Of a DNA stretch of 64,000 bases, positions 1-64,000 are shown piece after piece. The notes beneath the pieces are model-generated. The model saw nothing but the letters and a program-made list of their open reading frames with translations, had not been told where the DNA came from and made no database searches. The first letter of the stretch is position 1; each line of letters begins with the position of its first letter. This stretch comes from Candidatus Dojkabacteria bacterium (GTDB taxonomy: Bacteria; Patescibacteriota; Dojkabacteria; B142; WJKM01), in NCBI GenBank assembly GCA_014729085.1, contig WJKM01000009.1:61973-125972 (forward strand), in the 5' to 3' direction. The translations under genes were made by a program, and so were the position numbers.

Positions 1-431
1 GCTTTGATTTCAATTTTCTTGGGCTTTACTTCATCCGCCTTAGGCATCTTAATTTTCAAGATTCCTTTTTCAAGTTCAGCTTCTGCTTTTTCAGATTTGA
101 CTTTTGTAGGTAATGCAATAGACCTACTGAATGAATCACATCTAATTTCTTTTCTAAAATACTTTCTTTTTTCATCTTTTTCTTGTTCTTGTTTTTCGGA
201 GGAGGCCGATACAGTAAGTACATTATCTTCTATACTAATATCAAGATCTTCATTGTCGAATCCGGAGATATTATTAAATTCAGCAACTATATTATCATCA
301 TCTTCATATAGATCTACAGCAATAGGAGAGTATTCTCCCACATCAAAGGGACTAAAAAAATTATCAAGCAAAAAGTCATCAGAAAATACTCTTCTTGGAT
401 CAAAAAGAGCTAATCGTCTGTTTTTTCTCAT
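1..431 (-). CDS. Hsp20/alpha-crystallin family small heat-shock protein. C-terminus is cut by the window start. Not in the ORF track because it has no in-window stop.
   Basis: Manual minus-strand translation from the ATG at 431 gives MRKNRRLALFDPRRVFSDDFLLDNFFSPFDVGEYSPIAVDLYEDDDNIVAEFNNISGFDNEDLDISIEDNVLTVSASSEKQEQEKDEKRKYFRKEIRCDSFSRSIALPTKVKSEKAEAELEKGILKIKMPKADEVKPKKIEIK with no stops. The F.R.F.LP and G(I/V)L.I..PK motifs are typical of Hsp20. Confidence 0.65.
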   Translation of the reverse strand, partial: MRKNRRLALFDPRRVFSDDFLLDNFFSPFDVGEYSPIAVDLYEDDDNIVAEFNNISGFDNEDLDISIEDNVLTVSASSEKQEQEKDEKRKYFRKEIRCDSFSRSIALPTKVKSEKAEAELEKGILKIKMPKADEVKPKKIEIK

Positions 432-456
432 AATAATAATTTTAAAAAATAAAATA

Positions 457-483
457 TTAGCAGTTGTTGACTGTGTCTGCTAA
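457..483 (-). promoter_or_regulatory. CIRCE-like inverted repeat (putative HrcA operator) in the Hsp20 leader
   Basis: A 27-nt element reads TTAGCAGAC-N9-AACTGCTAA on the minus strand, a 9-9-9 arrangement that matches the CIRCE consensus TTAGCACTC-N9-GAGTGCTAA at 7/9 positions in each arm. It sits between the predicted -10 box and the ATG. Confidence 0.4.
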
Positions 484-487
484 TTAT

Positions 488-516
488 TATATACAAAAAT
501 TTATTTATTTTGTCAA
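488..516 (-). promoter_or_regulatory. sigma70-like promoter for Hsp20 (-35 TTGACA at 511-516, -10 TATATA at 488-493, 17-nt spacer)
   Basis: Minus-strand reading is TTGACAaaataaataaatttttgTATATAat, with consensus hexamers at canonical spacing about 50 nt upstream of the ATG. Confidence 0.45.
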
Positions 517-651
517 GTTAGCAGATGATATATTTAAATGCTAAGTAAAAAAATGTAATTTTAGATAAAAATTTGCATTTAGATGTTGTAATTGTTTCTA
601 AATTCTGCAAATATATATTGGTAATAATTAAAGGTAATCTATATATATTCA

Positions 652-1914
652 ATGAATAAAGGAAAAGTTTTAATGCTAGGATGGGAGTATGCCCCTTTTT
701 ATTCAGGGGGGCTTGGAATTGTAACCCGTTCTATTGTTAATAGTCTTAAAAAACAAGGAATGGATATTATACTTGTATTACCTAAAGTTCCCTTTGAACT
801 AAATGAAGACCAACTAGAAATAATCAATGCTTCAAAAGTCAAAATAGAAAGCCCCGAAAGTATCATTTATTCAGATATTGAGATTAATAGTCTATTGACT
901 GCTTATTCAACTTCATACAGCTATAAGGAGAGAATTAATAAACTAATTGAAATAGGTGCCAAAGAAATGAGTGACAAAACTGCAAATGAGGTTTACGGAA
1001 CTAATTTGTTCAATGAGGTGGAGAGATATGCTCAAAAAGCTGCTAAGATTGCTGAAAAATATCCTCATCAAGTAATCCATACACATGACTGGATGACTGC
1101 AAAAGCAGGTCTTGCAGCAAAGAAGGTAAGTAATAAACCAATGGTTATGCATATTCATGCAACTGAATTTGAAAGGAGTGCTGGAAATCCTAATCAGGAT
1201 GTATATGAAATTGAACGAGAGGGTATGAATGGTGCAAGTAAAATTATTGCAGTATCTGAACGTACAAAAGAAAAAATTGTAAGCAATTATGGTGTGTCTG
1301 AGGATAAGGTAGTAGTTGTTCATAATGCAATAGAAAAATATCCACAAGCAAAACGTATTGGCAAGAAAATTAATAAAACAGATAAGATTGTATTATTTCT
1401 TGGTAGACTTACTTTACAAAAAGGAGCAGAATTTTTATTGGAAGCAGCAGAAAAAGTTTTAAGGCATAAAAGACGAGTGAAGTTTGTGTTTATTGGTCAT
1501 GGAGATATGCTTCCATTTTTAATTAAAAGGAGTATAGATCTAGGAATTGAAAAAAAAGTTATGTTTACTGGTTTTATGGATCATGAAGATGTAGATAAAG
1601 CCTATCAAATGGCAGATGTATATGTTATGCCTTCCGTGGATGAACCTTTTGGTATTACAACTTTAGAAGCTATTAAAAACGGTACACCAGTTATTATTTC
1701 AAAGCAATCTGGAGTTAGTGAAGTTATTGTAAATGCGTTAAAAGTTGATTTTTGGGATATTGATGAATTAGCAAATCAAATCTTAAGTGTGATTAGATAT
1801 AATCCACTTTCAAAGTGCATAGCCCAAAATGCTGAAGAAGAATTAAAGAGATTAGATTGGGATAAACAATGTAAGAAAATTATGAATGTCTACGAACAAG
1901 TTAATAGTAAGTAG
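652..1914 (+). CDS. Glycogen/starch synthase-like glycosyltransferase (archaeal-type GlgA, GT-B fold)
   Basis: A 420-aa ORF with an N-terminal GWEYAPFYSGGLGIV motif like the (K/E)xGGL of the starch-synthase catalytic domain, and a C-terminal glycosyltransferase-1 domain (EPFGITTLEA). It heads the glucan gene cluster. Confidence 0.7.
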   Translation: MNKGKVLMLGWEYAPFYSGGLGIVTRSIVNSLKKQGMDIILVLPKVPFELNEDQLEIINASKVKIESPESIIYSDIEINSLLTAYSTSYSYKERINKLIEIGAKEMSDKTANEVYGTNLFNEVERYAQKAAKIAEKYPHQVIHTHDWMTAKAGLAAKKVSNKPMVMHIHATEFERSAGNPNQDVYEIEREGMNGASKIIAVSERTKEKIVSNYGVSEDKVVVVHNAIEKYPQAKRIGKKINKTDKIVLFLGRLTLQKGAEFLLEAAEKVLRHKRRVKFVFIGHGDMLPFLIKRSIDLGIEKKVMFTGFMDHEDVDKAYQMADVYVMPSVDEPFGITTLEAIKNGTPVIISKQSGVSEVIVNALKVDFWDIDELANQILSVIRYNPLSKCIAQNAEEELKRLDWDKQCKKIMNVYEQVNSK

Positions 1915-1926
1915 GGAATTATTTTT

Positions 1927-3297
1927 TTGTCAACCTGCACTCATATAATCTTTTCACAGTGTTGTTTTATGTATAAAAAATCCATATGTTTTTATTTTCA
2001 AGTTCATCAACCTTGGCGTCTTTCCAAAGTTAATATACTTCGTTTAGCTGAGCAGGATGATTTATTTGAAGGTTTTGGACATGGGGATAATAAAGCAGTA
2101 TTTAAAAAAGTTGCCGAAAAGTGTTATTTGCCAACTAATAAACTTTTATATTCAATAATTAAGAAGCATCCTGAAGTAAAGGTAACTTTCTCTTTGTCTG
2201 GTGTATTCCTAGATCAGGCAGAATGTTTTGATAAAAGGGTGATTAAAAGTTTTAAAAAACTTCTGGATACTGGTAATGTGGAATTAATGAATGAGACGTA
2301 CTATCATTCATTAGCTTGGCTTTTTTCAAAAAAAGAATTTGCGCATCAAATTAAGATGCATAGATCTAAAATATGGAAATTATTTAAACGGAGACCAGTT
2401 TTTTTTAGAAATACTGAATTAATTTATAACAATCAAGTAGCTAACTTCGCAAGATTAATCGGTTTTAATGGAATAGTTGCAGAGGGATGGGATCCTCTCC
2501 TAAACGGTCAAAATCCAAATTTTGTATATAATGCAAAAACTTGCGATATTCATCCTGAAGATAGAAAAATTGCAGATGATGCTTGTTTTACAAAAAGGCG
2601 AAATCATAAAATTAAATTGTTGTTAAAAAATTATCGCCTTTCTGATGATATTGCTTTTAGATTTTCAAATAAAGACTGGCCTGAGTATCCTCTTACTGTA
2701 GAAAAGTATGCAGATTGGATTGAGTTTTCTGATGGTAATACCTACAATCTATTTTTGGATTATGAAACATTTGGCGAACATCAATGGGAAGAAACTGGAA
2801 TTTTTGAATTTCTTAGAAAACTTCCTACTGAATTACTGCAGAGAAATATATACTTTAGAACTGTATCAGAGACAATCAAAGATTATAGAGTAAAAGGTGA
2901 AATTGATATTCATAACCTCATTTCATGGGCAGATGAAAGTAGAGATCTTTCAGCATGGGTTGGTAATCGGATTCAAGAAGCTGCAATAAAAGCGGTTTAT
3001 GATTTGGAGCCAAGGATAATAGCATTGACTAAAGGAAAAAAGAGAAGAGAGGAAAAAGATGCCCTAATTGAAATTTGGCGTCGACTGCAAACATCTGATC
3101 ATTTTTATTATATGTGTACTAAGTACTGGAATGATGGTGATGTACATAAATACTTCAGTCATTACGAATCACCATATAACGCATTTATTAACTTTATGAA
3201 CTGTTTCAATGATTTTGTTTTACAGCTCGATAAGTTTGAACAACAAGACAAAAAAGACAAAATAGAATCAAAATCGGAAAAAATACATGAAGCTTAA
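1927..3297 (+). CDS. Glycoside hydrolase family 57 protein (alpha-amylase/4-alpha-glucanotransferase/branching-enzyme family). The true start is probably the Met at about 1969.
   Basis: The ICFYFQVHQPWRL block is the signature N-terminal GH57 motif (HQP). Its size and its place in the glucan cluster fit. The first 14 codons (MSTCTHIIFSQCCF) look like a spurious extension. Confidence 0.75.
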   Translation: MSTCTHIIFSQCCFMYKKSICFYFQVHQPWRLSKVNILRLAEQDDLFEGFGHGDNKAVFKKVAEKCYLPTNKLLYSIIKKHPEVKVTFSLSGVFLDQAECFDKRVIKSFKKLLDTGNVELMNETYYHSLAWLFSKKEFAHQIKMHRSKIWKLFKRRPVFFRNTELIYNNQVANFARLIGFNGIVAEGWDPLLNGQNPNFVYNAKTCDIHPEDRKIADDACFTKRRNHKIKLLLKNYRLSDDIAFRFSNKDWPEYPLTVEKYADWIEFSDGNTYNLFLDYETFGEHQWEETGIFEFLRKLPTELLQRNIYFRTVSETIKDYRVKGEIDIHNLISWADESRDLSAWVGNRIQEAAIKAVYDLEPRIIALTKGKKRREEKDALIEIWRRLQTSDHFYYMCTKYWNDGDVHKYFSHYESPYNAFINFMNCFNDFVLQLDKFEQQDKKDKIESKSEKIHEA

Positions 3298-4708
3298 ATA
3301 TATCCTCTATACAACTATCTTGTTATTCTTATTAACCTTTTCTACTATTAACGCAAAAGATATCTGCGATAATATTTTTCTTGATGTTAATTCGGGAGAG
3401 GAAAATTGTAAACATATTGAATACTTGTTGTATCAGGAGGTAATTCCAAATAAGAAATGTTTCTTTCCTCAAAAGCCGGCAAGGAGAGGAGAGGTAGCAC
3501 ATATGATAGTTAATGCTTTTAATTTTAATATCGGATATAGAGAGAATAGTTTTACAGATATAGGGGAAGATTATGAATATTATCAAGAGATTCTAACCTT
3601 GAATCAGCTAGAAATATTAAATGGTTATTCGGATGGATCTTTTAAGCCATACAGGCCAATAACTCGTGGTGAATTTATGAAAATTTTAGCTAATTCATTA
3701 AGAGAAAAAAAATGGTATCTATATAAAGAAAGTACAATAAATTTGGAAACTGTTTTTTCCGATGTTCCTCAAGATTATTGTTTTAGAGAATATATTTCAA
3801 ATTTATATTCGATTAAGCTTCCAAACGAGGAACGAATCTTCCGTGGATTTTCAGATGGAACATTTAAACCCGACAAAAATATATCCAAATCATCTATAGC
3901 AAAAATAATTACAAATACGATGAAGTATGCTGGTTTATTTAATCTTAGTTGTCAGGATTTTTACTGCTCAGATAGATATAGTACTAATCTTCATTTATTA
4001 GGGTTAGAAGACATGTATAAAGAGCAGATAGATTTAGAGAATTTAATCTTAAATCTAGGCTACAGCATAGAAAAAAGACCTATATTGGCACATGTGTTCG
4101 GAGAGGGTTGCGAAACATATTTGTTCATTGGGGGTATCCATGGGAGTGAATATAATTCTAGTAATTTAATGAAGCAATGGATAAAGGAAGTAAAAGGTAA
4201 TCAGGGTATTTGGAATAATAAAAGAATAATAATAATTCCCGAATCAAATCCTGACGGTCTTGTAAAACATAAAAGACTTAATTCAAACAATGTTGATCTA
4301 AACCGTAATTTTGATGCAGATTGGCAACAGGTTACTTTCCTAGGTAATCAGGTTTTTTCAAAGGGTGGTGGCTCATATCCATTTTCTGAACCCGAAACTC
4401 AAGTATTAAGAGACTTTGTTATTGCAACGGAACCTAGTTTGATTATTTCATATCATAGCGCTGCTGGTTTTTCGATACCTAATGATAATAAATTAGCATA
4501 TAACATAGCTTTAGAATACTCCGAGTATTCAGGTTATAGATTTACAGGAGATGATGAGTTAAAAGGGTTTGATTATATTATAACTGGATCCTTAGGGAAT
4601 TGGGCGGCTTCGCTTGATATACCAGCGATAGTTGTTGAACTCTCTTCTACCCATAATAACGAATTTGATAAAAATAAGGATGCGATGTGGCAAATTGTAA
4701 ATAGATAA
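3287..4708 (+). CDS. Secreted protein with three SLH (S-layer homology) repeats and an M14 zinc-carboxypeptidase domain
   Basis: Signal-peptide-like N-terminus. There are three repeats of the F(S/T)D....Y......L......I..GysDG(S/T)FKP....TRGE pattern typical of SLH. M14 motifs follow: GGIHGSEY (HxxE), ESNPDG, DLNRNF, SYHS. Confidence 0.6.
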   Translation: MKLKYILYTTILLFLLTFSTINAKDICDNIFLDVNSGEENCKHIEYLLYQEVIPNKKCFFPQKPARRGEVAHMIVNAFNFNIGYRENSFTDIGEDYEYYQEILTLNQLEILNGYSDGSFKPYRPITRGEFMKILANSLREKKWYLYKESTINLETVFSDVPQDYCFREYISNLYSIKLPNEERIFRGFSDGTFKPDKNISKSSIAKIITNTMKYAGLFNLSCQDFYCSDRYSTNLHLLGLEDMYKEQIDLENLILNLGYSIEKRPILAHVFGEGCETYLFIGGIHGSEYNSSNLMKQWIKEVKGNQGIWNNKRIIIIPESNPDGLVKHKRLNSNNVDLNRNFDADWQQVTFLGNQVFSKGGGSYPFSEPETQVLRDFVIATEPSLIISYHSAAGFSIPNDNKLAYNIALEYSEYSGYRFTGDDELKGFDYIITGSLGNWAASLDIPAIVVELSSTHNNEFDKNKDAMWQIVNR

Positions 4709-4875
4709 TTCTCAATTCTTTAATGAGAATTAAGAAAGAAATCTTAATAAGCTTAGCGAACAAATTGTACTAAGATTAATATAACTAATGTGTAATTGAA
4801 TCATTTTTTACTGGATGAAGGAAATATACTATGATAAATAGGAAGTGAATATATTTTGCATATTAATTATTCTTT

Positions 4876-5994
4876 ATGAGTAACGCAAAACTTACCTATG
4901 ACGAGTTAATAGAACAGCATCTTAAAATTTTGAAGGATTTACAGTATGATTCCGGGCTATTTGCCGCTTCAAGAAAAAATGTAGAAACTGGTTATGATAA
5001 ATCTTGGTTAAGAGATAATTTCTATGAATGCCTTGCTTTTGAAGTAATTGGTGACTGGGATACAGTGGAAAAAACATATGATGCATTATTGGATATATTT
5101 TTAAAATATGAATCAAAGATTGATTGGGCTATAGAGAATAAACCTATGGCCAAACATGAATATATACATGCTCGATACGATCCTGAAAGTTTTAATGAGT
5201 TTTGGGATGAATGGGGAAATAAACAGAATGATGCTGTGGGTGCAATTCTATTCAAAGTTGGACAACTCGAAGGAAATCATAAGAGAGCAGTTTTGGAAAA
5301 TAAAGATCGAATTAGAATTGTGAATAAATTAGTTAAGTATTTGGAAAGTATTGAATATTGGCATGATAGAGATAGTGGAATGTGGGAAGAGGATGAAGAG
5401 ATACATGCATCATCGGTTGGAGCTTGTGTAGCAGGGCTGAAATCTGTAAGAGAACTTCCGCAGATTGATGTTCCAATGTATTTGATCAAGAGAGGTGAGG
5501 AAACTTTGAAAGCATTACTTCCTCGTGAATCTGAGAGAAAGTTCGTGGATCTTGCGTTGCTTTCCCTTATATACCCCTACAACGTTGTTGATAAGAAACA
5601 AAGTCAGCGAATCCTTGATCATGTAGAGTATCATCTTCTAAAGAGTAGAGGAGTAATCAGATATAAAAATGATCATTACTATAATAAGAATCCTGATGGT
5701 TATAGTGAGGAAGCTGAATGGACTTTTGGATTGTCTTGGCTTGCTATTATCTATGAGAGATTGGGTAATACTAAAAAGGCAAAGTTCTTTATCAAAAAGA
5801 TGGTCGATACACTTACAGAAAAAGGCATACCTGAATTATATTTTTCGAACTCTGATCAGTATAATGAAAATAATCCCTTAGGTTGGAGTGAATCTTTGTT
5901 TATTGTAGCTTTGCATGAAATTAACAACAAAATTCTTAAAGGAAACACTATTTCTAAACCTCCAGTTAATGTAAAGTCAGTTAAATTAAATTAA
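4876..5994 (+). CDS. GH15 (glucoamylase-like, alpha/alpha-6 barrel) family protein, short form
   Basis: GLFAASR....GYDKSWLRDNFY and WEEDEE.HASSVGACVAGL resemble GH15 catalytic-domain blocks. It lies in the glucan cluster. Confidence 0.55.
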   Translation: MSNAKLTYDELIEQHLKILKDLQYDSGLFAASRKNVETGYDKSWLRDNFYECLAFEVIGDWDTVEKTYDALLDIFLKYESKIDWAIENKPMAKHEYIHARYDPESFNEFWDEWGNKQNDAVGAILFKVGQLEGNHKRAVLENKDRIRIVNKLVKYLESIEYWHDRDSGMWEEDEEIHASSVGACVAGLKSVRELPQIDVPMYLIKRGEETLKALLPRESERKFVDLALLSLIYPYNVVDKKQSQRILDHVEYHLLKSRGVIRYKNDHYYNKNPDGYSEEAEWTFGLSWLAIIYERLGNTKKAKFFIKKMVDTLTEKGIPELYFSNSDQYNENNPLGWSESLFIVALHEINNKILKGNTISKPPVNVKSVKLN

Positions 5995-6108
5995 GATCAT
6001 TTCAATACAAAAAGTTGTTAAACGAGCAAATATTTTGACTCTCAATTTCCTATAGCATAAAATAAAATATGTAATTTTCATTTATTCATTATTTTTGTAA
6101 CTGCCCGT

Positions 6109-8022
6109 ATGCAGAAAGAATACTTAATTACAAACAGATTAGGAGCTTATTCCTCGAGTACATATGATCTTGGGAACACAAGAAAATATCATGGCTTACT
6201 AGTTGTTTCCAATTCTAATATTGAAAGAAAAGTAATTGTAAACAGGCTAGATGAAAAAGTTGAATTCAGAGGACGGATTGAATATTTAAGCACTAATATT
6301 TATAAAGGTAACTATATAAATCCGTCAGGACATAAATGGCTCAGAAATTTCTCTCTTGAGGATGATCCACTATTTGAATATTTAATAGAATTAATCAGAA
6401 TAAAAAAGAGGATTAAGTTAGCTGATAGATCCAATAAAGTAGAAATTTTTTATGATATAGAAACAAAAATCCCCTTTTTCCTTACAGTTAAACCTTTATT
6501 AACCAATCGTTCTTTTCATGCATTGTCAAAATTTGAAAATACAGATACGTTAAAAGTGTCGGGAAATTATAATGAGGTGAGTGTAGATCTGGATCAAGAA
6601 AGCCATTTAGATATTACTGGAAACTTTAGTGAATTTACTGAAAATAAGGATATTTTTTATAACTTTGAATATCCAGTAGAAAGGGAACGAGGATACGATT
6701 TTCTTGAAGATTTATTTTCAATTGGCGATTTTACATTCAATTTTGGTAGTGGAAAACATAAAATTAATTTGAGGTTTTCTTACCACAATAATAATGATAA
6801 ACAGACCCAGAGCAATAATTTGGATTCTGGGATACTAATAGGAAAACCATCAAAGAGTAATTTGGATACGTTTGATCTACAAAATAACGAGTTGAATGAA
6901 TTTTTGCATTTCTTAGATCAGAAAGCTGATGATTTTATAATAATTAATAATAAGAGAAAATCCATTATAGCTGGCTATCATTGGTTTGAAGATTGGGGGA
7001 GAGATACATTCATTTCATTCAGAGGGTTACTGCTATGTAGAGATAATTTCAATCTTAGTAGGAATATAATTCTGGATTGGATGAAACATATTCGAAACGG
7101 TTTGATTCCAAATCGACCAGGATTAAAGGAATATAACTCATTGGATGCTACACTGTGGTTTATAGTATCTATTTATTATTACTGGCAGGAAACCCAGGAT
7201 GATAAGTTAATTCAATCGTTAATGCCACAGATATCAAATTTGCTTCAGAATCTTATTCTTGGTACTAAATATGGTATCCATACCCTTAAAAATGGTCTTC
7301 TTATCTCTACAGATAATTCCAAAGGTTTAACATGGATGGATGCGGTTGTTAATGGTCAGGCTGTTACTCCAAGGACAGATGCAGCGGTAGAGATCCAGAT
7401 GCTTTGGTATAACGTACTCAATATCTACAAAGTATTTGAATCAAAATTTAATTCATCAAACGATAACTATTATATTAATTTAATCTTAAAAAATCTTAAA
7501 AAGACTTTTAATGAATTATTCTGGGTTGATAAAACTCAATATTTAGCAGACTCAGTTAAACAGAATAATAGGAATATAGAAATAAGACCAAATCCTGTAA
7601 TTGGTATGTCTTTACCTTTTAAATTATTAACCGATAATAAAGCAAAACTTGTTTTAGATAAAATTCAGAAAAAATTACTAACCAAAGTAGGTTTAAAAAC
7701 ATTAAGTCCAGATTCGGAAAAATATATAGGTGAGTACAAAGGAGGGCAAGAAGATCGAGATAGAGCTTATCATAACGGTACTGTATGGCCTTGGCTTTTA
7801 GGGTTCTATTTAAAAAGCTATCTGAATGTTTATGGCAAAACAGAAGTTTCGAAAAATTATATAAAATCTAAACTTTTAGATTTCTGGAGAGAAGTGCAAA
7901 ATCAAGATTTAAATTATTTGCCTGAGGTGTTTTCTGCAGACACTTTGGAACCAAACGGCTGTCTTTCCCAAGCATGGAATTATGCAACTTTAATTGAGGT
8001 TTTATATGATCTTGTTAATTAA
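6109..8022 (+). CDS. Glycogen debranching enzyme (archaeal/bacterial GDE, amylo-alpha-1,6-glucosidase family)
   Basis: A 637-aa ORF. IIAGYHWFEDWGRDTFISFRGLLL is the hallmark of the GDE_C amylo-1,6-glucosidase domain. The N-terminal domain (MQKEYLITNRLGAYSSST..KYHGLLV) is of the GDE_N type. Confidence 0.75.
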   Translation: MQKEYLITNRLGAYSSSTYDLGNTRKYHGLLVVSNSNIERKVIVNRLDEKVEFRGRIEYLSTNIYKGNYINPSGHKWLRNFSLEDDPLFEYLIELIRIKKRIKLADRSNKVEIFYDIETKIPFFLTVKPLLTNRSFHALSKFENTDTLKVSGNYNEVSVDLDQESHLDITGNFSEFTENKDIFYNFEYPVERERGYDFLEDLFSIGDFTFNFGSGKHKINLRFSYHNNNDKQTQSNNLDSGILIGKPSKSNLDTFDLQNNELNEFLHFLDQKADDFIIINNKRKSIIAGYHWFEDWGRDTFISFRGLLLCRDNFNLSRNIILDWMKHIRNGLIPNRPGLKEYNSLDATLWFIVSIYYYWQETQDDKLIQSLMPQISNLLQNLILGTKYGIHTLKNGLLISTDNSKGLTWMDAVVNGQAVTPRTDAAVEIQMLWYNVLNIYKVFESKFNSSNDNYYINLILKNLKKTFNELFWVDKTQYLADSVKQNNRNIEIRPNPVIGMSLPFKLLTDNKAKLVLDKIQKKLLTKVGLKTLSPDSEKYIGEYKGGQEDRDRAYHNGTVWPWLLGFYLKSYLNVYGKTEVSKNYIKSKLLDFWREVQNQDLNYLPEVFSADTLEPNGCLSQAWNYATLIEVLYDLVN

Positions 8023-8030
8023 TATTTTTA

Positions 8031-8468
8031 TTGATAATCATGTTAGATAATATACTAGTTTTTGCAAAAAGCAATCCATTAGTATTTACAGTATTAGCTC
8101 TTGGACTTGTAGTTTTTTTAATGCTTGTATTTGTTGTTTTTACAATAAAAAAAATTGCAGCATTTATAAAATTTGCAGTTTTTGCAATATTTATACTTAT
8201 TCTCTCGATTTTTATATATTTTTCTTTCATAAAAGATAGGAAAGCTCAGTATGATATTTGCGAAACTAATCCTGGAAGTTATGGATGCTGGGTTTGTGAG
8301 AATCAAGATCGCTACTCCGATCTTACTGTCACTCAATGTAATGATTGTAATGATAACCCTGAAGCTTTTATTGTTGGTTCAATTGTCAAATGTAAAGAAG
8401 AAACAGAAGAGGAAGGGGAGGTTTTATCAGAAAAAGAAATAATGGATATATTAGGAGTATCCGAATAG
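8031..8468 (+). CDS. Small membrane protein (2 TM helices) with a C-terminal Cys-rich acidic domain
   Basis: Two hydrophobic helices are followed by CETNPGSYGCWVCEN...CNDCNDNPEA..CKEE. It is tightly packed between the GDE and GH15 genes. I chose it over overlapping small ORFs on both strands. Confidence 0.4.
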   Translation: MIIMLDNILVFAKSNPLVFTVLALGLVVFLMLVFVVFTIKKIAAFIKFAVFAIFILILSIFIYFSFIKDRKAQYDICETNPGSYGCWVCENQDRYSDLTVTQCNDCNDNPEAFIVGSIVKCKEETEEEGEVLSEKEIMDILGVSE

Positions 8469-8507
8469 AGAAAGGTAAAAGAAATTAATTTTAAAATATT
8501 TAGGTGT

Positions 8508-10610
8508 ATGTCCACTGCCCTTGTTCTTGGAAATGGAAGTATGTTAGTCAATATAAATGATCTTTGTCAGGTTACTGACTTTTATTTCCCTTATGTGGGA
8601 CAGGAAAATCACTTATCAACTTTCGTAAATAAACTTTTTTTTCGTATCAATGGTGAATTCGTCCAAATTACTAGGAATAATTTTGATATTGACATCAATT
8701 ACCAGGAAGATTCACTTGTTGGGCATACAAAATTAAAACACAAAAAAACAGGTCTTGAAATAGATTTAATTGACCTTGTGATTCAGAACGATCAGATATT
8801 CCTTCGAAATTTTGAAATCAAAAATAATACCAAAAATCCCATTGAGATATATGTTTATTTTCAAAATAATTTTGCAATTTATTCTTATGATATTGGGGAT
8901 ACAACTGTGTGGTATCAACCGGGAAGATGTTTGGTGCATTATAAACAGAATCGTTATGTAGGTATTGGAAGCACAAAAAAGATTTATCAGTTTACGTGTG
9001 CTGCAAGAACGGATAATGATAATAGAGGAGCATATCCAGACTTAAAAACCGGTGAACTTAATTTTAATCCAATTAGCAATGGAAGCGTGAATTCTTGTGT
9101 TTCATATAAGTTTAACATTCCTCCAGGAGAAACAATGGGATCTAATTATTTCAATGTAACGGGGATGAGTTTTCAACAATTGGAAAAAAGTATAGATAAC
9201 ATTACTTCATGCGATCTGGGAAATACCTGTAAGTCAACAGTAAAATATTGGCAGAATTGGGTTAGATCTAAATCAAATATACTTTTTAGGACTAAAGGAA
9301 CTCCAAGTTTTTTTGGTGAATATGATTTAGATTCGAGAATTTACTCTTTATACAAAAGATCCTTATTAACGATTAGAACACAAATTGATAATGGAGGGGC
9401 GATCATCGCAGCCAATGATGGTAGATATTTGAAAGAAGGCGGGAAAGATACTTATTCATATTTTTGGCCTAGAGATGGTGCTTACATCATTTTGGCTTTG
9501 ATAGAATGTGGATTTAAGGAATTATCGGATGAATATTTTGAATATATTGAAAACCTTTTAACTCCTGAAGGATATTTTCTTCATAAATATTACCCACATA
9601 GTCGAGAAGGCAGAAGTGCATTGGGTAGTAGCTGGCATCCTTGGGTAGATAATTCGGGGAGTCTTCAGGAACCTATACAGGAAGATGAAACAGCTTTGAA
9701 TGTTTATGCTATTTGGAAACATTATGAACACTTCGCAGATCAAGAGTTTTTGAAAAAATATTGGAACAGCTTGATATTTCCAATGGCAAATTTTTTGGGA
9801 AATTACAGGTATACAATTGTTTATGATGCTCCCGACATTCAGGATTATGTTAGTGGTTTTCCTGAAATTGCAAAAGAGGATGAATTTATTAAAACTTATT
9901 CAGGTTCAAAGCTTCCAAAAGCTAGTTATGATTTATGGGAAGAGAGAAGAGGTATTAGTGCTTTTACCTGTTCAACTGTTTATGCTGGATTATTAGCTGC
10001 TTCTAATTTAAGTGAAGTTTTTGGAAGAACGGACTTGAAACAGATTTTTTTGAATTATGCTAATGAAATTAAAGAAGCAACTATCAATTATCTTTTCAAT
10101 GAAGATTTAGGAAGGTTTATAACACATATAATTTGTGATTCAAATACGAGTCAACCGGTAATAGATACAAAATTAGACGCCTCTTTGTATTCACTATGGC
10201 ATTTCGGCCTACTAGATGTAAACGATCCAAGAATAGAAAAAACAATGTGGGAAGTAGAAGACAAATTAACTGTAAGATCAGAAATTGGCGGTATTGCAAG
10301 ACGGGAAAATGATCATTACAATACTATAGATTCAAATTTAGTTGGAAATCCTTGGTTTATTTGCACATTATGGTTAGCTCAATATTGGACTCAGAAAGAT
10401 AATTACGATAAAGCAAAGAAGTATATTAGATGGGCAGTAGATCACGCAGATAAAAGTGGATTAATGGCCGAGCAGGCTCATCCTCATACAGGTCATGGAG
10501 AGTCGGTCAAACCGTTGACTTGGAGTCATGGGGCATTTGTTAGAACCATAAACATGCTTTGGGGAAAGATTTATAAAGGTACGTATCAAATCCCCGGAAG
10601 CAAGGATTAG
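8508..10610 (+). CDS. GH15 family glucoamylase/glucodextranase-like protein (N-terminal beta-sandwich plus catalytic barrel)
   Basis: A 700-aa ORF with the blocks ANDGRYLKEGGKDTYSYFWPRDGAYI and LWEERRGISAFTCSTVYAGL, plus a C-terminal WSHGAF motif, consistent with GH15. Confidence 0.7.
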   Translation: MSTALVLGNGSMLVNINDLCQVTDFYFPYVGQENHLSTFVNKLFFRINGEFVQITRNNFDIDINYQEDSLVGHTKLKHKKTGLEIDLIDLVIQNDQIFLRNFEIKNNTKNPIEIYVYFQNNFAIYSYDIGDTTVWYQPGRCLVHYKQNRYVGIGSTKKIYQFTCAARTDNDNRGAYPDLKTGELNFNPISNGSVNSCVSYKFNIPPGETMGSNYFNVTGMSFQQLEKSIDNITSCDLGNTCKSTVKYWQNWVRSKSNILFRTKGTPSFFGEYDLDSRIYSLYKRSLLTIRTQIDNGGAIIAANDGRYLKEGGKDTYSYFWPRDGAYIILALIECGFKELSDEYFEYIENLLTPEGYFLHKYYPHSREGRSALGSSWHPWVDNSGSLQEPIQEDETALNVYAIWKHYEHFADQEFLKKYWNSLIFPMANFLGNYRYTIVYDAPDIQDYVSGFPEIAKEDEFIKTYSGSKLPKASYDLWEERRGISAFTCSTVYAGLLAASNLSEVFGRTDLKQIFLNYANEIKEATINYLFNEDLGRFITHIICDSNTSQPVIDTKLDASLYSLWHFGLLDVNDPRIEKTMWEVEDKLTVRSEIGGIARRENDHYNTIDSNLVGNPWFICTLWLAQYWTQKDNYDKAKKYIRWAVDHADKSGLMAEQAHPHTGHGESVKPLTWSHGAFVRTINMLWGKIYKGTYQIPGSKD

Positions 10611-11056
10611 TTTTCTTCGTATTCGAAAATTTTGTTAATTCGTCTTAGGTGTCTACCTTTGTCAAATCGAGTATTCAACCAGATTTCAATTATATTTTTC
10701 ATTTCTTCAATCTTCATAAAATCAGCTGATAGACACAAAATATTCGAATTGTGGTGTTGTCTATCTATAATCGCTTCCTTCGGAGTTCGTGGATTTGAGG
10801 CAATTATCCCTTTTACTTTGTTTGCAGCTACCATGATTCCAATGGAGCTTCCACATATCAGTACTCCTCTTGCACCAAAATTTTTTGAAACTTCCTCTGC
10901 TACTTTGAAGGCAAAATCAGGGTAGTCATCTTTTGGATTGAGTTCATAAGCACCTTTGTCTTCCACAACGAAATTTTTTTCTAGATATTCTTTAATTAAT
11001 TCCTTTTTATCAAAACCCCTATGGTCTGCTCCTATATAAATTTTTGAAATTTTCAT
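10607..11056 (-). CDS. rpiB: Ribose-5-phosphate isomerase B
   Basis: MKISKIYIGADHRGFDKKELI...GVLICGSSIGIMVAANKVKGIIAS matches the RpiB/LacAB family. It is 149 aa. Confidence 0.8.
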   Translation of the reverse strand: MKISKIYIGADHRGFDKKELIKEYLEKNFVVEDKGAYELNPKDDYPDFAFKVAEEVSKNFGARGVLICGSSIGIMVAANKVKGIIASNPRTPKEAIIDRQHHNSNILCLSADFMKIEEMKNIIEIWLNTRFDKGRHLRRINKIFEYEEN

Positions 11057-11083
11057 TAGTTGAGAATTTGTGAAAATTAATTA

Positions 11084-11716
11084 CTATTCTAACTCAAATT
11101 TAAAATTTTCAATTTGTTTTCTTGGTCTATTTTGTATTGGATCAAAGATTTGCCAGAATAAATGGGTTGATAAAACAATATAATCAACTCCAATTTTAAA
11201 AGCATTATTTAGTTGAGCTATGTTGGTTACCTCGTCTATACCTATTTTAGTTTGAAAGCCATAAATATCATATGCTCTACAAATTGCTTCTATAATATCG
11301 AAATCGATTTGTTTGTTTTTAATATCTGTCACAGAGATTGTAATATTTTGTATACCAGCCTTTGCAGCTAGTGTTGCTTGAGAAACATTTTGAATGGATG
11401 TTATACAAGTATTTATTTTTTGATGTTCCAATACTTGAGCAGCTTTTATTGTATTTTCGCTCAGATTCATTTTAATTACAGTATCCTTTGCAACCTTTGC
11501 TAGCTTTTTGGATTCGGAGATTATATCGTCAAACTCATATGCATTATTTTGAATTGTAATTGGTAAATCAATTTCTTTTAATATGGATTTAATATGGTCT
11601 TTATATGAGGTTTTATTGTCTGTGTGGAAATACTCTGTATCTATGCCATCAATCAAACCGGTTGCATAAACTCGGCTAAGATCCTTAATTTGGCCGGCTT
11701 TTAAATAGATATACAT
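11084..11716 (-). CDS. Transaldolase/fructose-6-phosphate-aldolase family TIM-barrel protein (divergent)
   Basis: Colinear pattern similarity to Fsa/TalC (M.lYLD.., VIKMNLSENTIKAAQVLEHQKI matching the VVKVPVT...IKMLKAEGI block with the Schiff-base Lys). The GVTTNPS block is not conserved, so its function is uncertain. Confidence 0.45.
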   Translation of the reverse strand: MYIYLKAGQIKDLSRVYATGLIDGIDTEYFHTDNKTSYKDHIKSILKEIDLPITIQNNAYEFDDIISESKKLAKVAKDTVIKMNLSENTIKAAQVLEHQKINTCITSIQNVSQATLAAKAGIQNITISVTDIKNKQIDFDIIEAICRAYDIYGFQTKIGIDEVTNIAQLNNAFKIGVDYIVLSTHLFWQIFDPIQNRPRKQIENFKFELE

Positions 11717-11804
11717 AGAATTTCAGATTTGACTTATTAGTATATGATAAATGATGTAAAGTGAGATATCAATATGATTATATCTATTACAAAAATATAC
11801 TAAA

Positions 11805-12317
11805 TTATTTCCTAGATTTAAAAAGAAGTTTTTTCTTGTGTTTTTCTATATTAATAAAATCATCCGCAATTTCAATAAGTTCTTTGTTTGCAGTTGATTC
11901 AAATGCTGCAATTTCTACCAAACAACCAAGGGCATGTTGAAGGTAATTTACAACAGGTCGAAAATCACCATCCCCTGAGACTAAAACAATTGAATCAACC
12001 TTAATACCAATTCTGATTGCATCCATAGCAATACCTAAATCCCAATCACCTTTTTTAGCTCCGCCAAAAAATGTTTGCAAAGGTTTTTCTTTCACTTCAA
12101 ATCCGGAATTATTTAAAGCGTCAAAAAAACTTTGCTCTGTTTTTTGTTCTGATTTGATTACATAAGCAATAGCTCTAACTAAGAGTCTATTACTGACGGT
12201 TAATTTTAATAGATTTTTAAAATTAACACGTGCTTTATATAGATTTCTTGCCGAATAATACATATTTTGAACATCAACAAGAACTGCAACTCTTTGGTCT
12301 GGATTCTTTACTATCAT
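11805..12317 (-). CDS. NYN-domain (LabA-like) protein
   Basis: AVLVDVQNMYYSARN ... VLVSGDGDFRPVVNYLQ is the NYN/LabA signature. Confidence 0.7.
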   Translation of the reverse strand: MIVKNPDQRVAVLVDVQNMYYSARNLYKARVNFKNLLKLTVSNRLLVRAIAYVIKSEQKTEQSFFDALNNSGFEVKEKPLQTFFGGAKKGDWDLGIAMDAIRIGIKVDSIVLVSGDGDFRPVVNYLQHALGCLVEIAAFESTANKELIEIADDFINIEKHKKKLLFKSRK

Positions 12318-12497
12318 GGTGTTATTAATAAAATATTAGAATGTCTTTATTTATTATAAAGGATTTTAAATATGTATGGATTATAAAAGTATTATACTAT
12401 CCATTTCATATTTCGAGATTTATGCTATGCAGAATTGATGAATACAAAGTAAATAAGGGTAATGAGATTTGCAAGCAGATGTAGAGTACGTAAATTA

Positions 12498-13739
12498 CTA
12501 TTTGGAATATTTATCAATTAGTCTGTTAATAGAGTCCAATCCTTTTTTAATCGTTTTGAGTTCAGAACTGTAACTAATACGTACATAGTTTTGATATTTT
12601 CTATTTTTTCTTTTTGAATGTGGATTCAAATCGAAAAAGATACCAGGAACCACAATGAAATTTTCTTCAAGTCCTTTTTGAAAAAATTTCATCCCATCAT
12701 TCAAAGGTTTGGGTAGATCTTTAAGGTTTGCCCAAATATAAAAGGCTCCCTCCGGTTTGTTATCAATTTTAATGTTCATAGCTTTTAAACGTTTTATCAT
12801 GTAATCTCTTTTATTTCTGAAATGGGTTTTTATCGCTTTACTTTCCTTTCTTAGTTGGTCAAGTTTTAAAAGATTCAATGCAGCATTTTGAAGTGGATGA
12901 TTGGCTCCACCATCAAGAAAAGATCCAGTACTAGTTATTAAGTCTTGGATATCTTTTGGTGCAATAGCCCAGCAAATTCTCCATCCTGGATATCGCCATG
13001 GTTTTGTTAAACCAGCAATAATAACAACAGGATCAGAATTGACGTCCTTAATATATTTCTGTGCAGAAACATAATTCTCACTATCGATGAAAATATAATT
13101 AAAATAAAATTCATCCAGAATTAAGGTAAACTCCATTTCTTTTGCAATTTCGACTAATTTTTTAAGTGAATCTCCATATAACAGATTACCAGTTGGGTTT
13201 GTAGGATTACTAAGCAGAAGTGCTTTTATTTTATTTTCTTCAATAAATTCTTTAAGTCTATCTAAATTAATTTTAAAGTGATTTTTGGACTCTAATTCAT
13301 AGGCAATTGGGTTAATATTATTGAATACACTTAAAATCCCTTCATAAGAAGCATAATCCGGTAGAAAGTAACCAACATTAATCTGTTCCATAGAAGCAAA
13401 AATTCTTGAAAGTGCAACCCTTCCTCCTCCGGCAATGGATACGTTTTCAAGACTAAGCTTACTATCCAGATCTTTCCGGAAAAGATTATTGTAAATATTG
13501 GCAACTGATTTACGTAATTCTTTTACACCTGCAACTGGAGCATAACCATGATTTATCTGAGGAATTTTTACTTCTGAAATTCTAGGAGGGCAATTTTGTA
13601 TCATCCCCAATTCAGGAGCTCCTTGACCTAGATTAGCCCATTTTTTATTTCCATAGTAAAACCCTTTTTTTGATGCTTTCTCCATTACATAAATAACCCC
13701 TGCCTTACCATTTTTTTTGAAAGTTTGAATTTTGTCCAC
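12498..13739 (-). CDS. PLP-dependent aminotransferase, class I/II
   Basis: A 413-aa ORF with an NLGQGAPE N-terminal motif and the overall fold-type-I aminotransferase layout (KPWRYPGWRICWAI region). Confidence 0.6.
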   Translation of the reverse strand: MDKIQTFKKNGKAGVIYVMEKASKKGFYYGNKKWANLGQGAPELGMIQNCPPRISEVKIPQINHGYAPVAGVKELRKSVANIYNNLFRKDLDSKLSLENVSIAGGGRVALSRIFASMEQINVGYFLPDYASYEGILSVFNNINPIAYELESKNHFKINLDRLKEFIEENKIKALLLSNPTNPTGNLLYGDSLKKLVEIAKEMEFTLILDEFYFNYIFIDSENYVSAQKYIKDVNSDPVVIIAGLTKPWRYPGWRICWAIAPKDIQDLITSTGSFLDGGANHPLQNAALNLLKLDQLRKESKAIKTHFRNKRDYMIKRLKAMNIKIDNKPEGAFYIWANLKDLPKPLNDGMKFFQKGLEENFIVVPGIFFDLNPHSKRKNRKYQNYVRISYSSELKTIKKGLDSINRLIDKYSK

Positions 13740-13889
13740 TTTTACAATTTTTAAAATTTAGCGATTGATTATATATCAAGTATGTAACGAAAGACAAGGG
13801 GGATATTTTAAATATGATTAAATGGATAAGAAAATATAATAGTTTTACAGATTAAAGTTTAAGATGGATAAAGTATTTTTGGAAAGTTA

Positions 13890-15266
13890 TTATTGGCTTA
13901 TTAGCTTTATTTGGGTTAAATGTTTGAAGCCATACACCCCATGCTCTCTACCGATCCCCGAAAGTTTGCAACCACCAAAAGGATTTGAGGGGCTGGAGGT
14001 TTTACCTTGATTAATCTCAATCATACCGGCATTGATTCTGTCAGCCACTCTTTCGGCTTGCTTGATGTCTTTTGTATATACTTGAGCACCAAGTCCATAG
14101 ATTGTATCATTTGCAAGTTCGATAGCTTCTTCTTCAGATTGAAAACTTACAATTGGAAGTACCGGTCCAAAGGTTTCTTCCTTCCATATTTTCATATTAC
14201 ACGAGATTTTTGTAACAATAGTAGGGAGATAATATGCACCTTTGAGATTTTCAGGTATTTTCCCACCAGTAATCACATTAGCTCCTTTCTCTCTAGCTTT
14301 ATTAATTTGTTGCATTAATACTTTTCTTTGCTCAAAGGAAGCTAAGGGTCCCATCTCACATTCTGAACTATTAGGGTTACCAATTTTAATCGTTTCAGTC
14401 AACTTTTTTAGTTCAGTTACAACTTCATTGAAAACGGATTTGTGCACAATAAGTCTTTTGACAGCTGTACAGTATTGTCCGCAGTTTGCAAATCTTTTAC
14501 GAAATACTTTGTTAACGTTAGCCTTAAGTTTATAATCGTCAAAGATAATTGCTGGATTAGAACCACCCATTTCTAGGAGTGAGGGTATAAATTTTTTCCC
14601 AGCTAATTTGAACAAAAATTGTCCTGTTTTAGAACTGCCTGTAAACCAAATAAAATTTATATTGTTATTTACCAGTATTCTACCTTGTTTAGCACCGCCA
14701 TATATTTCCTGGAAAACGAAATTTGGAAGTGTAGAGTCAGAAATGATCTCTTCAAGTAACTTTCCTGTTAGCGGACAAAGCTCAGAATGTTTTAGGACTA
14801 CAGTATTCCCTGAAAGTAAAGTAGGAATAACTCCCCAGATAAAAAGCATGAAAGGAAAGTTCCAAGGTAGAATAACAGCCGTAGTTCCATAAGGAATGTA
14901 TTTGATTGAGTGTTTTATTCCATTTTCAGTTTTTTGATTTGGTCTCAGAAATTGCTCTGCATTATCGAGATAGTATTTGAAATATACTAATCCTTTTTCT
15001 AATTCGACTATGCTTTCATTTATCGGCTTTCCAATTTCAGTAGTAATGAGTTGAGCAATTTCCTTTTTCCTTTTACTGAATTTTTCATAAATCATTTTAA
15101 GCAGATCTATCTTTTTTTTGATTGGTAGGAATTTCCAATCCGACTTTACTTTGTTCGAATTTGAGACTATTGTGGATATTTCAGATTTTGTTGAACATTC
15201 AATTTCTCCAATTTTATCTTCAACTGTTGCAGGATTATAAGAAATGACTTTACTCATTATTAACAA
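13890..15266 (-). CDS. NAD(P)-dependent aldehyde dehydrogenase
   Basis: ALDH signature blocks: LEMGGSNP, FANCGQYCTAVKR (catalytic Cys), EETFGPVLPIVSF. Confidence 0.8.
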   Translation of the reverse strand: MLIMSKVISYNPATVEDKIGEIECSTKSEISTIVSNSNKVKSDWKFLPIKKKIDLLKMIYEKFSKRKKEIAQLITTEIGKPINESIVELEKGLVYFKYYLDNAEQFLRPNQKTENGIKHSIKYIPYGTTAVILPWNFPFMLFIWGVIPTLLSGNTVVLKHSELCPLTGKLLEEIISDSTLPNFVFQEIYGGAKQGRILVNNNINFIWFTGSSKTGQFLFKLAGKKFIPSLLEMGGSNPAIIFDDYKLKANVNKVFRKRFANCGQYCTAVKRLIVHKSVFNEVVTELKKLTETIKIGNPNSSECEMGPLASFEQRKVLMQQINKAREKGANVITGGKIPENLKGAYYLPTIVTKISCNMKIWKEETFGPVLPIVSFQSEEEAIELANDTIYGLGAQVYTKDIKQAERVADRINAGMIEINQGKTSSPSNPFGGCKLSGIGREHGVYGFKHLTQIKLISQ

Positions 15267-15330
15267 GATAATGATTTAACAATAAATCTAACTAATATTA
15301 ACAATCCATTGAAAACATAGGTTCCAATAT

Positions 15331-16056
15331 TTATTTAGAAGTGTAGCTTTCATTTAATAGATTTAATCTTTCTTCGTATACTTCTTTTATTTCTGGGTCA
15401 ATACTTCTTTTTGAAGCTTCAGTAAGTAATTCTCGAGCTAGTTCTTTATCACCATTGCAGTCAGTTAGAAAAATCCCTGCATTCCCATAAAGTTTCCTTT
15501 TATCCATTTCGTCTATGTCTTCTAAGTTTGCAAGTTCTTTTGAATATTTGACTACTTGCTTACATTCATCTTGAAGATAATGAATTTGAGCTAGTTTAGA
15601 AAGGGTGAAAGGAGAGTTGGGATATTCACGATAAACTTTTTGACAAGTTTCCAAAGCTTGCTCAAGTTCATTTAAGTGGATAAGAATATAGCATTTCATA
15701 TCAAGAAGTGCAGGTTCTTCAGGATCGTATTCTAGGGCTTTGTTTGTAGTTTCATACGCTTCTGCATAATTTCCTTCAGCATCAAGATCTTCCGCTTTAT
15801 AATATAAATCTACCGCTTTGGAACTTAAATCTTTAAGAAGGAAATAAGTTGCTTCGTTATCATTCTTATCAAATTGGGTAGAATCCTTGAGACTTTTACT
15901 TTCATAATCATTAGTAATGTCTAAGCTTGTATCAAAGTTTTGTGCCACTAAAGCAAAAAAAGTAGGAGCACAACACAGCAGTCCGCAAATTAATAATAAA
16001 AAAAATATTCCAATGAAAATAATAAGATTTGTATTTGATTTTGTTTTTGTAGACAT
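15331..16056 (-). CDS. Membrane-anchored TPR-repeat protein
   Basis: An N-terminal TM helix followed by degenerate TPR-like helical repeats (AEAYETTNKALEYDPEEPALL..). Confidence 0.45.
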   Translation of the reverse strand: MSTKTKSNTNLIIFIGIFFLLLICGLLCCAPTFFALVAQNFDTSLDITNDYESKSLKDSTQFDKNDNEATYFLLKDLSSKAVDLYYKAEDLDAEGNYAEAYETTNKALEYDPEEPALLDMKCYILIHLNELEQALETCQKVYREYPNSPFTLSKLAQIHYLQDECKQVVKYSKELANLEDIDEMDKRKLYGNAGIFLTDCNGDKELARELLTEASKRSIDPEIKEVYEERLNLLNESYTSK

Positions 16057-16075
16057 TTTACTTATAAATTTAAAT

Positions 16076-17338
16076 TTATTTTTTATTTAATTTGCATCTA
16101 CCCAAATCTTTATGGGCTTTAACAAAAGTTCTGCTAGCAAATGCAGCATGAAGACTAATTTCTCCTGCCAGTACAGCAGTTCCAATAATTTCGGCTAATT
16201 TTTGGGTAAGATTTATTTCTTTTTCTTCTTTTTCTTTTAAATTTTTACTTATGTTGGATAGAATTATTTTTTGACATTCGTTCTGAGTTGCAAGCGTTGT
16301 TCCTCCTCCTACTGTAGCAATATTTAATGAGGGGATTCGAGTATGTATATAAAGTCCTTCCTTATTTTTTTCCATATTTAGAGATGCAAGACTTCCACCA
16401 ACTACTTGAGCTGGATCCTGACCTGTGGCAATAAATATTGCAGCAAGCATATTAGCTGCATGTGCATTGAATCCAAAGCTTCCTGCCATTTGACCACCAA
16501 GCCAAATTTTGTTTTTGTTAACCTCTAGAATATCTTCGGGATTGGATTTCAGGTATTTTTTAACTATATTTTGAGGAACTGTAACTTCTGCTTCAACGAT
16601 TCTACCTCTTCCTTTAATAGTATTGATATATGCTGGTTTTTTATCTATACACATATTCCCCGAAATTGCAATAGTTTTTATGCCTTTATATTCTGTCTCA
16701 ATCCAAGAACATATTTTTTTTGTTGCAATAACTGCCATATTCATACCCATTGCATCACCGGTATCAAATACAAACCTAATCCAGATATTTTTACCATTCG
16801 AATAAAACTCATATTCCTTTATTGTTAAATATTTGTCAGTTTGATCACCAACTTTTTTGATCTTTTTAAAGTTATCTTTAAACCATTTCTCAAATTTTGA
16901 GGCTTCTTTGATATTTTTGACTCTGAAAAGAGGAGCACGGGTAATTCCAACATATTTTGATGTGACAGTTGCACCTCCTGATTCTCTTATTATCTTTGAT
17001 CCTCTATTAACACTTGCAACTAAAGCTCCCTCTGTAGTTGCAAGGGGAATTAAATATTCCCCATTTGCATGATTGCCTTTGACAGTCATAGGACCTGCAA
17101 TGCCTATTGGCAAACATGCTCCTCCAATTACATTTTCGCAATTACGTCCATAAATTTTTTTAGGGGAGAATGGAAATTTTGAGAGTGAGTCAAGTTTAGC
17201 ATTAATAAGATCTGCAATATATTCTCTTCGAATTTCTATAGCTTTGTTATGATCAGTATATTTCTCAATTTCATAAAGTTTAATCTTATTTTGATTCAAT
17301 TGTTTAATTATATCTTTCTTCTTCATAAATATAGCCAC
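16076..17338 (-). CDS. 3-hydroxy-3-methylglutaryl-CoA reductase (class I-like)
   Basis: ENVIGGACLPIGIAGPMTVKG, DAMGMNM and GTVGG blocks. It is 420 aa. Confidence 0.85.
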   Translation of the reverse strand: MAIFMKKKDIIKQLNQNKIKLYEIEKYTDHNKAIEIRREYIADLINAKLDSLSKFPFSPKKIYGRNCENVIGGACLPIGIAGPMTVKGNHANGEYLIPLATTEGALVASVNRGSKIIRESGGATVTSKYVGITRAPLFRVKNIKEASKFEKWFKDNFKKIKKVGDQTDKYLTIKEYEFYSNGKNIWIRFVFDTGDAMGMNMAVIATKKICSWIETEYKGIKTIAISGNMCIDKKPAYINTIKGRGRIVEAEVTVPQNIVKKYLKSNPEDILEVNKNKIWLGGQMAGSFGFNAHAANMLAAIFIATGQDPAQVVGGSLASLNMEKNKEGLYIHTRIPSLNIATVGGGTTLATQNECQKIILSNISKNLKEKEEKEINLTQKLAEIIGTAVLAGEISLHAAFASRTFVKAHKDLGRCKLNKK

Positions 17339-17347
17339 TTATTTAAA

Positions 17348-18424
17348 TTATTTTTCGAAATTCCAAAAGCAATCTTTACGTTTGGTCACTTTGTGTTTTG
17401 AGAGTTGTTTTAAATTTTTTGCACCAGATAAAAACATTGCCGTTCTTAATTCATCCTTATATCCTTGAATTATTTTCATGACAGCTTCTGGTGATTGAGT
17501 TGCTGCTTTTAGGAAAGGACGGGCAGATGTAGCCATGTTAGCTCCTAATGCAATAGAGATTGCTATGTGCAATCCACTACGTACTCCTCCTCCTGCAATT
17601 ATATTTAGTCCTTTTATTTTTTTTAGGTCTAATATAGCTTCAGGTGTTGGAATACCCTGAGAACGAAATATATAACCAAGATTACCTTGGGTCCTTTTTT
17701 CTTTATGTTTTAGTCTTCTATAACCTTCAATTAATGCCCAGCTAGTTCCACCAGTTCCAGAAACATCTATCCATTTTACTCCTATTTCGTATAATCTTTT
17801 AGCTGTTTTATAATCTATACCATGACCTACTTCTTTAATAATAACTGGAATTTCCAATTTTGTTACAATTTTTTCGAATTTGTTTAATAAATTTTTGTAA
17901 TTTTTATTGCCCTCGGGTTGAATTGCTTCTTGTAGATGATTAATATGAAAAAAGATCCCGTCTGCCGAGACCTTATCAATTAGATTTTGGATATCATCGT
18001 ATTTCATACCATAGTTAAGTTGCACAATACCCAGATTAGTAAACATAGGTATATTCGGACAATGTTTTTTAACATCAAAACTAGATAAAGTTTCTGGCTT
18101 TTCATAAACTATGCGCATGGATCCAAGTCCAAAACCAATTTTTTCTTCTTCACATGCGATAGCAATATTCGTATTTATCTTTTTAGCAAGTTGACTCCCA
18201 CCTGTCATTGAAGAAATATAAAAGGGAAATGAAAGTGGAAAACCAAAGAAGGAAAAATTTGTTTCTATTTCATTCATATCAATCTCTGGCATAGAAACAT
18301 AATCCAAAAAGTACTGCGACAGATATGAAAAATGAGGTTCTACGTCCTCATGCAATACGATATCTAAGTGTTCGTTTTTCCTTTTACGAATTTTGTTCAT
18401 TTTGTATTTAATTTTATATTTCAT
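17348..18424 (-). CDS. fni: Isopentenyl-diphosphate delta-isomerase, type 2 (FMN-dependent)
   Basis: RKNEHLDIVL, SSMTGG, IIKEVGHGI, IDVSGTGGTSWA, GGVRSGL blocks are colinear with IDI-2. Confidence 0.8.
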   Translation of the reverse strand: MKYKIKYKMNKIRKRKNEHLDIVLHEDVEPHFSYLSQYFLDYVSMPEIDMNEIETNFSFFGFPLSFPFYISSMTGGSQLAKKINTNIAIACEEEKIGFGLGSMRIVYEKPETLSSFDVKKHCPNIPMFTNLGIVQLNYGMKYDDIQNLIDKVSADGIFFHINHLQEAIQPEGNKNYKNLLNKFEKIVTKLEIPVIIKEVGHGIDYKTAKRLYEIGVKWIDVSGTGGTSWALIEGYRRLKHKEKRTQGNLGYIFRSQGIPTPEAILDLKKIKGLNIIAGGGVRSGLHIAISIALGANMATSARPFLKAATQSPEAVMKIIQGYKDELRTAMFLSGAKNLKQLSKHKVTKRKDCFWNFEK

Positions 18425-18484
18425 GAATTATATCGTATATTTACTATAAATTCATATATAATAATAAATCAAGATTAAATTTTT

Positions 18485-18916
18485 ATGTTACGAAAAATGA
18501 AAAAAGAGCGATATTCATTATTTTCAGATGGAGGAGCAAGAGGCAATCCAGGGCCTGCAGGTATTGGCTTTCTAGTATTCAAAGGTAAAAAACTTATAAA
18601 ATTCGATGGCAAATATATTGGTATCTCTACAAACAACAAAGCGGAATACAAAGCTTTAATTATGGGTTTGAAACAGATACAGAAATTAAATATTAAGGAA
18701 ATAGTTTGCTATTTAGATAGTGAGTTAATAGTTAAACAAATCAAGGGTGAATATAAAGTCAAGAGTCCTGACCTGAAGCCTCTTTTTGAAACCGTACAAA
18801 CATATTTATCTAAAATTAAAAATATTTCTTTTGTTCATATACCAAGATCTTCTAATTCATTCGCAGATAAACTTGCCAATATTGCCCTTGATGCAGCTGA
18901 AGACTCACAAAAATAG
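18485..18916 (+). CDS. rnhA: Ribonuclease HI
   Basis: SDGGARGNPGPAGIGF, NNKAEYKALIMGL and a C-terminal ...NSFADKLAN block: the RNase H fold and catalytic-residue pattern. Confidence 0.8.
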   Translation: MLRKMKKERYSLFSDGGARGNPGPAGIGFLVFKGKKLIKFDGKYIGISTNNKAEYKALIMGLKQIQKLNIKEIVCYLDSELIVKQIKGEYKVKSPDLKPLFETVQTYLSKIKNISFVHIPRSSNSFADKLANIALDAAEDSQK

Positions 18917-19055
18917 ATCATAAATACTTGAATGAGATATAATTATTGGGATAAACTAATTAGGGCAATATTAATTATTATTGTTACAAAAAACCATTTT
19001 GATTCTGACCATGTAAAGAGTTATTTAATAAATCAATTTAACTAAGAGAATATAA

Positions 19056-20669
19056 ATGAAAAAAACTAGAGTTATAAATATTAATAAGCAAAGGTTAAAA
19101 GGCAATCCTTCATATCTTAGAAGAAGAAGGAAGCATTCATCAGCTCCAACTCAAAGAAATAAGAGGAAAAAAGGATCCGTTCTTCAAAGATTTAACAATA
19201 CACTGAATAACCTTACTAATATTCAATTTATTTTATTGCTTTTGCTGATTGTTTCATTCTCATTTTTAGGTTTCAATATGGTATCAAGTTCATCGCATGA
19301 AACTTTCTTTAATAATATTTTAAATCCGATTACAGAAGACAAAGACTGCGAAGAGGACCTGCTTAATCCACTATGCTGGCCAAATCAGGTTGTCCCTAAA
19401 TTAAAACAAAGTAATGGATATACCAATGCTTTATTGGTAGGGATAGATACTAGGGAAGATGAAGCTGGGCTTATGAACACTGATACAATTATGGTGGCTT
19501 CCTTCAATCATACAGATGGCAAAACAATGCTTATATCTTTTCCAAGAGATTTATATTTGCCTTATTATGTAGATGGAAAGAATTCTGGATATTTTTCGAA
19601 GGTTAATTCTCTTTATGCAATTGGCGAAAGTAAGAAGAATATCGATGGGCTGACTTTTTTGAAGGAGAACATTGAAGAATGGCTTGATATGGATATACAT
19701 TATACTGGTCTAGTGAATTTTAAGACTCTTGTAGATATTGTTGATGCAGTAGGGGGTATAACAATTGAGGTTGAAGAAAATTATGAGGATATTTATCCAT
19801 ACAAAGAACTATCCGAGGAATATCAGAATAATTGTATACGTGCAAAGGATTATCCAAAATACTGTGTATTTAAATTCTCTAAAGGTATAAACAAGCTTGA
19901 TGGAGAAGATGCTTTAATATATGCACGAATGCGTCAGTATTCCTCGGATTTTGATAGAGCTAGGAGACAGCAACAGGTAATTGATGCAATTAAGCGTAAA
20001 TTTTTAAGTGGAGACGAAAACGCTATCCAAAAAGCGAAATTTGCATGGAATACTTATCAAGCATTGCTTGATGAAACAAATGTGATCTCTAACTTAGAAT
20101 ATAATGATATGATAGCAGGTTTGCTTAAAGTTGGCAGTGTTGATTTAGATCCAATTAGCGTTGTCCTAGATCCTACTTTTGGTGGGCAGGGAGCATTTAT
20201 GTATGAGACAAGAGTAGGGCAAGTACAAGATGAAGAAACGGGAGAATTGGTTGGAGGAATGTATGTTATTCAACTTCGAGACACTACTTTTTCTCAAATA
20301 AACCAAGAACTAGAGAAAGTTCGTAAGTTTCCTGAGTTATATGAAGATAATGCATCAGTAGTAATTGCGAACAAAACGGGAACTACCCTTTCGAGTTCCA
20401 ATGATGCAAAAATTTTAAAAGAAATAGATCCTTATTTTGATTTTCTAGCTTATGTAGAAGACACAAAGGAAAGCTCTTCTCAAGAATACAAAATATTTGT
20501 TTTTAATAAAGAAAAGATTGACACAGTGAATTATTTAAAAGATTATTTTTCTACTGAGAATGTTGAGTATATTGATGAATATTCAACCGAAAGCCAGACT
20601 TCATATAAAGAGGATATTAAAGTAGCTGTTTATGCTTCTCAATCAACCGATCTGAATAATGGAAATTAA
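19056..20669 (+). CDS. LytR-CpsA-Psr (LCP) family cell-envelope glycopolymer transferase
   Basis: An N-terminal TM helix, then LLVGIDTRED...NTDTIMVASFN....LISFPRDLY, the LCP domain signature. Confidence 0.75.
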   Translation: MKKTRVININKQRLKGNPSYLRRRRKHSSAPTQRNKRKKGSVLQRFNNTLNNLTNIQFILLLLLIVSFSFLGFNMVSSSSHETFFNNILNPITEDKDCEEDLLNPLCWPNQVVPKLKQSNGYTNALLVGIDTREDEAGLMNTDTIMVASFNHTDGKTMLISFPRDLYLPYYVDGKNSGYFSKVNSLYAIGESKKNIDGLTFLKENIEEWLDMDIHYTGLVNFKTLVDIVDAVGGITIEVEENYEDIYPYKELSEEYQNNCIRAKDYPKYCVFKFSKGINKLDGEDALIYARMRQYSSDFDRARRQQQVIDAIKRKFLSGDENAIQKAKFAWNTYQALLDETNVISNLEYNDMIAGLLKVGSVDLDPISVVLDPTFGGQGAFMYETRVGQVQDEETGELVGGMYVIQLRDTTFSQINQELEKVRKFPELYEDNASVVIANKTGTTLSSSNDAKILKEIDPYFDFLAYVEDTKESSSQEYKIFVFNKEKIDTVNYLKDYFSTENVEYIDEYSTESQTSYKEDIKVAVYASQSTDLNNGN

Positions 20670-21867
20670 AAAACTAGTCAAATCATTTAAAGATCAATTC
20701 ATAATGCTTGTTGGATCTAATCTTATTGGTTTGCTTAGTCTGATTTTTGCTTTGTTGCTTCTGTATATTGGAAACAAAGGACAGTATAATCTTTACACAT
20801 CTTATACTTCTATTTTTGCGGTATTTTTAGTTCCAAGTAAGCTTATTAAAAGTTTAGCTACAACATATGGTTTAGCAGTCTTCGACAAGGTTCATAGTTT
20901 TTATAATAAATTAAACAGAAATAAATACTGGCTTTTATTATTCTTTTTAGTTTATTTAATCTTAGTTTATTTTATAACTGTTTATATAAAAGGTACTTAT
21001 TTTACAACCGCATTTTTAATTCTTACTGCTGTCTCACAGATAATTCTTCAAGTATTTATAGGAATTATTCAAAATAGAAAAAAGTTTTTTGAATCATCAA
21101 TGATTCTTATAATTCAAAGTATTGGCAAAATTATTCTAGCTTTAGTTTTATTTTATTTTGTTCTTGTAAATGGAATCTGGTTTGCTTTCTTTATGGTATC
21201 CGTTATTACAAACTTTTTTTTAATAAATAACTTTCGCAAAAAATATCAAGATAGAGTGAATAAAACCAATTCAAAAATATTCAATTCAGATATTTTGATT
21301 AATTTGTTTCTTTTAATGAGTTTAGAATTACTATTTAATTTTGATGCAATACTTGCCTCAACCAAATTAAATGCAAACGAGGCCTATATCTACAATTCAT
21401 TAGTATTAGTGAAAAAAACTCTATTTTTCAGTGTTTTTGGACTTACCCAGATTGTTTTGGCTGAATCTCGGAAAATAGAAACTAAAAAAATAAATTCTCT
21501 TATAAAGAATTTATTAATTACTGTCTTAGTTTCAGTTGCTGCGGCAATAGTATTTATTTTGTTTAAAAATATAATCTTTAAGATTATCAATTTAGATATC
21601 AATTATATGAGTTTTTACATTAAATTCATCTTTACAAGCATACTGTTTTCGGTTTTATTTATGATTGGTACATGGTTTACAAGCTTTAGAAACAAGTTTA
21701 TCAGGATTAGTTTATCTTTGTTTATATTGTTTTTTGTTTTTTATTACTTTCAAGTAGTAAAAAACCTTGAAAATATGATAGATATATTTATTTGGGGAAA
21801 TATTGTATTGATCGCTATTCAAATTGGATTAGGCGGTGTGAAATATTTAACTACAAGAAAATTATGA
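20659..21867 (+). CDS. Polytopic membrane protein, possible polysaccharide/lipid-linked-oligosaccharide flippase (MOP/Wzx-like)
   Basis: About 10-12 predicted TM helices. It overlaps the LCP gene by 11 nt (operon). Confidence 0.4.
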   Translation: MEIKKLVKSFKDQFIMLVGSNLIGLLSLIFALLLLYIGNKGQYNLYTSYTSIFAVFLVPSKLIKSLATTYGLAVFDKVHSFYNKLNRNKYWLLLFFLVYLILVYFITVYIKGTYFTTAFLILTAVSQIILQVFIGIIQNRKKFFESSMILIIQSIGKIILALVLFYFVLVNGIWFAFFMVSVITNFFLINNFRKKYQDRVNKTNSKIFNSDILINLFLLMSLELLFNFDAILASTKLNANEAYIYNSLVLVKKTLFFSVFGLTQIVLAESRKIETKKINSLIKNLLITVLVSVAAAIVFILFKNIIFKIINLDINYMSFYIKFIFTSILFSVLFMIGTWFTSFRNKFIRISLSLFILFFVFYYFQVVKNLENMIDIFIWGNIVLIAIQIGLGGVKYLTTRKL

Positions 21868-21967
21868 TTATATTTGTCGTTGCAAACTTATCTCTATGAA
21901 GACAGGTAATATTTTATACTACTTCGAATTTCTCTTATAATCTAAGAAAATCATAAATATAATTTTA

Positions 21968-22525
21968 ATGAAATATCTAGAATTAACTAAACAATTTATT
22001 AAGTCAAAGGCGGATGAAAAGGGAAAGAAAATAGATCATCTACAAAATACACTTCATTGGGTTAAACAATTAGATCCTCAAGCAGATGAAGCATTGCAAA
22101 TTGCTGCCTTTGCCCATGATGTCTCTAGGCTTGTATTAGGTGTTGACATAAGTGAACTGAAGGAAAATAAAAAAGGTTTTCTGGATGTCGAACATATGCG
22201 AGAGCATCAAGAAAAAGGAGCAGAGATTATCACAAAATATTTATTAGAAAAAGGTGCGGATAAAGAGTTTGTTAGCGATGTTGGACAGTTAATTTCTTTT
22301 CATGAGGTGGGTGGAACTCCAAGAGCAGATATTTTGAAAGATGCAGATAGTATAAGTTTTTTCGAAACAAACGCAGAGGATTTCATTAAAAAATTTGTTC
22401 CCTTAGTAGGTAAAGAAAAAGTTGAAGACAAGATAACGTGGATGTTCGCAAGAATAAGTTTGGATAAAGCTAGAGATATTGTACGGGATATGTATAAGGA
22501 GTGCATTAAGAAATGTAGAAAATAG
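21968..22525 (+). CDS. HD-domain phosphohydrolase
   Basis: H...HD motif (AAFAHDVSR) and downstream His/Asp metal ligands. Confidence 0.6.
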   Translation: MKYLELTKQFIKSKADEKGKKIDHLQNTLHWVKQLDPQADEALQIAAFAHDVSRLVLGVDISELKENKKGFLDVEHMREHQEKGAEIITKYLLEKGADKEFVSDVGQLISFHEVGGTPRADILKDADSISFFETNAEDFIKKFVPLVGKEKVEDKITWMFARISLDKARDIVRDMYKECIKKCRK

Positions 22526-22529
22526 ATCT

Positions 22530-22598
22530 GGGGGAAATTTGAGATTCATATGCTCGCTCTCCCAGCGAGTACGTTAGAGACCACTCTGTCATTTGTCC
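22530..22598 (-). pseudogene. Degenerate copy of tRNA-Ser (D-arm plus anticodon arm retained, T-arm decayed), carrying a copy of the upstream promoter region
   Basis: atgacagagtggtctctaacgtactcgctgggagagcgag aligns with the D/anticodon region of the intact tRNA-Ser at 24327-24413. The 5'-flank ccattaatccagattggatatttt aligns with ccattcatttatactggatatttt of the intact gene. Confidence 0.5.
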
Positions 22599-22744
22599 AT
22601 TAATCCAGATTGGATATTTTAATCTCAATTTATTAGATTTAAAATTTGAAGATTGTATTAAAGACTATTTAGCGTTTAGTTAGTTATTCTATACAGATTC
22701 TTTAAAATTTTTCTAAAATATGGGCTGGTTAATATGCCTATATT

Positions 22745-23734
22745 TTATGGTTCTTCTGTCTGTGTACGTTCTTTAATATAATTTTTAACATCTATATTTT
22801 TTACTCTCATTCCTGCTGTCAATGAACAGAAACTATTTTTCCCATACATTGTATTTGAAGCAACTGCTGGACCGAGATATTCACAATTTGGGTTGCATAT
22901 AAATAGACCACCTCCACTGTCACCCTGTTGGAATGCATTTGTAGTGAATGAGTTCTCAAATGTTTCGCAAAGTGAGATATCGCCTTCTAGAAGTTGATCG
23001 TATAACTTTACTGTGGTAGTAACATCATCTAAGTTAGTAACATCATCTGGTAGAGGTGCTAGGCATATAAGTCTATCGTCATCCGGGAGCATATTTTCGG
23101 AACCTGAAAATTGGAGGCAAGTATCATCCGGCAAAGTTATAAATTCTTTTATTTCTTTAGGAGATTTAGATTCATATTCTTCACCTCTGTCTTGATTATG
23201 GATAGCTAGATAGACAAGTTCCCCAGGTTGTAAATTTCCTTCAGATACATCGACGGTTGGTGCATTGGGCATTTCCATTTGCGTAAAAGCTACGTCATAC
23301 CAAATTTTGGACCAGTCGTCATGATGGATTATATGTGTATTGAGAAATGTATTATTCTGAAATTTTACATAATCTTTTGATCTGTATTTTTGCTCATTAC
23401 CTGGACGAGAGTCTACTGCACTACAGTGTGCTGCAGTAATTCCATAGGCTTGGTCTTCCAAACTTTCAGCTATAACTCCCTGGCAGCCATGATAGTATTC
23501 CAAAGGTTCGCCTCTCTGATCTCCGAGTGAAATTGTTGCTTCCCATGGAATTGGCGGATCAGATGATAAAACAGTTTCATCAAATGGAGAATTTAAATCC
23601 CTTGGTGTTGGATCCGGCCTTATTGATTCATCTTCTGTAGACAGCGTTGTAGGTTGATCACATCCGCTTAATAGTAGCATTGTTATTAAACCTATAGGTA
23701 GCCCCAAACGTTTTAAAAAGTTTTCTTGTTCCAT
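22745..23734 (-). CDS. Secreted trypsin-like (S1) serine protease, lipoprotein
   Basis: Lipobox LLSGC. Catalytic His in TAAHC and Ser in GDSGGGLF. Confidence 0.7.
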   Translation of the reverse strand: MEQENFLKRLGLPIGLITMLLLSGCDQPTTLSTEDESIRPDPTPRDLNSPFDETVLSSDPPIPWEATISLGDQRGEPLEYYHGCQGVIAESLEDQAYGITAAHCSAVDSRPGNEQKYRSKDYVKFQNNTFLNTHIIHHDDWSKIWYDVAFTQMEMPNAPTVDVSEGNLQPGELVYLAIHNQDRGEEYESKSPKEIKEFITLPDDTCLQFSGSENMLPDDDRLICLAPLPDDVTNLDDVTTTVKLYDQLLEGDISLCETFENSFTTNAFQQGDSGGGLFICNPNCEYLGPAVASNTMYGKNSFCSLTAGMRVKNIDVKNYIKERTQTEEP

Positions 23735-24027
23735 ATAGTTTGATAAATGTATATGAAAAATAAGTTTTGCATTATATCACAAAGATATATTAGTTGTATG
23801 CGAAAGTGCTTACCAAATTAAGGTGATACTCTAATAGGAAAATATGAAAGTATGAGGAGAAACAATGTATCATATTTAGCTTTTAAAGCATAAAATAAAG
23901 AATATTATTCAATAGAGGTTTAGGTTAAGGAAAGAATAAAATTAAGGGAATTTTGAGGAAATGTCTGGGTAGGGATAGAGGTAAGCTTTGAGGAGAGCAC
24001 TTTACTTCATTAAGAAAATGCAACTAG

Positions 24028-24042
24028 CCTGCCTTGGGCAGG
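24028..24042. terminator. GC-rich hairpin (CCTGCC-TTG-GGCAGG) flanked by T-rich tracts, a possible bidirectional terminator
   Basis: A perfect 6-bp GC stem, followed by atattttct on the plus strand and preceded by the complement of tagttgcattttctt. Confidence 0.3.
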
Positions 24043-24080
24043 ATATTTTCTAAATTTAGCATCCTAATTCTTAAGCTCTA

Positions 24081-24108
24081 TCTTCATCTTCATCTTCATC
24101 TTCATCTT
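24081..24108. repeat. Hexanucleotide microsatellite (TCTTCA) of about 4.7 units
   Basis: tcttcatcttcatcttcatcttcatctt read directly from the sequence. Confidence 0.85.
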
Positions 24109-24233
24109 AACCTTATTTTGCCTTTGGAAAATAGACGAATGAGAAATAATCAGAAAAGTGGAAGGTTAAGAAAAAGTTTAAGATTAAGGGAATTTTGAGA
24201 AATTATTGAGTCAGACTTTGTAAAAGCAAAATT

Positions 24234-24249
24234 CGGAGAGAGGGGGATT
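24234..24249. repeat. 16-nt direct repeat of the tRNA-Ser 3' end (cggagagagggggatt), att-site-like
   Basis: Identical to 24327-24342 (T-arm/acceptor 3' strand of the tRNA), 93 bp away. Confidence 0.8.
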
Positions 24250-24268
24250 TCCCGTACAAATCTCATTT

Positions 24269-24299
24269 CATTCAATTTTACGGGACAGGCTTCTCATCC
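24269..24299 (-). other. Conserved about-31-nt tRNA-trailer motif, copy A (GGATGAGAAGCCTGTCCCGTAAAATTGAATG in tRNA orientation)
   Basis: Lies 27 nt downstream of the tRNA-Ser 3' end. Copy B (60202-60233) has a near-identical core at the same spacing from tRNA-Leu. Confidence 0.5.
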
Positions 24300-24326
24300 C
24301 CCTAGTAATTTATTGCTAAAGCGAAA

Positions 24327-24413
24327 CGGAGAGAGGGGGATTCGAACCCCCGATGAGCTTCCGCCCATACTCGCTCTCCAAGCGAGCGCGTTAGACCACT
24401 CTGCCATCTCTCC
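24327..24413 (-). tRNA. tRNA-Ser (anticodon GGA), class II with a long variable arm
   Basis: Manual cloverleaf: acceptor GGAGAGA/TCTCTCC, anticodon stem CTCGC/GCGAG with loop TTGGAGA, T-arm GGGGG-TTCGAAT-CCCCC, 87 nt, discriminator G, no encoded CCA. Confidence 0.85.
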
Positions 24414-24775
24414 ATTCATTTATACTGGATATTTTATCAGATAATTAGGAGATTACATAAAATTAAAGTTGAAAACTTTTCTATTTCTCATATTCCTTGG
24501 TAAATAGACATTTGATGTCATTATATATTAATGATAATAAACAGATACGCACAATAGCTATAGATATAGTTCTGGTATTATCCCAGAAGATTATTATGGA
24601 TCATTGAGTTGACACAAGAGTAAGGAGCTATTTAAGAATAACAAGCATAAAATTGTTTTAGATTAAAAATATATACCTATTGAATAGCATGTAGAATGAG
24701 TGATTATTAATTAATATAAAAAGATAGACTAGTAGCATTATCATTCAAAAGGATCCATGTTATACTATTTCCAAC

Positions 24776-25915
24776 ATGGGTAATCAAGCTGCTAATAATC
24801 AAGAACCACTTTTTACAATCTCTCTAGACTTACAGGGAAAAGATACGCGTATTTCTTTAGGGTGCATATTTTCTATTTCAATTGTAGTAACCAGCTTTGT
24901 AACTTTTTTTATATTGGCAATTATTACATTAGTTATTCCAGGTTTATCAAAAATTCCTTTAATTCCTACCTTAATAATACTTTGCTTTACTAATACAATT
25001 TCTCTTGTTTTTTTATATAGCTCAATTAAAAAAGGAGTAAAGAATTCTTACATAGCTTTTTATAATAATTATGTATTTGAACATAAAGAGATATATTTGA
25101 TTCCTTTTGCAAAGCCTAAGATAGAAGAGTTATCAATACTATACTCCCAGATTACTAATATCGAAATAGAAAATGAAAAAGTTTTTACGATATACTCCCA
25201 TTATCCTTCAAAGATTACTATATTCTCTTCTAACGCAAACCAAGTATATAATTGGATTATAGGAGTTTTATCTCAAAATAAAACATTTTATTCAGTTATT
25301 GATCAAACTCAACATTTGTTAAGTTATTCCTATTCTTTACCTAATGGATATTTTTTTCAAAAAGATATGAGTAGCCAGGAGTGGACGGCGAAAGTTCGTT
25401 CTGGGGGGGCGGGTAGGATATATGATATCTATAATACTAACAGTACTCATCCAGTAGCTTATATTAAGTTCCCAATCAATATGAATGTTGGTATTGATTT
25501 TTTTTTATATAGTATAAAAGATAATAACTTATTGTACTGGGGAAATTTTCATCAACAATCAAGTTTACATATTGGATTAACGCATAAAGTACAGACTTAT
25601 TCTATATATTTTGGAAATGGAATGTGTTTAGCATTGGGGAAGATGAACTCAACACAGTTTATAATTGGAAAAGAAGATTATGAAATCCAACTTGGAACAG
25701 ATTTGATTACATATAGAGGTAAAGATTTAGCTTTAAAAGAGGCGGGAGAAATAAAGATTAATAATATACCTAGATATAGAATCATTACAAATAATATTTT
25801 AAGTGAAATTAAAGCTACTTCATCAACGTCTCCAATCCCTTTTAGATTATTTTCTGTATTAGTAATGGGTATTACAGCTCAAAAAGAAATGAAATCTGAC
25901 GAAAATAAGCATTAA
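24776..25915 (+). CDS. Hypothetical membrane protein (2 N-terminal TM helices plus a soluble domain)
   Basis: A long ORF in a gene-dense context with no recognizable motifs. Confidence 0.4.
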   Translation: MGNQAANNQEPLFTISLDLQGKDTRISLGCIFSISIVVTSFVTFFILAIITLVIPGLSKIPLIPTLIILCFTNTISLVFLYSSIKKGVKNSYIAFYNNYVFEHKEIYLIPFAKPKIEELSILYSQITNIEIENEKVFTIYSHYPSKITIFSSNANQVYNWIIGVLSQNKTFYSVIDQTQHLLSYSYSLPNGYFFQKDMSSQEWTAKVRSGGAGRIYDIYNTNSTHPVAYIKFPINMNVGIDFFLYSIKDNNLLYWGNFHQQSSLHIGLTHKVQTYSIYFGNGMCLALGKMNSTQFIIGKEDYEIQLGTDLITYRGKDLALKEAGEIKINNIPRYRIITNNILSEIKATSSTSPIPFRLFSVLVMGITAQKEMKSDENKH

Positions 25916-26011
25916 AAGGTTTGATCTTGAAACTATTTTTTTAATTTATGCTAAATCGATTTTGATTTATTGTATAATTCATCGGTATTTTGAATAAATA
26001 AAATAAAAATC

Positions 26012-27265
26012 ATGAATAAACAAGAAGAAAAAAAATCTGAACTAGTAGCAATCCTTCCTGATGATACAGATTGCAGTTTTACTCAACTTAAAAAGAAACT
26101 ACAGCAGTCCCGGTATTTTGCTAACTCAATTATAGAAAATGATATAGATAATGAGGATGTGAAATTTGCCTATAAAATAATCATTGACAATGAGAATTTT
26201 AAGCAAGTATATAAGATTGAATACCATGCTCGTAAATATCCAACGAACTATCATTATGTTCCTCATGACATTACCAAGGCTGAAGTTAAGAATGCTAAGA
26301 ATTCAAAACGCTATTTGTTAATTAAAACTGATTTTCAAAGAGATCCCCTTGTTGACTTTTTTAATCAAATAAAACTACTTGTAACAATAGTTCCTGATGT
26401 AATTTTGATTAAAGATTTAAGTGCGATACAGTTGTTATCTGGTGATTGGGCACGAGATGTGTTTGAAAATGACATTCCTCCTTCTCCACAACGAATGTTT
26501 TCTATACATGGAGTACAACAGGATGATGAAGTATGGCTCCATACACATGGACTCGAAAGGTGCGGACTCAAGGATGTCGAAATATTAGGGGTACCAAAGG
26601 AAGGATATGAAAGAGTAGGGGATTTATTAAATACTATAGTTCAAATGATCATTGACTCGGAACCACCTGTAGAAGGTGAGCCTATTACTGTAGCAAACAA
26701 TATTAAAATAGTTTTTTTGAAATGGAAAAAAGCAATAAAACATCTACAAAATATTAAACTTGGAGGAAAGGAAGATAGGGAAGAAAACCATAGCAGAGAT
26801 AACTTAGTTATAATGTTGCCAGATACTAAAACTATGCTTGGATGGAAGTATAAATCTCCAAAAGAACTATCTAAGAAGTTGGATTCAAATCCTGTGTTTT
26901 ATATTACAGTTAGTGAGACTAAAAGGATGGAAGAATTAGCAAGGAGAAAATTTGAATTATTTACACAGTATTTCAAAAAGTATAAAAAGAACAACGACTG
27001 GAAATTCAGTGTAAAGCTAGGATTTTTAGTCGATAATAATAAGGATAAGAATGACAAAGAGCACCTTTGGTTTAAAGTAGTAAGTATTAATGAAGAGAAT
27101 ATTGAAGGAAAATTGCTAAATGAACCCTATGATATTAAAAGTTTGCATAAAGGAAAAAATTATACCTATACAATTAATACTCTTACGGACTGGTTAATTG
27201 TATCTCCATTTGGGAATTACACCCCAGACAATATTTATGATCTTTTACGTAAACAAAAATTGTAA
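26012..27265 (+). CDS. Hypothetical protein (417 aa)
   Basis: Long ORF. The C-terminal region (HLWFKVVSINEENIEGKLLNEPYDIKSL) is faintly reminiscent of DUF2314-type domains. No confident call. Confidence 0.4.
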   Translation: MNKQEEKKSELVAILPDDTDCSFTQLKKKLQQSRYFANSIIENDIDNEDVKFAYKIIIDNENFKQVYKIEYHARKYPTNYHYVPHDITKAEVKNAKNSKRYLLIKTDFQRDPLVDFFNQIKLLVTIVPDVILIKDLSAIQLLSGDWARDVFENDIPPSPQRMFSIHGVQQDDEVWLHTHGLERCGLKDVEILGVPKEGYERVGDLLNTIVQMIIDSEPPVEGEPITVANNIKIVFLKWKKAIKHLQNIKLGGKEDREENHSRDNLVIMLPDTKTMLGWKYKSPKELSKKLDSNPVFYITVSETKRMEELARRKFELFTQYFKKYKKNNDWKFSVKLGFLVDNNKDKNDKEHLWFKVVSINEENIEGKLLNEPYDIKSLHKGKNYTYTINTLTDWLIVSPFGNYTPDNIYDLLRKQKL

Positions 27266-27556
27266 TCATTTACAAAGTCCATCCAATATATATCATAAAC
27301 TTTAAATGATCTTTATTCCACTATTCCTTTGTTCCTGTGACTACAGTAGTCTTGAAATATCTATTTGTATATGTAAGACTGTAATATAAATCAAGTAACA
27401 AATTAATGTCTATGCTAAATAGAAATTAATATAATGATCGTACAACAAATAAAAAATTACCAGTACTGATAGTTGAGAAATTTTACGTCTTTTAATTGAA
27501 GAGTAGGTAGGCTATTCGATTTGACAAAATTTAATAATAAGATTTAATCAAAAGAT

Positions 27557-28396
27557 ATGGCTAATATCGTTATTTCAAAACCAAATAAATTCAAACATAA
27601 AGTTGAACAATTTATTAAGGATGGAAAAGATAATTTACATATAATCTCAGATTGCGATCGAACTTTAACAAAATGTGTAATTGATGGAGTAAATATGCCT
27701 GCTTTAATACAGATGATTTCACTCCAAGAAAGTTTCAATTGTGATTATTCGAAAAAAGCCGAGGCTTTATTTAAAAAATATCATCCGCTTGAATTGGATG
27801 ATAAAATTTCCCAAGAACGCAAGAATGAATATATGCACGAATGGTGGAGCAAACACTATGCTTTGCTTATAAAGTGTGGTCTGAATAGAACTATAATAGA
27901 AAGAATCATAAGTAAATATGAAGATGTGTTTAGGAAATATGTTTTGGAGTTCTTGAGTCTACTTAATCAGAATGAAGTTCCTTTATTGATTTTTTCTTCT
28001 GGACTTGGGGATTTAATTACTGGTTTTCTGGAAAAAGAGGAAAGCTTATACCAAAATATCACAATTGTATCCAACTTTTTTAATTTCAATAATAAAGATG
28101 AGGTTATTGGGTTAAAATCTGAGATTGTACATGTATTTAATAAGTTTGACATCAAAAAGCATGCGTCAGAATATATTAAGAAAACCAAAGAAAGAACAAA
28201 TATAATTTTAATTGGTGATTCAATGGGAGATCTAAGAATGACTGAACAGCTTGAATTTGAAAATATTATTAGAATTGGTTTTTTAAATGAGGATGTAGAT
28301 AAAAAGATAAAAAAATATGAAGAAGAATATGATCTAGTATTATTTCAAAATTCTAGCTTTAAACCCATTTTGTCTTTATTAAAGCAAATATCTTAA
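27557..28396 (+). CDS. HAD-superfamily pyrimidine 5'-nucleotidase-like protein (UMPH-1/NT5C3 family)
   Basis: HIISDCDRTLTKCVIDG matches the NT5C3 motif-I region (IITDFDMTLSRF). IFSSGLGDLITGFL matches IFSAGIGDVLEEV. There is a C-terminal GDSMGD motif. Size is 279 aa. Confidence 0.5.
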   Translation: MANIVISKPNKFKHKVEQFIKDGKDNLHIISDCDRTLTKCVIDGVNMPALIQMISLQESFNCDYSKKAEALFKKYHPLELDDKISQERKNEYMHEWWSKHYALLIKCGLNRTIIERIISKYEDVFRKYVLEFLSLLNQNEVPLLIFSSGLGDLITGFLEKEESLYQNITIVSNFFNFNNKDEVIGLKSEIVHVFNKFDIKKHASEYIKKTKERTNIILIGDSMGDLRMTEQLEFENIIRIGFLNEDVDKKIKKYEEEYDLVLFQNSSFKPILSLLKQIS

Positions 28397-28486
28397 TGTA
28401 TGTAAGTTATTTGTTTATAAGTTTGTAATACAAAATCAGGACATACTTAATAAAATTAAATATGCCCTGTTAACAAAATTTATTAG

Positions 28487-29680
28487 TTATCCGCATTCTC
28501 CTTGTGCAGCACTTCCGCTCGAATCATATCCAAATCCTGGTCCTGGTGGAGTCTTAGATACTTCAGCATTACATTCTTCAGGTTTTTCTTCAAAACCTGC
28601 ACATATTGTATCTAGTAAACTTTGAGAGTCTCTACCAGATGAAAAGACTTGTCCATTAATTACCAATGTTGGGGAATGGCTAACTCCATATTTTTGATTA
28701 TCATCTGCATGAATATTAAATGGAGGGTAACTGCCCATCCAAGTATTTTCATCATTTAGATTTGCAATTATATTATATTCAGCGTTAGTTGCCTCGTAAC
28801 AACTATCTACAGAGTTTTTGTCAATACTATTAGACGCGATACAACCTTCTGTATCTCCTTTGTCTAGGAAGCATTCCAGATAACCGATAAATTTAGAAGG
28901 CATATTTTTTTGAATACAATACTGCTTTGTTTGCTCGATCAACTCTTTTTCTCCATGCATTGCATAATTAACAAATTTTAATTCAAAGTCAATTTTATCT
29001 CCTAATTTTTTCACCACTGGTATAATTCCCTTTTCTATTTGGGTACCATAAGGACAATGACTCATAACAAAGAGTTCAACCAAAGGCTTTTTTGCTTTGG
29101 GTAAATTAGCAAGCATCTTTTGATAAGCTTCTTCTTCTTTTTTCTTTCGTGCTTCAGCATCTACTAGTACTGAAGCTGGAAAAATTTTCGATCCGTCTTT
29201 GATGATAAAAGATTCGATTTCCTGAGAATCAATTTCTAGTATTACTTTATAATAATCACCATTGTCGGCATCTGTTGTTTCTAGGATTTGGGCATCTTCA
29301 TACCCGCTTGAAATAAAGAATGATAACACCTTATTCTCTGCTTCCTCTTTAGTAAGAGGGGTTTCGCTTGCGGTAGCTTCATGGACAGAAGGAAAAATTG
29401 ACTCTTTGTCTTTGGTAAGGTAGATAGGCATTTCTGTTGTTTCATCTTTAATTGTAACCTTATAGAGCCAGTCGTTTTCTTCGGTAACATCGGTTACCTC
29501 TACACCTTGATATCCAAGTTCTTCATAAAATTTTACAATTAGTTCTTTAATGTCTTTATTTGCATCTGCTTCTGTCTGAACATCATTTGAGGTACTCTTA
29601 TTATTTTTCTTGGGAGTGCATCCAGCAATAAATATAGGAAGAATGATAAGAACAATTATGGGTATATATATTTTTTTCAT
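28487..29680 (-). CDS. Lipoprotein with two PepSY-like repeats and a thioredoxin-fold domain (CPYG motif) plus a C-terminal Cys-rich tail
   Basis: Lipobox IAGC. Tandem repeats of about 50 aa (ELIVKFYEELGYQGVEV.. / KVLSFFISSGYEDAQIL..). VMSHCPYGTQ is a CxxC-like redox motif. Confidence 0.4.
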   Translation of the reverse strand: MKKIYIPIIVLIILPIFIAGCTPKKNNKSTSNDVQTEADANKDIKELIVKFYEELGYQGVEVTDVTEENDWLYKVTIKDETTEMPIYLTKDKESIFPSVHEATASETPLTKEEAENKVLSFFISSGYEDAQILETTDADNGDYYKVILEIDSQEIESFIIKDGSKIFPASVLVDAEARKKKEEEAYQKMLANLPKAKKPLVELFVMSHCPYGTQIEKGIIPVVKKLGDKIDFELKFVNYAMHGEKELIEQTKQYCIQKNMPSKFIGYLECFLDKGDTEGCIASNSIDKNSVDSCYEATNAEYNIIANLNDENTWMGSYPPFNIHADDNQKYGVSHSPTLVINGQVFSSGRDSQSLLDTICAGFEEKPEECNAEVSKTPPGPGFGYDSSGSAAQGECG

Positions 29681-29857
29681 TATGTTTTAATAAAAAATTA
29701 GAAGACTATAGATTCTATACTTTTTAAATAGATTTGTGCAAATCAAGCAGTTAAAATATAATTAAGCTATGTTATGGAAAACGTCTAATCATTTAATACC
29801 GCTCAAACAATAGAGATTATTTGAACCTTTTATTATTATTTAAATTTCTAAAATCTT

Positions 29858-30751
29858 ATGAAATTATCCGATAAATCTAAAGGAATAATTTATATTTTCC
29901 TTTCAATTACTGCATATAGCTTAATGCCCATATTAATTCGAAAGCTTGACTCAGGTAATCTACCACCTATGTCTCAAGTATTTTTAAGATATTGTGTAGC
30001 TTTTATCTGTGCTTCTGTTTATTTTGTTATACGTAAACAAAAGTTAAATTTTAAAAAGGGAAATATTGTTCTATTGATTATCACAAGCATTATAGGTTAT
30101 GGAATAATGAATCTTATTTATACATATTCAATGCTTTATACAGAGGTTTCTAATGCATTGTTTCTTTTCTATTTTTCTTCTGTAATTACACCAATTCTTG
30201 GATATTTTTTTCTAAAAGAAAAATTAAATAAATATAATTTACTTAGTATTACAATAGCATTTGTTGCACTCTTGTTTTTATTTCAACCTACATCAGTAGC
30301 TACGTGGAAGTTAGGAGGAGTATTTGGAATCTTATCTGCTTTAACATGGGCTTTTTATTTGATTGCCAGGAAAAAACTCAAAGAGTATAGCTCAGAATTA
30401 ATTCTTTTATCTAGTACTTTTTTTGGTCTAATAACGGTTGGAAGTATGGCGTTGATATTTGAGAATGATTTTTATTTTGGTGTAGAAGGAATAAATGATT
30501 TAACGAGTGAAACTTGGTTATTAACCGTTTTATTTGGTGTATTAAATTTTGCAGGATGGTACTTTGTAAGTAAAGGTTTTGAGTTTGTGAAAGCCTCTAC
30601 TGGAAGCTTGATAATGCTTGTGGAAAATGTGGTGGTTGGGATATTTGCTTTTCTATTTCTTGAAGAATTACCAAGTTGGGGAACAATAATAGGCGGCTTT
30701 TTTATAATGATTGCAGCTATTATAACGATACTTAAGGGAGATAATACATAA
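29858..30751 (+). CDS. DMT-superfamily (EamA-like) transporter
   Basis: About 10 TM helices arranged as a two-fold repeat. 297 aa. Confidence 0.55.
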   Translation: MKLSDKSKGIIYIFLSITAYSLMPILIRKLDSGNLPPMSQVFLRYCVAFICASVYFVIRKQKLNFKKGNIVLLIITSIIGYGIMNLIYTYSMLYTEVSNALFLFYFSSVITPILGYFFLKEKLNKYNLLSITIAFVALLFLFQPTSVATWKLGGVFGILSALTWAFYLIARKKLKEYSSELILLSSTFFGLITVGSMALIFENDFYFGVEGINDLTSETWLLTVLFGVLNFAGWYFVSKGFEFVKASTGSLIMLVENVVVGIFAFLFLEELPSWGTIIGGFFIMIAAIITILKGDNT

Positions 30752-30753
30752 TC

Positions 30754-31038
30754 TTATTCAATAATTTCAAGTCTATTTCTCACTTTATTTTGTTCGGAGG
30801 GACTAAGTATTTGGAAGAAAGGGCAGGGATAATAACCCATTGAGTCAGAACCAAATTTCATAACTTGAAAAGGGAAAAACAAGCCACCTTGTCCTTTTTT
30901 TGCAACAACTGTTTCTTTGCAAAGAGGATCCCAATTTCCCTTACAAACGACAGTTTCTTCACAAAGTGCCAAATTACATCTATCTGGCCTGGAGCATTTC
31001 TGTATTAAATGTTGTGCTTTTGGATTTATTGTTTCCAT
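30754..31038 (-). CDS. Small Cys-rich hypothetical protein
   Basis: A 94-aa ORF with a CSRPDRC...LCEETVVC....DPLC cluster. No confident family. Confidence 0.3.
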   Translation of the reverse strand: METINPKAQHLIQKCSRPDRCNLALCEETVVCKGNWDPLCKETVVAKKGQGGLFFPFQVMKFGSDSMGYYPCPFFQILSPSEQNKVRNRLEIIE

Positions 31039-31134
31039 ATCTAATTGTATGGGATTTGGATACCTTTATCTTGACAATTTATTGACAGTTGTTATTATAC
31101 TTGATTAAATCAGAAGAAATAGAAGAGTGGGATA

Positions 31135-31233
31135 TAGTTAGTTGCTTACCAGAATCATCATGAGCAAGAAAACCAACACCGCAAGAAAAATTATTTTCCC
31201 TACATTGTATAGATCTTCTATAGATATATACAT
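31135..31233 (-). CDS. Candidate 32-aa hydrophobic micro-protein with a strong Shine-Dalgarno sequence
   Basis: Minus-strand AAGGAG sits 10 nt upstream of the ATG at 31233. The translation is MYISIEDLYNVGKIIFLAVLVFLLMMILVSN followed by a stop. It is not in the ORF track because it is under 60 aa. Confidence 0.3.
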
Positions 31234-31337
31234 TTGATTATTGCTCCTTAAGCTAAAAAGTATTCTAAAAATATTATAACATGAAAATTTTTAATGTAAC
31301 ATCTATTATGTTATAAAATAAATTTTTTTATTCTGCA

Positions 31338-32519
31338 CTAAAAAACTTGAGCTATCATACTTTTTAAATAAGATCCCTCCGGAAAGTAAACTGATATTGG
31401 ATGGTCAGGAGCTTGGATAATGTTTCTTAATGTTTTTAATGTGAGGTTTTGCTGAATAGATGCTTTTTTTAATATGTCATAAAATTCTTGTTGTTTTAAA
31501 TAATGAGAACAGCTGGATGTTGCAAATATTCCCTTATGATTAAGCAATTCCAAGCAAGCTTTATTAACGAAATGATATGCTTTTATCCCCCTGGCTTTTG
31601 CTTTATGTGTTTTGATAAATGCTGGAGGATCTATGATAATCATGTCGTAGCTATCCTGAGGATTGGTATCCAACCATTCAAAGACATCAATTTTCTGTAT
31701 AGAAAATTTGGTATTATCTATATTATTTAGTGAAGCGTTTCTTTTTGCAAGTTCAAGGGCTTGCGAAGATATATCTATATTATGAACCGTCTTGGCGCCC
31801 CCTTTTAAAGCATAAATTCCTGATGCTCCAGAGTAGGAGAATAAGTTTAGAATTTTTAGGTCTTTTGAAAAATTTAAAATTTGTTGTCTTAGAAGTTTTT
31901 GATCCAGAAAAAATCCTGTTTTTTGACCATTAATGATATCAACATAAAAATCAATATCATTTTCTTTTATTATAGTTAGATCAGGAATTTCCCCATAATG
32001 AATGGTCTTCGTTTCTTCTATTTTTTCTCGTCTTCGAATCGAGATATCACTTCTTTCTACAATAGCTTTAGGTTTATAAATTTCAAGTAAAGCATTAAGA
32101 ATATCTTCTTTCATTAAGTCTATTCCAGCTGTCGAGCTTTGGAAAACAATTATATCGTTGTATATATCTATAATTAGTCCAGGTGTACCATCAGATTCAC
32201 CAAAAGCGAGTCTGTAAGCATTAGTTTCTTTAGAAGGGTATCCAAGATTTTGTCTAAAATTTTTTAAATCGTTAATTTTCTGAATCCACCAATCTTGATC
32301 CAAACTTTGTTCTTTAAATTCAAAAATTCTCAGCTTAATCATAGAGTAGGGAGAGTAGGTCCCAGTTGCAACAATTTGATCTTCAGAATCGGTTAAATAT
32401 ACAACAGACCCATTTTGCAAATCAGTCGGAGGGGTTCGAATTGCTTTATCAAATATCCAAGGATGTCTAGTTGAAAGAATATATTCTTTACCTTTTTTTA
32501 ATTTTATCTTTGGATACAT
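31338..32519 (-). CDS. Class I SAM-dependent RNA methyltransferase, RlmI-like (PUA-like N-terminus plus MTase)
   Basis: The N-terminus MYPKIKLKKGKE..HPWIF resembles RlmI. The MTase domain has LNLFSYSGASG (motif I) and IIIDPP (motif IV). Confidence 0.6.
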   Translation of the reverse strand: MYPKIKLKKGKEYILSTRHPWIFDKAIRTPPTDLQNGSVVYLTDSEDQIVATGTYSPYSMIKLRIFEFKEQSLDQDWWIQKINDLKNFRQNLGYPSKETNAYRLAFGESDGTPGLIIDIYNDIIVFQSSTAGIDLMKEDILNALLEIYKPKAIVERSDISIRRREKIEETKTIHYGEIPDLTIIKENDIDFYVDIINGQKTGFFLDQKLLRQQILNFSKDLKILNLFSYSGASGIYALKGGAKTVHNIDISSQALELAKRNASLNNIDNTKFSIQKIDVFEWLDTNPQDSYDMIIIDPPAFIKTHKAKARGIKAYHFVNKACLELLNHKGIFATSSCSHYLKQQEFYDILKKASIQQNLTLKTLRNIIQAPDHPISVYFPEGSYLKSMIAQVF

Positions 32520-32570
32520 GGAGGATGAATTTAGGATTTAGAATCTAGAAATTAAATTGAATACTAATAT

Positions 32571-33038
32571 TTAAGCACTAGGCTTTAAAATCATTTCTTT
32601 TAAATATTTTATATCTTTTTCCTTAATATGTACAAAATATTGCAAAATATTATATTTCCTTGAATGAATAAAATCAGCTATTTTATACATTGTCCAATTG
32701 CAAAATGAGTCAGTTGGTGTTTTGGACAACTTAAAGTTATTACTATTTATTGGAAAGTTCAGTTTATATGATTTGTTTGGATGATTTTCGACTCTTTTTG
32801 TTTGATTAAATTGGTTAATGGTCGTTGGTTCGAAGTATGAAGACCTTGTCTTAGATAAAGCAATTCCAATAATTAAAGAAGGTTCAGAATTTTGGATAAT
32901 TCGTTTGAATTTAACAAAATCTTCTTTCAATTTACCGAAAATAAATAGATTATTGAAATCAACTTGTATTTTACGAATATGTGGAAAGCTTCGAAAAGTA
33001 TAAGGCAGAGTTGTTATGGTCTGGATTTCAGATATCAT
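32571..33038 (-). CDS. Hypothetical protein
   Basis: ORF only. Confidence 0.3.
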   Translation of the reverse strand: MISEIQTITTLPYTFRSFPHIRKIQVDFNNLFIFGKLKEDFVKFKRIIQNSEPSLIIGIALSKTRSSYFEPTTINQFNQTKRVENHPNKSYKLNFPINSNNFKLSKTPTDSFCNWTMYKIADFIHSRKYNILQYFVHIKEKDIKYLKEMILKPSA

Positions 33039-33084
33039 TAATGAATTAGGGTTGATTAATTAATAACAAATAAATAATAGAAAT

Positions 33085-34218
33085 TTAGAAAAGAAGGAAG
33101 TACAACCAGACTCCAAAAATAGAACATACAAGTCCTGTAAGCCAGAATCTTATTACTACTTTTTCTTCGTTCCAACCCTTCATTTCAAAATGATGATGAA
33201 GCGGAGCCATTTCAAAGATTCTTCTACCTAAAAAGCGACGAGAGACTGCTTGAATCAGGGAAGAGCCAACCTCCGCTACAAAAGGTAGTCCAATTATTGG
33301 GAGCAATAAAGGAACTCTGAGAGCAAATGCAATTGTTGCCAATAATGTACCAAGGGCTAGGGAACCTACATCCCCCATTTGGAATCTAGCAGGAGGTGCA
33401 TTAAAATATAGATAAGTTAAAAGACTACCTATTGTTGTGATTATTAATATAGCAATATGGTAATCCTTTTGATATAAGCTAATTACAAAAAATCCTGCAA
33501 AAGATGATAGTAGCAGTCCCGCTGCTAATCCATCCATTCCATCAGATAGATTTACAGCATTGCTCATGCTGATTATTGCAAAGATAATAAATGGAATCAT
33601 TAGAAAACCAAGATCAAACCAACCCCAAAAAGGAAGCCAAATAGATTCCGCATTACTCCAGCCAGTTTTAAAACATATCCAATAGGAAAGTATGAATCCA
33701 ATAATTGATTGAACTAAAATTTTTTCATGGGCATGAATTCCTTTGCCTGGATTAGAACCAATAATAAAAAAAAGTCTTTTGTAGAAATACCATGGCAAGC
33801 ATAATGCGTACCAAATCCTCATTAGGTAACTTTTATGAACTTTAATGAGTTTGAGGATTCGATGAACCTTTTTAATTTTTCGTGGTTTTCCATAGATATT
33901 TAATACATCGTCCAAAGCACCTAAAATTGCGGAAATTCCAAATATAAGGAGTGGCACTTTAATTGAACCGCTTATTGTCCCATTGGGATCTCGATTAAAG
34001 ACGAGATTTATTACAATTACTGAAATTATTACTATTAAGCCACCCATTATTGGGGTTCCAATTTTTTTCTTGCGGTCTTCAATTAAGTTTGCAAAATCCA
34101 CTTCTCCTCTTCTAGTTATTTTGAACTTGTATAAAATATCTATAATTGGAAAAGAGATAATCAGGGAGAATAGCGTTGATACTACCAACAAAGTTGTAAT
34201 GCCTAAAATTGTATTCAT
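33085..34218 (-). CDS. mraY: Phospho-N-acetylmuramoyl-pentapeptide transferase
   Basis: KKIGTPIMGG, LGALDDVLNIYG, NAVNLSDGMDGLAAG and the MraY-specific APLHHHFEMKGW..VVIRFW motif. Confidence 0.85.
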   Translation of the reverse strand: MNTILGITTLLVVSTLFSLIISFPIIDILYKFKITRRGEVDFANLIEDRKKKIGTPIMGGLIVIISVIVINLVFNRDPNGTISGSIKVPLLIFGISAILGALDDVLNIYGKPRKIKKVHRILKLIKVHKSYLMRIWYALCLPWYFYKRLFFIIGSNPGKGIHAHEKILVQSIIGFILSYWICFKTGWSNAESIWLPFWGWFDLGFLMIPFIIFAIISMSNAVNLSDGMDGLAAGLLLSSFAGFFVISLYQKDYHIAILIITTIGSLLTYLYFNAPPARFQMGDVGSLALGTLLATIAFALRVPLLLPIIGLPFVAEVGSSLIQAVSRRFLGRRIFEMAPLHHHFEMKGWNEEKVVIRFWLTGLVCSIFGVWLYFLLF

Positions 34219-34334
34219 TTGGTAAAATATAAAAACTTTTATTAGTTGTAAACTTAGATTTGTTATTTTAAAATTTAATTCAACGTCTGTAAAGCAAATG
34301 TAGGCGAAACTAGTTTATTTGAATAGAGAATATA

Positions 34335-34541
34335 ATGCTTAAAAAACTTATAGCTCCGCTCCAAAAAATTTTACTTCAGAAAAAGCTTTGCCCAGCATGT
34401 ACATCTGATCTTACCATTATTAAGGATCGAAAACCAAAACGTAATGATACCGAGATCGTCACATGTAGATGCGGTCGAATTTTTATCTATGATAAGGACT
34501 TGGATTTATATAGAAGGGCACTTCTAGATGAAATAGAATAG
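34335..34541 (+). CDS. Small zinc-ribbon protein
   Basis: CPAC....CRCG pattern. It lies 9 nt upstream of mnmA. Confidence 0.35.
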   Translation: MLKKLIAPLQKILLQKKLCPACTSDLTIIKDRKPKRNDTEIVTCRCGRIFIYDKDLDLYRRALLDEIE

Positions 34542-34549
34542 CAATTTTT

Positions 34550-35608
34550 TTGTTTTCATTAGATTTAAATATGACTAAAAAAATTTTTGTTGCTCTATCC
34601 GGGGGTGTTGATTCATCAGTTGCCGCATTAAAATTGAAGGAACAGGGATATGAATTAACAGGGGTGCATATGCAGACTGGGTATACAACTGAGGAGGATC
34701 GGTCCAGTGTAGTTGCAATAGGGGAATTATTAGAGATCCCGATTAAATTTTATGATGTTAGGAAAGAATTTGACGAAGATGTCCTCAATTATTTCATTAA
34801 AGAATATACTGCAGGAAGAACACCTAATCCTTGTGTTGTCTGTAATAAGAAAATAAAATTTGGGAAATTATTAGATTTATGTTTTAAAGATGGAGCAGAT
34901 TATATTGCTACCGGACATTATGTTCAAAAAGGCGATGATGATTTATTATTGAGAGGAAAGGATAAACGAAAAGATCAATCATATTTTTTGTATTCCATTT
35001 CTTCACCAGTACTTTCTAAGTGTTTTTTCCCGCTTGGTAATTATCTTAAAGATGAAGTAAGAACTATTGCTTTAAAATCAGGGCTTCCTACTTCTAGTAG
35101 AAAAGAAAGCCAAGATATATGTTTCATGAAAAATGAAAATTATATTACTTTACTAGGTTCGTATATAAAGAACATGAAAGGGGATATTATAGATATCGAT
35201 TCTGGAGATAAAGTTGGAGAACATAATGGTTATTGGAGATATACTATTGGACAAAGAAAAGGTTTAAGAGTCGGTGGAGCAGCAAAGCCATATTTCGTTG
35301 CTAAAATTCATCCAAAGGATAATGTTGTTTACGTTTGCATGGGGAAAGAACATGATGAACTTTACAGTCGGAAGATATATGTTGAAAAGTTAAATTTGAT
35401 TAATCCAAAATATGAAATGTCAGATAATTTATCAGCATCAATTAGATACAACCATAATCCACAACCGGGAGAATTAATTATTAAACAGGAAAATAAAATA
35501 TATTTTGAATTTGAAGAACCTCAAAGAGCTGTAACATTAGGTCAAAGTTTGGTTGTATATGATGGTAGAGTCTGCATTGGGGGAGGAATAATTAGAGATT
35601 CTCAATGA
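34550..35608 (+). CDS. mnmA: tRNA-specific 2-thiouridylase
   Basis: PP-loop ALSGGVDSSVAA, the catalytic CVVCN region and overall MnmA colinearity. Confidence 0.85.
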   Translation: MFSLDLNMTKKIFVALSGGVDSSVAALKLKEQGYELTGVHMQTGYTTEEDRSSVVAIGELLEIPIKFYDVRKEFDEDVLNYFIKEYTAGRTPNPCVVCNKKIKFGKLLDLCFKDGADYIATGHYVQKGDDDLLLRGKDKRKDQSYFLYSISSPVLSKCFFPLGNYLKDEVRTIALKSGLPTSSRKESQDICFMKNENYITLLGSYIKNMKGDIIDIDSGDKVGEHNGYWRYTIGQRKGLRVGGAAKPYFVAKIHPKDNVVYVCMGKEHDELYSRKIYVEKLNLINPKYEMSDNLSASIRYNHNPQPGELIIKQENKIYFEFEEPQRAVTLGQSLVVYDGRVCIGGGIIRDSQ

Positions 35609-35630
35609 GATTTTTCCTTAATTTATTCAT

Positions 35631-36176
35631 TTATTGACATCTTGCATAACAGATCCAAATTTTTCCAACAATATTTTCTTTTGGAATGAAACCTGTATGC
35701 CTGGAATCTTGAGAGTTTTTTCTGTTATCTCCTAAAACAAAATAAGAATCTGGTGGTACAGTTATGGATTGATTCTCTTTAAGAAATTCATCTTCGTTTG
35801 TTTCGACATTTTGATTAAGATAAGCTTCTTCTAAAATTTCGCCATTGATGTATATATTTGAGTTTTTCAGTAGTATCTTATCACCAGGCATGCCAATAAT
35901 TCTGTGTACATATTGAATTTTGGAATCCGTTTTAGATTTGTACACAATTATATCTCCTCTTGATACATAATTTACATTGTTTATACCTTTTAATATAAAA
36001 TGCATAGATCCATCCGATAGCGTTGGAGCCATAGCTTTTCCATTTATTTGTACAGGTTGTAAAAGTAGAATATAGATTATGGGTACTAAAGTAACTCCAC
36101 AAAATATGAGGATTGCAAAAAGTATTAGTACAATTATTGGTAGAGATTTTATTTTACGAAAGAAAAGTTTTTTCAT
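35631..36176 (-). CDS. lepB: Signal peptidase I (bacterial P-type)
   Basis: N-terminal TM, box B KAMAPTL (SMxPTL), box D RGDIIVYK, box E VLGDNRKNSQDSRHTGFI. Confidence 0.8.
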   Translation of the reverse strand: MKKLFFRKIKSLPIIVLILFAILIFCGVTLVPIIYILLLQPVQINGKAMAPTLSDGSMHFILKGINNVNYVSRGDIIVYKSKTDSKIQYVHRIIGMPGDKILLKNSNIYINGEILEEAYLNQNVETNEDEFLKENQSITVPPDSYFVLGDNRKNSQDSRHTGFIPKENIVGKIWICYARCQ

Positions 36177-36189
36177 TAAAGACTATATA

Positions 36190-36720
36190 TTACACAAAAG
36201 ATAACATATTTATTCCTTTTTCATATATTTCATCATTAAGTAAATTTAATTTTGCTTTTTTCTCATTGTAATCATCAAGCAAGGGAGTGATGTCCTTCCC
36301 CTTAGTACCAGTTTGGAGAATTAAATCGACAGTTTCAGATATACTAAAACAAATTTGAGCATATTCAGCATTAAGATCTTTTAGTTCCTTCAGTTTCGGA
36401 TCTGTTGGAGAAGTTGTAATATAGAAATTAAATTCATTTACTGCAGCAATAAAATTATTATTTGCTTTAGAGATTTTAACTAGATCATCTGTTTCATTTA
36501 GTGTTTTAGTAAGCACTCTATACTCTTTGATGATTTCATTTCTTTTCTTCACAGTTATAGTATTGTAATCAAGTATTTCACGCTTATCTGCCACTTCATT
36601 TGTAATATGAGATCCTATAAGTATGAATATTGTTATTAGAAGAAAAAATATAAATACTGGAATAAATAGAAAATAAAGTATGTATTTTTTATTTAATGAT
36701 ATTGGTTTGAATTTCACCAT
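36190..36720 (-). CDS. Hypothetical membrane-anchored protein (LemA-like size and topology)
   Basis: An N-terminal TM helix followed by a helical soluble domain. Confidence 0.35.
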   Translation of the reverse strand: MVKFKPISLNKKYILYFLFIPVFIFFLLITIFILIGSHITNEVADKREILDYNTITVKKRNEIIKEYRVLTKTLNETDDLVKISKANNNFIAAVNEFNFYITTSPTDPKLKELKDLNAEYAQICFSISETVDLILQTGTKGKDITPLLDDYNEKKAKLNLLNDEIYEKGINMLSFV

Positions 36721-36783
36721 GAGTAAGAATGACTAGCAAAAATTATTTTAATAATAAAATAAGAAAAAGAAAATATTTGATTT

Positions 36784-37392
36784 CTACACACCTTTCGTAT
36801 GGTTGTTTAGATATTTTAAAAGAACTGCAACACTCCTATCTTCAGATATTTTGCCATTTAGAGATAATTTTTTTACTTGTTTATAAGAATACCAATTTGG
36901 TTCAATGTTTTCACCAACTTCCAGATTTTGTTCTTCGAATCTTGGTTTATCAATATGAGAAATGAAATAATAGAGATCCCATTCTATTGTACTTCCGCCA
37001 CTTTGTGCAATGTAAAATAATCTTGGGTCTGAAATATTTAGTCCGCATTCTTCGTGTATTTCGGTTAGGGCTGCTTTTTTTGCAGATGGCTTCACATCTT
37101 TGTTTTCCTTGAGGTAAGTCTTGTATTTACTAAGAGTATTAAATACTTTACCTCCTGGAAGCCTATAATCCCAGGCTTCCAGTTCCGGTCTATATTCCTT
37201 AGTAAGTAAAAGTTCCTGCGAATCATTTGTATCTATGATGACACGTACACTAGGTGAGCGCCTTACACATTCATAGGTGATCATTTTTTCTCCTACTTTC
37301 ATTTTTTGTTCAAACAATTCAAGTATTTTACCCGAATAAATAATTTTCTCTTTTCCCATAGGTTTTGGTAACTTGTCCTCTAGCTTGAACAT
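36784..37392 (-). CDS. Nudix hydrolase
   Basis: Nudix box: GGKV..........AALTEIHEECGL. Confidence 0.65.
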   Translation of the reverse strand: MFKLEDKLPKPMGKEKIIYSGKILELFEQKMKVGEKMITYECVRRSPSVRVIIDTNDSQELLLTKEYRPELEAWDYRLPGGKVFNTLSKYKTYLKENKDVKPSAKKAALTEIHEECGLNISDPRLFYIAQSGGSTIEWDLYYFISHIDKPRFEEQNLEVGENIEPNWYSYKQVKKLSLNGKISEDRSVAVLLKYLNNHTKGV

Positions 37393-38033
37393 TATTTACA
37401 GCACTTACAATCACAATCCTCACAACATAAATCATCCATATCTTCAAATCTTTCTTTAAACAATTTTTGCGCTTCTTCTATTATTTCAAATGACTTTTCT
37501 TTCCCCTCCCAGGCCTCCAATTTAACTTCTTTATCTGTTTGCCCTTTATATTTAAACTGAAGATCTTTATATCTTTCGAAGAAAAATCCAATTTCATCTT
37601 TTTGATGCTCTGGAATATCATCAATTGATTTAATGTGTTTAAACCTAATGTCGTCAACTGGAACAGCTAGGATCTTATCGTCTTTTTCACCAGTATCATT
37701 GAATAACATAACCCCAATAGGTCTTACTGAAAGTAGGCAATATGGAAAAGTAGGGTAGGTGACCAGACACATTACATCAAGCAAATCTTCATCTTCATCC
37801 CAAGTTTGAGGAATTGCACCGTATTCAATTGGATAAGGTAGTTTTTCATATAAGACTCTATCTAATTTAATTAAACCTGTTTGAGTATGAAATTCATATT
37901 TATTAATACTACCCATTGGGGTTTCTACAAGCATATTTATCTCCTCCGGAACTTTGTCCCCTACAGGAAGTTTGAGAAGAGGGTTAAATTTGATCGGATA
38001 GAGTTTGTCGCCCAAGTGATTTATATCTGACAT
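37392..38033 (-). CDS. ppa: Inorganic pyrophosphatase (family I) with a roughly 35-aa C-terminal extension ending in a Cys cluster (CCEDCDCKCCK)
   Basis: The EDEDLLDVMCLV block matches the DGDPLDVLVL core and the rest is colinear. The extension is beyond the normal 175-aa length. Confidence 0.8.
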   Translation of the reverse strand: MSDINHLGDKLYPIKFNPLLKLPVGDKVPEEINMLVETPMGSINKYEFHTQTGLIKLDRVLYEKLPYPIEYGAIPQTWDEDEDLLDVMCLVTYPTFPYCLLSVRPIGVMLFNDTGEKDDKILAVPVDDIRFKHIKSIDDIPEHQKDEIGFFFERYKDLQFKYKGQTDKEVKLEAWEGKEKSFEIIEEAQKLFKERFEDMDDLCCEDCDCKCCK

Positions 38034-38094
38034 TTGGATAATGTAATAATTTAAATACTTAAATTTAAGTCAGTAAGTCGTTACCTACTGAAAT

Positions 38095-38736
38095 CTATGA
38101 AAATTGTTTAATTTTTTCTTTTAGATTTAGATATGCTTTTATTGGATGTCTTTGTTTTATTATACCTGATCCAATTATTAATTCATCTGGTTTATATTGC
38201 ATTACTTCCTTGATTGTGTTGGTATTAACACCTCCATCTACCATAATTTTTCCTTTAAAATTTAATTCTCTCAGTTCAGTAATTTTTTTTAAATTTGTTT
38301 TTAGGAATTTATTTCCTTGTTTTCCGGGACTGACAGTAAGAATAAGTACTCCTTGAAAAAATGAAAGTAGATCTTTTATAGCTTCTATCTTTACTTCAGG
38401 GCCTAAGGCAAGGTTAAATTTAATATTTTTATATTTTTTTAAGGAATTTGGATCACCAAAATCGGACTCGGGATGGAAACTAATCTCATCGATGTTATAT
38501 TTTAAACACGTTTTAATATTAACAATTGGTTTTTGAGACATTAAATGCACATAACGATAAAGTGGTGTTTGTATTTTTAATATTTTATCTAACTCTGCAG
38601 TTTTATTTTTTAAAAATTTACCATCAATAAAGTCAATATGCACACTTGTATTGCCAGGAAATGTCTCAAAAAGTCTAAATGCTTCTTGATAAATTTTTAT
38701 ATTGTTTGAAAGAACCGCGGGTAAGATTTTAGTCAT
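38095..38736 (-). CDS. rpe: Ribulose-phosphate 3-epimerase
   Basis: ILPAVLS (IAPSILS), VHIDFIDGKF (HVDVMDGHF), IMVDGGVN blocks. Confidence 0.7.
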   Translation of the reverse strand: MTKILPAVLSNNIKIYQEAFRLFETFPGNTSVHIDFIDGKFLKNKTAELDKILKIQTPLYRYVHLMSQKPIVNIKTCLKYNIDEISFHPESDFGDPNSLKKYKNIKFNLALGPEVKIEAIKDLLSFFQGVLILTVSPGKQGNKFLKTNLKKITELRELNFKGKIMVDGGVNTNTIKEVMQYKPDELIIGSGIIKQRHPIKAYLNLKEKIKQFS

Positions 38737-38840
38737 CGTTATAATTTTTGGCTTATTATACAGATAAAATTACTGTAAATCTATCAGTTTTTATTATATG
38801 ATTAATATAAGTTCTCGAGATATATCATAACACTTACTAG

Positions 38841-41060
38841 ATGAACTTCATAAAAAATAAAAAATTTAGAAATATTTTTCTTTTAATATTTCTATTCGTT
38901 CTGATAAGTATTGCTGTTATATTACTTTTTGTTTTTGTTAAGTATAAAGATCAAGAAGATAGAAGAAGTTTCCAAGCCGAAAGATATAGTATTGAAATTG
39001 ACGATTCTTCTATTAATCCTTCAATTAAAATAGAACGCGGTGGGACTTCCCTCGAATTTGAATTCATTTCTGAGGAGATTGAAAGTAACTCAGGACAATC
39101 TCAAGTCAAAGGGGTTTCAATCGATAAAGAAAAAATTTCAAAAACAGATATACCGAGTCAAGGTATTACATTTTTCAATATTCATAAAAAAGATAAGAGA
39201 AAATTCAGAAAAAAAATAACAGATTCACTTGAAGTTCTATATACTTTAACTGATACTCAAATTAAAGAAGAGTTCGTTCTGTCCGAACCTAAAGATATAG
39301 ATCATCTAAAGTTCAAAATTAATCTTGAAGGACTTGATGCACGAAAGGGATATGATGGTATTTGGAGGTTTTACAATGAGAACGGAACTGAAACCTTCTA
39401 TATACCAAAGTCATTCATGAAAGATGCAAATGATGTTCATACTGAGAATGTAAGTATTGATATTGTAGATAATATGATGGTAATGAATTTGGATAAAGGA
39501 TGGTTGCTTTCTTCTGAGAGAAAGTATCCTGTACTTATAGACCCAACAATTGTACTTAGTATATTAACCGTTCATTCACATCCACAAACCGGAGATGATT
39601 GGATTGTAGATTTTAAAACTGAAGGAACTGCTGATTTAACTATTACTCCAGATGATCAAGCAACAATAGATGATATTGACTTTCTAACTCTTAGTTGCGG
39701 TAAGGAAGAGAGGACTCCGCAAATACTTGAGAATGATGTTATTTTCTATAAAAATTGGAACTGTGAAGATACGGCCAAAGTTTTTCATTACGTAAACACA
39801 GCTGCTCCACACAGGTTGAAGTTCCAGTTTGGGCAGGAAGTCGATTATGCATATAATTCGCCAAATAGTACTATATATGCATTTTCTGGTTTATCAACTT
39901 CGATACAAGATAGATTTGCTTATGAAAAATATCCAGATTCGTTTACAGGTCCTACGGATACGGGAGTATCGGAAGCTACAGCATCTGCTTACACTAGTTT
40001 AGAGGCTGATGATGGTTCGAGATGGGTGACAGATGGAGCAAGTAATAATGGGGAGATAGATGCTCAGCTTTATAAATTCATTATAGAAGAACAAGAAGCA
40101 AGTATAACGGATCTTAATATTAAGTGGAATGGTTTTGGCGATACTAGCGGAGGAGATACAGAATTATCTATTTGGAATTGGAATTTAAATCAATGGACAC
40201 AACTTGATAGCTATCAATTTAATAATAGTACGGATCTAGATCTTATTGGGTCAATATCAGGGGGCTTTTCTTCAATTGATCCATATGTATCAAGTCAGAA
40301 TGAGGTTATACTTATGGTTCATTCTAAAAAAACATTTGTTTGCGGAGAAGATATATTATATGGTGGCCAGTATTATAATACCGTACAAATAGGTAACCAA
40401 TGTTGGATGGCAGAAAATTTAAATATAACAGATGGAAATGAAGATGGAAATTGTACTTTTACAAGTGACTGTTATATTAGTTCTTCAACTGATACTGATA
40501 ATTGTAGTACGTTTGGAGGTTTGTATTACTGGGATGAAGCAAGGTGCGGTGAAACTGCATGCAATGGTACTGGAAAGACACAACCTGAATGTACAAATCC
40601 TGTTCAAGGAATATGTCCGGATGGATGGCATATCCCTAGTCATTATGAATGGAATGCACTCGAACAGCAAGTATGTTCAGATATTGGTAATACAAATTGT
40701 AACACCGAATTTCCTTATGATGAAACTACCACTAATTACAGAGGCCAAAGTAGCTCGGATGCACATGGGGAGGCCTCTGCATTAGCCGGGGGTTGTAGTT
40801 TATGGAACAATGATGTTTTAGATAACTATGGTTCATGTAATAACGATTTCGGTACTACAGGATTAAATCTTCTTCCTGGTGGTATGTATTCTTTTGGAAG
40901 TTATCATGAGAAAAATAGAGCAGGGTATTATCTTAGTTCAACAGAAAAAGATTCAACATATATTTGGCATAGAATGTTTCATTATGCATACACGCAGACT
41001 TATAGACAACCTGTAAATAAGTCAAATGTCAATTTTTCAATACGATGTATTAAAGACTAA
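38841..41060 (+). CDS. Large secreted/membrane-anchored protein with a C-terminal Fibrobacter-succinogenes-major-paralogous (Fib_succ_major, TIGR02145-like) domain
   Basis: N-terminal TM/signal. The C-terminal roughly 240 aa begin YYNTVQIGNQCWMAENLNI and end NFSIRCIKD, the diagnostic start and end of the Fib_succ_major domain. Many Cys. Confidence 0.6.
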   Translation: MNFIKNKKFRNIFLLIFLFVLISIAVILLFVFVKYKDQEDRRSFQAERYSIEIDDSSINPSIKIERGGTSLEFEFISEEIESNSGQSQVKGVSIDKEKISKTDIPSQGITFFNIHKKDKRKFRKKITDSLEVLYTLTDTQIKEEFVLSEPKDIDHLKFKINLEGLDARKGYDGIWRFYNENGTETFYIPKSFMKDANDVHTENVSIDIVDNMMVMNLDKGWLLSSERKYPVLIDPTIVLSILTVHSHPQTGDDWIVDFKTEGTADLTITPDDQATIDDIDFLTLSCGKEERTPQILENDVIFYKNWNCEDTAKVFHYVNTAAPHRLKFQFGQEVDYAYNSPNSTIYAFSGLSTSIQDRFAYEKYPDSFTGPTDTGVSEATASAYTSLEADDGSRWVTDGASNNGEIDAQLYKFIIEEQEASITDLNIKWNGFGDTSGGDTELSIWNWNLNQWTQLDSYQFNNSTDLDLIGSISGGFSSIDPYVSSQNEVILMVHSKKTFVCGEDILYGGQYYNTVQIGNQCWMAENLNITDGNEDGNCTFTSDCYISSSTDTDNCSTFGGLYYWDEARCGETACNGTGKTQPECTNPVQGICPDGWHIPSHYEWNALEQQVCSDIGNTNCNTEFPYDETTTNYRGQSSSDAHGEASALAGGCSLWNNDVLDNYGSCNNDFGTTGLNLLPGGMYSFGSYHEKNRAGYYLSSTEKDSTYIWHRMFHYAYTQTYRQPVNKSNVNFSIRCIKD

Positions 41061-41074
41061 TTTAATCCAAAAAT

Positions 41075-44000
41075 ATGATATCAAGCATAAAACAAAAGAT
41101 ATTAAACAATATAAAAAAAATAATAAAAATTGTTATTATCCTTTGGATTTCATCAATTGTTCTTCTATTTGTAAATAGGAATTCAGAGGCTAGTTTAAAT
41201 TCTGATTATATTGAGTTAATTGTAATTTTCACCAAATCTAACGGTGAGACATGTTCAAGCGGAACAGATTGTACCTCAGGTTTTTGTATAGATGGAGTGT
41301 GTTGTGATTCGGCATGTAATACTACATGCGAGGCATGCAACCTGAGTGGTACTGAAGGTGTTTGTACTAATATTCCGGATAATCAGGATCCAGATTCGGA
41401 ATGTAGTGCTGAAATATGGTCATCTTGTGATAGTGTATGTGTAAAAAGGGGAGCAGATGGATACTGCGATGGAGCTGGAGCCTGTGATACTAATGATGAT
41501 ACTTCCTATATTCAGACTGCTGGAAAGGTGTGTTCTTCCGGAAACGAAGTAGATCCAAACTCTTCACATTATTGTGATAGAACAATTGAATGTAACGATG
41601 GTATTTGTTCTGCAACTAGATACTATAGAGGTTGCAGCTCAGGTGGTTCTTCTTGTACAGATACTGGACGAATTTCTTATGGTAATTGGAATGCTCCAGA
41701 AAATAGTACTGTTTCAGAGAATAATTATAAGACTGGCACTACCTGTTTGACTAATTTAGATTTTTGTAAATATGGAACCTACCAATGTACAGGTACAGGT
41801 TCTCCTTATTCTTGCCAGCGTTCAAGAGAAGTCTTTAGGTGTGATGGAAGTGGTTCCTGTACATATAACGCAGGAAGTGAAGTTGCAGACATTCCTAGTG
41901 GAAGTGTCTGTACAGGATCAGGGAATATAACTGCTGGAAGTTCGGACTATTATGCATTTTTAGATACTAGCGATCGCTGTTCAGATTCAACTCCGGGAAG
42001 CGGTTTTGGAGATAGAGTATATGATGTCTTTGCATGTGATGGTAATAATGCACAGGGACCTGACGTCGGAGATAGAACAATTGATTGTGCAGATGCATGT
42101 TGTTACGATGAGGGTGCGACAACTATGTGTGTTGCATCAGAAAATTTTAATACTTATGATTGGTATGATTTTGGAGTTGGAGATAGTACAGCTACTGATT
42201 ATTGCAGTATGCAGACAGTATACGATTGTTATAACGACAATGATTGTCAGCCTGGTTATTATTGTTCATCTAATTCTTGTATAAATACTTGTTCCCAAAA
42301 TTCTGATTGTCCAAATGGGTATTTTTGCAGTGAGATAGGTTCCTGTTCACCACAAAAAGTAAGTAGTGAAGCTTGTGATTTTTCAATCACAGAAACAGAC
42401 TCATCAAGCGAAAGTAATGGCGTTTGTAGTTCAGGTTATTGCAGAGATGATTACGACAATACTGAAGACGGTGATGGAAGCTGTGAAAATGGTGAATCTT
42501 GTTGGTGTGCTGATTCAAGTTTTGATTGTACAACTGATGGGATTTCTGTGAATACAGGAGAATTTGCCTCAAATGATTGTTTTGAGGGTGGTTCTGGAAT
42601 AAATCCAGGTTCACGGGCACAGTGTTCAGCAGGTGCATGGCAGTCTGTCACTTGTGGATATAGTACTTATAATTCCTGTAACAATTCCTGCGAAAAAGGA
42701 AGAGACGTTTATCACTGCGATAATACAGATAATACATGTTTTGATAGCGGAGAAGATGATTATAGTACAGTCTCTTTAAGCAAAGTATGTGATAACGGAA
42801 ATGAAGTTAATGCAACAAGTGAGACGTTAGCATGTGATAACAACACTGATTATTTTTGTACTAAAGGAGCCTGTGCCGGATCTTATAGATATTCCGAATG
42901 TAATGGATCTGGTATTTGTGATACAAGTTCAACTAACAATTACGAAGAGTATGGAGTTACTGCTGACGTAGGGTATACACTAACTTCAAATTGTCAAACT
43001 AATGGAACTACTATTTGTGGAACAGGAAGCTGGATTTGTTCTGGAACATGCGGTATTACCCGCGAAGAATATAGATGTGATTCAAGCCAGACATGCTCAG
43101 AATATATAGGAGATGAATCACAACCTTGTGGAATTGGGGAATATTGCAGCTCTGGTGCTTGTGGGACAGGAACATGTAATGAAACTAGAACCTATTGTCC
43201 TGCATCTGGTGATGATAATTATAATGTGGGTGGAGATTTATTTTGCCAAGCAACATGTGATGGAAATTATAACTGTGATTATGCAACAAATTGTATTGAG
43301 GTATGTGGAGATAGTGTTGTTTCTGTTTCCGAGGGATGTGATGACGGAGATACCGAAGATAACGATGGTTGTTCTTCTGCTTGTACTGTAGAAACAGGAT
43401 GGAGTTGCAGTGGAGAACCGAGTGTATGTACAGAGATACACGGAGACGGAGTAATAGCAGGAGCAGAAGAATGCGATGATGGGAATACAGAAGATGGAGA
43501 CGGTTGTACATCAATTGGAAATATAGAAACAGGATGGAGTTGCAGCGGAGAACCAAGTGTATGTACTGAGATACACGGAGACGGAATAATAGTAGGAACA
43601 GAAGAATGTGATGATGGGAATACAGACAACGGAGATGGTTGTACATCAACTGGAAATATAGAAACAGGATGGAGTTGTAGCGGTGAGCCAAGTGTATGTA
43701 CAGAGGATGATACAGATGGTGATGGATTGACTGATAATTATGAGTTACTTATAGGTACTGATCCTAATGTTTATGATAGTTGTGATCAAGCAAGCGATTG
43801 TGAATCCGATGAATTTTGTGCTTCTACTTTACAGGTAGGTGCCTGTCTTTTAAAAAAATCAACGGGTAGTGTCTGTGATTATAACGAAACAGAAACTGAT
43901 TCAGCTGCAGAAAGTCATGCAGTTTGCAATTCGGGAGTTTGTCATGATGATTATGATAATAGTCTAGAAAATGGTAATGGTTTATGTGAAGCAAATGAGG

Positions 44001-45586
44001 AATGTTGGTGTGTTTCTAACCAAAATGAATGTGTTACAGATGGTAACTTAGTAAATAACCAATCATATGCATCCAATAATTGTATTTCAGATGGGTCTGG
44101 AACTACATCTGGACAAAGAGCCCAATGTATAGATGGAGTATGGAGTGGGGCTTATTGCGAATTCGGAGATTGGGATACTTGTAATGGACGTTGCGAAAAA
44201 GGAAGATCGGTTTTCTATTGCGAAGATTCATCAAATTCTTGTTACGAAAGTGGTATAAAGGCCTATTCTTCTTTACAAATACCAAGTAAGGTATGTCAAA
44301 ATGGAAATGAAATAGATGCTAATAACGAAACAATTGCCTGTGATGGCGATACTAATACATTCTGTAATGATGGTGCTTGTGTAGGCTTTATTAGATTTTC
44401 AGAATGTGATACCAGCTCTAATTGTGATAATGAATCTAATACCTATTATGAACAAATAGAAATTACTGCCGATGTAGGACATACTCTTACTTCAAATTGT
44501 TCAACTGCAGGCAATACGATTTGTGATTATGGAAATTGGAGATGTAGTGGGTCTTGTGAACGTGAAAGAGATAAATATAGATGTGATTCAAATCAGCAAT
44601 GCGAAGAAGAAGTTGGAGAGGAAAACGAAAACATTAATGCTAATAGAGTTTGTAAAGATGGTAGAAATGTCGATGCAAACTCTATAGACTTATCTTGCAA
44701 TCAATCAGCAGATTATTTTTGTGATTCCGGTGCGTGTTCAGGTTATATACTGTACCCAGAGTGTGATGGGGATGGTTTTTGTGATACTCTTGCTAAGGAA
44801 TTTTATGAAAAAATAAATATTACTGCAGAAGAGGGATTTGCACTTACTGCTCAATGTAAGCAGCAAGAAAGCTCAACATGTGGAGAAGGTACAACTTTCA
44901 TACAAGATGATTCAATTCCGAGATCTGCGGTTTGCGGAGATGGTATTGTTCAGAATGGAGAAGAGTGTGATGATCATAATGTCATTGCTGGAGATGGATG
45001 TTCACCTGAATGTAGAAATGAGGTTTCTGAAACTGAGGATTCTACTTATGATGGACAGTCTACTGATGATTCCGAGACGAGTAGGAGTCCCGAAATAACA
45101 GCTACGGGAACTATAGTTGTGACAGGAACTTCGATACCTTCTGAGGAGGTTGATAAAAAAGCTGATTCTGATTCAGATCAAATCCCTGATTATTGGGAAA
45201 AACAATATTCATGTATGAATTGGGAACTTATCAATAGTGCTGATGATTCTGATGGTGATGGGTTAAGTAATCTGAAAGAATTTGAAATCAATACAAACCC
45301 CTGCGATAAAGATTCAGATAAAGATGGCATTGAAGATGGTGATGAAGTTAATCAAGGACTTAATCCAAGAATTGCAAATTTGGAAAATATTTCTATTGAA
45401 GATCAGAAAGATATAACACGAACAGATGATGATATACAGGTCTCAGAAGATATTCAGGTTACACGTGAAGAATCTTTTATTGCTAAATTATTTAGTAATA
45501 AAAGTATATTAATCGCTGGTTCATTTTCATTGCTTTTTTTAATTGGAGTTATAATTGCAATCTTTGTAAAAAAGAAGATTACATAG
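41075..45586 (+). CDS. Giant (1503 aa) secreted Cys-rich repeat protein with Myxococcus-type cysteine-rich repeats, thrombospondin-3-like Ca-binding motifs and a C-terminal TM anchor
   Basis: Signal/TM N-terminus. About 12% Cys. Three tandem CGD..V..EGCDDG(N/D)TEDGDGC...ETGWSCSGEPSVCTE repeats (DUF4215/TIGR02232-like) plus a fourth at CGDGIVQNGEECDDHNVIAGDGCSPEC. Also DTDGDGLTDNYE and DSDGDGLSNLKE..DKDSDKDGIEDGDE motifs. It ends LIAGSFSLLFLIGVIIAIFVKKKIT. Confidence 0.7.
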   Translation: MISSIKQKILNNIKKIIKIVIILWISSIVLLFVNRNSEASLNSDYIELIVIFTKSNGETCSSGTDCTSGFCIDGVCCDSACNTTCEACNLSGTEGVCTNIPDNQDPDSECSAEIWSSCDSVCVKRGADGYCDGAGACDTNDDTSYIQTAGKVCSSGNEVDPNSSHYCDRTIECNDGICSATRYYRGCSSGGSSCTDTGRISYGNWNAPENSTVSENNYKTGTTCLTNLDFCKYGTYQCTGTGSPYSCQRSREVFRCDGSGSCTYNAGSEVADIPSGSVCTGSGNITAGSSDYYAFLDTSDRCSDSTPGSGFGDRVYDVFACDGNNAQGPDVGDRTIDCADACCYDEGATTMCVASENFNTYDWYDFGVGDSTATDYCSMQTVYDCYNDNDCQPGYYCSSNSCINTCSQNSDCPNGYFCSEIGSCSPQKVSSEACDFSITETDSSSESNGVCSSGYCRDDYDNTEDGDGSCENGESCWCADSSFDCTTDGISVNTGEFASNDCFEGGSGINPGSRAQCSAGAWQSVTCGYSTYNSCNNSCEKGRDVYHCDNTDNTCFDSGEDDYSTVSLSKVCDNGNEVNATSETLACDNNTDYFCTKGACAGSYRYSECNGSGICDTSSTNNYEEYGVTADVGYTLTSNCQTNGTTICGTGSWICSGTCGITREEYRCDSSQTCSEYIGDESQPCGIGEYCSSGACGTGTCNETRTYCPASGDDNYNVGGDLFCQATCDGNYNCDYATNCIEVCGDSVVSVSEGCDDGDTEDNDGCSSACTVETGWSCSGEPSVCTEIHGDGVIAGAEECDDGNTEDGDGCTSIGNIETGWSCSGEPSVCTEIHGDGIIVGTEECDDGNTDNGDGCTSTGNIETGWSCSGEPSVCTEDDTDGDGLTDNYELLIGTDPNVYDSCDQASDCESDEFCASTLQVGACLLKKSTGSVCDYNETETDSAAESHAVCNSGVCHDDYDNSLENGNGLCEANEECWCVSNQNECVTDGNLVNNQSYASNNCISDGSGTTSGQRAQCIDGVWSGAYCEFGDWDTCNGRCEKGRSVFYCEDSSNSCYESGIKAYSSLQIPSKVCQNGNEIDANNETIACDGDTNTFCNDGACVGFIRFSECDTSSNCDNESNTYYEQIEITADVGHTLTSNCSTAGNTICDYGNWRCSGSCERERDKYRCDSNQQCEEEVGEENENINANRVCKDGRNVDANSIDLSCNQSADYFCDSGACSGYILYPECDGDGFCDTLAKEFYEKINITAEEGFALTAQCKQQESSTCGEGTTFIQDDSIPRSAVCGDGIVQNGEECDDHNVIAGDGCSPECRNEVSETEDSTYDGQSTDDSETSRSPEITATGTIVVTGTSIPSEEVDKKADSDSDQIPDYWEKQYSCMNWELINSADDSDGDGLSNLKEFEINTNPCDKDSDKDGIEDGDEVNQGLNPRIANLENISIEDQKDITRTDDDIQVSEDIQVTREESFIAKLFSNKSILIAGSFSLLFLIGVIIAIFVKKKIT
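43390..43700. repeat. About 2.6 tandem copies of a 120-bp near-identical in-frame coding repeat inside the giant protein gene
   Basis: gaaacaggatggagttgcag(t/c)gga gaacc(g/a)agtgtatgtac(a/t)gagatacacggagacgga recurs with period 120 at about 43390, 43510 and 43630. Confidence 0.75.
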
Positions 45587-45596
45587 AGATATATAG

Positions 45597-45881
45597 TTAA
45601 TTTTTTTTCTTTTCTACAAAATAATAAACCGCCGCTCCTATGATATGGGTAAAAACTATGATCAGTACCCACATTAATTTATCGTTTTCCTTATCATACT
45701 CTCTTTGTATTGCATCAATCAACATTAGAATCCAGAATATGGTACCAAATACGCTAAATACAATTATACTTACCCATATAAGACACCATATAAGAACAAA
45801 AAACATCTGAAATCCACAAATAAAGGGCATTAAAACTAAACCTGCCATATCTCCTCCGGAATTATTAACAAGAAAATGCAT
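45597..45881 (-). CDS. Small membrane protein with a PLD-nuclease N-terminal-like (PLDc_N) domain
   Basis: Two TM helices, then W.L.L.DA....Y......W.L.I.F....G...Y, the PLDc_N pattern. Confidence 0.45.
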   Translation of the reverse strand: MHFLVNNSGGDMAGLVLMPFICGFQMFFVLIWCLIWVSIIVFSVFGTIFWILMLIDAIQREYDKENDKLMWVLIIVFTHIIGAAVYYFVEKKKN

Positions 45882-45899
45882 GATTTTGATAATTAATAA

Positions 45900-46589
45900 T
45901 TAAAATATTTTTTTTATTTCTTTAATAATAGTATTCGCTTTTTGCGTAACTGTCCAATTTCTGCTTTGAGCAAGATTTAACATGTATTCCTTCTTATTAT
46001 CAATGATAAAGGGAATGTCAACTAGTTCGAGCATAGGAATATCACCTAAGCTATCGCCAAATCCAATTGTAAGTCTGTCAGGATATTCCTCTAAAATTGA
46101 TTTAGTAATTATTGCTTTTGCTTTATCATTTACTATTTTAATAATTTTACTTGTATATTTATTGTTTTTTATTTCAAACTCAGAGGCATATATTTCTTCA
46201 AATTTCAATTTTTGTACAATATGATATGCGGCAGGTTTTAGTGAACCTGTTATTAGATAAGAAACCCAATCATTCTGATTAAGAAAATCAAATACAAGTT
46301 CTACCCATGAATAATACTCTTTATGTGAATTTTTAAAAATATCTCGGTAAAGGTTGTCAATTTCATCTTCACGAAAGTTCTTAAGCATAGAGGCAGTTAA
46401 ATCAAGAAGTTTATTCACAGTTTCATTGTAATTAGATTTGTGATCTTGAAAAGATTTAGTTATTTTCTTTTCTTCTTTTTCAGACCATTTTAGATTCGAA
46501 AAATTTCTTCTTAAATGAATTCTTACTTCTTCAAGAGAATATCGTCTATATATGGTTTTATCAAGGTCAAAGAAAGCTAGTTTTTGCAT
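45900..46589 (-). CDS. HAD-superfamily hydrolase
   Basis: Motif I FFDLDKTI and a C-terminal GDSLGD motif. Confidence 0.6.
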   Translation of the reverse strand: MQKLAFFDLDKTIYRRYSLEEVRIHLRRNFSNLKWSEKEEKKITKSFQDHKSNYNETVNKLLDLTASMLKNFREDEIDNLYRDIFKNSHKEYYSWVELVFDFLNQNDWVSYLITGSLKPAAYHIVQKLKFEEIYASEFEIKNNKYTSKIIKIVNDKAKAIITKSILEEYPDRLTIGFGDSLGDIPMLELVDIPFIIDNKKEYMLNLAQSRNWTVTQKANTIIKEIKKIF

Positions 46590-46601
46590 TTATTAAATCT
46601 T

Positions 46602-47813
46602 TTAGCTTAAAATTTTTAAAAGATCATCTATATCCAGTAATTTTTGTTCACCTTTCCTCATATTTTTTAATGAAATCTTATTATTCTTTAATTCATCTTC
46701 TCCCAGAATAATTACATATTTATATCCATTCTTGTCCGCATATTTGAACTGTTTTTTAAAATCTCTGCTTGGATTAGGATAAATATCTACTGTTAACCCT
46801 TCAGCTCTAAGTTTGTTTACAATTTTTAAGGATTTCTTTAAAGTTTTATCATCAAATGCACTCATAAGTATATTATTATTATTGTCGCCAATTGGTATTA
46901 GTTCTAATTGGTCTGCAGCTTCTAGGGTTCTATCGAAACCTAAACCAAATCCTGTTCCAGGTACATCAACACCTGATATTGAATTAGTTAGGTTATCAAA
47001 CCTTTCACCACCTAAGACAGAACCTACTTTATATTCTTTTATTTTCACTTCCCAAATTGGACCATCAGAATAAGAGAAGGACCTTGCAATTGTTGGATCA
47101 AATTCATACCAGGACTTATCAAATCCATAGGATTCTAGATAATCTAAGATAATTTGGATAGTGTCATTTGGCTCAATATTCGCTACATAATCTAGATACT
47201 CTTGTGCTTTGGATTTATCTATATCCTTTTTTTCCATATCTCTAATTACTCCTTTTTCTCCGATTTTTTCTAGTTTGTCTATTGCAACGATAGCTTCATA
47301 TGGTATATCTTTAAACAATGTTCTGTCATTGATTAAAACTTTAGGATTTTTAAAACCAATTTCTTTGTAAATATCCAAGGATAAAGCTATAACTTCGGCA
47401 TCAGCGTAAGGACTTTTTACACCAAAAATATCTGCATCACACTGTAGAAATTCCCTATACCTTCCTTTTTGTGGTTTTTCAGCTCTAAATGCTGGTTGTA
47501 TCTGATATCTTTTGAATGGAAAATACAATTGACCTTTATATTGACCCATTACTCTACAAATTGGAACGGTTTGATCATATCGTAAAGCCACATTTCTTCC
47601 ACCATGATCTGTGAATTTGTAAAATAATTTTTCATCTTCTCCAATTTGGCCTTCAAATAAATCAAGAGGTTCTAAGGTTGGAGTTTCAAAAGGTTTATAC
47701 CCCCATCTTTCAAATACTTGAATAATTTTCGATCTTAGCCACTCTCTTTTTTTTGCCTCTTTAGGAAAGATATCTCTAAAACCTTTTAATGTTTGTATCT
47801 TTTTATTACTCAT
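46602..47813 (-). CDS. hisS: Histidyl-tRNA synthetase
   Basis: LKGFRDIFP..., class II aaRS motifs (FRAEKPQKGRYREF, GGERFD) and a C-terminal anticodon-binding domain. Confidence 0.85.
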   Translation of the reverse strand: MSNKKIQTLKGFRDIFPKEAKKREWLRSKIIQVFERWGYKPFETPTLEPLDLFEGQIGEDEKLFYKFTDHGGRNVALRYDQTVPICRVMGQYKGQLYFPFKRYQIQPAFRAEKPQKGRYREFLQCDADIFGVKSPYADAEVIALSLDIYKEIGFKNPKVLINDRTLFKDIPYEAIVAIDKLEKIGEKGVIRDMEKKDIDKSKAQEYLDYVANIEPNDTIQIILDYLESYGFDKSWYEFDPTIARSFSYSDGPIWEVKIKEYKVGSVLGGERFDNLTNSISGVDVPGTGFGLGFDRTLEAADQLELIPIGDNNNNILMSAFDDKTLKKSLKIVNKLRAEGLTVDIYPNPSRDFKKQFKYADKNGYKYVIILGEDELKNNKISLKNMRKGEQKLLDIDDLLKILS

Positions 47814-47868
47814 TCGTTTATATTTAATAAATTATTTAAAATACTTTTATTGATTACTTATAATTATT

Positions 47869-48642
47869 CTATTCATTATTACTAAGATAAATCTTGCCCT
47901 CTGATAAAATTTCAACTCCTGCTTCAGTGTAAATATTATCATTTATTTGGGCTTTAATAAACTGACCTGATGGTTGAAACCATATACCATCCTTAGTTGG
48001 AAAAGAAAGTTGGGTTGCAATTGTTCCAGTTGTACATCCTTCTTCGTAAGTAATTGTATCAATGGATTTAACCCAAATTAAGGGTTTTAATTTGTTTGAG
48101 TCTATAATTTGAATAATCCCCAAGCATGGAAAGCTGTTTGTATTTAGTTCCTTATCAATTTTATTTAATAAATTGATATTAATATTTTTAATAATTGCTT
48201 CCTTTGTGACAAAATATGCAATACCATCTAAATGAACACTATATCCTGAAACACCAAGCTGATTGCAGAATTTAAATCTCGGTTTATTTTTTATTGTTTT
48301 AAGTGGAAGTGAAAGTTTGACAAATTTTTGAATCTTATTCCTTGTAATAATATCTGCTTTAAAAGATTGATTTACTGAAAGAATTGAAGTTGAGCCTGAA
48401 AAATTGTTCATTATTACAGTGCTTGCAAGAAGTGCACCACCACAAAGCTCATCTCCAAATGTATCCATTACACAATAGTTTTCTTTTTTTGAGAGAAATG
48501 CATATTGTTCAGCTTCAATATTTTTATTTTTAATAATGGATTCGACAATATTTTTTCTTTGGATGATGTTATCAACTGAAAGTATAAAACCTGTACGATT
48601 TCCAGCGGTACTTGTTTTAATAAATTTAAATGGTTTAATCAT
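47869..48642 (-). CDS. Diaminopimelate-epimerase-like (DapF/PhzF fold) protein
   Basis: The N-terminus has the GN..F pattern. The two half-site Cys motifs are FGDELCGGALLA (like CGNGARC) and EEGCTTGTIATQ (like ACGSGACA). Confidence 0.5.
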   Translation of the reverse strand: MIKPFKFIKTSTAGNRTGFILSVDNIIQRKNIVESIIKNKNIEAEQYAFLSKKENYCVMDTFGDELCGGALLASTVIMNNFSGSTSILSVNQSFKADIITRNKIQKFVKLSLPLKTIKNKPRFKFCNQLGVSGYSVHLDGIAYFVTKEAIIKNININLLNKIDKELNTNSFPCLGIIQIIDSNKLKPLIWVKSIDTITYEEGCTTGTIATQLSFPTKDGIWFQPSGQFIKAQINDNIYTEAGVEILSEGKIYLSNNE

Positions 48643-48954
48643 AATTTCATAATAAAAAAATAAACTCCAAATTTTTGGAGTAAATAAACTTGCTTAAGAC
48701 TGGATATGGAATAAAAGAGAATATACCAGCCTAAAGCTGGTTACTATGAGTAAAATATTGTATTAGTTTATTATTAAAATTCATATTAATATATAATACA
48801 ACTTTACCATAATAAAGTCAAGAAGGAGTAAAACTTATAATAAATATATTTCGTATTAGACCGAAAATATACAGAATATATATGGAATATACTTGCCTAT
48901 ATTTTAGATACATAATAATATATATGTGTTAAATATTGTAATAAATATTATTTA

Positions 48955-49920
48955 ATGAGCATTTTTAACAATTTATTTACACCACTGAATATTGCTGTCG
49001 TACTTCTAATTGCCATATCAATAGCATTTATAATTCGTTTGATTAAGAAAAAGAAAAAACTTTCTATTTATTTTCATGGTCACGTAAATCACGATATCCT
49101 TGATTTAATAATTAAAAAGTATAATCATATTAATATTTCAGGTGAACAAAGAATTTTAACAGTTATGTTTATTGATATTAAAGGTTTTACAGCTTTGTCT
49201 GAGAATCTATCAAATAAAAAGATTGTTGAGTTATTAAATACATATTTCAGTGATATTTCTAAGATTATTTTTACTCATTATGGTACCGTTGATAAGTATA
49301 TCGGAGATACAGTAATGGCGTTCTGGGGAGCTCCACTTCTTGACAGATATCAGGCTTCGAATGCATTAAAGGCTGCAATTGAGATACAAAACTATTTTCA
49401 ACAAAAAGGCAGGGGTATTAGAATTGGAATAAACACAGGACCGGTTTTGGTCGGGAATATAGGAAATCCGAATATGATGAGTTACACCGCTATTGGAGAT
49501 TCTGTTAATGTGGCTTCCAGACTTGAATCGCTTTGCAAACAATATGGGGTTAATATTTTGTTTTCAAAAAGCACAAAAGAAAAATTGCAAAGTGAGGTTA
49601 AAAGTATAGATAAAGAAGTTTTTTGGAGGGAAATAGATAAGGTAAGAGTCTATGGTAGAAGAGAAGTTACATATATTTATGAGCTTATAGGTTCAAAAGA
49701 AAGAATTTTACCACGTGAGATAAGTGGATATGAATATTTTGAGGATGGTTTAATATGTTATCGAAATGGAAATTGGGAAAAAGCAGAATCATTATTTCGT
49801 AGAGCATCTCGTAGGTTAAATAAGGATAAAGCTTCTAAAACATTTATTAAAAGATGTAAAAAATTTCAAATAAGCCCACCAAAAGGTAAGTGGAATGGTA
49901 CCTTGACATTACTTAAGTAA
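48955..49920 (+). CDS. Membrane-anchored class III adenylate/guanylate cyclase
   Basis: An N-terminal TM helix, then ILTVMFIDIKGFTALSE...YIGDTVMAFWGAP...GINTGPVLVGNIG, the CHD cyclase domain. Confidence 0.75.
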   Translation: MSIFNNLFTPLNIAVVLLIAISIAFIIRLIKKKKKLSIYFHGHVNHDILDLIIKKYNHINISGEQRILTVMFIDIKGFTALSENLSNKKIVELLNTYFSDISKIIFTHYGTVDKYIGDTVMAFWGAPLLDRYQASNALKAAIEIQNYFQQKGRGIRIGINTGPVLVGNIGNPNMMSYTAIGDSVNVASRLESLCKQYGVNILFSKSTKEKLQSEVKSIDKEVFWREIDKVRVYGRREVTYIYELIGSKERILPREISGYEYFEDGLICYRNGNWEKAESLFRRASRRLNKDKASKTFIKRCKKFQISPPKGKWNGTLTLLK

Positions 49921-49923
49921 TAC

Positions 49924-51072
49924 TTAGTTTATAATATCTGTAATCAGACCTTTTGTGCCAAATCCTACATCGTAAAATTTGTAGTGGTAGTTTGCGGCTA
50001 ATTCTTGAAGTAAACTTTTATTTGAATGATAAGTCAACAGCGCACCTGATTTATCCTTGCCTTGTCCTCCTGCTCCAGAGATTTTACATGCACCTCCCCT
50101 AGATCTAATAATAGCAGAAATTTCCTTGACTCTATCAGATACAACACCTAATTTTTCTAATAAGATACCATTAGAGTTAATAAAATCTATATATTTTTTA
50201 GTACTGAATTTATTACTTTCAGATTCATTAATAAATTGTTCTAAGTTTGTTTGAATTGCATCAAATATTTTATTAGTTCTTCTTCTATTGAATGATTTTT
50301 CTTTTTGTACAAAATTTACCAATTCACCTGTCGATTGATCAGCGGATCCGGTATGAATAATGATTGAATTAGAAAGCATGGATTTTAGATCTGGATTTTT
50401 TATTTCTAATTGTTTTATAGAAGGTTTACTTGTTGATTTTTTTGAAAACTGTATCATTTGTCCATAAACTATTATTGCTGGATCTGCTCCGCTAGGATTC
50501 CCGTGTTGAAACTTTTCATATTCCAGTGTCAGATCAAATATTTTTTTATTATTAAAGTCGATTTCTGCAGCTTTAAGCATAGAAGAGATTAAAGAAGCTC
50601 CTAAAGAAGCAGAAAATCCGAAACCTGCCGAAAAAGGTAAATTGGAATTGAAGTTGATATTAAAAGACGGATAATACCCGAGATGTTTATCAATCTCTGT
50701 TAAGGCAATGGCAAAAATGATTTTAAAAAACCCATAATCTTCGTTAACAACTTTAGATAGTGATTGAAAATCCCCTCCACTCAAATAATTATTACGAGCT
50801 TTTTGGGCTTGTTCATATGTTTTGAATATTTCTTGTTGGGAATAAGACATATCTTTCATTTTATAAAGAGGGTTTTTATACTCCAAGAAATTAATATTTC
50901 CATTTTTGCCCGTTATTTGGGCTTCTGCAGAAGAATTTAAATTAATTGTTGTTAGTATCGCATCATACTTAGGATAGACTACTGTATGTTCACCAAATAG
51001 AATTGTTTTTCCCGGTGTAACTGCAAATGCTTTTGACATATTAAAGTAATTTATAATATTGGAAAATATCAA
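49924..51072 (-). CDS. GHMP kinase, probable phosphomevalonate kinase (could instead be a second mevalonate-kinase paralog)
   Basis: GKTILFGEHTVVY, GHMP motif NLPFSAGFGFSASLGASL, C-terminal ISGAGGQG. It is the last gene of the mevalonate operon. Confidence 0.5.
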   Translation of the reverse strand: MIFSNIINYFNMSKAFAVTPGKTILFGEHTVVYPKYDAILTTINLNSSAEAQITGKNGNINFLEYKNPLYKMKDMSYSQQEIFKTYEQAQKARNNYLSGGDFQSLSKVVNEDYGFFKIIFAIALTEIDKHLGYYPSFNINFNSNLPFSAGFGFSASLGASLISSMLKAAEIDFNNKKIFDLTLEYEKFQHGNPSGADPAIIVYGQMIQFSKKSTSKPSIKQLEIKNPDLKSMLSNSIIIHTGSADQSTGELVNFVQKEKSFNRRRTNKIFDAIQTNLEQFINESESNKFSTKKYIDFINSNGILLEKLGVVSDRVKEISAIIRSRGGACKISGAGGQGKDKSGALLTYHSNKSLLQELAANYHYKFYDVGFGTKGLITDIIN

Positions 51073-51889
51073 TCAACCCATTTTGATCAACATGGCTACC
51101 AATACAGCTGTTATCGTAACGCATAATTTTCTTCTTAAGATTTTTGTGTCCATTAGCTAGCGTAGCTTTATAACTGCATTCTGAAATGAAATCCCAGTCA
51201 TTCATTCCATCACCTACACCTAAGGTATATTGCAGGTTAAGTGGAATAACCTTTACTAGTTCCAGTAATCCAGATTTTTTACTTATATTTTTACATGTTA
51301 ATACAGCCGCCCAATAACTACCGAGTTTGGGTGCATAACTCCATTTAAAATCAATATGGTTATCATAATTTTGAATTCTTTTTTCTATATTTGTTTTATA
51401 ATCTTGAAGAGTGAATAAGCTTACTCTTACTATCTTTTCGTTGTTGATAATTTCCTGAAGATTATCAACTTTCATCGGTCCTATTCCTCTTAACTCCGTT
51501 AAAATATCTGTGAGATTCGATTGTTGTGCTGTGTCGATATAGTAATTTTTAGTTGTATTTATTTCTGTATAAATATTTGATTCTATACTATCCTTAATAA
51601 TTTTTTTTGCTATATCTCTATTTATATAATATATGCTTAATTTTTTACTTTTTGGTGAGTAAACAATTGCTCCATTATCAGATATAAATGGAATATTTTC
51701 TAGGTCTAAATATTTGATCAGTTCTTTAGTAGCTACCATAGGTTTAGCTGTACATAGAATAATCTGAATTTTGTTTTCTTGGATTATCTTTAGCATCTCT
51801 ATTACTTTTGGATTCGGTTTAGGATAATTGAATCCATTTTTACTTCCTATGAGTACACCATCTATATCAAGGATAATTGCTTGGATCAT
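51041..51889 (-). CDS. Cof-type HAD-IIB phosphatase
   Basis: Motif I LDIDGVL and motif IV GDGMND, 282 aa. It overlaps the GHMP kinase gene by 32 nt. Confidence 0.6.
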   Translation of the reverse strand: MIQAIILDIDGVLIGSKNGFNYPKPNPKVIEMLKIIQENKIQIILCTAKPMVATKELIKYLDLENIPFISDNGAIVYSPKSKKLSIYYINRDIAKKIIKDSIESNIYTEINTTKNYYIDTAQQSNLTDILTELRGIGPMKVDNLQEIINNEKIVRVSLFTLQDYKTNIEKRIQNYDNHIDFKWSYAPKLGSYWAAVLTCKNISKKSGLLELVKVIPLNLQYTLGVGDGMNDWDFISECSYKATLANGHKNLKKKIMRYDNSCIGSHVDQNGLIDIFQYYKLL

Positions 51890-51923
51890 ATTACAATATT
51901 TATAAAGTCATATATTTATTGAA

Positions 51924-52550
51924 TTATAATACATTTAGTAAATCTAAATCTTTTAAGTAAGATTCAAGCTGCTCAGGATCGTGGTACAAAAATGTATTAA
52001 TCTTTGTAAGTTTTGCATTCAAAAGATACTCTTCTTTATTATCAATCATTAAAGTTTCTGAAGGATTAATATCTAACTTTTGGATTACATATTTGTAGAC
52101 TTTGGTGCTTTGTTTAATTGCTTTTATTTGAGAGGATAAAAATATATTTGAATGAAAATATTTATGAATACCTTGAGGTGAGTTTTTATTTGTTTCTAAA
52201 TATTGAACTAAAATATTATAAGAGTTAGAAAGAACTGCTAGAAGTATTTCAGGCTTAATTTTTTTGATAATTTCAATAACATTTGGATCTGGACTTTCAA
52301 ATATTTGTAACGATTGTTTAAATAGCTGCTTATTTTCTTCGTTTATTTTTACTTTCAATTGTTTGAGAGCAAAGTTTGCATACTCATTAAAAGAAATTGT
52401 TCCCTTGCAATAATTATCATAATACTTTTGTCTATTAGTTCTAGTAATTTTTTTAAACTGTTTTATACTTTTATTGAATAAATCAGCTCCTTTTTGCCAG
52501 TTAGTTTTGAATATAACTCCTCCAAGGTCAAATATTATATTTTTTATCAT
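51924..52550 (-). CDS. HAD-IA family hydrolase
   Basis: Motif I FDLGGVIF, motif II LSNS and an IDN motif-IV variant. Confidence 0.5.
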   Translation of the reverse strand: MIKNIIFDLGGVIFKTNWQKGADLFNKSIKQFKKITRTNRQKYYDNYCKGTISFNEYANFALKQLKVKINEENKQLFKQSLQIFESPDPNVIEIIKKIKPEILLAVLSNSYNILVQYLETNKNSPQGIHKYFHSNIFLSSQIKAIKQSTKVYKYVIQKLDINPSETLMIDNKEEYLLNAKLTKINTFLYHDPEQLESYLKDLDLLNVL

Positions 52551-52551
52551 A

Positions 52552-53580
52552 TTAGAATAAATGATTATCGGTTAGATATGCACCATTACCAGGCCTATTA
52601 ATTCTTATATCTTTTACTTCTGGTACAGATTCAAGCTTGTTATTAATCTTTTGAACTGTGTCTGGTTCGCAAAGAATATGGACATCCTGCCCGGTATTAA
52701 CTGTAAAATAAGCTTTTATATTTTCTTGTTTGCGCCATTGCTTTATTAGTTTCATTATCTTCAAACTTTCTGGAGTCCAGTAAATTAATTGAGGAGTGGA
52801 ACTTAACATTATGCAGTGTAGTTCCATTGCTTCCAATTCGATGAATTCCCCAAGCTTCTGAAAGTTCTTTTCCTTTATTATTTTCTTACATAATTGATTT
52901 TTTTGTTTCATATATTTAAGCCTAGTCTCAAAAAACGGACTTGTTTGAGCATAAGTATGTCCAATAGATGTTGGTACAAGTTTTTTGTCTTTACTTACAA
53001 CCGCAATAATGTCAATTAATTCCCAGTGATTTTTAGGGAATAATTGTTTTACATATGATGATTCGCTTGTATCTCCGTCAACCCATTCGCAAAAACCTCC
53101 TAAAATAGATCTGCTAGAAGAACCTGATCCTTGGCGTGACAAAATTGTTAACTCTTTATTCTCTATATTAAGATTAGAAGCTGCAGTAGCAGCTTTTGTA
53201 AGTGCAGCGAAACCAGAAGCAGAAGAAGATAATCCGGTACTTGTAGGAAAGTTGTTTTCTGACACAACTTTTGCAAATAATTTAATTCTAGCTCTTTTTC
53301 GAATTCTATCTAAATGCTTGGAAACACGTTTTGCTTCTTTATCAATTTTTTGTCCATCAATAATGATGTCGTCGCTATCATATTTATCTGAGAATTCGAC
53401 TGTTGTGGTTGTTAATAGATTGTCAAGGGTCATTGAAATACTCCCATTAGATGGAAGTCTTAATTTTTCATCTTTTCGGCCCCAATATTTTGTAAATGCA
53501 ATATTTGAACCAGCAATTGCTGTAGATTTCATATCAAATATGTAATATATTAATTTATTAAGTTTAATGTTCTCAGACAC
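52552..53580 (-). CDS. mvaD: Diphosphomevalonate decarboxylase (MVD/PMD family)
   Basis: AGSNIAFTKYWGRKDEKLRLPSNGSISMTLD and the GHMP-like SGSSARS... blocks. Confidence 0.8.
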   Translation of the reverse strand: MSENIKLNKLIYYIFDMKSTAIAGSNIAFTKYWGRKDEKLRLPSNGSISMTLDNLLTTTTVEFSDKYDSDDIIIDGQKIDKEAKRVSKHLDRIRKRARIKLFAKVVSENNFPTSTGLSSSASGFAALTKAATAASNLNIENKELTILSRQGSGSSSRSILGGFCEWVDGDTSESSYVKQLFPKNHWELIDIIAVVSKDKKLVPTSIGHTYAQTSPFFETRLKYMKQKNQLCKKIIKEKNFQKLGEFIELEAMELHCIMLSSTPQLIYWTPESLKIMKLIKQWRKQENIKAYFTVNTGQDVHILCEPDTVQKINNKLESVPEVKDIRINRPGNGAYLTDNHLF

Positions 53581-54050
53581 TTTTTACAGGCTGGAGTTAA
53601 CTTATTAGCAATACTTTTGATTGATTCTTTGTTATAAAACTTTACTTCATCCACCTCTTTACGACTAATCATAAAAGGACCATTGTGAATTCCGGTAAAT
53701 ATTGAAATATAAGCTCTATTTTGTGGAGTATTTGTTATAAATTTTTTTGTAAAGTGTAATTCAATATCTTTTATCCCAAGTTCCTCCTTAACTTCCTTTA
53801 ATGCAGCTTCTTCATATGTTTCACCTTTTTCAACATGACCGGTGGGTGAGTTTGTATACATACCAGGGAAGGTTTTTTTGTTTGTACTTCTTTTTTGGAT
53901 TAAGAATTCACCTTTTTTATTAAGAAGACAAATATGTACTTCTCGATGTAATAATAGTTTAGATGGATTATGGCAAATGCTTCTTGGTTGAAAATCAATG
54001 ATTTTATCATTTTTATCGACAACTATTAGAGTTTCAATTTTTTGATTCAT
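53550..54050 (-). CDS. idi: Isopentenyl-diphosphate delta-isomerase, type 1 (Nudix-like)
   Basis: LHREVHICLLN..G.FLIQKRS..KKTFPGMYTNSPTGH...E.YEEAALKEVKEELGI is colinear with IDI-1 (HRAFS..., K.TFPG.WTNS.CGHP). It overlaps MVD by 31 nt. Confidence 0.7.
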   Translation of the reverse strand: MNQKIETLIVVDKNDKIIDFQPRSICHNPSKLLLHREVHICLLNKKGEFLIQKRSTNKKTFPGMYTNSPTGHVEKGETYEEAALKEVKEELGIKDIELHFTKKFITNTPQNRAYISIFTGIHNGPFMISRKEVDEVKFYNKESIKSIANKLTPACKKCLRTLNLIN

Positions 54051-54146
54051 AAGCCTGCATTAATATATTACATAAATTATAGAATAAATAGTGATTTGAA
54101 GAAATATATCTTATAGTGTATAATAATAGTATATTAAACAAATTAA

Positions 54147-54794
54147 ATGCCAAAAGAAAACTTACAAAATATTGAAAACAAAGAACCTTCTAGTGAAGAA
54201 ATTGAATATGTTGCTGTAATAAATAATGAAGGCGAAGTAGAATTCGAAGCGAGAGATAAAGCATCAAATCCTGAAAATGATCTAAAAAGGTTAATTATAG
54301 GCTTGTTAGGATTTACAAGGAATGAAGAAGGAGAAGATTGTATGATACTTCAAAGACGTTCCAGATCCAAAAAGGAATATCCTGATCATTTAACATTTGC
54401 AGCATCTGGACATATAAATCCTGAAGACTTGGTTGAAGATGAAGTTGATTTTATAGGTGCTATGGCTAGAGAACTAAATGAGGAGATGGGTATTACTACT
54501 ATACCAAGTTTAGCATTAATTTCATCTTTTGAAAGTAGAGAACAAAAAGAAGGATACCCTGATATAAGGAAAGAAATGATGTTAGGGGTTACTCAAATTG
54601 AGCTTTCTCAATTAGAAAATTTTACTACGACAGATGAAGTTAGTAGTTATGAATTAATTCCTTGGGAAAAAGTATTAACTCAGGTCATGACTGATCCAGA
54701 AGATAGGGAAGAGAAGTATAAATTTACAATTCCATTTGAGCAGTCAATTCTTCATTTAGTTGACACAGCAGATGCCTTAATGCGAGAACCTTAA
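54147..54794 (+). CDS. Nudix hydrolase (IDI-1-like fold, acidic N-terminus)
   Basis: Nudix box GHINPEDLVEDEVDFIGAMARELNEEMGI. It runs convergent to and overlaps the mevalonate kinase gene by 4 nt. Confidence 0.55.
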   Translation: MPKENLQNIENKEPSSEEIEYVAVINNEGEVEFEARDKASNPENDLKRLIIGLLGFTRNEEGEDCMILQRRSRSKKEYPDHLTFAASGHINPEDLVEDEVDFIGAMARELNEEMGITTIPSLALISSFESREQKEGYPDIRKEMMLGVTQIELSQLENFTTTDEVSSYELIPWEKVLTQVMTDPEDREEKYKFTIPFEQSILHLVDTADALMREP

Positions 54795-55762
54795 TTTTCT
54801 AATCTGACTCCTTCCACATTAGTCTTAATTTTAATTGGTTCACCTCCTGCGTTTAAGATGGCGTTTTCTATTTGATTCATCTTTGATTTCGGAGCAACAG
54901 CTATCATATTGTCTCCTATACCAGCACCGGAGAGTTTAGCACCAAAAGCTCCAGAATTACGCGCTGCATATACTAGTTTTGAAAGTATTAAACTATTTAC
55001 ACCTAGAGATTCTAAATAACCTTGATTGAAATTCATCAGATCACCAAATAATTTCAAATCATAGTCCAATAGGGCTTTTTTACCTTTCTGTACTAAATAT
55101 GAAATTGAATCAAATATAGAGTTTACTACATTCGGATATTTTTCTAATTTTTCTGCTACTTTTTCTACTATATCTGCGGTATGAGCTTTAGTTTTTGTGT
55201 AACCTATTATTAAAGGCAAGGATTCTACATCAATTTTTTTAATTATTTCTCCTCTTTTAGAGTAAAATAAAGTTTTTCCATATACTGCAGCTGCTATATC
55301 AAATCCAGAGCTTAGTCCTCGAATATCAAAGTGAGTTTTATAAGCCAAATTAAAAACTTGTCTAGGTGTAATTTTAATCCCAAATATCTCGGCCAAAGCT
55401 TTGATTGTACATACTGCAGAAGCAGAAGAGGATCCAAAACCCAATTTTGAAGAGAATTCTGAATTTGTTGAGATCGAAATTCCAGTATCAATTTTATATT
55501 CATCACTAAAGTTTTTAACCGCAGTTTCAATATACAATGCACCTTTGGGAATATCATTCTGCAAAAGTTTATTAAAAGGTTTTTTGTAATTTTTTACTTT
55601 AACATCCGGTGCGTTTAAGATTAAAATATCATCTTTAATAATGTGCATATTAAGATACAGTCTTTGTTCAACGGCTGTAACGATACATGGATGCTTGTGA
55701 ACAACTGAGTGTTCTCCCAATAACATTAATTTCCCAGGAGCAGATACTTTAATTTTTTTCAT
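54791..55762 (-). CDS. mvk: Mevalonate kinase
   Basis: SAPGKLMLLGEHSVV, GHMP motif KLGFGSSSASAV, C-terminal LSGAGIGDNMIA. Confidence 0.75.
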   Translation of the reverse strand: MKKIKVSAPGKLMLLGEHSVVHKHPCIVTAVEQRLYLNMHIIKDDILILNAPDVKVKNYKKPFNKLLQNDIPKGALYIETAVKNFSDEYKIDTGISISTNSEFSSKLGFGSSSASAVCTIKALAEIFGIKITPRQVFNLAYKTHFDIRGLSSGFDIAAAVYGKTLFYSKRGEIIKKIDVESLPLIIGYTKTKAHTADIVEKVAEKLEKYPNVVNSIFDSISYLVQKGKKALLDYDLKLFGDLMNFNQGYLESLGVNSLILSKLVYAARNSGAFGAKLSGAGIGDNMIAVAPKSKMNQIENAILNAGGEPIKIKTNVEGVRLEN

Positions 55763-56506
55763 TTATAATTCAATTTTTAAGTAATTTAGCAGTACATTTT
55801 GGATGGTATTATGTTTAACCTTTTGAATTTTATCAGGAATTTGAGTGTTTTCATCAATATTGTTTGTAATTAGAAACCCTTTTTTAGTTTTTAAAAGAAG
55901 TGGAATATCCCCAACTGAATCTCCAACTGAAAATGTAAAGTTAAAATCAATTTCTTTGAATTTTTTTTTCATAAATTCGGCTTTATTCAATGAGTTACAA
56001 TAAAATAGAACTTCTCCATTGTATTTTTTGTGAGGATCCTTTTTAAGGATTGAGTTTAATTGTCCATTAATTTCAATATGCGGTGCATCTTTATTGAGTA
56101 GATACTTAAATAGTCTTACAAAAGCTCCGGTAGAATTTGTCACAATATAGATTTTAATATCAAGATTATTCAGTTTTTCAAATATAGGTATTACCCAAGA
56201 AGCTATTTGCGAAATTTTTAAATTATTTTTAGAAAAGCTGATTAAATCACTGAAAAGTACATCTTCGGATTTATTCTGATATTCTAAGGCAAGCAAATCA
56301 ATAAAGTCTTTTGCTAATTTATCGTAGTTATGATCAATTTTATAATTAACAACCAAATTCCTAGTATGATTAGAAAAGGTTTCATATTCTTCTTTAAAAT
56401 AAATTTTTTTGTCGGTTTTATAATGAAGTCCAAATTGTAGAATAAATACATGCTCAAATAAAGTTCCATCTAAATCAAACAGTGAATATTTTATCATCAA
56501 TATCAA
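55763..56506 (-). CDS. HAD-superfamily phosphatase
   Basis: Motif I LFDLDGTLFE, motif II VTNST, motif IV VGDSVGDIP. It sits immediately upstream of mvk with no gap. Confidence 0.6.
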   Translation of the reverse strand: MILMIKYSLFDLDGTLFEHVFILQFGLHYKTDKKIYFKEEYETFSNHTRNLVVNYKIDHNYDKLAKDFIDLLALEYQNKSEDVLFSDLISFSKNNLKISQIASWVIPIFEKLNNLDIKIYIVTNSTGAFVRLFKYLLNKDAPHIEINGQLNSILKKDPHKKYNGEVLFYCNSLNKAEFMKKKFKEIDFNFTFSVGDSVGDIPLLLKTKKGFLITNNIDENTQIPDKIQKVKHNTIQNVLLNYLKIEL

Positions 56507-56637
56507 TTTTAATATTATTAGCTACTGTAATTATATATCTTTTGAATTCTAATATTAAATGTTAGAATTGATTGATTATTATTAGCACAAAATAATGCTA
56601 TTGATATTTAACAATCAATATATAATTTTAAAAAAAT

Positions 56638-58080
56638 ATGAAAATGATAACTAAAAGAACAAAAATTGTGTGTACATTAGGACCCTCAACTTGGGATAAA
56701 AAGTCAATATCCCGGCTATTTAAAGCAGGAATGAATGTAGCTAGAATTAATACTGCGTTCATTGAAGATTTAAAAGAACTAAAGGAAATAGCAGATATTG
56801 TTAGAAGTATAAGTTCAGAAATAGCTTTGATGCTGGATATTAAGGGTAACGACGTACGTTTGAATAATTTTTCAACTCCAATTAAATTGAAAAAAGGAGA
56901 TGAAATTGTTATTGGTAGTTCAACTGGTGATCAGATATATCCTGCAAACTATCTTGACTTATACAAAGATCTCAAGAAGGGAGATGAATTATTTTTTGAT
57001 GATGGTTATGTTAAGGTTGTGGTTGAAAAGATTAGTAAGAAAAAAATATATTGTAAAGTAAGAGAAGGTGAGGTATTAAATCCCGGTAAGTCGTTAAATA
57101 CACCTGGTATTTACCTATCTTTACCTCCAATAACAAAAAAGGATAAAGAGCAGATAGATTTTTGTGTAAAAGACGGATGGGATTTTGTTGCGGCTTCATA
57201 TATTAGAGATAAAAAGGATGCTCAAGCTGTTATGAAATATCTCAAAGACACTAATGTTCATGTAATTGCAAAAATTGAGGAAGGGATGGGAGTTTCTAAC
57301 ATTGAAGATATAATTCAGGTAGTTGACGGTATAATGATTGCGCGTGGAGATATGGCAGTCGAAATGCCCTATGAGCAAATACCATCAATTCAAAAAATGG
57401 TTATTTCTTTATGTAATATCGCTGCAAAGCCGGTTATAAATGCAACAGAAGTTGTAAATTCCATGAAAAACCAACCAAGACCAACCAGAGCGGAAATAAC
57501 GGACGTAGCCAATGCAATTCTAGATGGAACCGATGCAATTATGACTTCAGGTGAAACTTCGGTAGGAAGATATCCTGATGAAGCAGTACGTGCTATCTCT
57601 AGAATAGCTGTAGAGAATGAAAAATATTTGGAGTCGATGTTAATTGAATCTAGAATTAAAAAACAAGATCAGATTGCAGTAGCAATGACTGAAGCAGCTT
57701 TTCAAGTAATTTTTGAGCTTGATATTAATAAAGTATTTGTAATCACTCAGACAGGAACTACAGCAAGAATGCTTTCAAGGTATGATCTTCCTGTAGAGAT
57801 AGATGCTTTTGTTCCAAATGATACAATCAAGAGGCAACTTGCAATGACAAAGGGAGTAACTTCATATGTCTTCCCACCACAGCATAAAACTGAGGATTAT
57901 TCTTTACTTAAACTTGTTGAGTACGCCATTAATAACGATCTTACAAAATCATCGGACAAAATATTAATCTTTGGGAAAGTATACTGGACAGAAGTTGATT
58001 TTCCAAATATTTTTGAATACGTTGAAATGAAAAAATTCCTAAAGGATATGAAGGATAAACTGGAAATTAAAAAATCATAA
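56638..58080 (+). CDS. pyk: Pyruvate kinase
   Basis: KRTKIVCTLGPST, MNVARINTAF, MIARGDMAVE blocks. 480 aa. Confidence 0.85.
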   Translation: MKMITKRTKIVCTLGPSTWDKKSISRLFKAGMNVARINTAFIEDLKELKEIADIVRSISSEIALMLDIKGNDVRLNNFSTPIKLKKGDEIVIGSSTGDQIYPANYLDLYKDLKKGDELFFDDGYVKVVVEKISKKKIYCKVREGEVLNPGKSLNTPGIYLSLPPITKKDKEQIDFCVKDGWDFVAASYIRDKKDAQAVMKYLKDTNVHVIAKIEEGMGVSNIEDIIQVVDGIMIARGDMAVEMPYEQIPSIQKMVISLCNIAAKPVINATEVVNSMKNQPRPTRAEITDVANAILDGTDAIMTSGETSVGRYPDEAVRAISRIAVENEKYLESMLIESRIKKQDQIAVAMTEAAFQVIFELDINKVFVITQTGTTARMLSRYDLPVEIDAFVPNDTIKRQLAMTKGVTSYVFPPQHKTEDYSLLKLVEYAINNDLTKSSDKILIFGKVYWTEVDFPNIFEYVEMKKFLKDMKDKLEIKKS

Positions 58081-58085
58081 GTGAT

Positions 58086-58619
58086 ATGATCGAATTGGAG
58101 AAAACATATTTGGCAAAATATATTCCTGAAGATCTCTCAGACTCTAAATATATTGAAATATGTGATAAGTATTTCCCTGTAAATTCAACCCACCCCGTAT
58201 TAAGATTGAGAAGAAAGAATAAGAAATACTTACTTACTAAAAAAAAGCCATTATCAAAGCATGATTCTTCAAAACAAAAAGAAGAGACTATTATCCTTTC
58301 TCAAGAGGAATACAAAACTTTCCTTGCAATTCCAGGGCGGAAAATCTATAAAAGACGTTATTTTTACGAATATAATAATAAAATTGCAGAGTTTGATGTT
58401 TTTTTAGATAAACTTAAAGGACTAGTAACTATTGATGTTGAATTCCAAAATGAAGAAAATAAAAATAGATTCAAAACACCAGAGTTCTGTTTGATTGAAG
58501 TTACACAAGAAAAGTTTATTGCGGGAGGAATGTTATGTAGGAAGAGTTATAAAGATATAAAAAATGAGTTAGAAAATTTTAATTACAAAAAATTAAATTA
58601 TAGTTTTTCTAGGCAATAA
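58086..58619 (+). CDS. CYTH-domain protein (CyaB/thiamine-triphosphatase-like)
   Basis: N-terminal IELEKTYL (EIE(R/K)K(F/Y)L motif), an acidic patch and size about 177 aa. Confidence 0.45.
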   Translation: MIELEKTYLAKYIPEDLSDSKYIEICDKYFPVNSTHPVLRLRRKNKKYLLTKKKPLSKHDSSKQKEETIILSQEEYKTFLAIPGRKIYKRRYFYEYNNKIAEFDVFLDKLKGLVTIDVEFQNEENKNRFKTPEFCLIEVTQEKFIAGGMLCRKSYKDIKNELENFNYKKLNYSFSRQ

Positions 58620-58631
58620 CTTATGAAAAAT

Positions 58632-58657
58632 AAAGACGGGTTAATAAACCCGTCTTT
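58632..58657. terminator. Bidirectional rho-independent terminator between convergent genes
   Basis: AAAGACGGGTT-aata-AACCCGTCTTT (11-bp stem, 4-nt loop) flanked by A-run and T-run sequences. Confidence 0.6.
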
Positions 58658-58678
58658 ATTTATGACTAGTCTATAAAT

Positions 58679-59998
58679 TTATATCAAGTCCTTACTTTTA
58701 ATTATCTTTTCTAATTCATTTTTACCTTCTTCGGACAAGCTGTACTTTACTCGAGTGTAGGGTTTTTCAATCTTTATGAATCTTGCTAGATCAATAGGAG
58801 TTCCAATAACTACACTATCGCAATCTACTTTATTAATCGTTTCTTCTAAATCTTCCATTTGTTTATCGCTATATCCCATTGCAGGAAGAATGGTTCCAAT
58901 TTCTGGATAATGTTGATATGTTTCTTCCATTTTACCTACAACATATGGTCTTGGATCTACAAATTTAGCAACTCCAGTTCTTTCAGCTGCTACATAGCCA
59001 GCTCCAATTTTCATTTCTCCATGTGTTAAAGTTGGGCCATCTTCAATGACAAGGACATTTTTATCTTTAATTACTTCTGGATCTTCAACTTCAAGGGTAG
59101 ATTCAGCTTTTATAATTTCTGCATCAGGATTATATTTCTTCACATTATCTATGACTGTTTGTATATCTTCTTTTTTAGCAGAATCAATTTTATTAAGCAA
59201 GACTATATCTGCCATTCTTAAATTTACTTCTCCCGGATAATAACTAACTTCATGACCTGGTCTTAAAGGATCTGCTACAACTATTGTTAGATCGGATTTA
59301 TAAAATGTCATATCGTTATTACCTCCATCCCATACAATTACATCAGCTTCCTTTTCTGCCTCTCTTAATATTGCTTCATAATCGACCCCAGCATAAATAA
59401 TACTTCCCATATTAATATGGGGTTCATATTCTTCCATTTCTTCTATTGTACAATCATATTTATCTAGGTCTTCTAGTTTTTCATATCTTTGAACTCTTTG
59501 TTTTTCTAGATCTCCATAAGGCATCGGATGTCTAATTGAGACGACTTTCTTGCCAGCTTCTTTTAATATTTCCACAACTCTTCTTGTTGTTTGGCTCTTT
59601 CCGCATCCTGTTCTTACAGCAAGAATAGATATTACAGGCTTAGAACTTTTTAACATGGTTTGGTCAGATCCCAACATCGAAAATTTTGCACCTGCTGCCA
59701 TTACTTTGGAAGCAAGATGCATAACGTAGTCATAGGAAAGATCACTATATGAAAGAACACATTCATCTATATTTTCTTCTTTAATAATTTGCTCTAAGTT
59801 TTTTTCATCTTTAATCGGTACACCATCAGGATATAAGTCACCAGCTAGACTCGCTGGATACTTTCTTCCGACAATATCTGGTATTTGGGTTGCAGTGAAA
59901 GCCACAACTTCGGTGGAATCATCTTCTCTATATACAGAATTGAAATTATGGAAGTCTCTTCCAGCTGCCCCTAAAATAAGGATACGGTTTTTTTGCAT
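58679..59998 (-). CDS. Uncharacterized two-domain protein with an internal P-loop (Walker A VRTGCGKSQT)
   Basis: A 439-aa ORF with an N-terminal Rossmann-like segment ILILGAAG and a mid-protein P-loop. It may belong to the DUF1611 or cyclic-2,3-diphosphoglycerate-synthetase-like families; I cannot confirm either. Confidence 0.3.
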   Translation of the reverse strand: MQKNRILILGAAGRDFHNFNSVYREDDSTEVVAFTATQIPDIVGRKYPASLAGDLYPDGVPIKDEKNLEQIIKEENIDECVLSYSDLSYDYVMHLASKVMAAGAKFSMLGSDQTMLKSSKPVISILAVRTGCGKSQTTRRVVEILKEAGKKVVSIRHPMPYGDLEKQRVQRYEKLEDLDKYDCTIEEMEEYEPHINMGSIIYAGVDYEAILREAEKEADVIVWDGGNNDMTFYKSDLTIVVADPLRPGHEVSYYPGEVNLRMADIVLLNKIDSAKKEDIQTVIDNVKKYNPDAEIIKAESTLEVEDPEVIKDKNVLVIEDGPTLTHGEMKIGAGYVAAERTGVAKFVDPRPYVVGKMEETYQHYPEIGTILPAMGYSDKQMEDLEETINKVDCDSVVIGTPIDLARFIKIEKPYTRVKYSLSEEGKNELEKIIKSKDLI

Positions 59999-60201
59999 AT
60001 TTTGTATATTAAAAAATAAAATAATGCAATTTCTAAGAGGAGTAAGGATTGATTAATTAGATGAATATATTATCAATATAGACCAGGTTCCATCTTTTTG
60101 CAAATTTATGTTGAATCTAGAAACTAGTTGTTTAGAAATTTAAATGTAGATTAGCTTCACAAAATGAATAGAATCAACTGATTTTACGAATAATATTCCT
60201 A

Positions 60202-60233
60202 CATTTAAAATTTCCGGGACAGGCTTATCATCC
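60202..60233 (-). other. Conserved about-31-nt tRNA-trailer motif, copy B (GGATGATAAGCCTGTCCCGGAAATTTTAAATG in tRNA orientation)
   Basis: The 19-nt core cgggacaggctt(a/c)tcatcc differs at 1 position between the copies. Both lie exactly 27 nt past the tRNA 3' end. Confidence 0.5.
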
Positions 60234-60260
60234 TGCAAAGTATCTATGTAGAATTCTAAG

Positions 60261-60346
60261 TGCCGGGAGCGGGACTCGAACCCGCACGCTTTATTAAGAG
60301 CAAAGGATTTTAAGTCCTTCGTGTCTACCAGTTCCACCACCCCGGC
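60261..60346 (-). tRNA. tRNA-Leu (anticodon TAA), class II
   Basis: Manual fold: acceptor GCCGGGG/CCCGGC(T), anticodon stem AAGGA/TCCTT with loop CTTAAAA, long variable arm, T-arm GCGGG-TTCGAGT-CCCGC, 86 nt, discriminator A, no CCA. Confidence 0.85.
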
Positions 60347-60385
60347 TATTAATTATCAGTGTGCAATTCTAGTTAAATAAAAAAG

Positions 60386-60462
60386 TGGAGGCCACGGTGG
60401 GATTCGAACCCACGCATAGGGGTTTTGCAGACCCCTGCCTTAACCAGCTTGGCTACGTGACC
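60386..60462 (-). tRNA. tRNA-Cys (anticodon GCA) with genomically encoded CCA
   Basis: Manual fold: acceptor GGTCACG/CGTGGCC, anticodon stem GGGGT/ACCCC with loop CTGCAAA, T-arm GTGGG-TTCGAAT-CCCAC, discriminator U followed by CCA (74 plus 3 nt). Confidence 0.85.
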
Positions 60463-60586
60463 GTTATAATGCATTATCTAGATTTATTAAAGATCCTTTA
60501 ATTGCCTAACAAAATAAATTCAGGATTGTATATTATTAAGCAAGAATAATTATAACAAAATCGAATTTGATGTTAATAGACAAATT

Positions 60587-60985
60587 TTATACTTTTGTCC
60601 ACTTTAATCCATAATGTATTATGCCATCTTTTCCATCCTCAAAATATTTTCTGAAAGTCGGAATAAAAACATCTCCCTTTTGGAGTTTATTATAGTCAAC
60701 GTCAACTATCTGAGTTGTAATTCTCTCGCCATTTTTAAATTCCAGAATACCAACAATATAAGGTTTCATATCTTCAAAACCAGCAGGTGGTGCATTGACT
60801 TCAGACCAAGTTATTAACTTTGCTTCGTTTTCAAATCTATACGCTTCGAATTCGGTATTGCTGTTTTCAGGTTCGACGAAGACTGGTGGATAATACGCTT
60901 TGTCAGTTTTTTTTGATTTACTGCCAATTAATAGATATCTACTTTTAAATTTTCTCCAAATTTTTGAGGGTGATTTTTTATGCAT
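60587..60985 (-). CDS. DUF35-like OB-fold protein (scaffold partner of thiolase/HMG-CoA synthase) lacking zinc-ribbon cysteines
   Basis: It is directly downstream of the thiolase gene. It has the yyPP motif and a C-terminal OB-fold-like region (YIVGILEF..GERITTQIVD) typical of DUF35. No Cys anywhere. Confidence 0.5.
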   Translation of the reverse strand: MHKKSPSKIWRKFKSRYLLIGSKSKKTDKAYYPPVFVEPENSNTEFEAYRFENEAKLITWSEVNAPPAGFEDMKPYIVGILEFKNGERITTQIVDVDYNKLQKGDVFIPTFRKYFEDGKDGIIHYGLKWTKV

Positions 60986-61010
60986 TTTAATTATTGTATT
61001 TAATTATTTA

Positions 61011-62153
61011 TTATATTTTTTCAAATATGTTTACAATACAGGTAGCTCCGCTACCTCCTATATTATGTGTTAGGCCATATTTCATATCTTTTTGAACTTG
61101 TCGTTTACCTGCTTTTCCGGTAAGTTGTTTAACAATTTCAACTGCTTGCTTAACTCCAGTGGCACCTACAGGATGTCCTGCTGCTTTAAGCCCTCCGGAC
61201 AGGTTTGTTGGAATTGAGCCATCCATTTGAGTATCTCCAGATTCCACAAATTGACCCCCTTTACCTTTCTCAACAAACCCAAGATCTTCATAAGCTAAAA
61301 TTTCAGCTATTGAAAAGCAGTCATGTACCTCCATAATATCAATATCTTTATTTTTAAGCTTTGATTGTTTAAATGCTCTTTCTTTAGCTTTGATTGTAGC
61401 TTCTAGAATTGTGATATCTTTTCGATCATGTAAGGCAAGGGAATCTTGAGCATGTCCAGATGCTATTAGTCTAATCTCAGATTTTTTCTTTGATGACATT
61501 ACAATTGCAGCCGCTCCATCTGAAATAGGAGAGGAATCGAAAAGTTTTAAAGGATCAGCAACAACCGGAGATCTTAAAACCTGTTCAACAGTAATCTCTT
61601 TTTGGAAATGTGCGTCTGGATTAAGAGTACCGTGTTTATGATTTTTTACAGAGCACATTGCTAGCTGTTCATGACTTGTTCCATATCTATTCATATGCTC
61701 TCTTGCGATCATTGCATAAAGTGATGGGAAAGTCACACCATAAAAAGCTTCCCATTCCTCATCGCTTGCGCCTGATAAACCTTCAGTTGCATTTTTAGTG
61801 TTTACATCGGTCATTTTTTCAACTCCTAGAATCAGGGCATTTTCTGAAGATCCACTAAGTAAATCAAGGAAACCAGCTCTAATTGCTGCAGAACCTGAGG
61901 CACAAGCTGCTTCAATATGAAACGCTGGACAATCCAGACCTAATTCTGTTGCAAATAAAGCACCTAGGTGGTCTTGTCCTGTGTAATGGGATGCTGCCAT
62001 ATTTGCAACATATAACACATCAATATCCTGAAGATTTATTTTAGAGTTTTGAACGGCATTAACTGCAGCCTCAACTCCAAGATCTCTAAAGTCTCGTTTC
62101 CAAAGTTCCCCAAATTTGGTTGTGTAGCCTCCGTTAACATATACTTGTTTCAT
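61011..62153 (-). CDS. Thiolase (acetyl-CoA C-acetyltransferase, archaeal/SCP-x-like type)
   Basis: The active-site Cys region EAACASGSAAIRAG, the C-terminal NIGGSGATCIVNI and overall 380-aa thiolase colinearity. Confidence 0.8.
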   Translation of the reverse strand: MKQVYVNGGYTTKFGELWKRDFRDLGVEAAVNAVQNSKINLQDIDVLYVANMAASHYTGQDHLGALFATELGLDCPAFHIEAACASGSAAIRAGFLDLLSGSSENALILGVEKMTDVNTKNATEGLSGASDEEWEAFYGVTFPSLYAMIAREHMNRYGTSHEQLAMCSVKNHKHGTLNPDAHFQKEITVEQVLRSPVVADPLKLFDSSPISDGAAAIVMSSKKKSEIRLIASGHAQDSLALHDRKDITILEATIKAKERAFKQSKLKNKDIDIMEVHDCFSIAEILAYEDLGFVEKGKGGQFVESGDTQMDGSIPTNLSGGLKAAGHPVGATGVKQAVEIVKQLTGKAGKRQVQKDMKYGLTHNIGGSGATCIVNIFEKI

Positions 62154-62169
62154 TTAAAACGTGTAAAAA

Positions 62170-62601
62170 TTAGATTTGGCTTGAATTTTTTTCAACTTTT
62201 ATGTCTGTTTCTTGTATTTCATCGAATTGATAGAAACCTGTTTTGGGATCTTTCTTTATTTTGAAATATCTTACCGGAATTTTTAACTCTTTTTCACAAT
62301 AATAAATCTCAGCAGCTACACCATCAGAGACTTTATCAAAAACCCATAGTTCATTAGCTAATCTGATTAAATTATCATTGACATCATATATCAATTTTCT
62401 TGAGATAGTATCCCCAAAAAAATAGTTAAAATTCATGAATGGATTAAGGGGAACTAATTTTTTTTCTAGAATAAATTTGGATATATGTTCTCTTAGAAAA
62501 AATTTTTGTTTAGAGTATGCAGGATATATTACCTTGAATTTTTTCCTTTTTCTCTTTAAATCATTTTTATTTATAATTTTTTGAATTTTTTTAATCATCA
62601 A
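62170..62601 (-). CDS. Hypothetical protein (possible nucleoside-2-deoxyribosyltransferase-like/DUF4406 fold)
   Basis: A weak pattern (LVPLNPF...ELWVFD..SDGVAAEIYYC) only. Confidence 0.25.
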   Translation of the reverse strand: MMIKKIQKIINKNDLKRKRKKFKVIYPAYSKQKFFLREHISKFILEKKLVPLNPFMNFNYFFGDTISRKLIYDVNDNLIRLANELWVFDKVSDGVAAEIYYCEKELKIPVRYFKIKKDPKTGFYQFDEIQETDIKVEKNSSQI

Positions 62602-63394
62602 TATTTTTTAATTTTTTGTTAACAAGTATGAATATACCAAATAGTAAAACTAGTCCAGAACTATTAATCACAATATATGCAGTTGATTTTCTAAGCATTG
62701 AGTTCCGTTCCGTAACATTTGAATATACCCCTGAAACGTTGTATCCTCTTGAAGATAAGCCACAATCAGTATTTACATAATTTGAGAGAAGATTTGCAGA
62801 ATTTGTAACATCTACATAATGTGCAAGTTTGGAATAATTAAAAAATGTTCCTTTTGGGAACCATTTATATACAACTTTTGTCTCTTTGTTATTTTCATTA
62901 CCTTCCTGAATATTTTCAATTTCTACTTTCTTTTCTATTTCATCTGCAGGAAATAGAATTGTACAAGAAGCTACATCGCTTTGACCATTCATATCTATAA
63001 TTGAAAGTCTTACATTATAATATCCTGGATATTTAAATTGATGGGCAAGTTTTTTTTCACCGACGAGACCTGTTCCATCATCTATTCGCCAAATATACTT
63101 TTCAACCTCATCTTTATACGTTTTGGAAATAGAGGCATCAAATTCAATTATTCTATTTTCCCAGTCTATATTTGCGACAAATCTTGCAATAGGATTGAAG
63201 GCAGCTGGCCATATTTCTGAACCCTTTATTTTAACTAAGTCTGTAATATAAGGAATTGTAGAGAGTAAAAGTGATATTTCTAGAAAAAGAAAAATACATA
63301 ACAAAAATATTTTTAGTATTTTTTTATATTTTTTCTTAAAAAAATCAGTTGTAGTATTGAATAATCTTTCTATTGTCTTTTTCTTTTTAGCCAT
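62591..63394 (-). CDS. Membrane-anchored protein with a PKD-like domain
   Basis: An N-terminal TM helix. WRIDDGTG......HQFKYPGYYNVRLSIIDMNGQSDVASCTI matches the PKD pattern WdFGDG...HtY..pG.YtVtLtVtD. Confidence 0.45.
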   Translation of the reverse strand: MAKKKKTIERLFNTTTDFFKKKYKKILKIFLLCIFLFLEISLLLSTIPYITDLVKIKGSEIWPAAFNPIARFVANIDWENRIIEFDASISKTYKDEVEKYIWRIDDGTGLVGEKKLAHQFKYPGYYNVRLSIIDMNGQSDVASCTILFPADEIEKKVEIENIQEGNENNKETKVVYKWFPKGTFFNYSKLAHYVDVTNSANLLSNYVNTDCGLSSRGYNVSGVYSNVTERNSMLRKSTAYIVINSSGLVLLFGIFILVNKKLKNIDD

Positions 63395-63418
63395 AAGTAA
63401 TAGACTTCTGAAGTAATT

Positions 63419-64000
63419 TTAATGAATTAATTTCTCCGTATGACGGACATATTCACCATAGGTAAGATAGATTTTTTTATTCAGTTGCTCATCAATATCC
63501 AGATCAAATTTTAATTTATCAATATTTTTCCGGTAACTAATAATATTTTTTGTTACCTCCAAAGCTATTGAATCACTACCCGCTCCGGAACCATAGCTGG
63601 TTACTAAGATTTTTTCTCCCGGATTAGCATTATCTAATACAGCTGCAAGCCCTAATAAGGAACAGGCAGAGTAGGTATTGCCTAGTTTTGAGACTATGAA
63701 GCCATGTTTCAGTTGTTCTTTATTTACTCCAAGATTTTTTGCAGCAACTAATGGGAATTTTCCATTAGGCATATGAAATATAACATGGTTGAAATCTGAT
63801 ATCTGCATTTTGGCTTCTTTTAATAGTTGCTTGGTAGCGCTTTTAATGTGTTTAAAATATGCAGGTTTTCCGGTAAATCTACCTCCGTGTTTAGGAAAAT
63901 GTCTATGTTCCCTTCTCCAGAAATCGGGAGTATCGGAAGTATATGAGGTAGTATGGATTATTCTTGCGATAACATCTTTATCACCAACAATAAATGCTGC
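63419..64000 (-). CDS. HMG-CoA synthase, C-terminal part (gene runs off the window end; N-terminus not in window)
   Basis: Manual extension of the reading frame upstream of the Met at 63808 shows no stops up to position 64000 (..AAFIVGDKDVIARIIHTTSYTSDTPDFWRREHRHFPKHGGRFTGKPAYF..). The C-terminal block SYGSGAGSDSIALEV and the rest are colinear with archaeal-type HMGCS/MvaS. Confidence 0.7.
   Translation of the reverse strand, partial: AAFIVGDKDVIARIIHTTSYTSDTPDFWRREHRHFPKHGGRFTGKPAYFKHIKSATKQLLKEAKMQISDFNHVIFHMPNGKFPLVAAKNLGVNKEQLKHGFIVSKLGNTYSACSLLGLAAVLDNANPGEKILVTSYGSGAGSDSIALEVTKNIISYRKNIDKLKFDLDIDEQLNKKIYLTYGEYVRHTEKLIH

Follow-up and report, generated by a model that had tools for sequence, protein, structure and literature searches.

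The tRNA-Ser locus

The window (the whole stretch of DNA that was analysed, 64,000 nucleotides) is part of the genome of a Candidatus Dojkabacteria bacterium, which belongs to the candidate phyla radiation. An intact tRNA-Ser(GGA) gene was identified on the minus strand (coordinates 24326 to 24414) by both ARAGORN and the Rfam tRNA model (54.6 bits). The gene does not encode CCA, and its -10-like box, TAAAAT, is present in the sequence at 24431 to 24436.

The long non-coding stretch at 23735 to 24326 had been described as carrying direct repeats, a microsatellite and a GC hairpin, and these were confirmed. The direct repeat is 42 nt long, with one copy at 23922 to 23962, upstream of the protease gene described below, and a second at 24163 to 24203 (score 50; 0/2000 shuffles). 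The microsatellite, (ATCTTC)x4.8, is at 24080 to 24108. The GC hairpin (24028 to 24042), CCTGCCTTGGGCAGG, precedes ATATTTTCTA and is terminator-like on the plus strand. A derivation of the 42-nt repeats from the 3' third of the tRNA, or from the structured unit that follows the tRNA gene (see below), was considered and rejected, as the alignments were not significant.

The ORF at 22745 to 23734 on the minus strand is, as previously noted, the only gene between tRNA-Ser and a decayed tRNA copy. It encodes an ORFan secreted lipoprotein with the lipobox LLLSGC and the S1 serine-protease motifs TAAHC and GDSGG, and scored 19.3 bits against the Pfam Trypsin_2 model, under the cut-off of 27.6. Among 1.84 billion representative proteins only the protein itself and one weak partial match were found, the latter with 32% identity over about 34 residues around GDSGG (E = 2e-08). 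No sequence match was found in the PDB, and the AlphaFold single-sequence model (pLDDT 31.7) was too poor for a fold search. The GC content of the gene is 0.37-0.38, compared with 0.24-0.35 in its neighbours. Exact-protein look-ups for the protease and for the product of the flanking DUF4202 gene returned no match. The nearest DUF4202 homologues (at most 51% identical) were found to have other neighbours, with no synteny and no tRNA gene nearby, and the collections searched contained no close relatives. A 243-aa neighbour in another locus (L001) was examined as a possible relative of the protease and rejected as unrelated.

Local alignment of the minus strand paired 22550 to 22646 with 24367 to 24464 with a score of 77, compared with 17.6 ± 2.4 for shuffled sequences, and this score was reached in 0/1000 shuffles. 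The region is the best non-self match to the tRNA-Ser region within the window. The decayed tRNA-Ser copy proposed in the preliminary description is thus real, though its limits (22530 to 22620) were revised to 22550 to 22646 on the minus strand. Its body (22550 to 22598) corresponds to tRNA positions 1-46 and its 5' flank (22599 to 22646) is about 48 nt long, with TAAAAT at 22616 to 22621, so that the promoter-proximal flank said to be shared by the two copies does include this box in each. The copy is about 80% identical to its source; its D loop has gained 2 nt, and G stands in place of U33. The similarity ends where the variable arm begins, and the tRNA 3' third could not be detected nearby by alignment.

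Neither ARAGORN nor the Rfam tRNA model called this copy; it thus combines significant similarity to a tRNA gene with failure in tRNA detectors, as expected of a tRNA pseudogene. The region is a tRNA pseudogene that probably arose from an old segmental duplication or recombination, with the 3' part lost. It resembles a decayed paralogue in a tandem tRNA arrangement in that the promoter flank, D arm and anticodon arm have been kept and it is co-oriented with the intact gene, 1.8 kb downstream. However, only the 5' two-thirds is present and, unlike in the usual tandem pseudogenes, a protein gene and a 590 nt spacer lie between the two copies.

A structured unit downstream of tRNA-Ser

The perfect 16-nt direct repeat of the tRNA 3' end, CGGAGAGAGGGGGATT, reported previously was recovered at 24327 to 24342, within tRNA-Ser, and at 24234 to 24249 (minus strand; 16/16 nt identical), and corresponds to the segment from T-loop A58 to the discriminator. 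No third match occurred in the 64 kb when up to 3 mismatches were permitted; the expected number is 0.15, and two copies were found in 0/100 shuffles. The two 16-mers are 93 nt apart from start to start and enclose 77 nt, all of which belongs to a conserved structured unit. The sequences that follow them are 11/14 identical when a 2-nt shift is introduced, which in this T-rich region is suggestive only.

The unit (24312 to 24231, minus strand; 82 nt) begins 14 nt 3' of tRNA-Ser(GGA) and is co-oriented with it. Its 5' part is a strand complementary to the T-stem and acceptor 3' strand of the tRNA, and its 3' end is the copy of the tRNA running from T-loop A58 to the tRNA 3' end. An 8-bp outer helix (P1) is formed between AGGGGGAU (24303 to 24296) in the 5' segment and AUCCCCCU (24248 to 24241) in the tRNA-derived 3' segment. 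The box GAUGAGAAGCCUGUCCCG is located at 24298 to 24281, and the interior of the unit consists of one hairpin (P2) with a 6-bp stem (arms at 24284 to 24279 and 24256 to 24251) and a 22-nt loop. Both helices are present in the predicted fold of the tRNA-Ser trailer, and the fold of the trailer alone was not strongly better than that of shuffled sequences (z = -1.75). A covariance model, R1, scored 62 bits on this unit, which belonged to the R1 seed. No further units were detected by R1 in the spacer beside tRNA-Ser.

A second, decayed unit was found downstream of the tRNA-Leu(UAA) gene in the window (60208 to 60236, minus strand; R1 score 13.7 bits, E = 0.11). Its box, GAUGAUAAGCCUGUCCCG, is 26 nt downstream of the tRNA gene, the same distance as for tRNA-Ser, and its P1 5' strand, GCAGGAU, is mismatched to the T arm of tRNA-Leu at one position. 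The 3' arm of P2 and the copy of the tRNA 3' end are not present.

Distribution and covariation of the unit

Searches with the box retrieved 114 stretches from genomes and 18 from metagenomes, and 57 box matches had a co-oriented tRNA gene no more than 700 nt upstream of them, with 19 isoacceptor types represented. Most of the remaining matches were in coding sequence for an EAL-domain motif or were cut by the ends of the locus. The invariance of the box in the units recovered is partly due to ascertainment, because the searches demanded a near-exact match of 17-20 nt.

More than 40 units with the architecture of the window unit were found elsewhere, behind co-oriented tRNAs in Balneolaceae, Bacteroidota, Marinimicrobia, Patescibacteria and Gammaproteobacteria, and these compact units are 60-130 nt long. 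In every tRNA-linked unit examined, the order was P1 5' strand, box, P2 and tRNA 3' copy. Both E. coli RtT (see below) and the units that were examined first have a copy beginning at G57/A58. The right end of the tRNA duplication is not fixed, ranging between 14 and about 80 nt, and the native terminator is sometimes included. Tandem arrays of units are present at three loci (L036, L117 and L127), and a decayed unit was found at a further locus (L024). In the Balneolaceae, units occupy orthologous tRNA-Ser loci and rRNA-spacer tRNA-Ala loci across genera, and the same units are carried by Gracilimonas, which has been cultured.

The sequence of the P1 5' strand changes in step with the host tRNA, as in the pairs GGAGGGAU/AUCCCUCC, UAAAGGAU/GUCCUUUA and CCGGAGAGAU/GUCUCUCCGG. 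For the 16 seed units the covariation score was 0.308, compared with 0.123 after shuffling (reached in 0/500 shuffles) and at most 0.129 when the partners were slid by 1-3 columns. Among 43 units, 102 cells were changed on both sides, compared with 41 ± 5 after shuffling (0/500). Thus, P1 was shown to covary with host-tRNA identity, and P2 covaries too.

No recurring partner protein was found in an all-against-all BLASTP comparison of the ORFs from 35 unit-bearing loci, which detected only local synteny within Balneolaceae and spurious ORFs in rRNA genes. A scan of viral sequences gave a single chance match in coding sequence, a BLAST search of plasmids gave matches at chance level only, and a literature search by sequence string returned nothing relevant.

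Relation to the tRNA-linked repeats of E. coli

A tRNA-linked repeat (TLR) has been defined as a repeat whose 3'-terminal 18-19 bp reproduce those of the tRNA or 5S gene that precedes it, and E. coli carries 22 copies at 10 loci, with no known function (PMC8144298). They include the 178-bp repeats of the tyrT locus, known since 1978 and also called RtT or rttR (Rfam RF00391) (Egan & Landy 1978; Bosl & Kersten 1991; Rudd 1999; summarised in PMC8144298). In E. coli, processing of the tRNA type at the 3' end has been mapped both for rtT RNA and for RrB, a 5S-linked TLR (PMC8144298).

The window unit likewise directly follows a stable RNA gene in the same orientation, its 3' end reproduces that of the gene (16/16 nt), and its outer helix joins the 5' segment to the tRNA-derived 3' segment. 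In addition, the 5' strand is followed by a GGAUGAGAAGC box, seen as GGGAUGAGAAGCC in the window and as AGGAUGAGAAGCU in RtT, a feature that is not part of the published definition of TLRs. In the four RtT units of the E. coli tyrT locus, P1 is GGGGAAGGAU/AUCCUUCCCC, the box is GAUGAGAAGC, and the 3' copy, AAUCCUUCCCCCACCACCA, begins at A58. The seed of R1 was free of enterobacterial sequences, and the model nevertheless matched the RtT units with 22 bits (E about 3e-5), aligned on the box. Conversely, the Rfam RtT model scored 28.8 bits on a Balneolaceae unit (L043), the best among the related units.

Hence, the window unit shares its architecture, the A58 junction and the GGAUGAGAAGC box with E. 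coli RtT. In both, the unit is just 3' of a co-oriented tRNA gene, the 5' strand pairs with the tRNA copy and precedes the box, the unit closes with the tRNA 3' end copied exactly from A58 onward, and units can be tandem and associated with duplication of the tRNA gene. However, compact units (60-130 nt) are shorter than E. coli RtT (about 130-178 nt), and their interior is a single variable hairpin rather than several helices. The multi-helix interior of about 85 nt that typifies RF00391 is lacking in the window unit. The box continues as CCUGUCCCG in compact units but as UUCGAC in E. coli RtT. The copy in the window is 16 nt rather than the 18-19 bp, CCA included, found in E. coli, because CCA is not encoded by the tRNA-Ser gene. 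Compact units occur in the candidate phyla radiation, Bacteroidota/Balneolaceae, Marinimicrobia and Gammaproteobacteria, whereas RtT is found in Enterobacterales. Homology with RtT, rather than convergence, would rest on the 11-nt box, the A58 junction and the modest cross-model score.

When the window was searched with RF00391 between 21500 and 25500, no match was obtained at E <= 1, and the gathering threshold of this family (45 bits) was reached by 0/13 unit-bearing loci. No Rfam family other than tRNA was above threshold in this region or in the 13 loci; matches to sX4 and a plastid family were rejected, as they represent merely the tRNA itself. A hammerhead or other ribozyme was considered from the likeness to GAUGAG...GAAA and was also rejected, as CUGAUGA has no adjacent stem II and G8 is missing. 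No Rfam ribozyme matched the units at E <= 5.

The unit also resembles the 5S-linked TLRs of E. coli (rrA, rrB and rrF; RrB sRNA), which are trailer elements ending in a copy of the upstream stable-RNA 3' end. These have an 18-nt copy, are co-transcribed and processed, and the repeat has been proposed to direct 3' processing of the stable-RNA type (PMC8144298). They differ in following 5S rRNA, between two terminators, whereas the window unit follows a tRNA. The GGA motifs with which RrB binds CsrA and Hfq were not found in the window unit, and the box of the 5S-linked TLRs, CCUGAGUAGGAC, is only loosely similar.

Interpretation of the locus

The locus is interpreted as a compact TLR (RtT-like) unit and an independent tRNA-Ser pseudogene, neither of which is an integrase att site, and a probability of about 0.8 is assigned to this reading. 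The 16-nt repeat is the built-in tRNA 3'-end copy of the TLR unit, not an integration scar. The unit is probably transcribed within the tRNA-Ser trailer, because it is only 14 nt downstream on the same strand and no terminator was seen in the intervening sequence. In the RNA, P1 would enclose the invariant box, GAGAAGCCUGU, predicted to be single-stranded, together with the variable hairpin P2. The tRNA-like 3' end of the unit would steer the tRNA 3'-end processing machinery to the same cut position, and such cutting would release a separate hairpin RNA whose 3' terminus is of the tRNA type. At TLR loci the tRNA genes are readily duplicated, as seen in E. coli tyrT-RtT-tyrV and at L127.

With this reading, an enterobacterial curiosity becomes a widespread RNA element, with a minimal form in which two helices that covary accompany an invariant box of 18 nt. 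The term tRNA-linked repeat appeared in just two papers of the literature searched. The compact consensus is biochemically testable, and cultured hosts exist, such as Gracilimonas tropica DSM 19535.

It is unlikely that the TLR-like unit is primarily a tiny non-autonomous mobile element inserting at T-loop 57/58, where the target duplication would regenerate the tRNA 3' end, the RNA product would be incidental, and the factor needed in trans would be either a reverse transcriptase or a recombinase that works on a folded single strand. The constant G57/A58 junction with a variable right end (14 to about 80 nt), the occupation of at least 19 tRNA types, the same box in very distant phyla, the decayed copies behind tRNA-Leu in the window and at L024, and the resemblance of the P1 5' strand to a guide for its target are all consistent with mobility. 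The tandem arrays at L036, L117 and L127 also point this way, but unequal crossing-over between the two 3'-end copies can produce such arrays as well as the long duplications. Against mobility, no partner protein recurs near the units, viral contigs and plasmids yielded no units, and the orthologous tRNA-Ser and tRNA-Ala loci keep their units across Balneolaceae, which fits long-term retention. Moreover, each new tRNA would demand a changed internal P1 strand, and no mechanism for such retargeting is known to us.

A bolder form, in which the compact TLR is a self-propagating, RNA-guided mini-element, is considered quite unlikely. The P1 5' strand would then serve as a guide to the helix at the 3' end of a stable RNA, the invariant GAGAAGCCUGU box would either be catalytic or bind a universal factor, and new copies would arise at T-loop A58. 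Copying would proceed via a ribozyme-like activity, via a recombinase that works on a folded strand, or by reverse transcription starting from tRNA 3' ends. Retroviral primer-binding sites use the same 18-19 nt of the tRNA, between A58 and the 3' end, and reverse transcription would be favoured for this reason. If so, TLRs would be mobile RNA or DNA that targets tRNAs, a very small class spanning several phyla.

In the preliminary description, the 16-nt repeat was taken for the footprint of site-specific integration or excision. That the 16-mers are the attL and attR sites of an integrase-mediated event at tRNA-Ser, with the protease gene and spacer as decayed cargo, is very improbable. The repeat does cover the 3' part of the tRNA between A58 and the discriminator, and so begins in the T loop, a sublocation that many tyrosine integrases reportedly use (Williams 2002, Nucleic Acids Res). 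The intact tRNA and the possibility of tandem accretion are further likenesses to islands, prophages and CIMEs, and the protease is an ORFan with a GC content slightly above that of its neighbours. However, a repeat of the tRNA 3' portion does not discriminate, because it is common to TLRs and att sites. In the present case, the 16-mers bracket only the 77 nt of the conserved unit, a covarying hairpin element common to several phyla and tRNA types. The protease gene is outside the pair, and no cargo is bracketed by the repeats.

Pfam searches of the ORFs with 120 aa or more in the interval from 8.5 to 38.7 kb identified only housekeeping or unknown proteins and no integrase or recombinase domain, in agreement with the earlier statement that no integrase is present. 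No integrase gene is beside either repeat or, on either side, at a distance of up to 14 kb. An identical box is found behind many tRNAs in at least five phyla with no shared neighbouring protein, and integrase arm sites are not expected behind many tRNAs across phyla. There were also no meaningful viral or plasmid matches. Whereas the piece displaced by integration into a tRNA gene is a 3' fragment, the pseudo-tRNA consists of the 5' part with its promoter flank. The pseudo-tRNA and the 16-nt repeat are therefore separate phenomena rather than opposite ends of a single element. Thus, of the proposal that the locus is the remnant of an element or a rearranged tRNA tandem, the decayed tRNA duplicate and the lack of an active integrase element were retained, but not the protease as remnant cargo. 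Short direct repeats of tRNA 3' ends are routinely read as att sites in annotation; here the repeat is an intrinsic part of a trailer element, and the logic used to find islands can therefore be misled.

Coincidence in low-GC DNA, which would require nothing beyond an AT-rich background to explain the 16-nt repeat and the likeness of the pseudo-tRNA, is negligibly probable given that two copies of the 16-mer and the pseudo-tRNA score were reached in 0/100 and 0/1000 shuffles, respectively.

The 16-nt repeat and the tRNA-linked unit

The window derives from a metagenome-assembled genome of Candidatus Dojkabacteria (candidate phyla radiation), and all features listed in the preliminary description were found to be present in it. 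The tRNA-Ser(GGA) gene was located at 24326–24414 on the minus strand by ARAGORN and the Rfam tRNA model. The 16-mer CGGAGAGAGGGGGATT occurs at 24327–24342 and again at 24234–24249, and exactly two copies are present in the 64 kb (none of 100 shuffles gave two), with no third copy detected when up to 3 mismatches were allowed. Comparison of the trailers of the window tRNAs revealed a 26-nt motif, GGAUGAnAAGCCUGUCCCGnAAAnUU, that starts 26 nt after both tRNA-Ser and tRNA-Leu(UAA). In the tRNA-Ser trailer, the predicted fold places this motif within a hairpin, and the 16-nt repeat forms the 3' arm of that hairpin.

The order of parts was identical in every tRNA-linked unit examined. A spacer, in which the native 3' flank and terminator are duplicated in some units, is followed by a 5' strand that ends in GGAU and is complementary to T-loop nucleotides 59–60, the 3' strand of the T stem and the first acceptor nucleotides of the host tRNA (helix P1). 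Next are a single-stranded box, GAGAAGCCUGU, a hairpin (P2; CCCG...CGGG with a loop of 6 to ~100 nt), two purines, and an exact copy of the tRNA from T-loop position G57/A58 to the tRNA 3' end (14–22 nt) or, in longer copies of up to ~80 nt, into the flank. In the window unit (24312–24231, minus strand), P1 is formed by AGGGGGAU/AUCCCCCU and P2 by CCCGUA/UACGGG. P1 varies with the host tRNA, being GGAGGGAU/AUCCCUCC for Ser, UAAAGGAU/GUCCUUUA for Leu and CCGGAGAGAU/GUCUCUCCGG for Lys.

In a MAFFT alignment of 16 units, the covariation score was 0.308 compared with 0.123 for shuffled alignments (0 of 500 shuffles reached 0.308), and fell to 0.129 or less when partners were slid by 1–3 columns. 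In a model-fitted alignment of 43 units, 102 cells were changed on both sides versus 41 ± 5 after shuffling (0 of 500 reached 102), with at most 44 such cells when partners were slid by 1–3 columns. Covariation beyond that of the shuffles indicates that the unit behaves like a single-stranded element that folds, the simplest candidate being an RNA.

A search of the window with R1, a covariance model built from the 16 units, returned only two matches, the Ser unit (62 bits, a seed member) and a remnant associated with tRNA-Leu (13.7 bits, E = 0.11). This decayed unit (60208–60236, minus strand) lies 26 nt after tRNA-Leu(UAA) and retains an intact box and a P1 strand matching the tRNA-Leu T arm with one mismatch, while neither the 3' arm of P2 nor the tRNA 3'-end copy survives. 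Of the window's three tRNA genes, two (Ser and Leu) therefore have or had a unit, and tRNA-Cys is without one.

Distribution in other genomes

The pattern GATGANAAGCCTGTCCCG was scanned against one genome per bacterial and archaeal species, and 114 stretches were found, a large subset of them just 3' of a co-oriented tRNA gene. The tRNA-adjacent matches were in Balneolaceae (Gracilimonas, Balneola, Rhodohalobacter), other Bacteroidota, Marinimicrobia, a Patescibacteria genome (L038) and Gammaproteobacteria, a taxonomic range that, like the invariance of the box, comes from biased samples as the scans demanded a near-exact box. A 20-nt version of the pattern identified 18 metagenome contigs, nearly all with tRNA-adjacent matches. 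Together, the genome and metagenome scans gave 57 box matches within 700 nt downstream of a co-oriented tRNA, representing 19 isoacceptor types.

Our translation of the match sequences indicated that most of the other matches are coding, and this background arises because sequence encoding the DDFGTGFS motif of EAL domains matches on the reverse strand. Among the comparison loci L006–L119, many non-tRNA matches to GATGAAAAGCCTGTCCCGAA(A/G)TC in GC-rich genomes are of this kind.

In rRNA operons from several Balneolaceae genera (L010, L023, L047, L076 and L103), a unit was found in the 16S–23S spacer directly after tRNA-Ala(UGC) and upstream of the 23S rRNA gene, a position that places it within the rRNA primary transcript. 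At two further loci, L127 (3116–3640, minus strand) and L141, a tRNA-like sequence whose T arm and acceptor 3' end are intact precedes three units in tandem. This sequence was recognised by neither ARAGORN nor Rfam, and is either a decayed or an unusual tRNA.

Relationship to RtT and tRNA-linked repeats

When a Balneolaceae unit was searched against Rfam in E-value mode, a single weak match was obtained, to RtT RNA (RF00391; 28.8 bits against a threshold of 45 bits). The tyrT–tyrV locus of E. coli K-12 carries four RtT units, each of the form GGGGAAGGAU-GAGAAGC...GAGU-AAUCCUUCCCCCACCACCA, which share with the window unit an outer helix in which the 5' strand pairs with duplicated tRNA 3'-end sequence, the GGAUGAGAAGC box and a junction at A58. 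R1, which has no enterobacterial sequence in its seed, detected 4 of 4 RtT units in the E. coli tyrT locus (4.9 kb), three at ~22 bits (E ~3e-5) and one at 14.5 bits, with alignments anchored on P1, the box and the tRNA end.

Such elements, first sighted by Egan and Landy in 1978, are named tRNA-linked repeats (TLRs) in the literature, and 22 copies at ten E. coli loci were reported by Rudd in 1999 (PMC8144298). Their hallmark is an 18–19-bp 3' terminus identical to that of the tRNA or 5S gene lying upstream. The elements are described as having "no known function", and a 1991 claim linking rtT to the stringent response was withdrawn in 1994 (PMC8144298). TLRs linked to 5S genes are co-transcribed and yield a processed RNA with a 3' end that maps just past the repeated segment (PMC8144298). 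The mode of action of rttR was still called unknown in a 2024 preprint.

Judged by its sequence, the window unit falls within the definition of a TLR. However, RF00391 gave no scoring match to it and its interior is much simpler than that of RtT, hence it was classified as a compact TLR variant rather than as a member of RF00391. Homology between units of the window type and RtT is probable. The RtT interior at E. coli tyrT (L121) was also found to include a copy of the 5' half of the tRNA-Tyr T arm (CCAAGGTTCGA), thus RtT has the appearance of a 3' tRNA fragment whose T loop carries an insertion. At the 3' end of rrnB (L123), the TLR linked to 5S includes CCTGAGTAGGAC, which is similar to the box and to a segment of 5S rRNA.

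Possible processing and origin of the unit

Beyond the observed anatomy, distribution, covariation and resemblance to RtT, it can be proposed by analogy, at a probability of about 0.5, that the primary transcript of tRNA-Ser includes the unit, and that there a helix with a tRNA-type 3' tail would lead the tRNA 3'-end machinery to cut at the copy, releasing a hairpin RNA of ~80 nt as reported for E. coli TLR RNAs. Both copies of the 3' segment are potential partners for the 5' strand of P1. In the minimum-energy fold of tRNA-Ser plus the unit (24225–24414, minus strand), the 5' acceptor strand of the tRNA pairs with the distal copy in the unit (z = -2.9), and the P1 strand pairs with the 3' strand of the tRNA's own T stem. 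The two 3' ends are predicted to be structurally interchangeable, and with pairing to either copy the unit could compete with, or back up, tRNA folding and processing.

A mobile origin, by insertion at A58 with a variable target duplication, perhaps via reverse transcription, is a less probable alternative. In keeping with reverse transcription, retroviral primer-binding sites use the same span of 18–19 nt from the 3' end to A58. A stand-alone RNase H/RVT_3 domain protein, considered in connection with the reverse-transcription idea, is encoded 5 kb from the locus (18485–18916, plus strand) and is not a reverse transcriptase.

The 16-nt repeat had been interpreted as the footprint of site-specific integration or excision. 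With such an att-type scar, an integrase or traces of one should be present, cargo should lie between the repeats, and the inter-repeat sequence should not be conserved across hosts. These predictions do not hold. No integrase or remains were found among the ORFs at 8.5–38.7 kb, which are housekeeping genes (LytR, pentose-phosphate enzymes, HMG-CoA reductase, MnmA, signal peptidase and others), the 77 nt between the 16-mers is the conserved unit, and the protease gene lies outside the pair. Moreover, no protein family recurring beside units in other phyla was found, and matches to the box in viral contigs and plasmids were at chance level only. No close relative turned up in the collections searched. 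Integrases have preferred sublocations within tRNA genes, and the sole att-like property of the repeat is its start in the T loop; the same start is seen in E. coli RtT.

The pseudo-tRNA

A second tRNA-Ser-like stretch had also been reported and is real, though its 5' side extends further than was given. The sequence at 22550–22646 aligns with 24367–24464 (both minus strand) with a score of 77 versus 17.6 ± 2.4 for shuffles. The aligned part includes ~48 nt of upstream, promoter-proximal flank with a -10-like TAAAAT, and tRNA positions 1–46 (acceptor 5' strand, D arm and anticodon arm). The copy is ~80% identical, with a 2-nt D-loop insertion and U33 replaced by G. No recognisable tRNA sequence was found past position 46 in the alignment. 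Segmental duplication would leave a 5' copy with flank of this form, as would Campbell-type homologous recombination equally; a displaced att fragment would not resemble it.

Similar duplication or decay of tRNA genes was also found at other TLR loci, namely E. coli tyrT-RtT-tyrV, L129 (in the order tRNA-Gly-unit-tRNA-Leu-tRNA-Gly-unit) and L127, where the sequence ahead of the three units was rejected by the tRNA detectors. Such changes may plausibly have been driven by unequal exchange between the duplicated 3' ends. A promoter-like TTTAAA-16-TAAAAT is retained by the pseudo-tRNA, which is directed towards the end of a convergent DUF4202/HD gene (21968–22525, plus strand) and, if still transcribed, would produce RNA antisense to the 3' end of that gene.

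The spacer, the protease and other genes

In the spacer at 23735–24326, the direct repeat (42 nt, significant), a microsatellite, (ATCTTC)x4.8, and the GC hairpin were all confirmed. The 42-nt repeats are local, with two copies only in the window, and their alignments with tRNA, unit and pseudo-tRNA sequences were not significant. The repeats may have a regulatory role ahead of the protease gene; on our reading of the sequence, that gene has an extended -10-like TGATATAAT ~35 nt before its start.

The ORF between the tRNA copies includes the expected lipobox and the TAAHC and GDSGG motifs, and its designation as a putative "trypsin-like" protease rests on these two catalytic motifs and a sub-threshold Pfam match. 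A search of 5.8 billion clustered proteins returned only the protein itself, 1.84 billion representative proteins yielded itself and one weak partial match, and the PDB gave no match. The single-sequence structure model was unusable. The GC content of the gene is only mildly higher than that of its neighbours. A 54-aa ORF (24034–24198, plus strand), probably spurious, reads through the microsatellite as LHLHLHLH and follows closely on a hairpin (24028–24042) that resembles a plus-strand terminator.

The product of a further ORF (27557–28396, plus strand) strongly matched the UMPH-1 pyrimidine 5'-nucleotidase family (E = 2.7e-65). As this family is mostly eukaryotic, the ORF would be unusual for a candidate phyla radiation genome.

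Follow-up and report, generated by a model that had tools for sequence, protein, structure and literature searches.

A motif behind two tRNA genes of a Dojkabacteria genome is apparently the tip of a widespread, tRNA-linked structured element

Why two tRNA genes of different specificity should be followed, at the same distance, by nearly the same short sequence is the question raised by a stretch of DNA from a Candidatus Dojkabacteria bacterium (64 kb, analysed as a whole and referred to here as the window). The window has a G+C content of 31%, carries a thiolase/DUF35/HMG-CoA-synthase cluster and encodes tRNAs that are bacterial in type; its thiolase shows 100% identity to a protein in NCBI from Candidatus Dojkabacteria bacterium, which belongs to the CPR/Patescibacteria. 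The pattern GGATGAKAAGCCTGTCCCG occurs in it twice, both times on the minus strand and each time 27 nt past a tRNA gene. The 19-mer of copy A, GGATGAGAAGCCTGTCCCG, lies at 24281-24299 (-), and the 19-mer of copy B, GGATGATAAGCCTGTCCCG, differs from it by 1 mismatch (60215-60233, minus strand); no further match with up to 3 mismatches was found in the 64 kb, and 100 shuffles yielded 0 matches. The ends of tRNA-Ser(GGA) and tRNA-Leu(UAA) were taken from Rfam (Table 1), and both motifs therefore start 27 nt after the discriminator base. When the two trailers were aligned, they were alike only from GGATGA to about 12 nt past CCCG, and their spacers were unrelated. These results confirm what a first-pass annotation had described from the sequence alone, namely two motif copies with a 19-nt core differing at one position, equal 27-nt spacing and unrelated spacers. 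The nested hairpin that it had proposed for copy A was also recovered, with GGGGGAU pairing with AUCCCCC (24242-24248) and CCCGUA pairing with UACGGG.

Table 1. Positions of the two motif copies, their parts and the adjacent tRNA genes in the window.
Feature	Position	Strand	Evidence
tRNA-Ser(GGA), intact host tRNA of copy A	24327..24413	-	Rfam tRNA, 54.6 bits; ARAGORN
Copy A, complete H unit (left arm, bulge, P2 hairpin, tRNA 3'-end copy)	24234..24305	-	Covariance model R1, 59.9 bits, E = 5e-15, full model
Copy A, P1 5' strand GGGGGAU (left arm GGG + GGAU), partner of tRNA-copy positions 59-65	24296..24302	-	Fold, R1, family covariation
Copy A, bulge GAGAAGCCUG, 10 nt	24286..24295	-	Identical in 83/84 distinct family members (GAG part unconstrained in the metagenome scan)
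Copy A, P2 hairpin: U-CCCGUA, AT-rich 22-nt loop region, UACGGG-A	24250..24285	-	Fold, R1
Copy A, copy of tRNA-Ser positions 58-73, AAUCCCCCUCUCUCCG, forming P1 3' strand + acceptor 3' strand	24234..24249	-	Direct repeat with 24327-24342
tRNA-Leu(UAA), host tRNA of copy B	60261..60346	-	Rfam; ARAGORN
tRNA-Cys, just upstream of tRNA-Leu(UAA)	60389-60462		
Copy B core GGAUGAUAAGCCUGUCCCG, bulge GAG changed to GAU	60215..60233	-	R1 only 13.3 bits, E = 0.17
Copy B relic: P2 interior, closing strand, start of tRNA copy	60178..60214	-	Alignment to intact H unit at L168

Copy A is a complete example of a unit, here called H, in which a left arm, a bulge, a hairpin (P2) and a copy of tRNA positions 58-73 follow one another in tRNA orientation. 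The left arm (4-10 nt) is complementary to the 3' strand of the tRNA T stem and is followed by GG-R-Y and then by GAGAAGCCUG as an unpaired bulge, which is the same in 83 of 84 distinct units, its GAG part having been left unconstrained in the metagenome scan described below. P2 consists of U-CCCG-N-N, a variable segment of 2-44 nt and N'-N'-CGGG-R; the pairs at its base are invariant, the fifth and sixth pairs covary and the interior is variable. Behind P2 comes the copy of the neighbouring tRNA, with A58, R59-U60-C61-C62, what remains of the 3' strand of the T stem, the 3' strand of the acceptor stem and N73. The left arm and GGRY pair with positions 59-66 of this copy to form the outer helix, P1, which has 7-8 bp in copy A, where the predicted fold has an energy of -22.8 kcal/mol (z = -2.4). 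The T-loop nucleotides 54-57 are replaced in H by the bulge together with the hairpin, which has a fixed base (U-CCCG/CGGG-R). In this model, each unit is predicted to fold, with its sense strand alone, into a structure that mimics the T arm of the neighbouring tRNA; RNA is the simplest reading of the folded strand, and single-stranded DNA is also allowed. Units are about 50-145 nt in size, and their tRNA-derived part starts at position 58 and is identical to the local tRNA in 57 of 77 units. The core of 21 nt is identical from CPR bacteria to Bacteroidota, and loops and spacers are lineage-specific. The features observed in the family are thus a structure of two helices, this core, an obligatory position behind a tRNA and a matched copy of positions 58-73. 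The att-like repeat that had been noticed beside copy A is this duplicated tRNA 3' end, a 16-nt copy of tRNA-Ser positions 58-73. Searching the whole window with the covariance model R1, which was made from members of the family, found nothing beyond copies A and B; copy A is an old but intact unit and copy B a decaying one.

The hairpin had first been seen in copy A, and both helices were found to covary strongly across the family. In an alignment of 43 sequences, compared with 500 shuffles and with slid registers as a control, 91.6% of cells were paired (78.5% when shuffled), compensatory, double-sided change was found in 101 cells (34 when shuffled) and the covariation score was 0.413 (0.166 when shuffled); none of the 500 shuffles attained the observed values and every slid register was far lower. 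Among 84 units, the nucleotide before GAG (X position 4) and tRNA position 59 form U-A in 25, C-G in 51, U.G in 7 and C.A in 1, X position 3 and U60 form A-U in 67 and G.U in 17, and U15 and R57 form U-A in 71 and U.G in 13. As G.U pairs greatly outnumber A.C pairs, the structure is read as a single strand in the sense of the tRNA (RNA or sense DNA). Pairing of the left arm with positions 63-66 is good, if imperfect (85, 62, 77 and 57%), with 144 of 220 cells paired vs 104 ± 5.6 in 10,000 permutations. Past position 66, pairing is at chance level as a family average (32-52%); at L026, L124, L162, L088, L152 and L061, a helix of minihelix type is formed (about 12 bp up to N73, followed by an unpaired 3' tail), and in short-unit arrays the left arm is complementary to nearly all of positions 59-72, so that a minihelix-like stem of 12-15 bp results. 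Where the real T stem contains a G.U pair, the left arm makes A-U instead (L018, L028, L046); the arm therefore complements the 3' strand and does not reproduce the 5' strand of the T stem. A pseudoknot partner for the bulge was not detected in the loop or flanks. The only word type in excess in that search was GGCTT, which is explained by terminator stems, and a partner of this kind was rejected.

H is found in Bacteroidota, Balneolaceae, Marinimicrobia, Patescibacteria and one gammaproteobacterial MAG, with more than 150 units, a number that represents the yield of limited database scans. Scanning 185,579 species genomes with GGATGANAAGCCTGTCCCG gave 47 loci, approximately 30 of them with N = G. 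The latter belong to Balneolaceae, many Bacteroidota, Marinimicrobia, Patescibacteria/Saccharibacteria and the one gammaproteobacterial MAG, and almost all directly follow a tRNA gene of the same orientation; the loci with N = A or C are in coding regions of unrelated bacteria and look like chance matches. A metagenome scan with the 5' part left free (pattern AAGCCTGTCCCG N4-34 CGGGRARTCC) gave at least 120 loci, and the free 7 nt in the tRNA-linked matches listed were GGACGAG (38), GGGCGAG (22) and GGATGAG (11). Each of the 84 distinct units is preceded by an intact tRNA or by a further unit, and what look like exceptions are due to contig ends or to decay of the last unit. The upstream tRNAs represent at least 16 isotypes, including Ser, Leu, Ala, Ile, Val, Pro, Arg, Asn, Gln, Lys, His, Asp, Thr, Gly and Met, and the distance from tRNA position 72 to the unit is either 8-28 nt or 59-77 nt; units after tRNA-Ala sit in the rRNA-operon spacer. 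Since a unit can follow any isotype, at a distance of 8 to 77 nt, the equal 27-nt spacing and the restriction to class-II tRNAs in the window, both of which had been proposed as specific properties of the motif, are coincidences. The more general idea that the motif is a specific hairpin-forming element tied to tRNA 3' flanks is borne out by the scans, and the motif did not show generic occurrences away from tRNAs, as a common repeat would.

Cultured carriers include Gracilimonas tropica DSM 19535 and G. amylolytica. In the former, units follow tRNA-Ser-GGA on NZ_AQXG01000003.1 and tRNA-Ser-GCU on NZ_AQXG01000006.1. H was absent from 2.9 million viral contigs, phage records and plasmids; these collections gave only chance or coding matches, and an origin from phages or plasmids was rejected on that basis. 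Rfam holds no family for H, the sole nearby sub-threshold match being sX4, and a literature search by sequence strings and keywords found no description of it. Therefore, H is apparently an undescribed, tRNA-linked structured element that is widespread.

Units multiply in tandem, are polymorphic in presence and absence and later decay. The longest array (L046) has 12 units of 66 nt, shorter arrays consist of 3 units of 63 nt (L011) or 3-4 units of 63-64 nt (L124, L162), and 2-3 units each are found at L015, L018, L013, L027, L028, L061, L100, L113, L115, L123 and L159; the array period is the sum of tRNA copy, spacer, left arm and core. Copy number differs between relatives. In a Gly-Leu-Gly tRNA operon, L101 and L127 carry a unit after both identical tRNA-Gly copies and L090 after only one, the site behind its first tRNA-Gly being without a unit. 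In this filled-vs-empty pair, the one pair found, the loci differ only by the unit itself: the trailer TTTTTTTTATTTAAGGAG has stayed as it was, and the spacer matches the one behind the second tRNA-Gly. The unit at the first tRNA-Gly was probably copied between the two identical tRNA genes, judging from these sequences.

The tRNA-Leu(UAA) locus of copy B shows H in three states. A metagenome contig with 34% G+C (L168) has the same order of tRNA-Cys and then tRNA-Leu(UAA) as the window, and its unit after tRNA-Leu(UAA) is intact (64.4 bits). The alignment of copy B with this unit extends across the P2 interior and reaches the closing strand and the first part of the tRNA copy, UAUUCGUAAAAUCAG in copy B being derived from UAUACGGGAAGUCCC in L168, and copy B is thus a decaying ortholog. 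A relative with 71% thiolase identity and the same synteny (L056/L057) has no unit after tRNA-Leu. The expectation that the motif would be kept at the same tRNA locus in relatives therefore holds for the first relative and not for the second. Decay affects distal copies, and the tRNA-proximal copy retains full acceptor pairing; where copies differ, the tRNA-proximal one pairs equally well or better with the acceptor 5' strand, except at L061 and at L143, where the position assigned to the acceptor 5' strand is probably wrong (4-5 of 7 paired at best). This better pairing indicates that the functional copy is the tRNA-proximal one. An intron-like alternative 3' half of the tRNA was rejected for the same reason, L061 being one odd exception. 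In L055, another Dojkabacteria relative, two tandem units after tRNA-Pro(GGG) contain the same hairpin-plus-GCCUGU module in inverted orientation, joined directly to the tRNA copy; this inverted related module favours an insertion process at the DNA level.

The ends of the duplicated segments coincide with RNA 3' ends. In young copies, the duplicated segment ends either 0-5 nt from N73 or at the T-run of a terminator, the latter in three informative young copies (L116, L024 and L173), and in the other single units compared the shared sequence stops 0-5 nt after N73. In the long-spacer class, the spacer holds the intrinsic terminator of the tRNA. The units themselves are not terminators, as the first-pass annotation had considered: no terminator-like site was found on the minus strand at copy A or B, the 10-nt acceptor strand lies between the helix and any T-run, and units are found inside tRNA operons, between co-transcribed tRNAs. 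A promoter was also rejected, as no positionally conserved TTTG/-7-like motif was found upstream of the units. Among the 25 most frequent of 91 Pfam families in 75 ORFs within 3 kb downstream, integrase, reverse transcriptase, transposase and recombinase were not found, nor were cas, tnpB, tns, IntI or RAYT. The downstream families reported are housekeeping ones (trigger factor, FGGY kinases, UPRTase and others), and the boundary of a genomic island was rejected since no mobility genes were among them. Non-encoded CCA was no more frequent in the tRNA copies than in genes, and retroposition of mature tRNA was rejected for want of such an excess.

The explanation that we tentatively prefer, with a confidence that stays somewhat below one half, is that the motif is the core of a small, non-autonomous, self-propagating repeat at the 3' ends of tRNA genes. 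Such a repeat would leave the tRNA gene intact because the 3' segment of the gene is duplicated. The invariant core would be the handle for a factor acting in trans at T-loop position 57/58, by cutting and joining or by a template switch, and the tRNA segment of a new copy would be copied from 58/59 to the 3' end of an RNA, possibly on an RNA template; this end would be either the mature tRNA end or the U-run of a terminator. Spread between identical tRNA copies could occur by recombination through the short tRNA repeat. An RNA template is suggested because the boundaries coincide with RNA 3' ends and the copies start at 58/59, the position at which reverse transcriptases stop on m1A58-modified tRNA. 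The support for this part is thin, as it consists of three informative terminator boundaries and comes with no excess of non-encoded CCA. A stronger version, which we consider quite doubtful, holds that GAGAAGCCUGU and the CCCG/CGGG hairpin form a module of about 35 nt that has no protein of its own and represents a new class of tRNA-gene parasite, which would copy itself behind any tRNA gene by joining or template switching at 57/58, its T-arm/minihelix mimic being recognised by a trans-acting enzyme, possibly a reverse transcriptase or a single-strand nickase. Evidence against self-propagation is that no mobilising enzyme was among the Pfam families reported and that H was not found in the viral, phage and plasmid collections. 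Moreover, the left arm pairs imperfectly with positions 63-66, and we know of no mechanism that would give both arms a match to each new tRNA.

Among known systems, H appears to work most like the tRNA-integrating elements of the T-loop class, from which it departs in having neither their cargo nor, among the Pfam families reported, their integrase. P4-type integrases and the tycheposons of Prochlorococcus use a crossover in the T loop, duplicate the 3' part of the tRNA and leave arrays of partial tRNAs. Like these elements, H duplicates the tRNA 3' part from the T loop with the tRNA left intact, has the displaced partial tRNA at its far end and builds up in tandem at one tRNA. Unlike them, H measures 63-145 nt, an invariant hairpin replaces the T loop in its partial tRNA copy, and one core is found at 16 or more tRNA isotypes in several phyla. 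With attC sites, REP/REPIN sequences and MITEs, H shares conserved helix bases, a loop of variable length and unpaired conserved bases, and it is likewise arrayed, non-coding and probably active as a folded single strand. It differs from them in that its outer helix is copied from or matched to the adjacent tRNA rather than being element-specific, and in lacking fixed terminal inverted repeats, R/L boxes or a fixed TSD; cassette ORFs, IntI and RAYT were not seen near H among the Pfam families reported. The repeats of E. coli tyrT (rtT RNA region) carry the last ~19 nt of tRNA-Tyr and are species-specific. They resemble H as tandem units behind a tRNA gene, each with a copy of the tRNA 3' end, but are not known to have a conserved hairpin core common to different tRNAs and phyla.

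A further likeness concerns the sRNA sX4 of Xanthomonas, a Northern-validated transcript of 280-300 nt. The Rfam model of sX4 (RF02223) comprises tRNA-Ser and its trailer, and in its last helix the 3' strand of the T stem is paired with GGGGGG further downstream, behind which UGAGA follows. This GGGGGG and UGAGA look like the left arm and the start of the core of H, and the model ends short of the core. With sX4, the window reaches 37.1 bits, mostly from the tRNA-Ser part, compared with a gathering score of 70 bits. The sX4 model therefore provides a hint that the family may reach Xanthomonadaceae and may be transcribed there.

The main rival to a self-propagating repeat is a structured RNA that benefits the host, made from tRNA read-through transcripts and mimicking the top half of a tRNA (T arm plus acceptor 3' strand), the bulge of which would bind a conserved protein or RNA and, for example, aid or regulate 3'-end processing or titrate an enzyme that binds the T arm. 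We regard this reading as possible but, on balance, unlikely. A small RNA or a site for protein binding, both of which the first-pass annotation had listed, is likewise possible. It would account for the invariance of the 21-nt core across phyla, for covariation that includes G.U pairs on the tRNA-sense strand, for the conservation of the acceptor part of the copy, which is unpaired, and for the minihelix-like stem of 12-15 bp in short-unit arrays. Units that lie inside tRNA operons are co-transcribed with the tRNAs, and the end of sX4 resembles the left arm with the beginning of the core; both observations fit an RNA. Moreover, units are kept across Balneolaceae genera at orthologous tRNA-Ser loci and, with tRNA-Ala, in the rRNA-operon spacer. 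At these loci the core, the hairpin base and the unpaired acceptor part are identical, although the spacers, including the rRNA-operon spacer, have diverged beyond alignment, which looks like selection for a function in the host or as an RNA unless gene conversion explains the identity. A function for the host is harder to reconcile with a rare and patchy distribution (the 19-mer was found at 47 loci in the 185,579 species genomes), with 0 to 12 copies at the same type of locus, with frequent decay, of which copy B is one case, with the location of long-spacer units past the intrinsic terminator of the tRNA and without a conserved promoter, and with the existence of an inverted variant. The two readings, a self-propagating element and a host-functional RNA, are not mutually exclusive.

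Three other explanations carry far less weight. HDV-like theta ribozymes were reportedly described behind phage tRNAs by Kienbeck et al. in 2024, and H resembles them as a small, conserved, structured element immediately 3' of tRNA genes; by analogy, it could process the tRNA trailer as an RNA catalyst, by self-cleavage or another activity. H lies directly behind tRNAs, and its small invariant core between two variable helices is typical of small ribozymes. This is nonetheless very unlikely, since H has no HDV-like fold, is chromosomal rather than phage-borne, contains a copy of the tRNA 3' end and has only two helices, with no pseudoknot partner for its bulge in loop or flanks. No Rfam ribozyme family, including the pistol, hatchet, hammerhead, twister and HDV-like/theta models, matched the window region or one array at E <= 10; readings of GAUGAGAAGCC as a hammerhead, HDV-like, twister or hairpin ribozyme or as a k-turn were rejected because core positions did not fit and Rfam gave nothing. 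In addition, the distance of 8-77 nt from the tRNA end means that the unit cannot define the mature 3' end at most loci. Even less probable is that H represents the scar or attachment site (attR-like) of an element with a tRNA-targeting integrase and that the motif is the arm of this element, a reading close to the attB core of an integrase-borne island that the first-pass annotation had named among its candidates as fitting the repeat next to copy A and that is already largely refuted. A direct repeat of the tRNA 3' end from position 58 to N73 (+0-5 nt), or to the terminator, does begin in the T loop as at T-loop-class integrase sites, and arrays of partial tRNAs are known from such islands. 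Units of 63-145 nt, up to 12 of them in tandem, leave no room for cargo, though; the filled and empty sites differ by the unit alone, no integrase or other mobility family was among the Pfam families reported, and the sequence of an arm would not stay identical across phyla. Equally improbable is a guide-RNA-like module in which the hairpin would provide the scaffold and the 16-nt tRNA copy would act as guide, next to the universal GGTTCRA T loop as a PAM/TAM-like signal, serving an RNA-guided nuclease or transposase encoded elsewhere. The order of scaffold before guide, an array period of 63-66 nt (about 34 + 30) that resembles CRISPR geometry and the position of many units about 60-75 nt past the tRNA are compatible with such a module, but all "spacers" within an array are identical, the scaffold loop can be as short as 4 nt or as long as about 60 nt, the first 7-8 nt of the putative guide are tied up in pairing with the left arm, and cas, tnpB and tns were absent from the Pfam families reported nearby. 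A CRISPR array proper was rejected, as the inter-repeat segments are all the same tRNA copy and no cas family was reported. An archaeal C/D-box sRNA (C box RUGAUGA, with a D box CUGA expected at about 50-60 nt) was rejected as well, there being no D box at either copy, and this candidate and an archaeal BHB-type element are both at odds with tRNAs of bacterial type and a CPR host.

The motif pair in the window is apparently the tip of a widespread tRNA-linked structured element. If this element is mobile or self-amplifying, as tentatively preferred here, it would represent a harmless colonisation of essential tRNA genes without a linked protein gene and would explain many of the "partial tRNA" calls and the assembly breaks behind tRNAs in genomes of the Bacteroidota group and the CPR. 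If its new copies are RNA-templated, it would represent a bacterial counterpart to SINE-like retroposition, with tRNA genes as the target. If it is instead a functional RNA, its 21-nt core, which is the same from CPR bacteria to Bacteroidota, must bind something universal and would point to an unrecognised step in the handling of tRNA or rRNA-operon transcripts. Under either reading, H represents a clean, easily modelled new family of RNA or DNA with cultured carriers.

In a Dojkabacteria relative (L055), tRNA-Pro(GGG) is followed by two tandem units of an inverted form of the H element, the small structured repeat found behind tRNA genes. The hairpin base and the GCCUGU of H are both present in these units, but in inverted orientation (CCCGAUAUGCAUCGGG-ACAGGC), and the inverted module is joined without a gap to the copy of tRNA positions 58-73. 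Because ACAGGC is also the acceptor 5' strand of tRNA-Pro(GGG), each unit can, judging from its sequence, be folded into a microhelix. The clearest locus for a distal copy that looks "better" than the tRNA-proximal one is L061, where the acceptor 3' strand of tRNA-His itself pairs with the 5' strand at 5/7 positions and the copy in the two downstream units at 6/7. A distal copy also pairs better at a second locus, L143, but the acceptor 5' strand there is probably mis-located.

Hairpins that resemble H (GCGGG-GAAGCCUGUCCCG-8 nt-CGGGGAAUCC-..CCCGC) were found at five metagenome loci (L131, L069, L158, L147 and L148), where they score 22-31 bits with R1, the covariance model of the H family, and have no tRNA nearby; these hairpins appear to be dispersed or degenerate. 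The same short-bulge variant directly follows tRNA-Asn in L153. An intergenic segment, AGTCCCGAAGCCTGTCCCGATTTTGCTACAATCGGGAAATCC, is identical in 14 human-gut metagenome contigs (L066, L068, L070 and 11 more), in which it has neither a tRNA nor a left arm, the strand complementary to the 3' strand of the T-stem; it may represent a fixed relic of the H element in a single gut Bacteroidales species.

Locations of features in the window and in database loci
Feature	Sequence	Positions	Strand
Inverted units, tRNA-Pro(GGG)	L055	12150-12300	minus
tRNA-His and units	L061	150-560	
H-like hairpin	L131	8060-8160	
tRNA-Cys/tRNA-Leu spacer	L056	7690-7822	
tRNA-Cys/tRNA-Leu spacer	L057	3501-3633	
tRNA-Cys/tRNA-Leu spacer	L168	13051-13177	
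ORF with GDSGG motif	window	22745-23734	
Microsatellite	window	24078-24108	
sX4 match	window	24292-24429	minus
G+C and skew jump	window	40001-44000	
1503-aa ORF	window	41075-45586	
Mevalonate trio	window	60587-63808	

In the window, the 500-nt gap between copy A, the intact element behind tRNA-Ser(GGA), and an ORF with a serine-protease-like GDSGG motif and no Pfam match contains a short TCTTCA-type microsatellite (tcttcatcttcatcttcatcttcatctt). The tRNA-Cys to tRNA-Leu spacer, ~130 nt long in relatives (L056, L057, L168) with a conserved internal hairpin, GUUU(C/A)AACGACC(A/G)AAG(U/G)AAGUU(G/U)AAAC, is only 42 nt in the window and lacks this hairpin. Elsewhere, genes for a DUF35/OB-fold protein, thiolase and HMG-CoA synthase form an archaeal-style mevalonate trio in this CPR bacterium, which HMG-CoA reductase adjoins in relatives (L056, L058). 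A 739-aa ORF is followed by the 1503-aa ORF, inside which G+C increases sharply to 37% and GC skew reaches 0.28.

A sub-threshold Rfam match (37.1 bits vs 70) to the Xanthomonas sRNA sX4 was also found in the window, and the 3' end of the sX4 model resembles the left arm and the beginning of the conserved core of H. This match and this likeness hint that the H family may reach the Xanthomonadaceae and be transcribed there.

Follow-up and report, generated by a model that had tools for sequence, protein, structure and literature searches.

How CPR and DPANN organisms recognise and hold their hosts is largely obscure, and concrete adhesin candidates are few. Do two adjacent genes in a CPR Dojkabacteria MAG, here called P1 and P2, encode such an adhesin? 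The window that we analysed is a 64-kb stretch of DNA, part of a 198-kb contig, and carries the pair and a small neighbouring gene as follows:

38841..41060, + strand: P1 gene, 739 aa, the same as NCBI MBD3362636.1 (hypothetical protein GF362_02860, Candidatus Dojkabacteria)
41075..45586, + strand: P2 gene, 1503 aa, the same as NCBI MBD3362637.1 ("DUF4215 domain-containing protein")
45597..45881, - strand: PLDc_N gene (PF13396, 36.3 bits against a cutoff of 23.3, E 5.6e-9)

On the evidence below we lean towards reading P1 and P2 as a conserved two-gene CPR surface cassette whose two products in all likelihood jointly serve as an adhesin on the cell surface. The earlier note on this DNA had described two co-oriented frames of 739 and 1503 aa, 14 nt apart, in an AT-rich genome, and both the ORF coordinates and the window GC (~31%) agree with it. 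Promoter and terminator scans returned chance-level results at the locus, so only the 14-nt gap would point to co-transcription of P1 and P2. The small downstream membrane protein of the note does belong to the PLDc_N family; its gene, however, runs convergently with P2 and thus lies outside the presumed P1-P2 transcription unit. Genes on both flanks are housekeeping genes. The same genome encodes LytR-CpsA-Psr, an SLH-domain protein and LepB, a monoderm-type envelope context, and the 64-kb window holds no MdbA, VKOR or sortase gene.

One explanation of so conspicuous a region would be an artefact or foreign DNA: a chimera of repeats, a pseudogene, a tail-fibre cassette of phage origin, or DNA recently inserted by horizontal transfer. 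The GC content of the P1-P2 region (0.36–0.39) exceeds that of its flanks, phages often carry FISUMP/DGR targets, and one IMG/VR contig has a homolog of the P1 core. However, GC at third codon positions is native (0.21 in P1 and 0.19 in P2 versus a window mean of 0.218 +/- 0.029) and the GC excess sits at codon position 2, which attributes it to amino-acid composition. A 4.5-kb frame has been kept open in a genome of 31% GC. The repeats show no sign of the assembly chimera that the note had named as a refuting outcome: the 135-nt DNA units share 67–70% identity, the internal duplication only ~47% at the amino acid level, and NCBI lists identical products, including the same 1503-aa protein. 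We rejected a recent horizontal or phage origin on the native GC3, the housekeeping flanks and the lack of any PHROG match. Artefact and foreign DNA are thus largely refuted, and we give them almost no credence.

For P1, the predicted layout starts with a membrane anchor at the N-terminus, continues through an acidic, disordered linker and a conserved beta-rich scaffold, and ends in a FISUMP head at the distal C-terminus:

38862..38954, + strand: N-terminal signal anchor (aa 8-38; hydropathy, and AF2 helix aa 7-45)
38961..39194, + strand: acidic linker (aa 41-118; predicted disordered, pLDDT < 50)
39198..39866, + strand: beta-rich scaffold (aa 120-342), with its conserved core aa 239-342 at nt 39555-39866
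40086..40331, + strand: beta-sandwich (aa 416-497; weak GH114_assoc match)
40365..41057, + strand: C-terminal FISUMP / Fib_succ_major domain (aa 509-739; CLec2-type lectin fold class)
40878..41057, + strand: stretch matching the DGR variable region of homologs (aa 680-739)

The Fib_succ_major domain that had been proposed by eye was borne out by HMM searches: PF09603 matched over profile positions 1–187 of 187 (97.9 bits against a cutoff of 33.9, E 1.1e-27) and TIGR02145 scored 89.3 against 41.65 (E 4.7e-25). In the AF2 model the domain has a low-confidence insert at approximately aa 624-694. Two other parts of the first description did not hold. P1 had been called a giant Cys-rich protein, yet its sequence counts 16 Cys (2.2%), and the C-terminal third with the FISUMP domain accounts for 14. 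It had also been called secreted, but its N-terminus combines a basic tail with a 23-residue hydrophobic helix and no AXA cleavage site, and we conclude that P1 is signal-anchored and not freely secreted. A lipobox is absent, the N-terminal TM helix standing in its place; a lipoprotein signal is frequent but not defining in the FISUMP family (PMC5758913).

Between anchor and head, the core at aa 239-342 recurs at 50–70% identity in 15 further proteins, CPR surface proteins, and an alignment of 20 sequences has invariant columns that include S246, P248, W254, V256, F258, G262, C286, C308, H316 and H324. PF27237 (AF_1625_C) lies in the middle region of P1 homologs and is also precomputed for the exact P1 sequence (P0121). 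We provisionally define a CPR "P1-type" scaffold family by this core together with PF27237, and P1 belongs to it.

FISUMP/DUF1566 variable regions belong to the CLec2 class of C-type lectins, the surface protein LdtA being an example (PMC5758913), and cellular DGR targets have been tied to the binding of cells or particles (PMC8144416). Like the CLec2-head DGR targets (DUF1566/Lcl_C, DUF823, Fib_succ_major; Legionella LdtA), P1 is a surface-anchored protein by prediction with a lectin-fold domain at its extreme C-terminus, and its last 60 aa fit the variable-region scaffold …LWS.T…AW.R…GFSxRCxxD. It differs from them in its anchor, a TM helix at the N-terminus in place of a lipobox, in its mainly-CPR scaffold (core aa 239-342, AF_1625_C) and in its Cys-rich partner gene. 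Two members of the P1 family elsewhere (P0134 and P0129) have been verified as DGR targets, the targeted stretch corresponding to the P1 C-terminus. At one locus (L013) a 148-nt VR/TR pair has 18 of its 22 mismatches at template adenines, with bAvd and RVT_1 present; at another (L016) the figure is 31 of 33 over a 184-nt pair. P1 aa 680-739 align both to the variable region of P0129 and to the peptide encoded by its template repeat. Hypermutation at a lectin-like C-terminus is a hallmark of ligand-binding surface proteins, and its occurrence in this family favours attachment.

Might P1 then be a present or recent DGR-diversified receptor, used for sensing the environment or antigens or as a phage decoy, with the DGR acting in trans and P2 an unrelated neighbour? 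The bona fide targets in its family and the variable-region scaffold that it has kept would fit, and our scan covered 64 kb of the 198-kb contig. Against this, a search of those 64 kb with the P1 3' region, for which the two verified loci served as positive controls in the same kind of analysis, found no template repeat, the best match (36/60) being at chance level. No ORF in the window carries a YxDD motif, and neither RVT_1 nor bAvd was found among the window proteins scanned. The mutagenesis footprint of A-depletion and NNC codons is missing as well: the P1 equivalent of the variable region has a GC content of 0.31 versus 0.51–0.57 in verified variable regions, C-ending codons number 3/60 versus 29/60, and A-ending codons 20/60 versus 1/60. 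The conserved order of P1 and P2-head genes described below also speaks against an unrelated neighbour. On these 64 kb we rejected P1 as a DGR target and consider the receptor explanation distinctly unlikely; the putative binding head of P1 in this genome appears fixed, not hypermutated. As a separate observation, the sole RVT_3 match among the window proteins is an RNase H-type protein of 143 aa.

In P2, a signal peptide and a head precede ~1,200 aa of Cys-rich modules in the predicted layout, which further includes four DUF4215 and two TSP3 repeats and closes with an acidic linker and a TM helix at the C-terminus:

41075..41191, + strand: signal peptide (aa 1-39; probable signal peptidase I site SEA/S)
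41192..41599, + strand: conserved N-terminal head (aa 40-175; "LNSDYIEL..." then a Cys motif)
41402..42064, + strand: N-terminal B-type Cys-rich modules (aa 110-330)
42194..42670, + strand: module A, copy 1 (aa 374-532; signature GVCSSGYCRDDYD...CWC)
42653..43174, + strand: module B, copy 1 (aa 527-700; 12-Cys module of ~120 aa plus cap)
43307..43711, + strand: three tandem DUF4215 / myxo_disulf_rpt repeats (aa 745-879)
43709..43768, + strand: TSP3 Ca-binding-type repeat 1, bacterial (aa 879-898)
43775..44899, + strand: second duplicated block (module A, copy 2, aa 901-1030, then B modules aa 1028-1149 and 1150-1275)
44930..45025, + strand: fourth DUF4215 / myxo repeat (aa 1286-1317)
45026..45499, + strand: acidic low-Cys linker (aa 1318-1475)
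45245-45307, + strand: TSP3 repeat 2 (aa ~1391-1411, within the acidic linker)
45500..45583, + strand: C-terminal TM helix and KKKIT cytoplasmic tail (helix aa ~1476-1498)

Cleavage of the signal peptide is a call made from visual inspection and alignment, cassette homologs having VFA/G, SASA/G and KA/S at the site. The "8-Cys motif" of the head has 10 Cys in aa 55-112, and aa 48-297, the stretch of the N-terminal B-type modules, are confidently modelled as short beta-hairpins (block-mean pLDDT mostly 75–95). At the other end, the hydrophobic helix followed by KKKIT matches the TM anchor with a KKK tail that had been noticed before. Sortase, exosortase or MYXO-CTERM-type sorting was rejected: the sequence …ESFIAKLFSNKS before the helix has no LPXTG, MYXO-CTERM, PEP-CTERM or PGF-CTERM motif, and no NCBIfam model matched at E<=0.1.

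HMM searches upheld the Myxococcus Cys-rich repeats and the Ca-binding D.DGDG motifs of the earlier note. DUF4215 (PF13948; 70.5 bits against 27, E 1.5e-19) and TIGR02232 (123.4 bits against 20.8, E 2.2e-36) each matched four stretches, three of them encoded by the 135-nt tandem DNA repeats at 43292-43696, and TSP3_bac (PF18884) matched two (43 bits against 25, E 4.1e-11). Thus four repeats reach the cutoffs for the Myxococcota Cys-rich repeat proteins, and the N-terminal Cys motif of P2 (C..SG.C.DGVCC…C..C) is frequent among proteins of Polyangiaceae/Myxococcales. The likeness is nevertheless partial: myxobacterial elements make up ~15% of P2, each myxobacterial match covers at most 21% of it, modules A and B were not found in these matches, the C-terminus of P2 is a simple TM helix where a MYXO-CTERM-type signal would be expected, and its host is a CPR bacterium of 31% GC. 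As to thrombospondin type-3 and bacterial TSP3 systems, P2 shares two repeats of the D-x-D-x-D-G type above the Pfam cutoff, but these are only two, short and placed at module junctions, where they would bind Ca2+.

Cysteine content proved to be high, although short of the "hundreds" claimed at first: P2 has 135 (9.0%), compared with 162 in the other 44 window proteins combined. Nor is the spacing EGF-like as had been suggested, since no EGF-family profile matched any segment at E<=10. The repeated module of ~120 aa has a spacing of its own (C3C8C5-6C16C14C7C4C8C5C24C7C), and segment-wise Pfam scans at the same threshold gave only noise for the known Cys-rich families that we considered (EGF-like, Dickkopf, Stig1, WAP, MopE). 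So many cysteines could serve mainly to bind or sequester metal, their thiolates coordinating Cu, Zn or Fe in the manner of metallothionein or MopE. Some distant P2 matches are MopE-related or carry PF11617, and in an organism that is probably anaerobic disulfides are less expected. But P2 itself matches neither MopE nor any other metal-binding family, and invariant Cys at fixed spacing in high-confidence beta-hairpin modules are typical of disulfide knots. P2 is moreover predicted to be extracytoplasmic, and CPR genomes have a conserved gene for an MdbA-like oxidoreductase outside the cytoplasm, often adjoining VKOR (bioRxiv 10.1101/335083), that is, systems for oxidative folding. A metal-binding role is, in our view, very improbable.

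The internal duplication of P2, already noted from the sequence, spans aa 404-694 and 901-1196 (~295 aa) at 46–55% identity with all Cys kept. Module A (GVCSSGYCRDDYD…CWC, ~160 aa) has 16 invariant columns in an alignment of 12 sequences, including 9 Cys, D-x-Y-D and G-x-W, and may provisionally be taken as a family of its own with two copies in P2. Sequence and profile searches of the PDB gave no relatives, module A has none in Pfam either, and altogether ~1,100 aa of P2 have no Pfam or PDB match. A word-indexed search for homologs of the duplicated module by itself came back empty, and an exhaustive HMMER search was required to find relatives. Module A is rare: a two-copy A+B profile retrieved 44 representatives among 1.84 billion proteins, approximately 6 of which cover module A. 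Outside P2 it recurs solely in Cys-rich ORFs of giant size; six carriers are genome-resolved, every one of them from archaea and most from DPANN, the giant archaeal ORFs having 39–53% identity to P2 in this module. A further protein (P0156) is 40% identical over P2 aa 101-658.

The DPANN giant ORFs (Woesearchaeota, 4101 aa, L005/P0157; Aenigmatarchaeota, >6787 aa, L006; Nanohaloarchaea; Micrarchaeia) combine module A with B-type modules as P2 does, and like P2 they are Cys-rich with an N-terminal signal or anchor; their carriers are ultra-small, host-dependent lineages. P2 differs in being bacterial and 3 to >4.5 times shorter, in its anchor at the C-terminus and in its DUF4215 and TSP3 repeats. 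It gave no match to an ATPase or enzymatic domain, and the archaeal module A carriers are likened to the giant nanohaloarchaeal "SPEARE" proteins (PMC10266531) by analogy only. One archaeal ORF (L007) unites module A with a counterpart of the P1 core at ~28% identity. Since its genome-resolved carriers are giant archaeal proteins, module A hints at a common pool of surface modules among ultra-small symbionts of both domains. A bolder proposal goes further: P1 and P2 would be the bacterial version of an attachment apparatus and form one complex, the P1 core and modules A and B would have been traded between CPR and DPANN, and module A would be a new fold that binds host surfaces or Ca2+. We think this unlikely, if worth stating. 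In any event, two new domain families can be defined from the locus, and the P2 stalk derives from families outside Pfam and the PDB.

Comparison across genomes, which the note had called for, shows that the pair recurs. Of the 8 other P1-homolog contexts examined, the 3 that belong to closer homologs (L001/2, L003 and L014/15) have a P2-head-like gene next after the P1-like one, and the downstream products are 43–52% identical to the P2 head. In L003 and L014 the identity is 51–52%. In L001 the downstream protein (467 aa) joins a P2 head (43% identity) to a FISUMP domain 55% identical to that of P1, while the upstream P1-like protein ends in Lcl_C. The lectin-like domain can thus be swapped, appearing on the second cassette protein instead of, or besides, the first. 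A metagenome scan with the P2 head returned at least 557 loci, mostly of high GC and none with a P1-like gene; dominated by a generic Cys motif, it is uninformative on the cassette. A protein considered as a P1-P2 "Rosetta-stone" fusion (P0128) was down-weighted, as it is only a P1 scaffold in which a generic Cys motif replaces the lectin head.

How might the two proteins work? Sec would export both, and signal peptidase I would cut P2 after Ala39. The P2 cysteines would be joined in disulfides by an MdbA/VKOR-type system typical of CPR, yielding a rigid, Ca2+-stabilised and very acidic stalk (265 D+E against 61 K+R) that could push the head past the wall or S-layer. The lectin-like head of P1 might then bind a glycan or protein on another cell, host or partner, with P1 and P2 cooperating or physically associating. 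In another account P1 and P2 are adjacent structural parts of the envelope or matrix, such as S-layer spacers, a wall scaffold or biofilm matrix, and the FISUMP head binds the cell's own wall polysaccharide. The long, repetitive, acidic and disulfide-rich P2 with its TSP3 motifs would suit this, as would the SLH-domain and LytR-CpsA-Psr proteins in the genome and the P1 model, whose weak structural matches include pilins and SbsC, an S-layer protein. However, two family members have the equivalent head hypermutated by DGRs, which points to a variable external ligand and not to a constant self-polymer; modules are shared with the giant ORFs of host-dependent DPANN lineages; and the swapping of lectin domains between the two genes suits a binding device better than a lattice. 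A purely structural role is therefore improbable, though it deserves a hearing.

We thus return to the two-gene adhesin. The earlier note had inferred attachment to a host or another cell, and the CPR genome, the conserved cassette, the DGR-targeted relatives and the module common to DPANN giant ORFs support it; adhesion itself we infer from these computed features. Host attachment by P1 and P2 is plausible on these grounds. The locus offers a defined, conserved two-gene adhesin candidate with a lectin-like head of a type that retroelements hypermutate in sister lineages. Finally, the diatom adhesive-trail protein Ca5255, with 12 DUF4215 repeats, was identified proteomically in adhesive material (bioRxiv 10.1101/2023.03.06.531300). 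Being eukaryotic and sharing no other module with P2, it supports adhesion by P2 by association only; like P2 as predicted, it is an extracellular, Cys-rich protein that contains DUF4215.

The two co-oriented reading frames described in the earlier note, 739 and 1503 aa long and 14 nt apart, were confirmed by the ORF coordinates:

38841..41060, plus strand: P1, the 739-aa FISUMP-domain protein (ORF call)
41075..45586, plus strand: P2, the 1503-aa Cys-rich protein (ORF call)

NCBI already lists both proteins: MBD3362636.1, hypothetical protein GF362_02860, is 100% identical to P1, and MBD3362637.1, named "DUF4215 domain-containing protein", is identical to P2. Their contig, 198,413 bp long and from a Candidatus Dojkabacteria MAG, also carries the HisRS and signal peptidase I genes of their neighbourhood. 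The gene content of the window is housekeeping plus monoderm-type envelope genes (LytR-CpsA-Psr, SLH-domain carboxypeptidase, LepB and MraY-like GT4). At 0.36–0.39 the GC of the P1/P2 locus exceeds that of the window (~31%). This is a compositional effect, and the excess sits at codon position 2 (0.49 in P2). Since GC3 (0.214 for P1 and 0.186 for P2 vs 0.218 ± 0.029 for the 44 other window genes) and synonymous codon choice both agree with the genome, the genes are native and a recent insertion is ruled out. The repeats are not assembly artefacts either, and the chimeric assembly that the earlier note had allowed for can be set aside, because the internal copies are too diverged: the protein-level duplication inside P2 is 47% identical and its three 135-nt tandem units are 67–70% identical. 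The downstream PLDc_N protein does match that family; its gene, however, is convergent on the minus strand and thus falls outside the P1/P2 unit. Read from its first ATG, this 94-aa ORF (45597–45881) has no exact counterpart in the protein collection, where its neighbours are present; NCBI may use another start or leave the ORF unannotated.

P1 is built as follows:

aa 8–38: predicted membrane anchor
aa 41–118: acidic linker, disordered
aa 120–342: beta-rich scaffold (block-mean pLDDT 64–93)
aa 416–497: less confident middle region, GH114_assoc-like sandwich
aa 509–739: C-terminal FISUMP domain

The FISUMP assignment holds over the full model (PF09603, E 1.1e-27; TIGR02145, E 4.7e-25). P1 had also been described as Cys-rich and secreted; it has only 16 Cys (2.2%), 14 of which fall in the C-terminal third, the part with the FISUMP domain, and its N-terminal 23-residue hydrophobic helix has no AXA site. 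Together with a helix at aa 7–45 in the AF2 prediction, this points to a signal anchor and not a cleaved signal peptide. Within the scaffold, aa 239–342 recur at 50–70% identity across 15 surface proteins of otherwise different make-up, a Nealsonbacteria (CPR) protein among them. PF27237 (AF_1625_C) is annotated on the exact P1 sequence and on closer homologs, whose C-terminal domain is either FISUMP or Lcl_C/DUF1566; in the homologous protein P0128, the P1 scaffold carries a generic Cys-motif domain where the lectin head otherwise sits. A sequence search of the PDB found no relative of P1, and Foldseek gave weak matches only, to Ig-like adhesin, pilin and S-layer folds. The sole IMG/VR contig with a P1-core homolog (IMGVR_UViG_3300005253_000068, 2758–3870, 59% identity over aa 215–341) may belong to a phage that has the P1 scaffold, or else be CPR sequence wrongly classed as viral.

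The larger protein, P2, is modular, with two kinds of Cys-rich repeat unit (modules A and B):

aa 1–39: signal peptide, probable site between SEA and S
aa 40–175: conserved head, "LNSDYIEL…" plus Cys motif
aa 110–330: B-type modules
aa 374–532: module A, first copy
aa 527–744: module B and cap
aa 745–879: three tandem DUF4215 repeats
between these repeats and the second A copy: first TSP3 repeat
aa 901–1275: second module A, then two B modules
directly after this A/B block: fourth DUF4215 repeat
before the TM helix: acidic low-Cys linker holding the second TSP3 repeat
aa 1476–1498: TM helix, followed by the tail KKKIT

Much of what had been read from the sequence by eye was recovered here: HMMs found four DUF4215/TIGR02232 and two TSP3_bac repeats, the C-terminal helix and lysine tail are present, and the internal duplication was refined to aa 404–694 vs 901–1196, with all Cys conserved. 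The "hundreds of cysteines" came to 135 (9.0%), nearly matching the 162 summed over the other 44 window proteins, and the supposed EGF-like spacing gave no EGF-family match even at E ≤ 10. Module B, present in four copies, has 12 Cys in ~120 aa at the fixed spacing C3C8C5-6C16C14C7C4C8C5C24C7C. The ectodomain is strongly acidic (D+E 265 vs K+R 61). About 1,100 residues of P2 matched no Pfam family, and PDB searches by sequence and by profile found no relative.

We then compared the gene neighbourhoods of P1 homologs in eight contexts besides this one. In the three that hold the closest, full-architecture homologs (L001/L002, L003 and L014/L015) the gene that follows specifies a secreted protein rich in Cys (8–11.5% Cys), whose N-terminus is 43–52% identical to P2 aa ~5–171, a match spanning the AXA cleavage site and the "LN[ST]DY[IV]EL" start. 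At L001 the upstream P1-like protein terminates in Lcl_C, and the downstream protein (467 aa, no TM helix) joins a P2-type head to a FISUMP domain 55% identical to that of P1. From this arrangement, what is conserved is the scaffold of P1, the head of P2 and a domain of the lectin class, and the lectin head moves between the two genes of the cassette. P2 of the window has grown to a length of 1503 aa and gained an anchor of its own. Furthermore, an archaeal ORF of 1743 aa (L007) carries a true P1-core homolog and P2 module A within one polypeptide; the core match, located directly behind the signal peptide, retains most invariant residues at 28% identity.

A sequence search with P2 gave 452 matches, most covering the N-terminal Cys motif only; the bulk were Polyangiaceae/Myxococcales-type proteins, and coverage of P2 reached 21% at most. 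The motif occurs widely (a metagenome scan gave at least 557 loci, with GC >0.55 in 74 of the best 80). Few proteins have the duplicated A+B block: exhaustive HMMER over 1.84 billion representatives yielded 44 matches at E ≤ 1e-3, only about six of them including module A, and the top match, P0156 (4610 aa), is 40% identical to P2 over aa 101–658. All module A carriers confirmed in species-representative genomes were archaeal (6/6), in a scan by two peptide patterns that detects close relatives only; they belong to Woesearchaeota, Aenigmatarchaeota, Nanohaloarchaea, Micrarchaeia, an "uncultured archaeon" and a bin with the label Methanosarcinales. The carriers are all giant ORFs rich in Cys (1184 to >6787 aa, 39–53% identity). 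The module A signature "GVCSSGYCRDDYD…DG.C…CWC" is almost invariant in a 12-sequence alignment and matched nothing in Pfam or PDB; for modules A and B there was no Pfam, PDB or fold match. In the Aenigmatarchaeota MAG (JAFGCI010000002.1, 2–20362) a single ORF of >6787 aa, with 6.6% Cys and three module-A-like segments, extends beyond the 20-kb locus on either side, an exceptional size for an archaeal gene.

The CLec2 C-type-lectin class of targets of diversity-generating retroelements (DGRs) comprises Fib_succ_major and DUF1566 variable regions (PMC5758913). Two more distant members of the P1 scaffold family, from uncultured low-GC bacteria, are followed directly by bAvd and RVT_1 genes:

L013 3984–7549: complete DGR cassette (target, template repeat, bAvd, RVT_1)
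L016 5250–8942: complete DGR cassette (target, template repeat, bAvd, RVT_1)

Their variable region/template repeat pairs differ mostly at template adenines (L013, 148 nt, 18/22 mismatches; L016, 184 nt, 31/33), and the variable regions are locally GC-rich (0.51–0.57 vs locus GC of 0.33–0.36). P1 aa 680–739 can be aligned to this variable-region scaffold.

Composition of the P1 equivalent and of verified variable regions (VRs)
GC: P1 equivalent 0.31; verified VRs 0.57 (L016) and 0.51 (L013)
Codons ending in C: P1 equivalent 3/60; L016 VR 29/60
Codons ending in A: P1 equivalent 20/60; L016 VR 1/60

By these measures the P1 equivalent bears no footprint of mutagenic retrohoming. The window holds no template-repeat-like copy of the P1 3' region (best match 36/60), no ORF with reverse-transcriptase motifs and no Avd gene. 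P1 as a DGR target was thus rejected for this locus; within a family in which other members have a hypermutated binding head, P1 is static.

Computation showed the topology signals, the order of the domains, the conservation of the cassette, the swapping of lectin domains, the targeting of paralogous heads by DGRs and the sharing of modules across domains of life. In the mechanism we propose, Sec would export P1 and P2, and LepB (gene at 35631–36176) would cleave P2. The 135 Cys of P2 would be oxidatively folded by an MdbA/VKOR-type system, which is CPR-enriched (bioRxiv 10.1101/335083); the window contains no MdbA or VKOR gene. P2 would form a rigid, Ca2+-stabilised acidic stalk displaying its head distally, the FISUMP head of P1 would bind a ligand, and the two proteins may cooperate or associate. 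Cellular DGR targets are generally read as cell-cell or particle-binding proteins (PMC8144416), giant DPANN surface proteins are proposed host-interaction devices (PMC10266531), and DUF4215 repeats are present in a diatom adhesive protein (bioRxiv 10.1101/2023.03.06.531300). On balance we lean towards P1 and P2 being a two-component adhesin; the main rival, that they are structural components of the cell's own envelope or matrix, seems to us rather unlikely. As a kind of feature this is already known, since CPR genomes are expected to encode adhesin-like surface proteins. A limited literature search found no description of the P1/P2-head cassette with a mobile lectin head, of P1 in a family including DGR targets, of Cys-rich families A and B, or of the finding that the genome-resolved carriers of module A other than this bacterium are all giant archaeal ORFs (mostly DPANN).

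Several other features of the window were observed. A 397-aa predicted lipoprotein (28487–29680, minus strand; lipobox …FIAGC, weak thioredoxin-fold match, CPYG replacing CxxC) may be a redox protein that works outside the cytoplasm and bears on P2 folding. A gene for an adenylate/guanylate cyclase catalytic-domain protein (48955–49920, plus strand) lies about 3.4 kb beyond the downstream end of the cassette; for a reduced genome this is a rare type of signalling gene. The mevalonate pathway, uncommon among bacteria, is near-complete (16076–18424, 49924–51072, 52552–53580, 54791–55762 and 61011–62153, all minus strand), with HMG-CoA reductase, two GHMP kinases, diphosphomevalonate decarboxylase, thiolase and an FMN-dependent dehydrogenase that is possibly a type-2 IPP isomerase. 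A glycogen/starch metabolism cluster (652–10610, plus strand; GT4/GT5 glycogen-synthase-like, GH57, debranching enzyme GDE and two GH15-like proteins) is broken up by an SLH-domain M14 carboxypeptidase (3287–4708), which implies an envelope of the S-layer or secondary-cell-wall-polymer type. Finally, a 44-nt direct repeat (22578–22621 and 24393–24436, 82% identity), whose second copy overlaps the 5' end of tRNA-Ser(GGA) (24326–24414, minus strand), encloses an unannotated 329-aa ORF (22745–23734) with the highest GC nearby (0.378) and no Pfam match; this arrangement may represent an islet flanked by a tRNA, or what is left of a tRNA.
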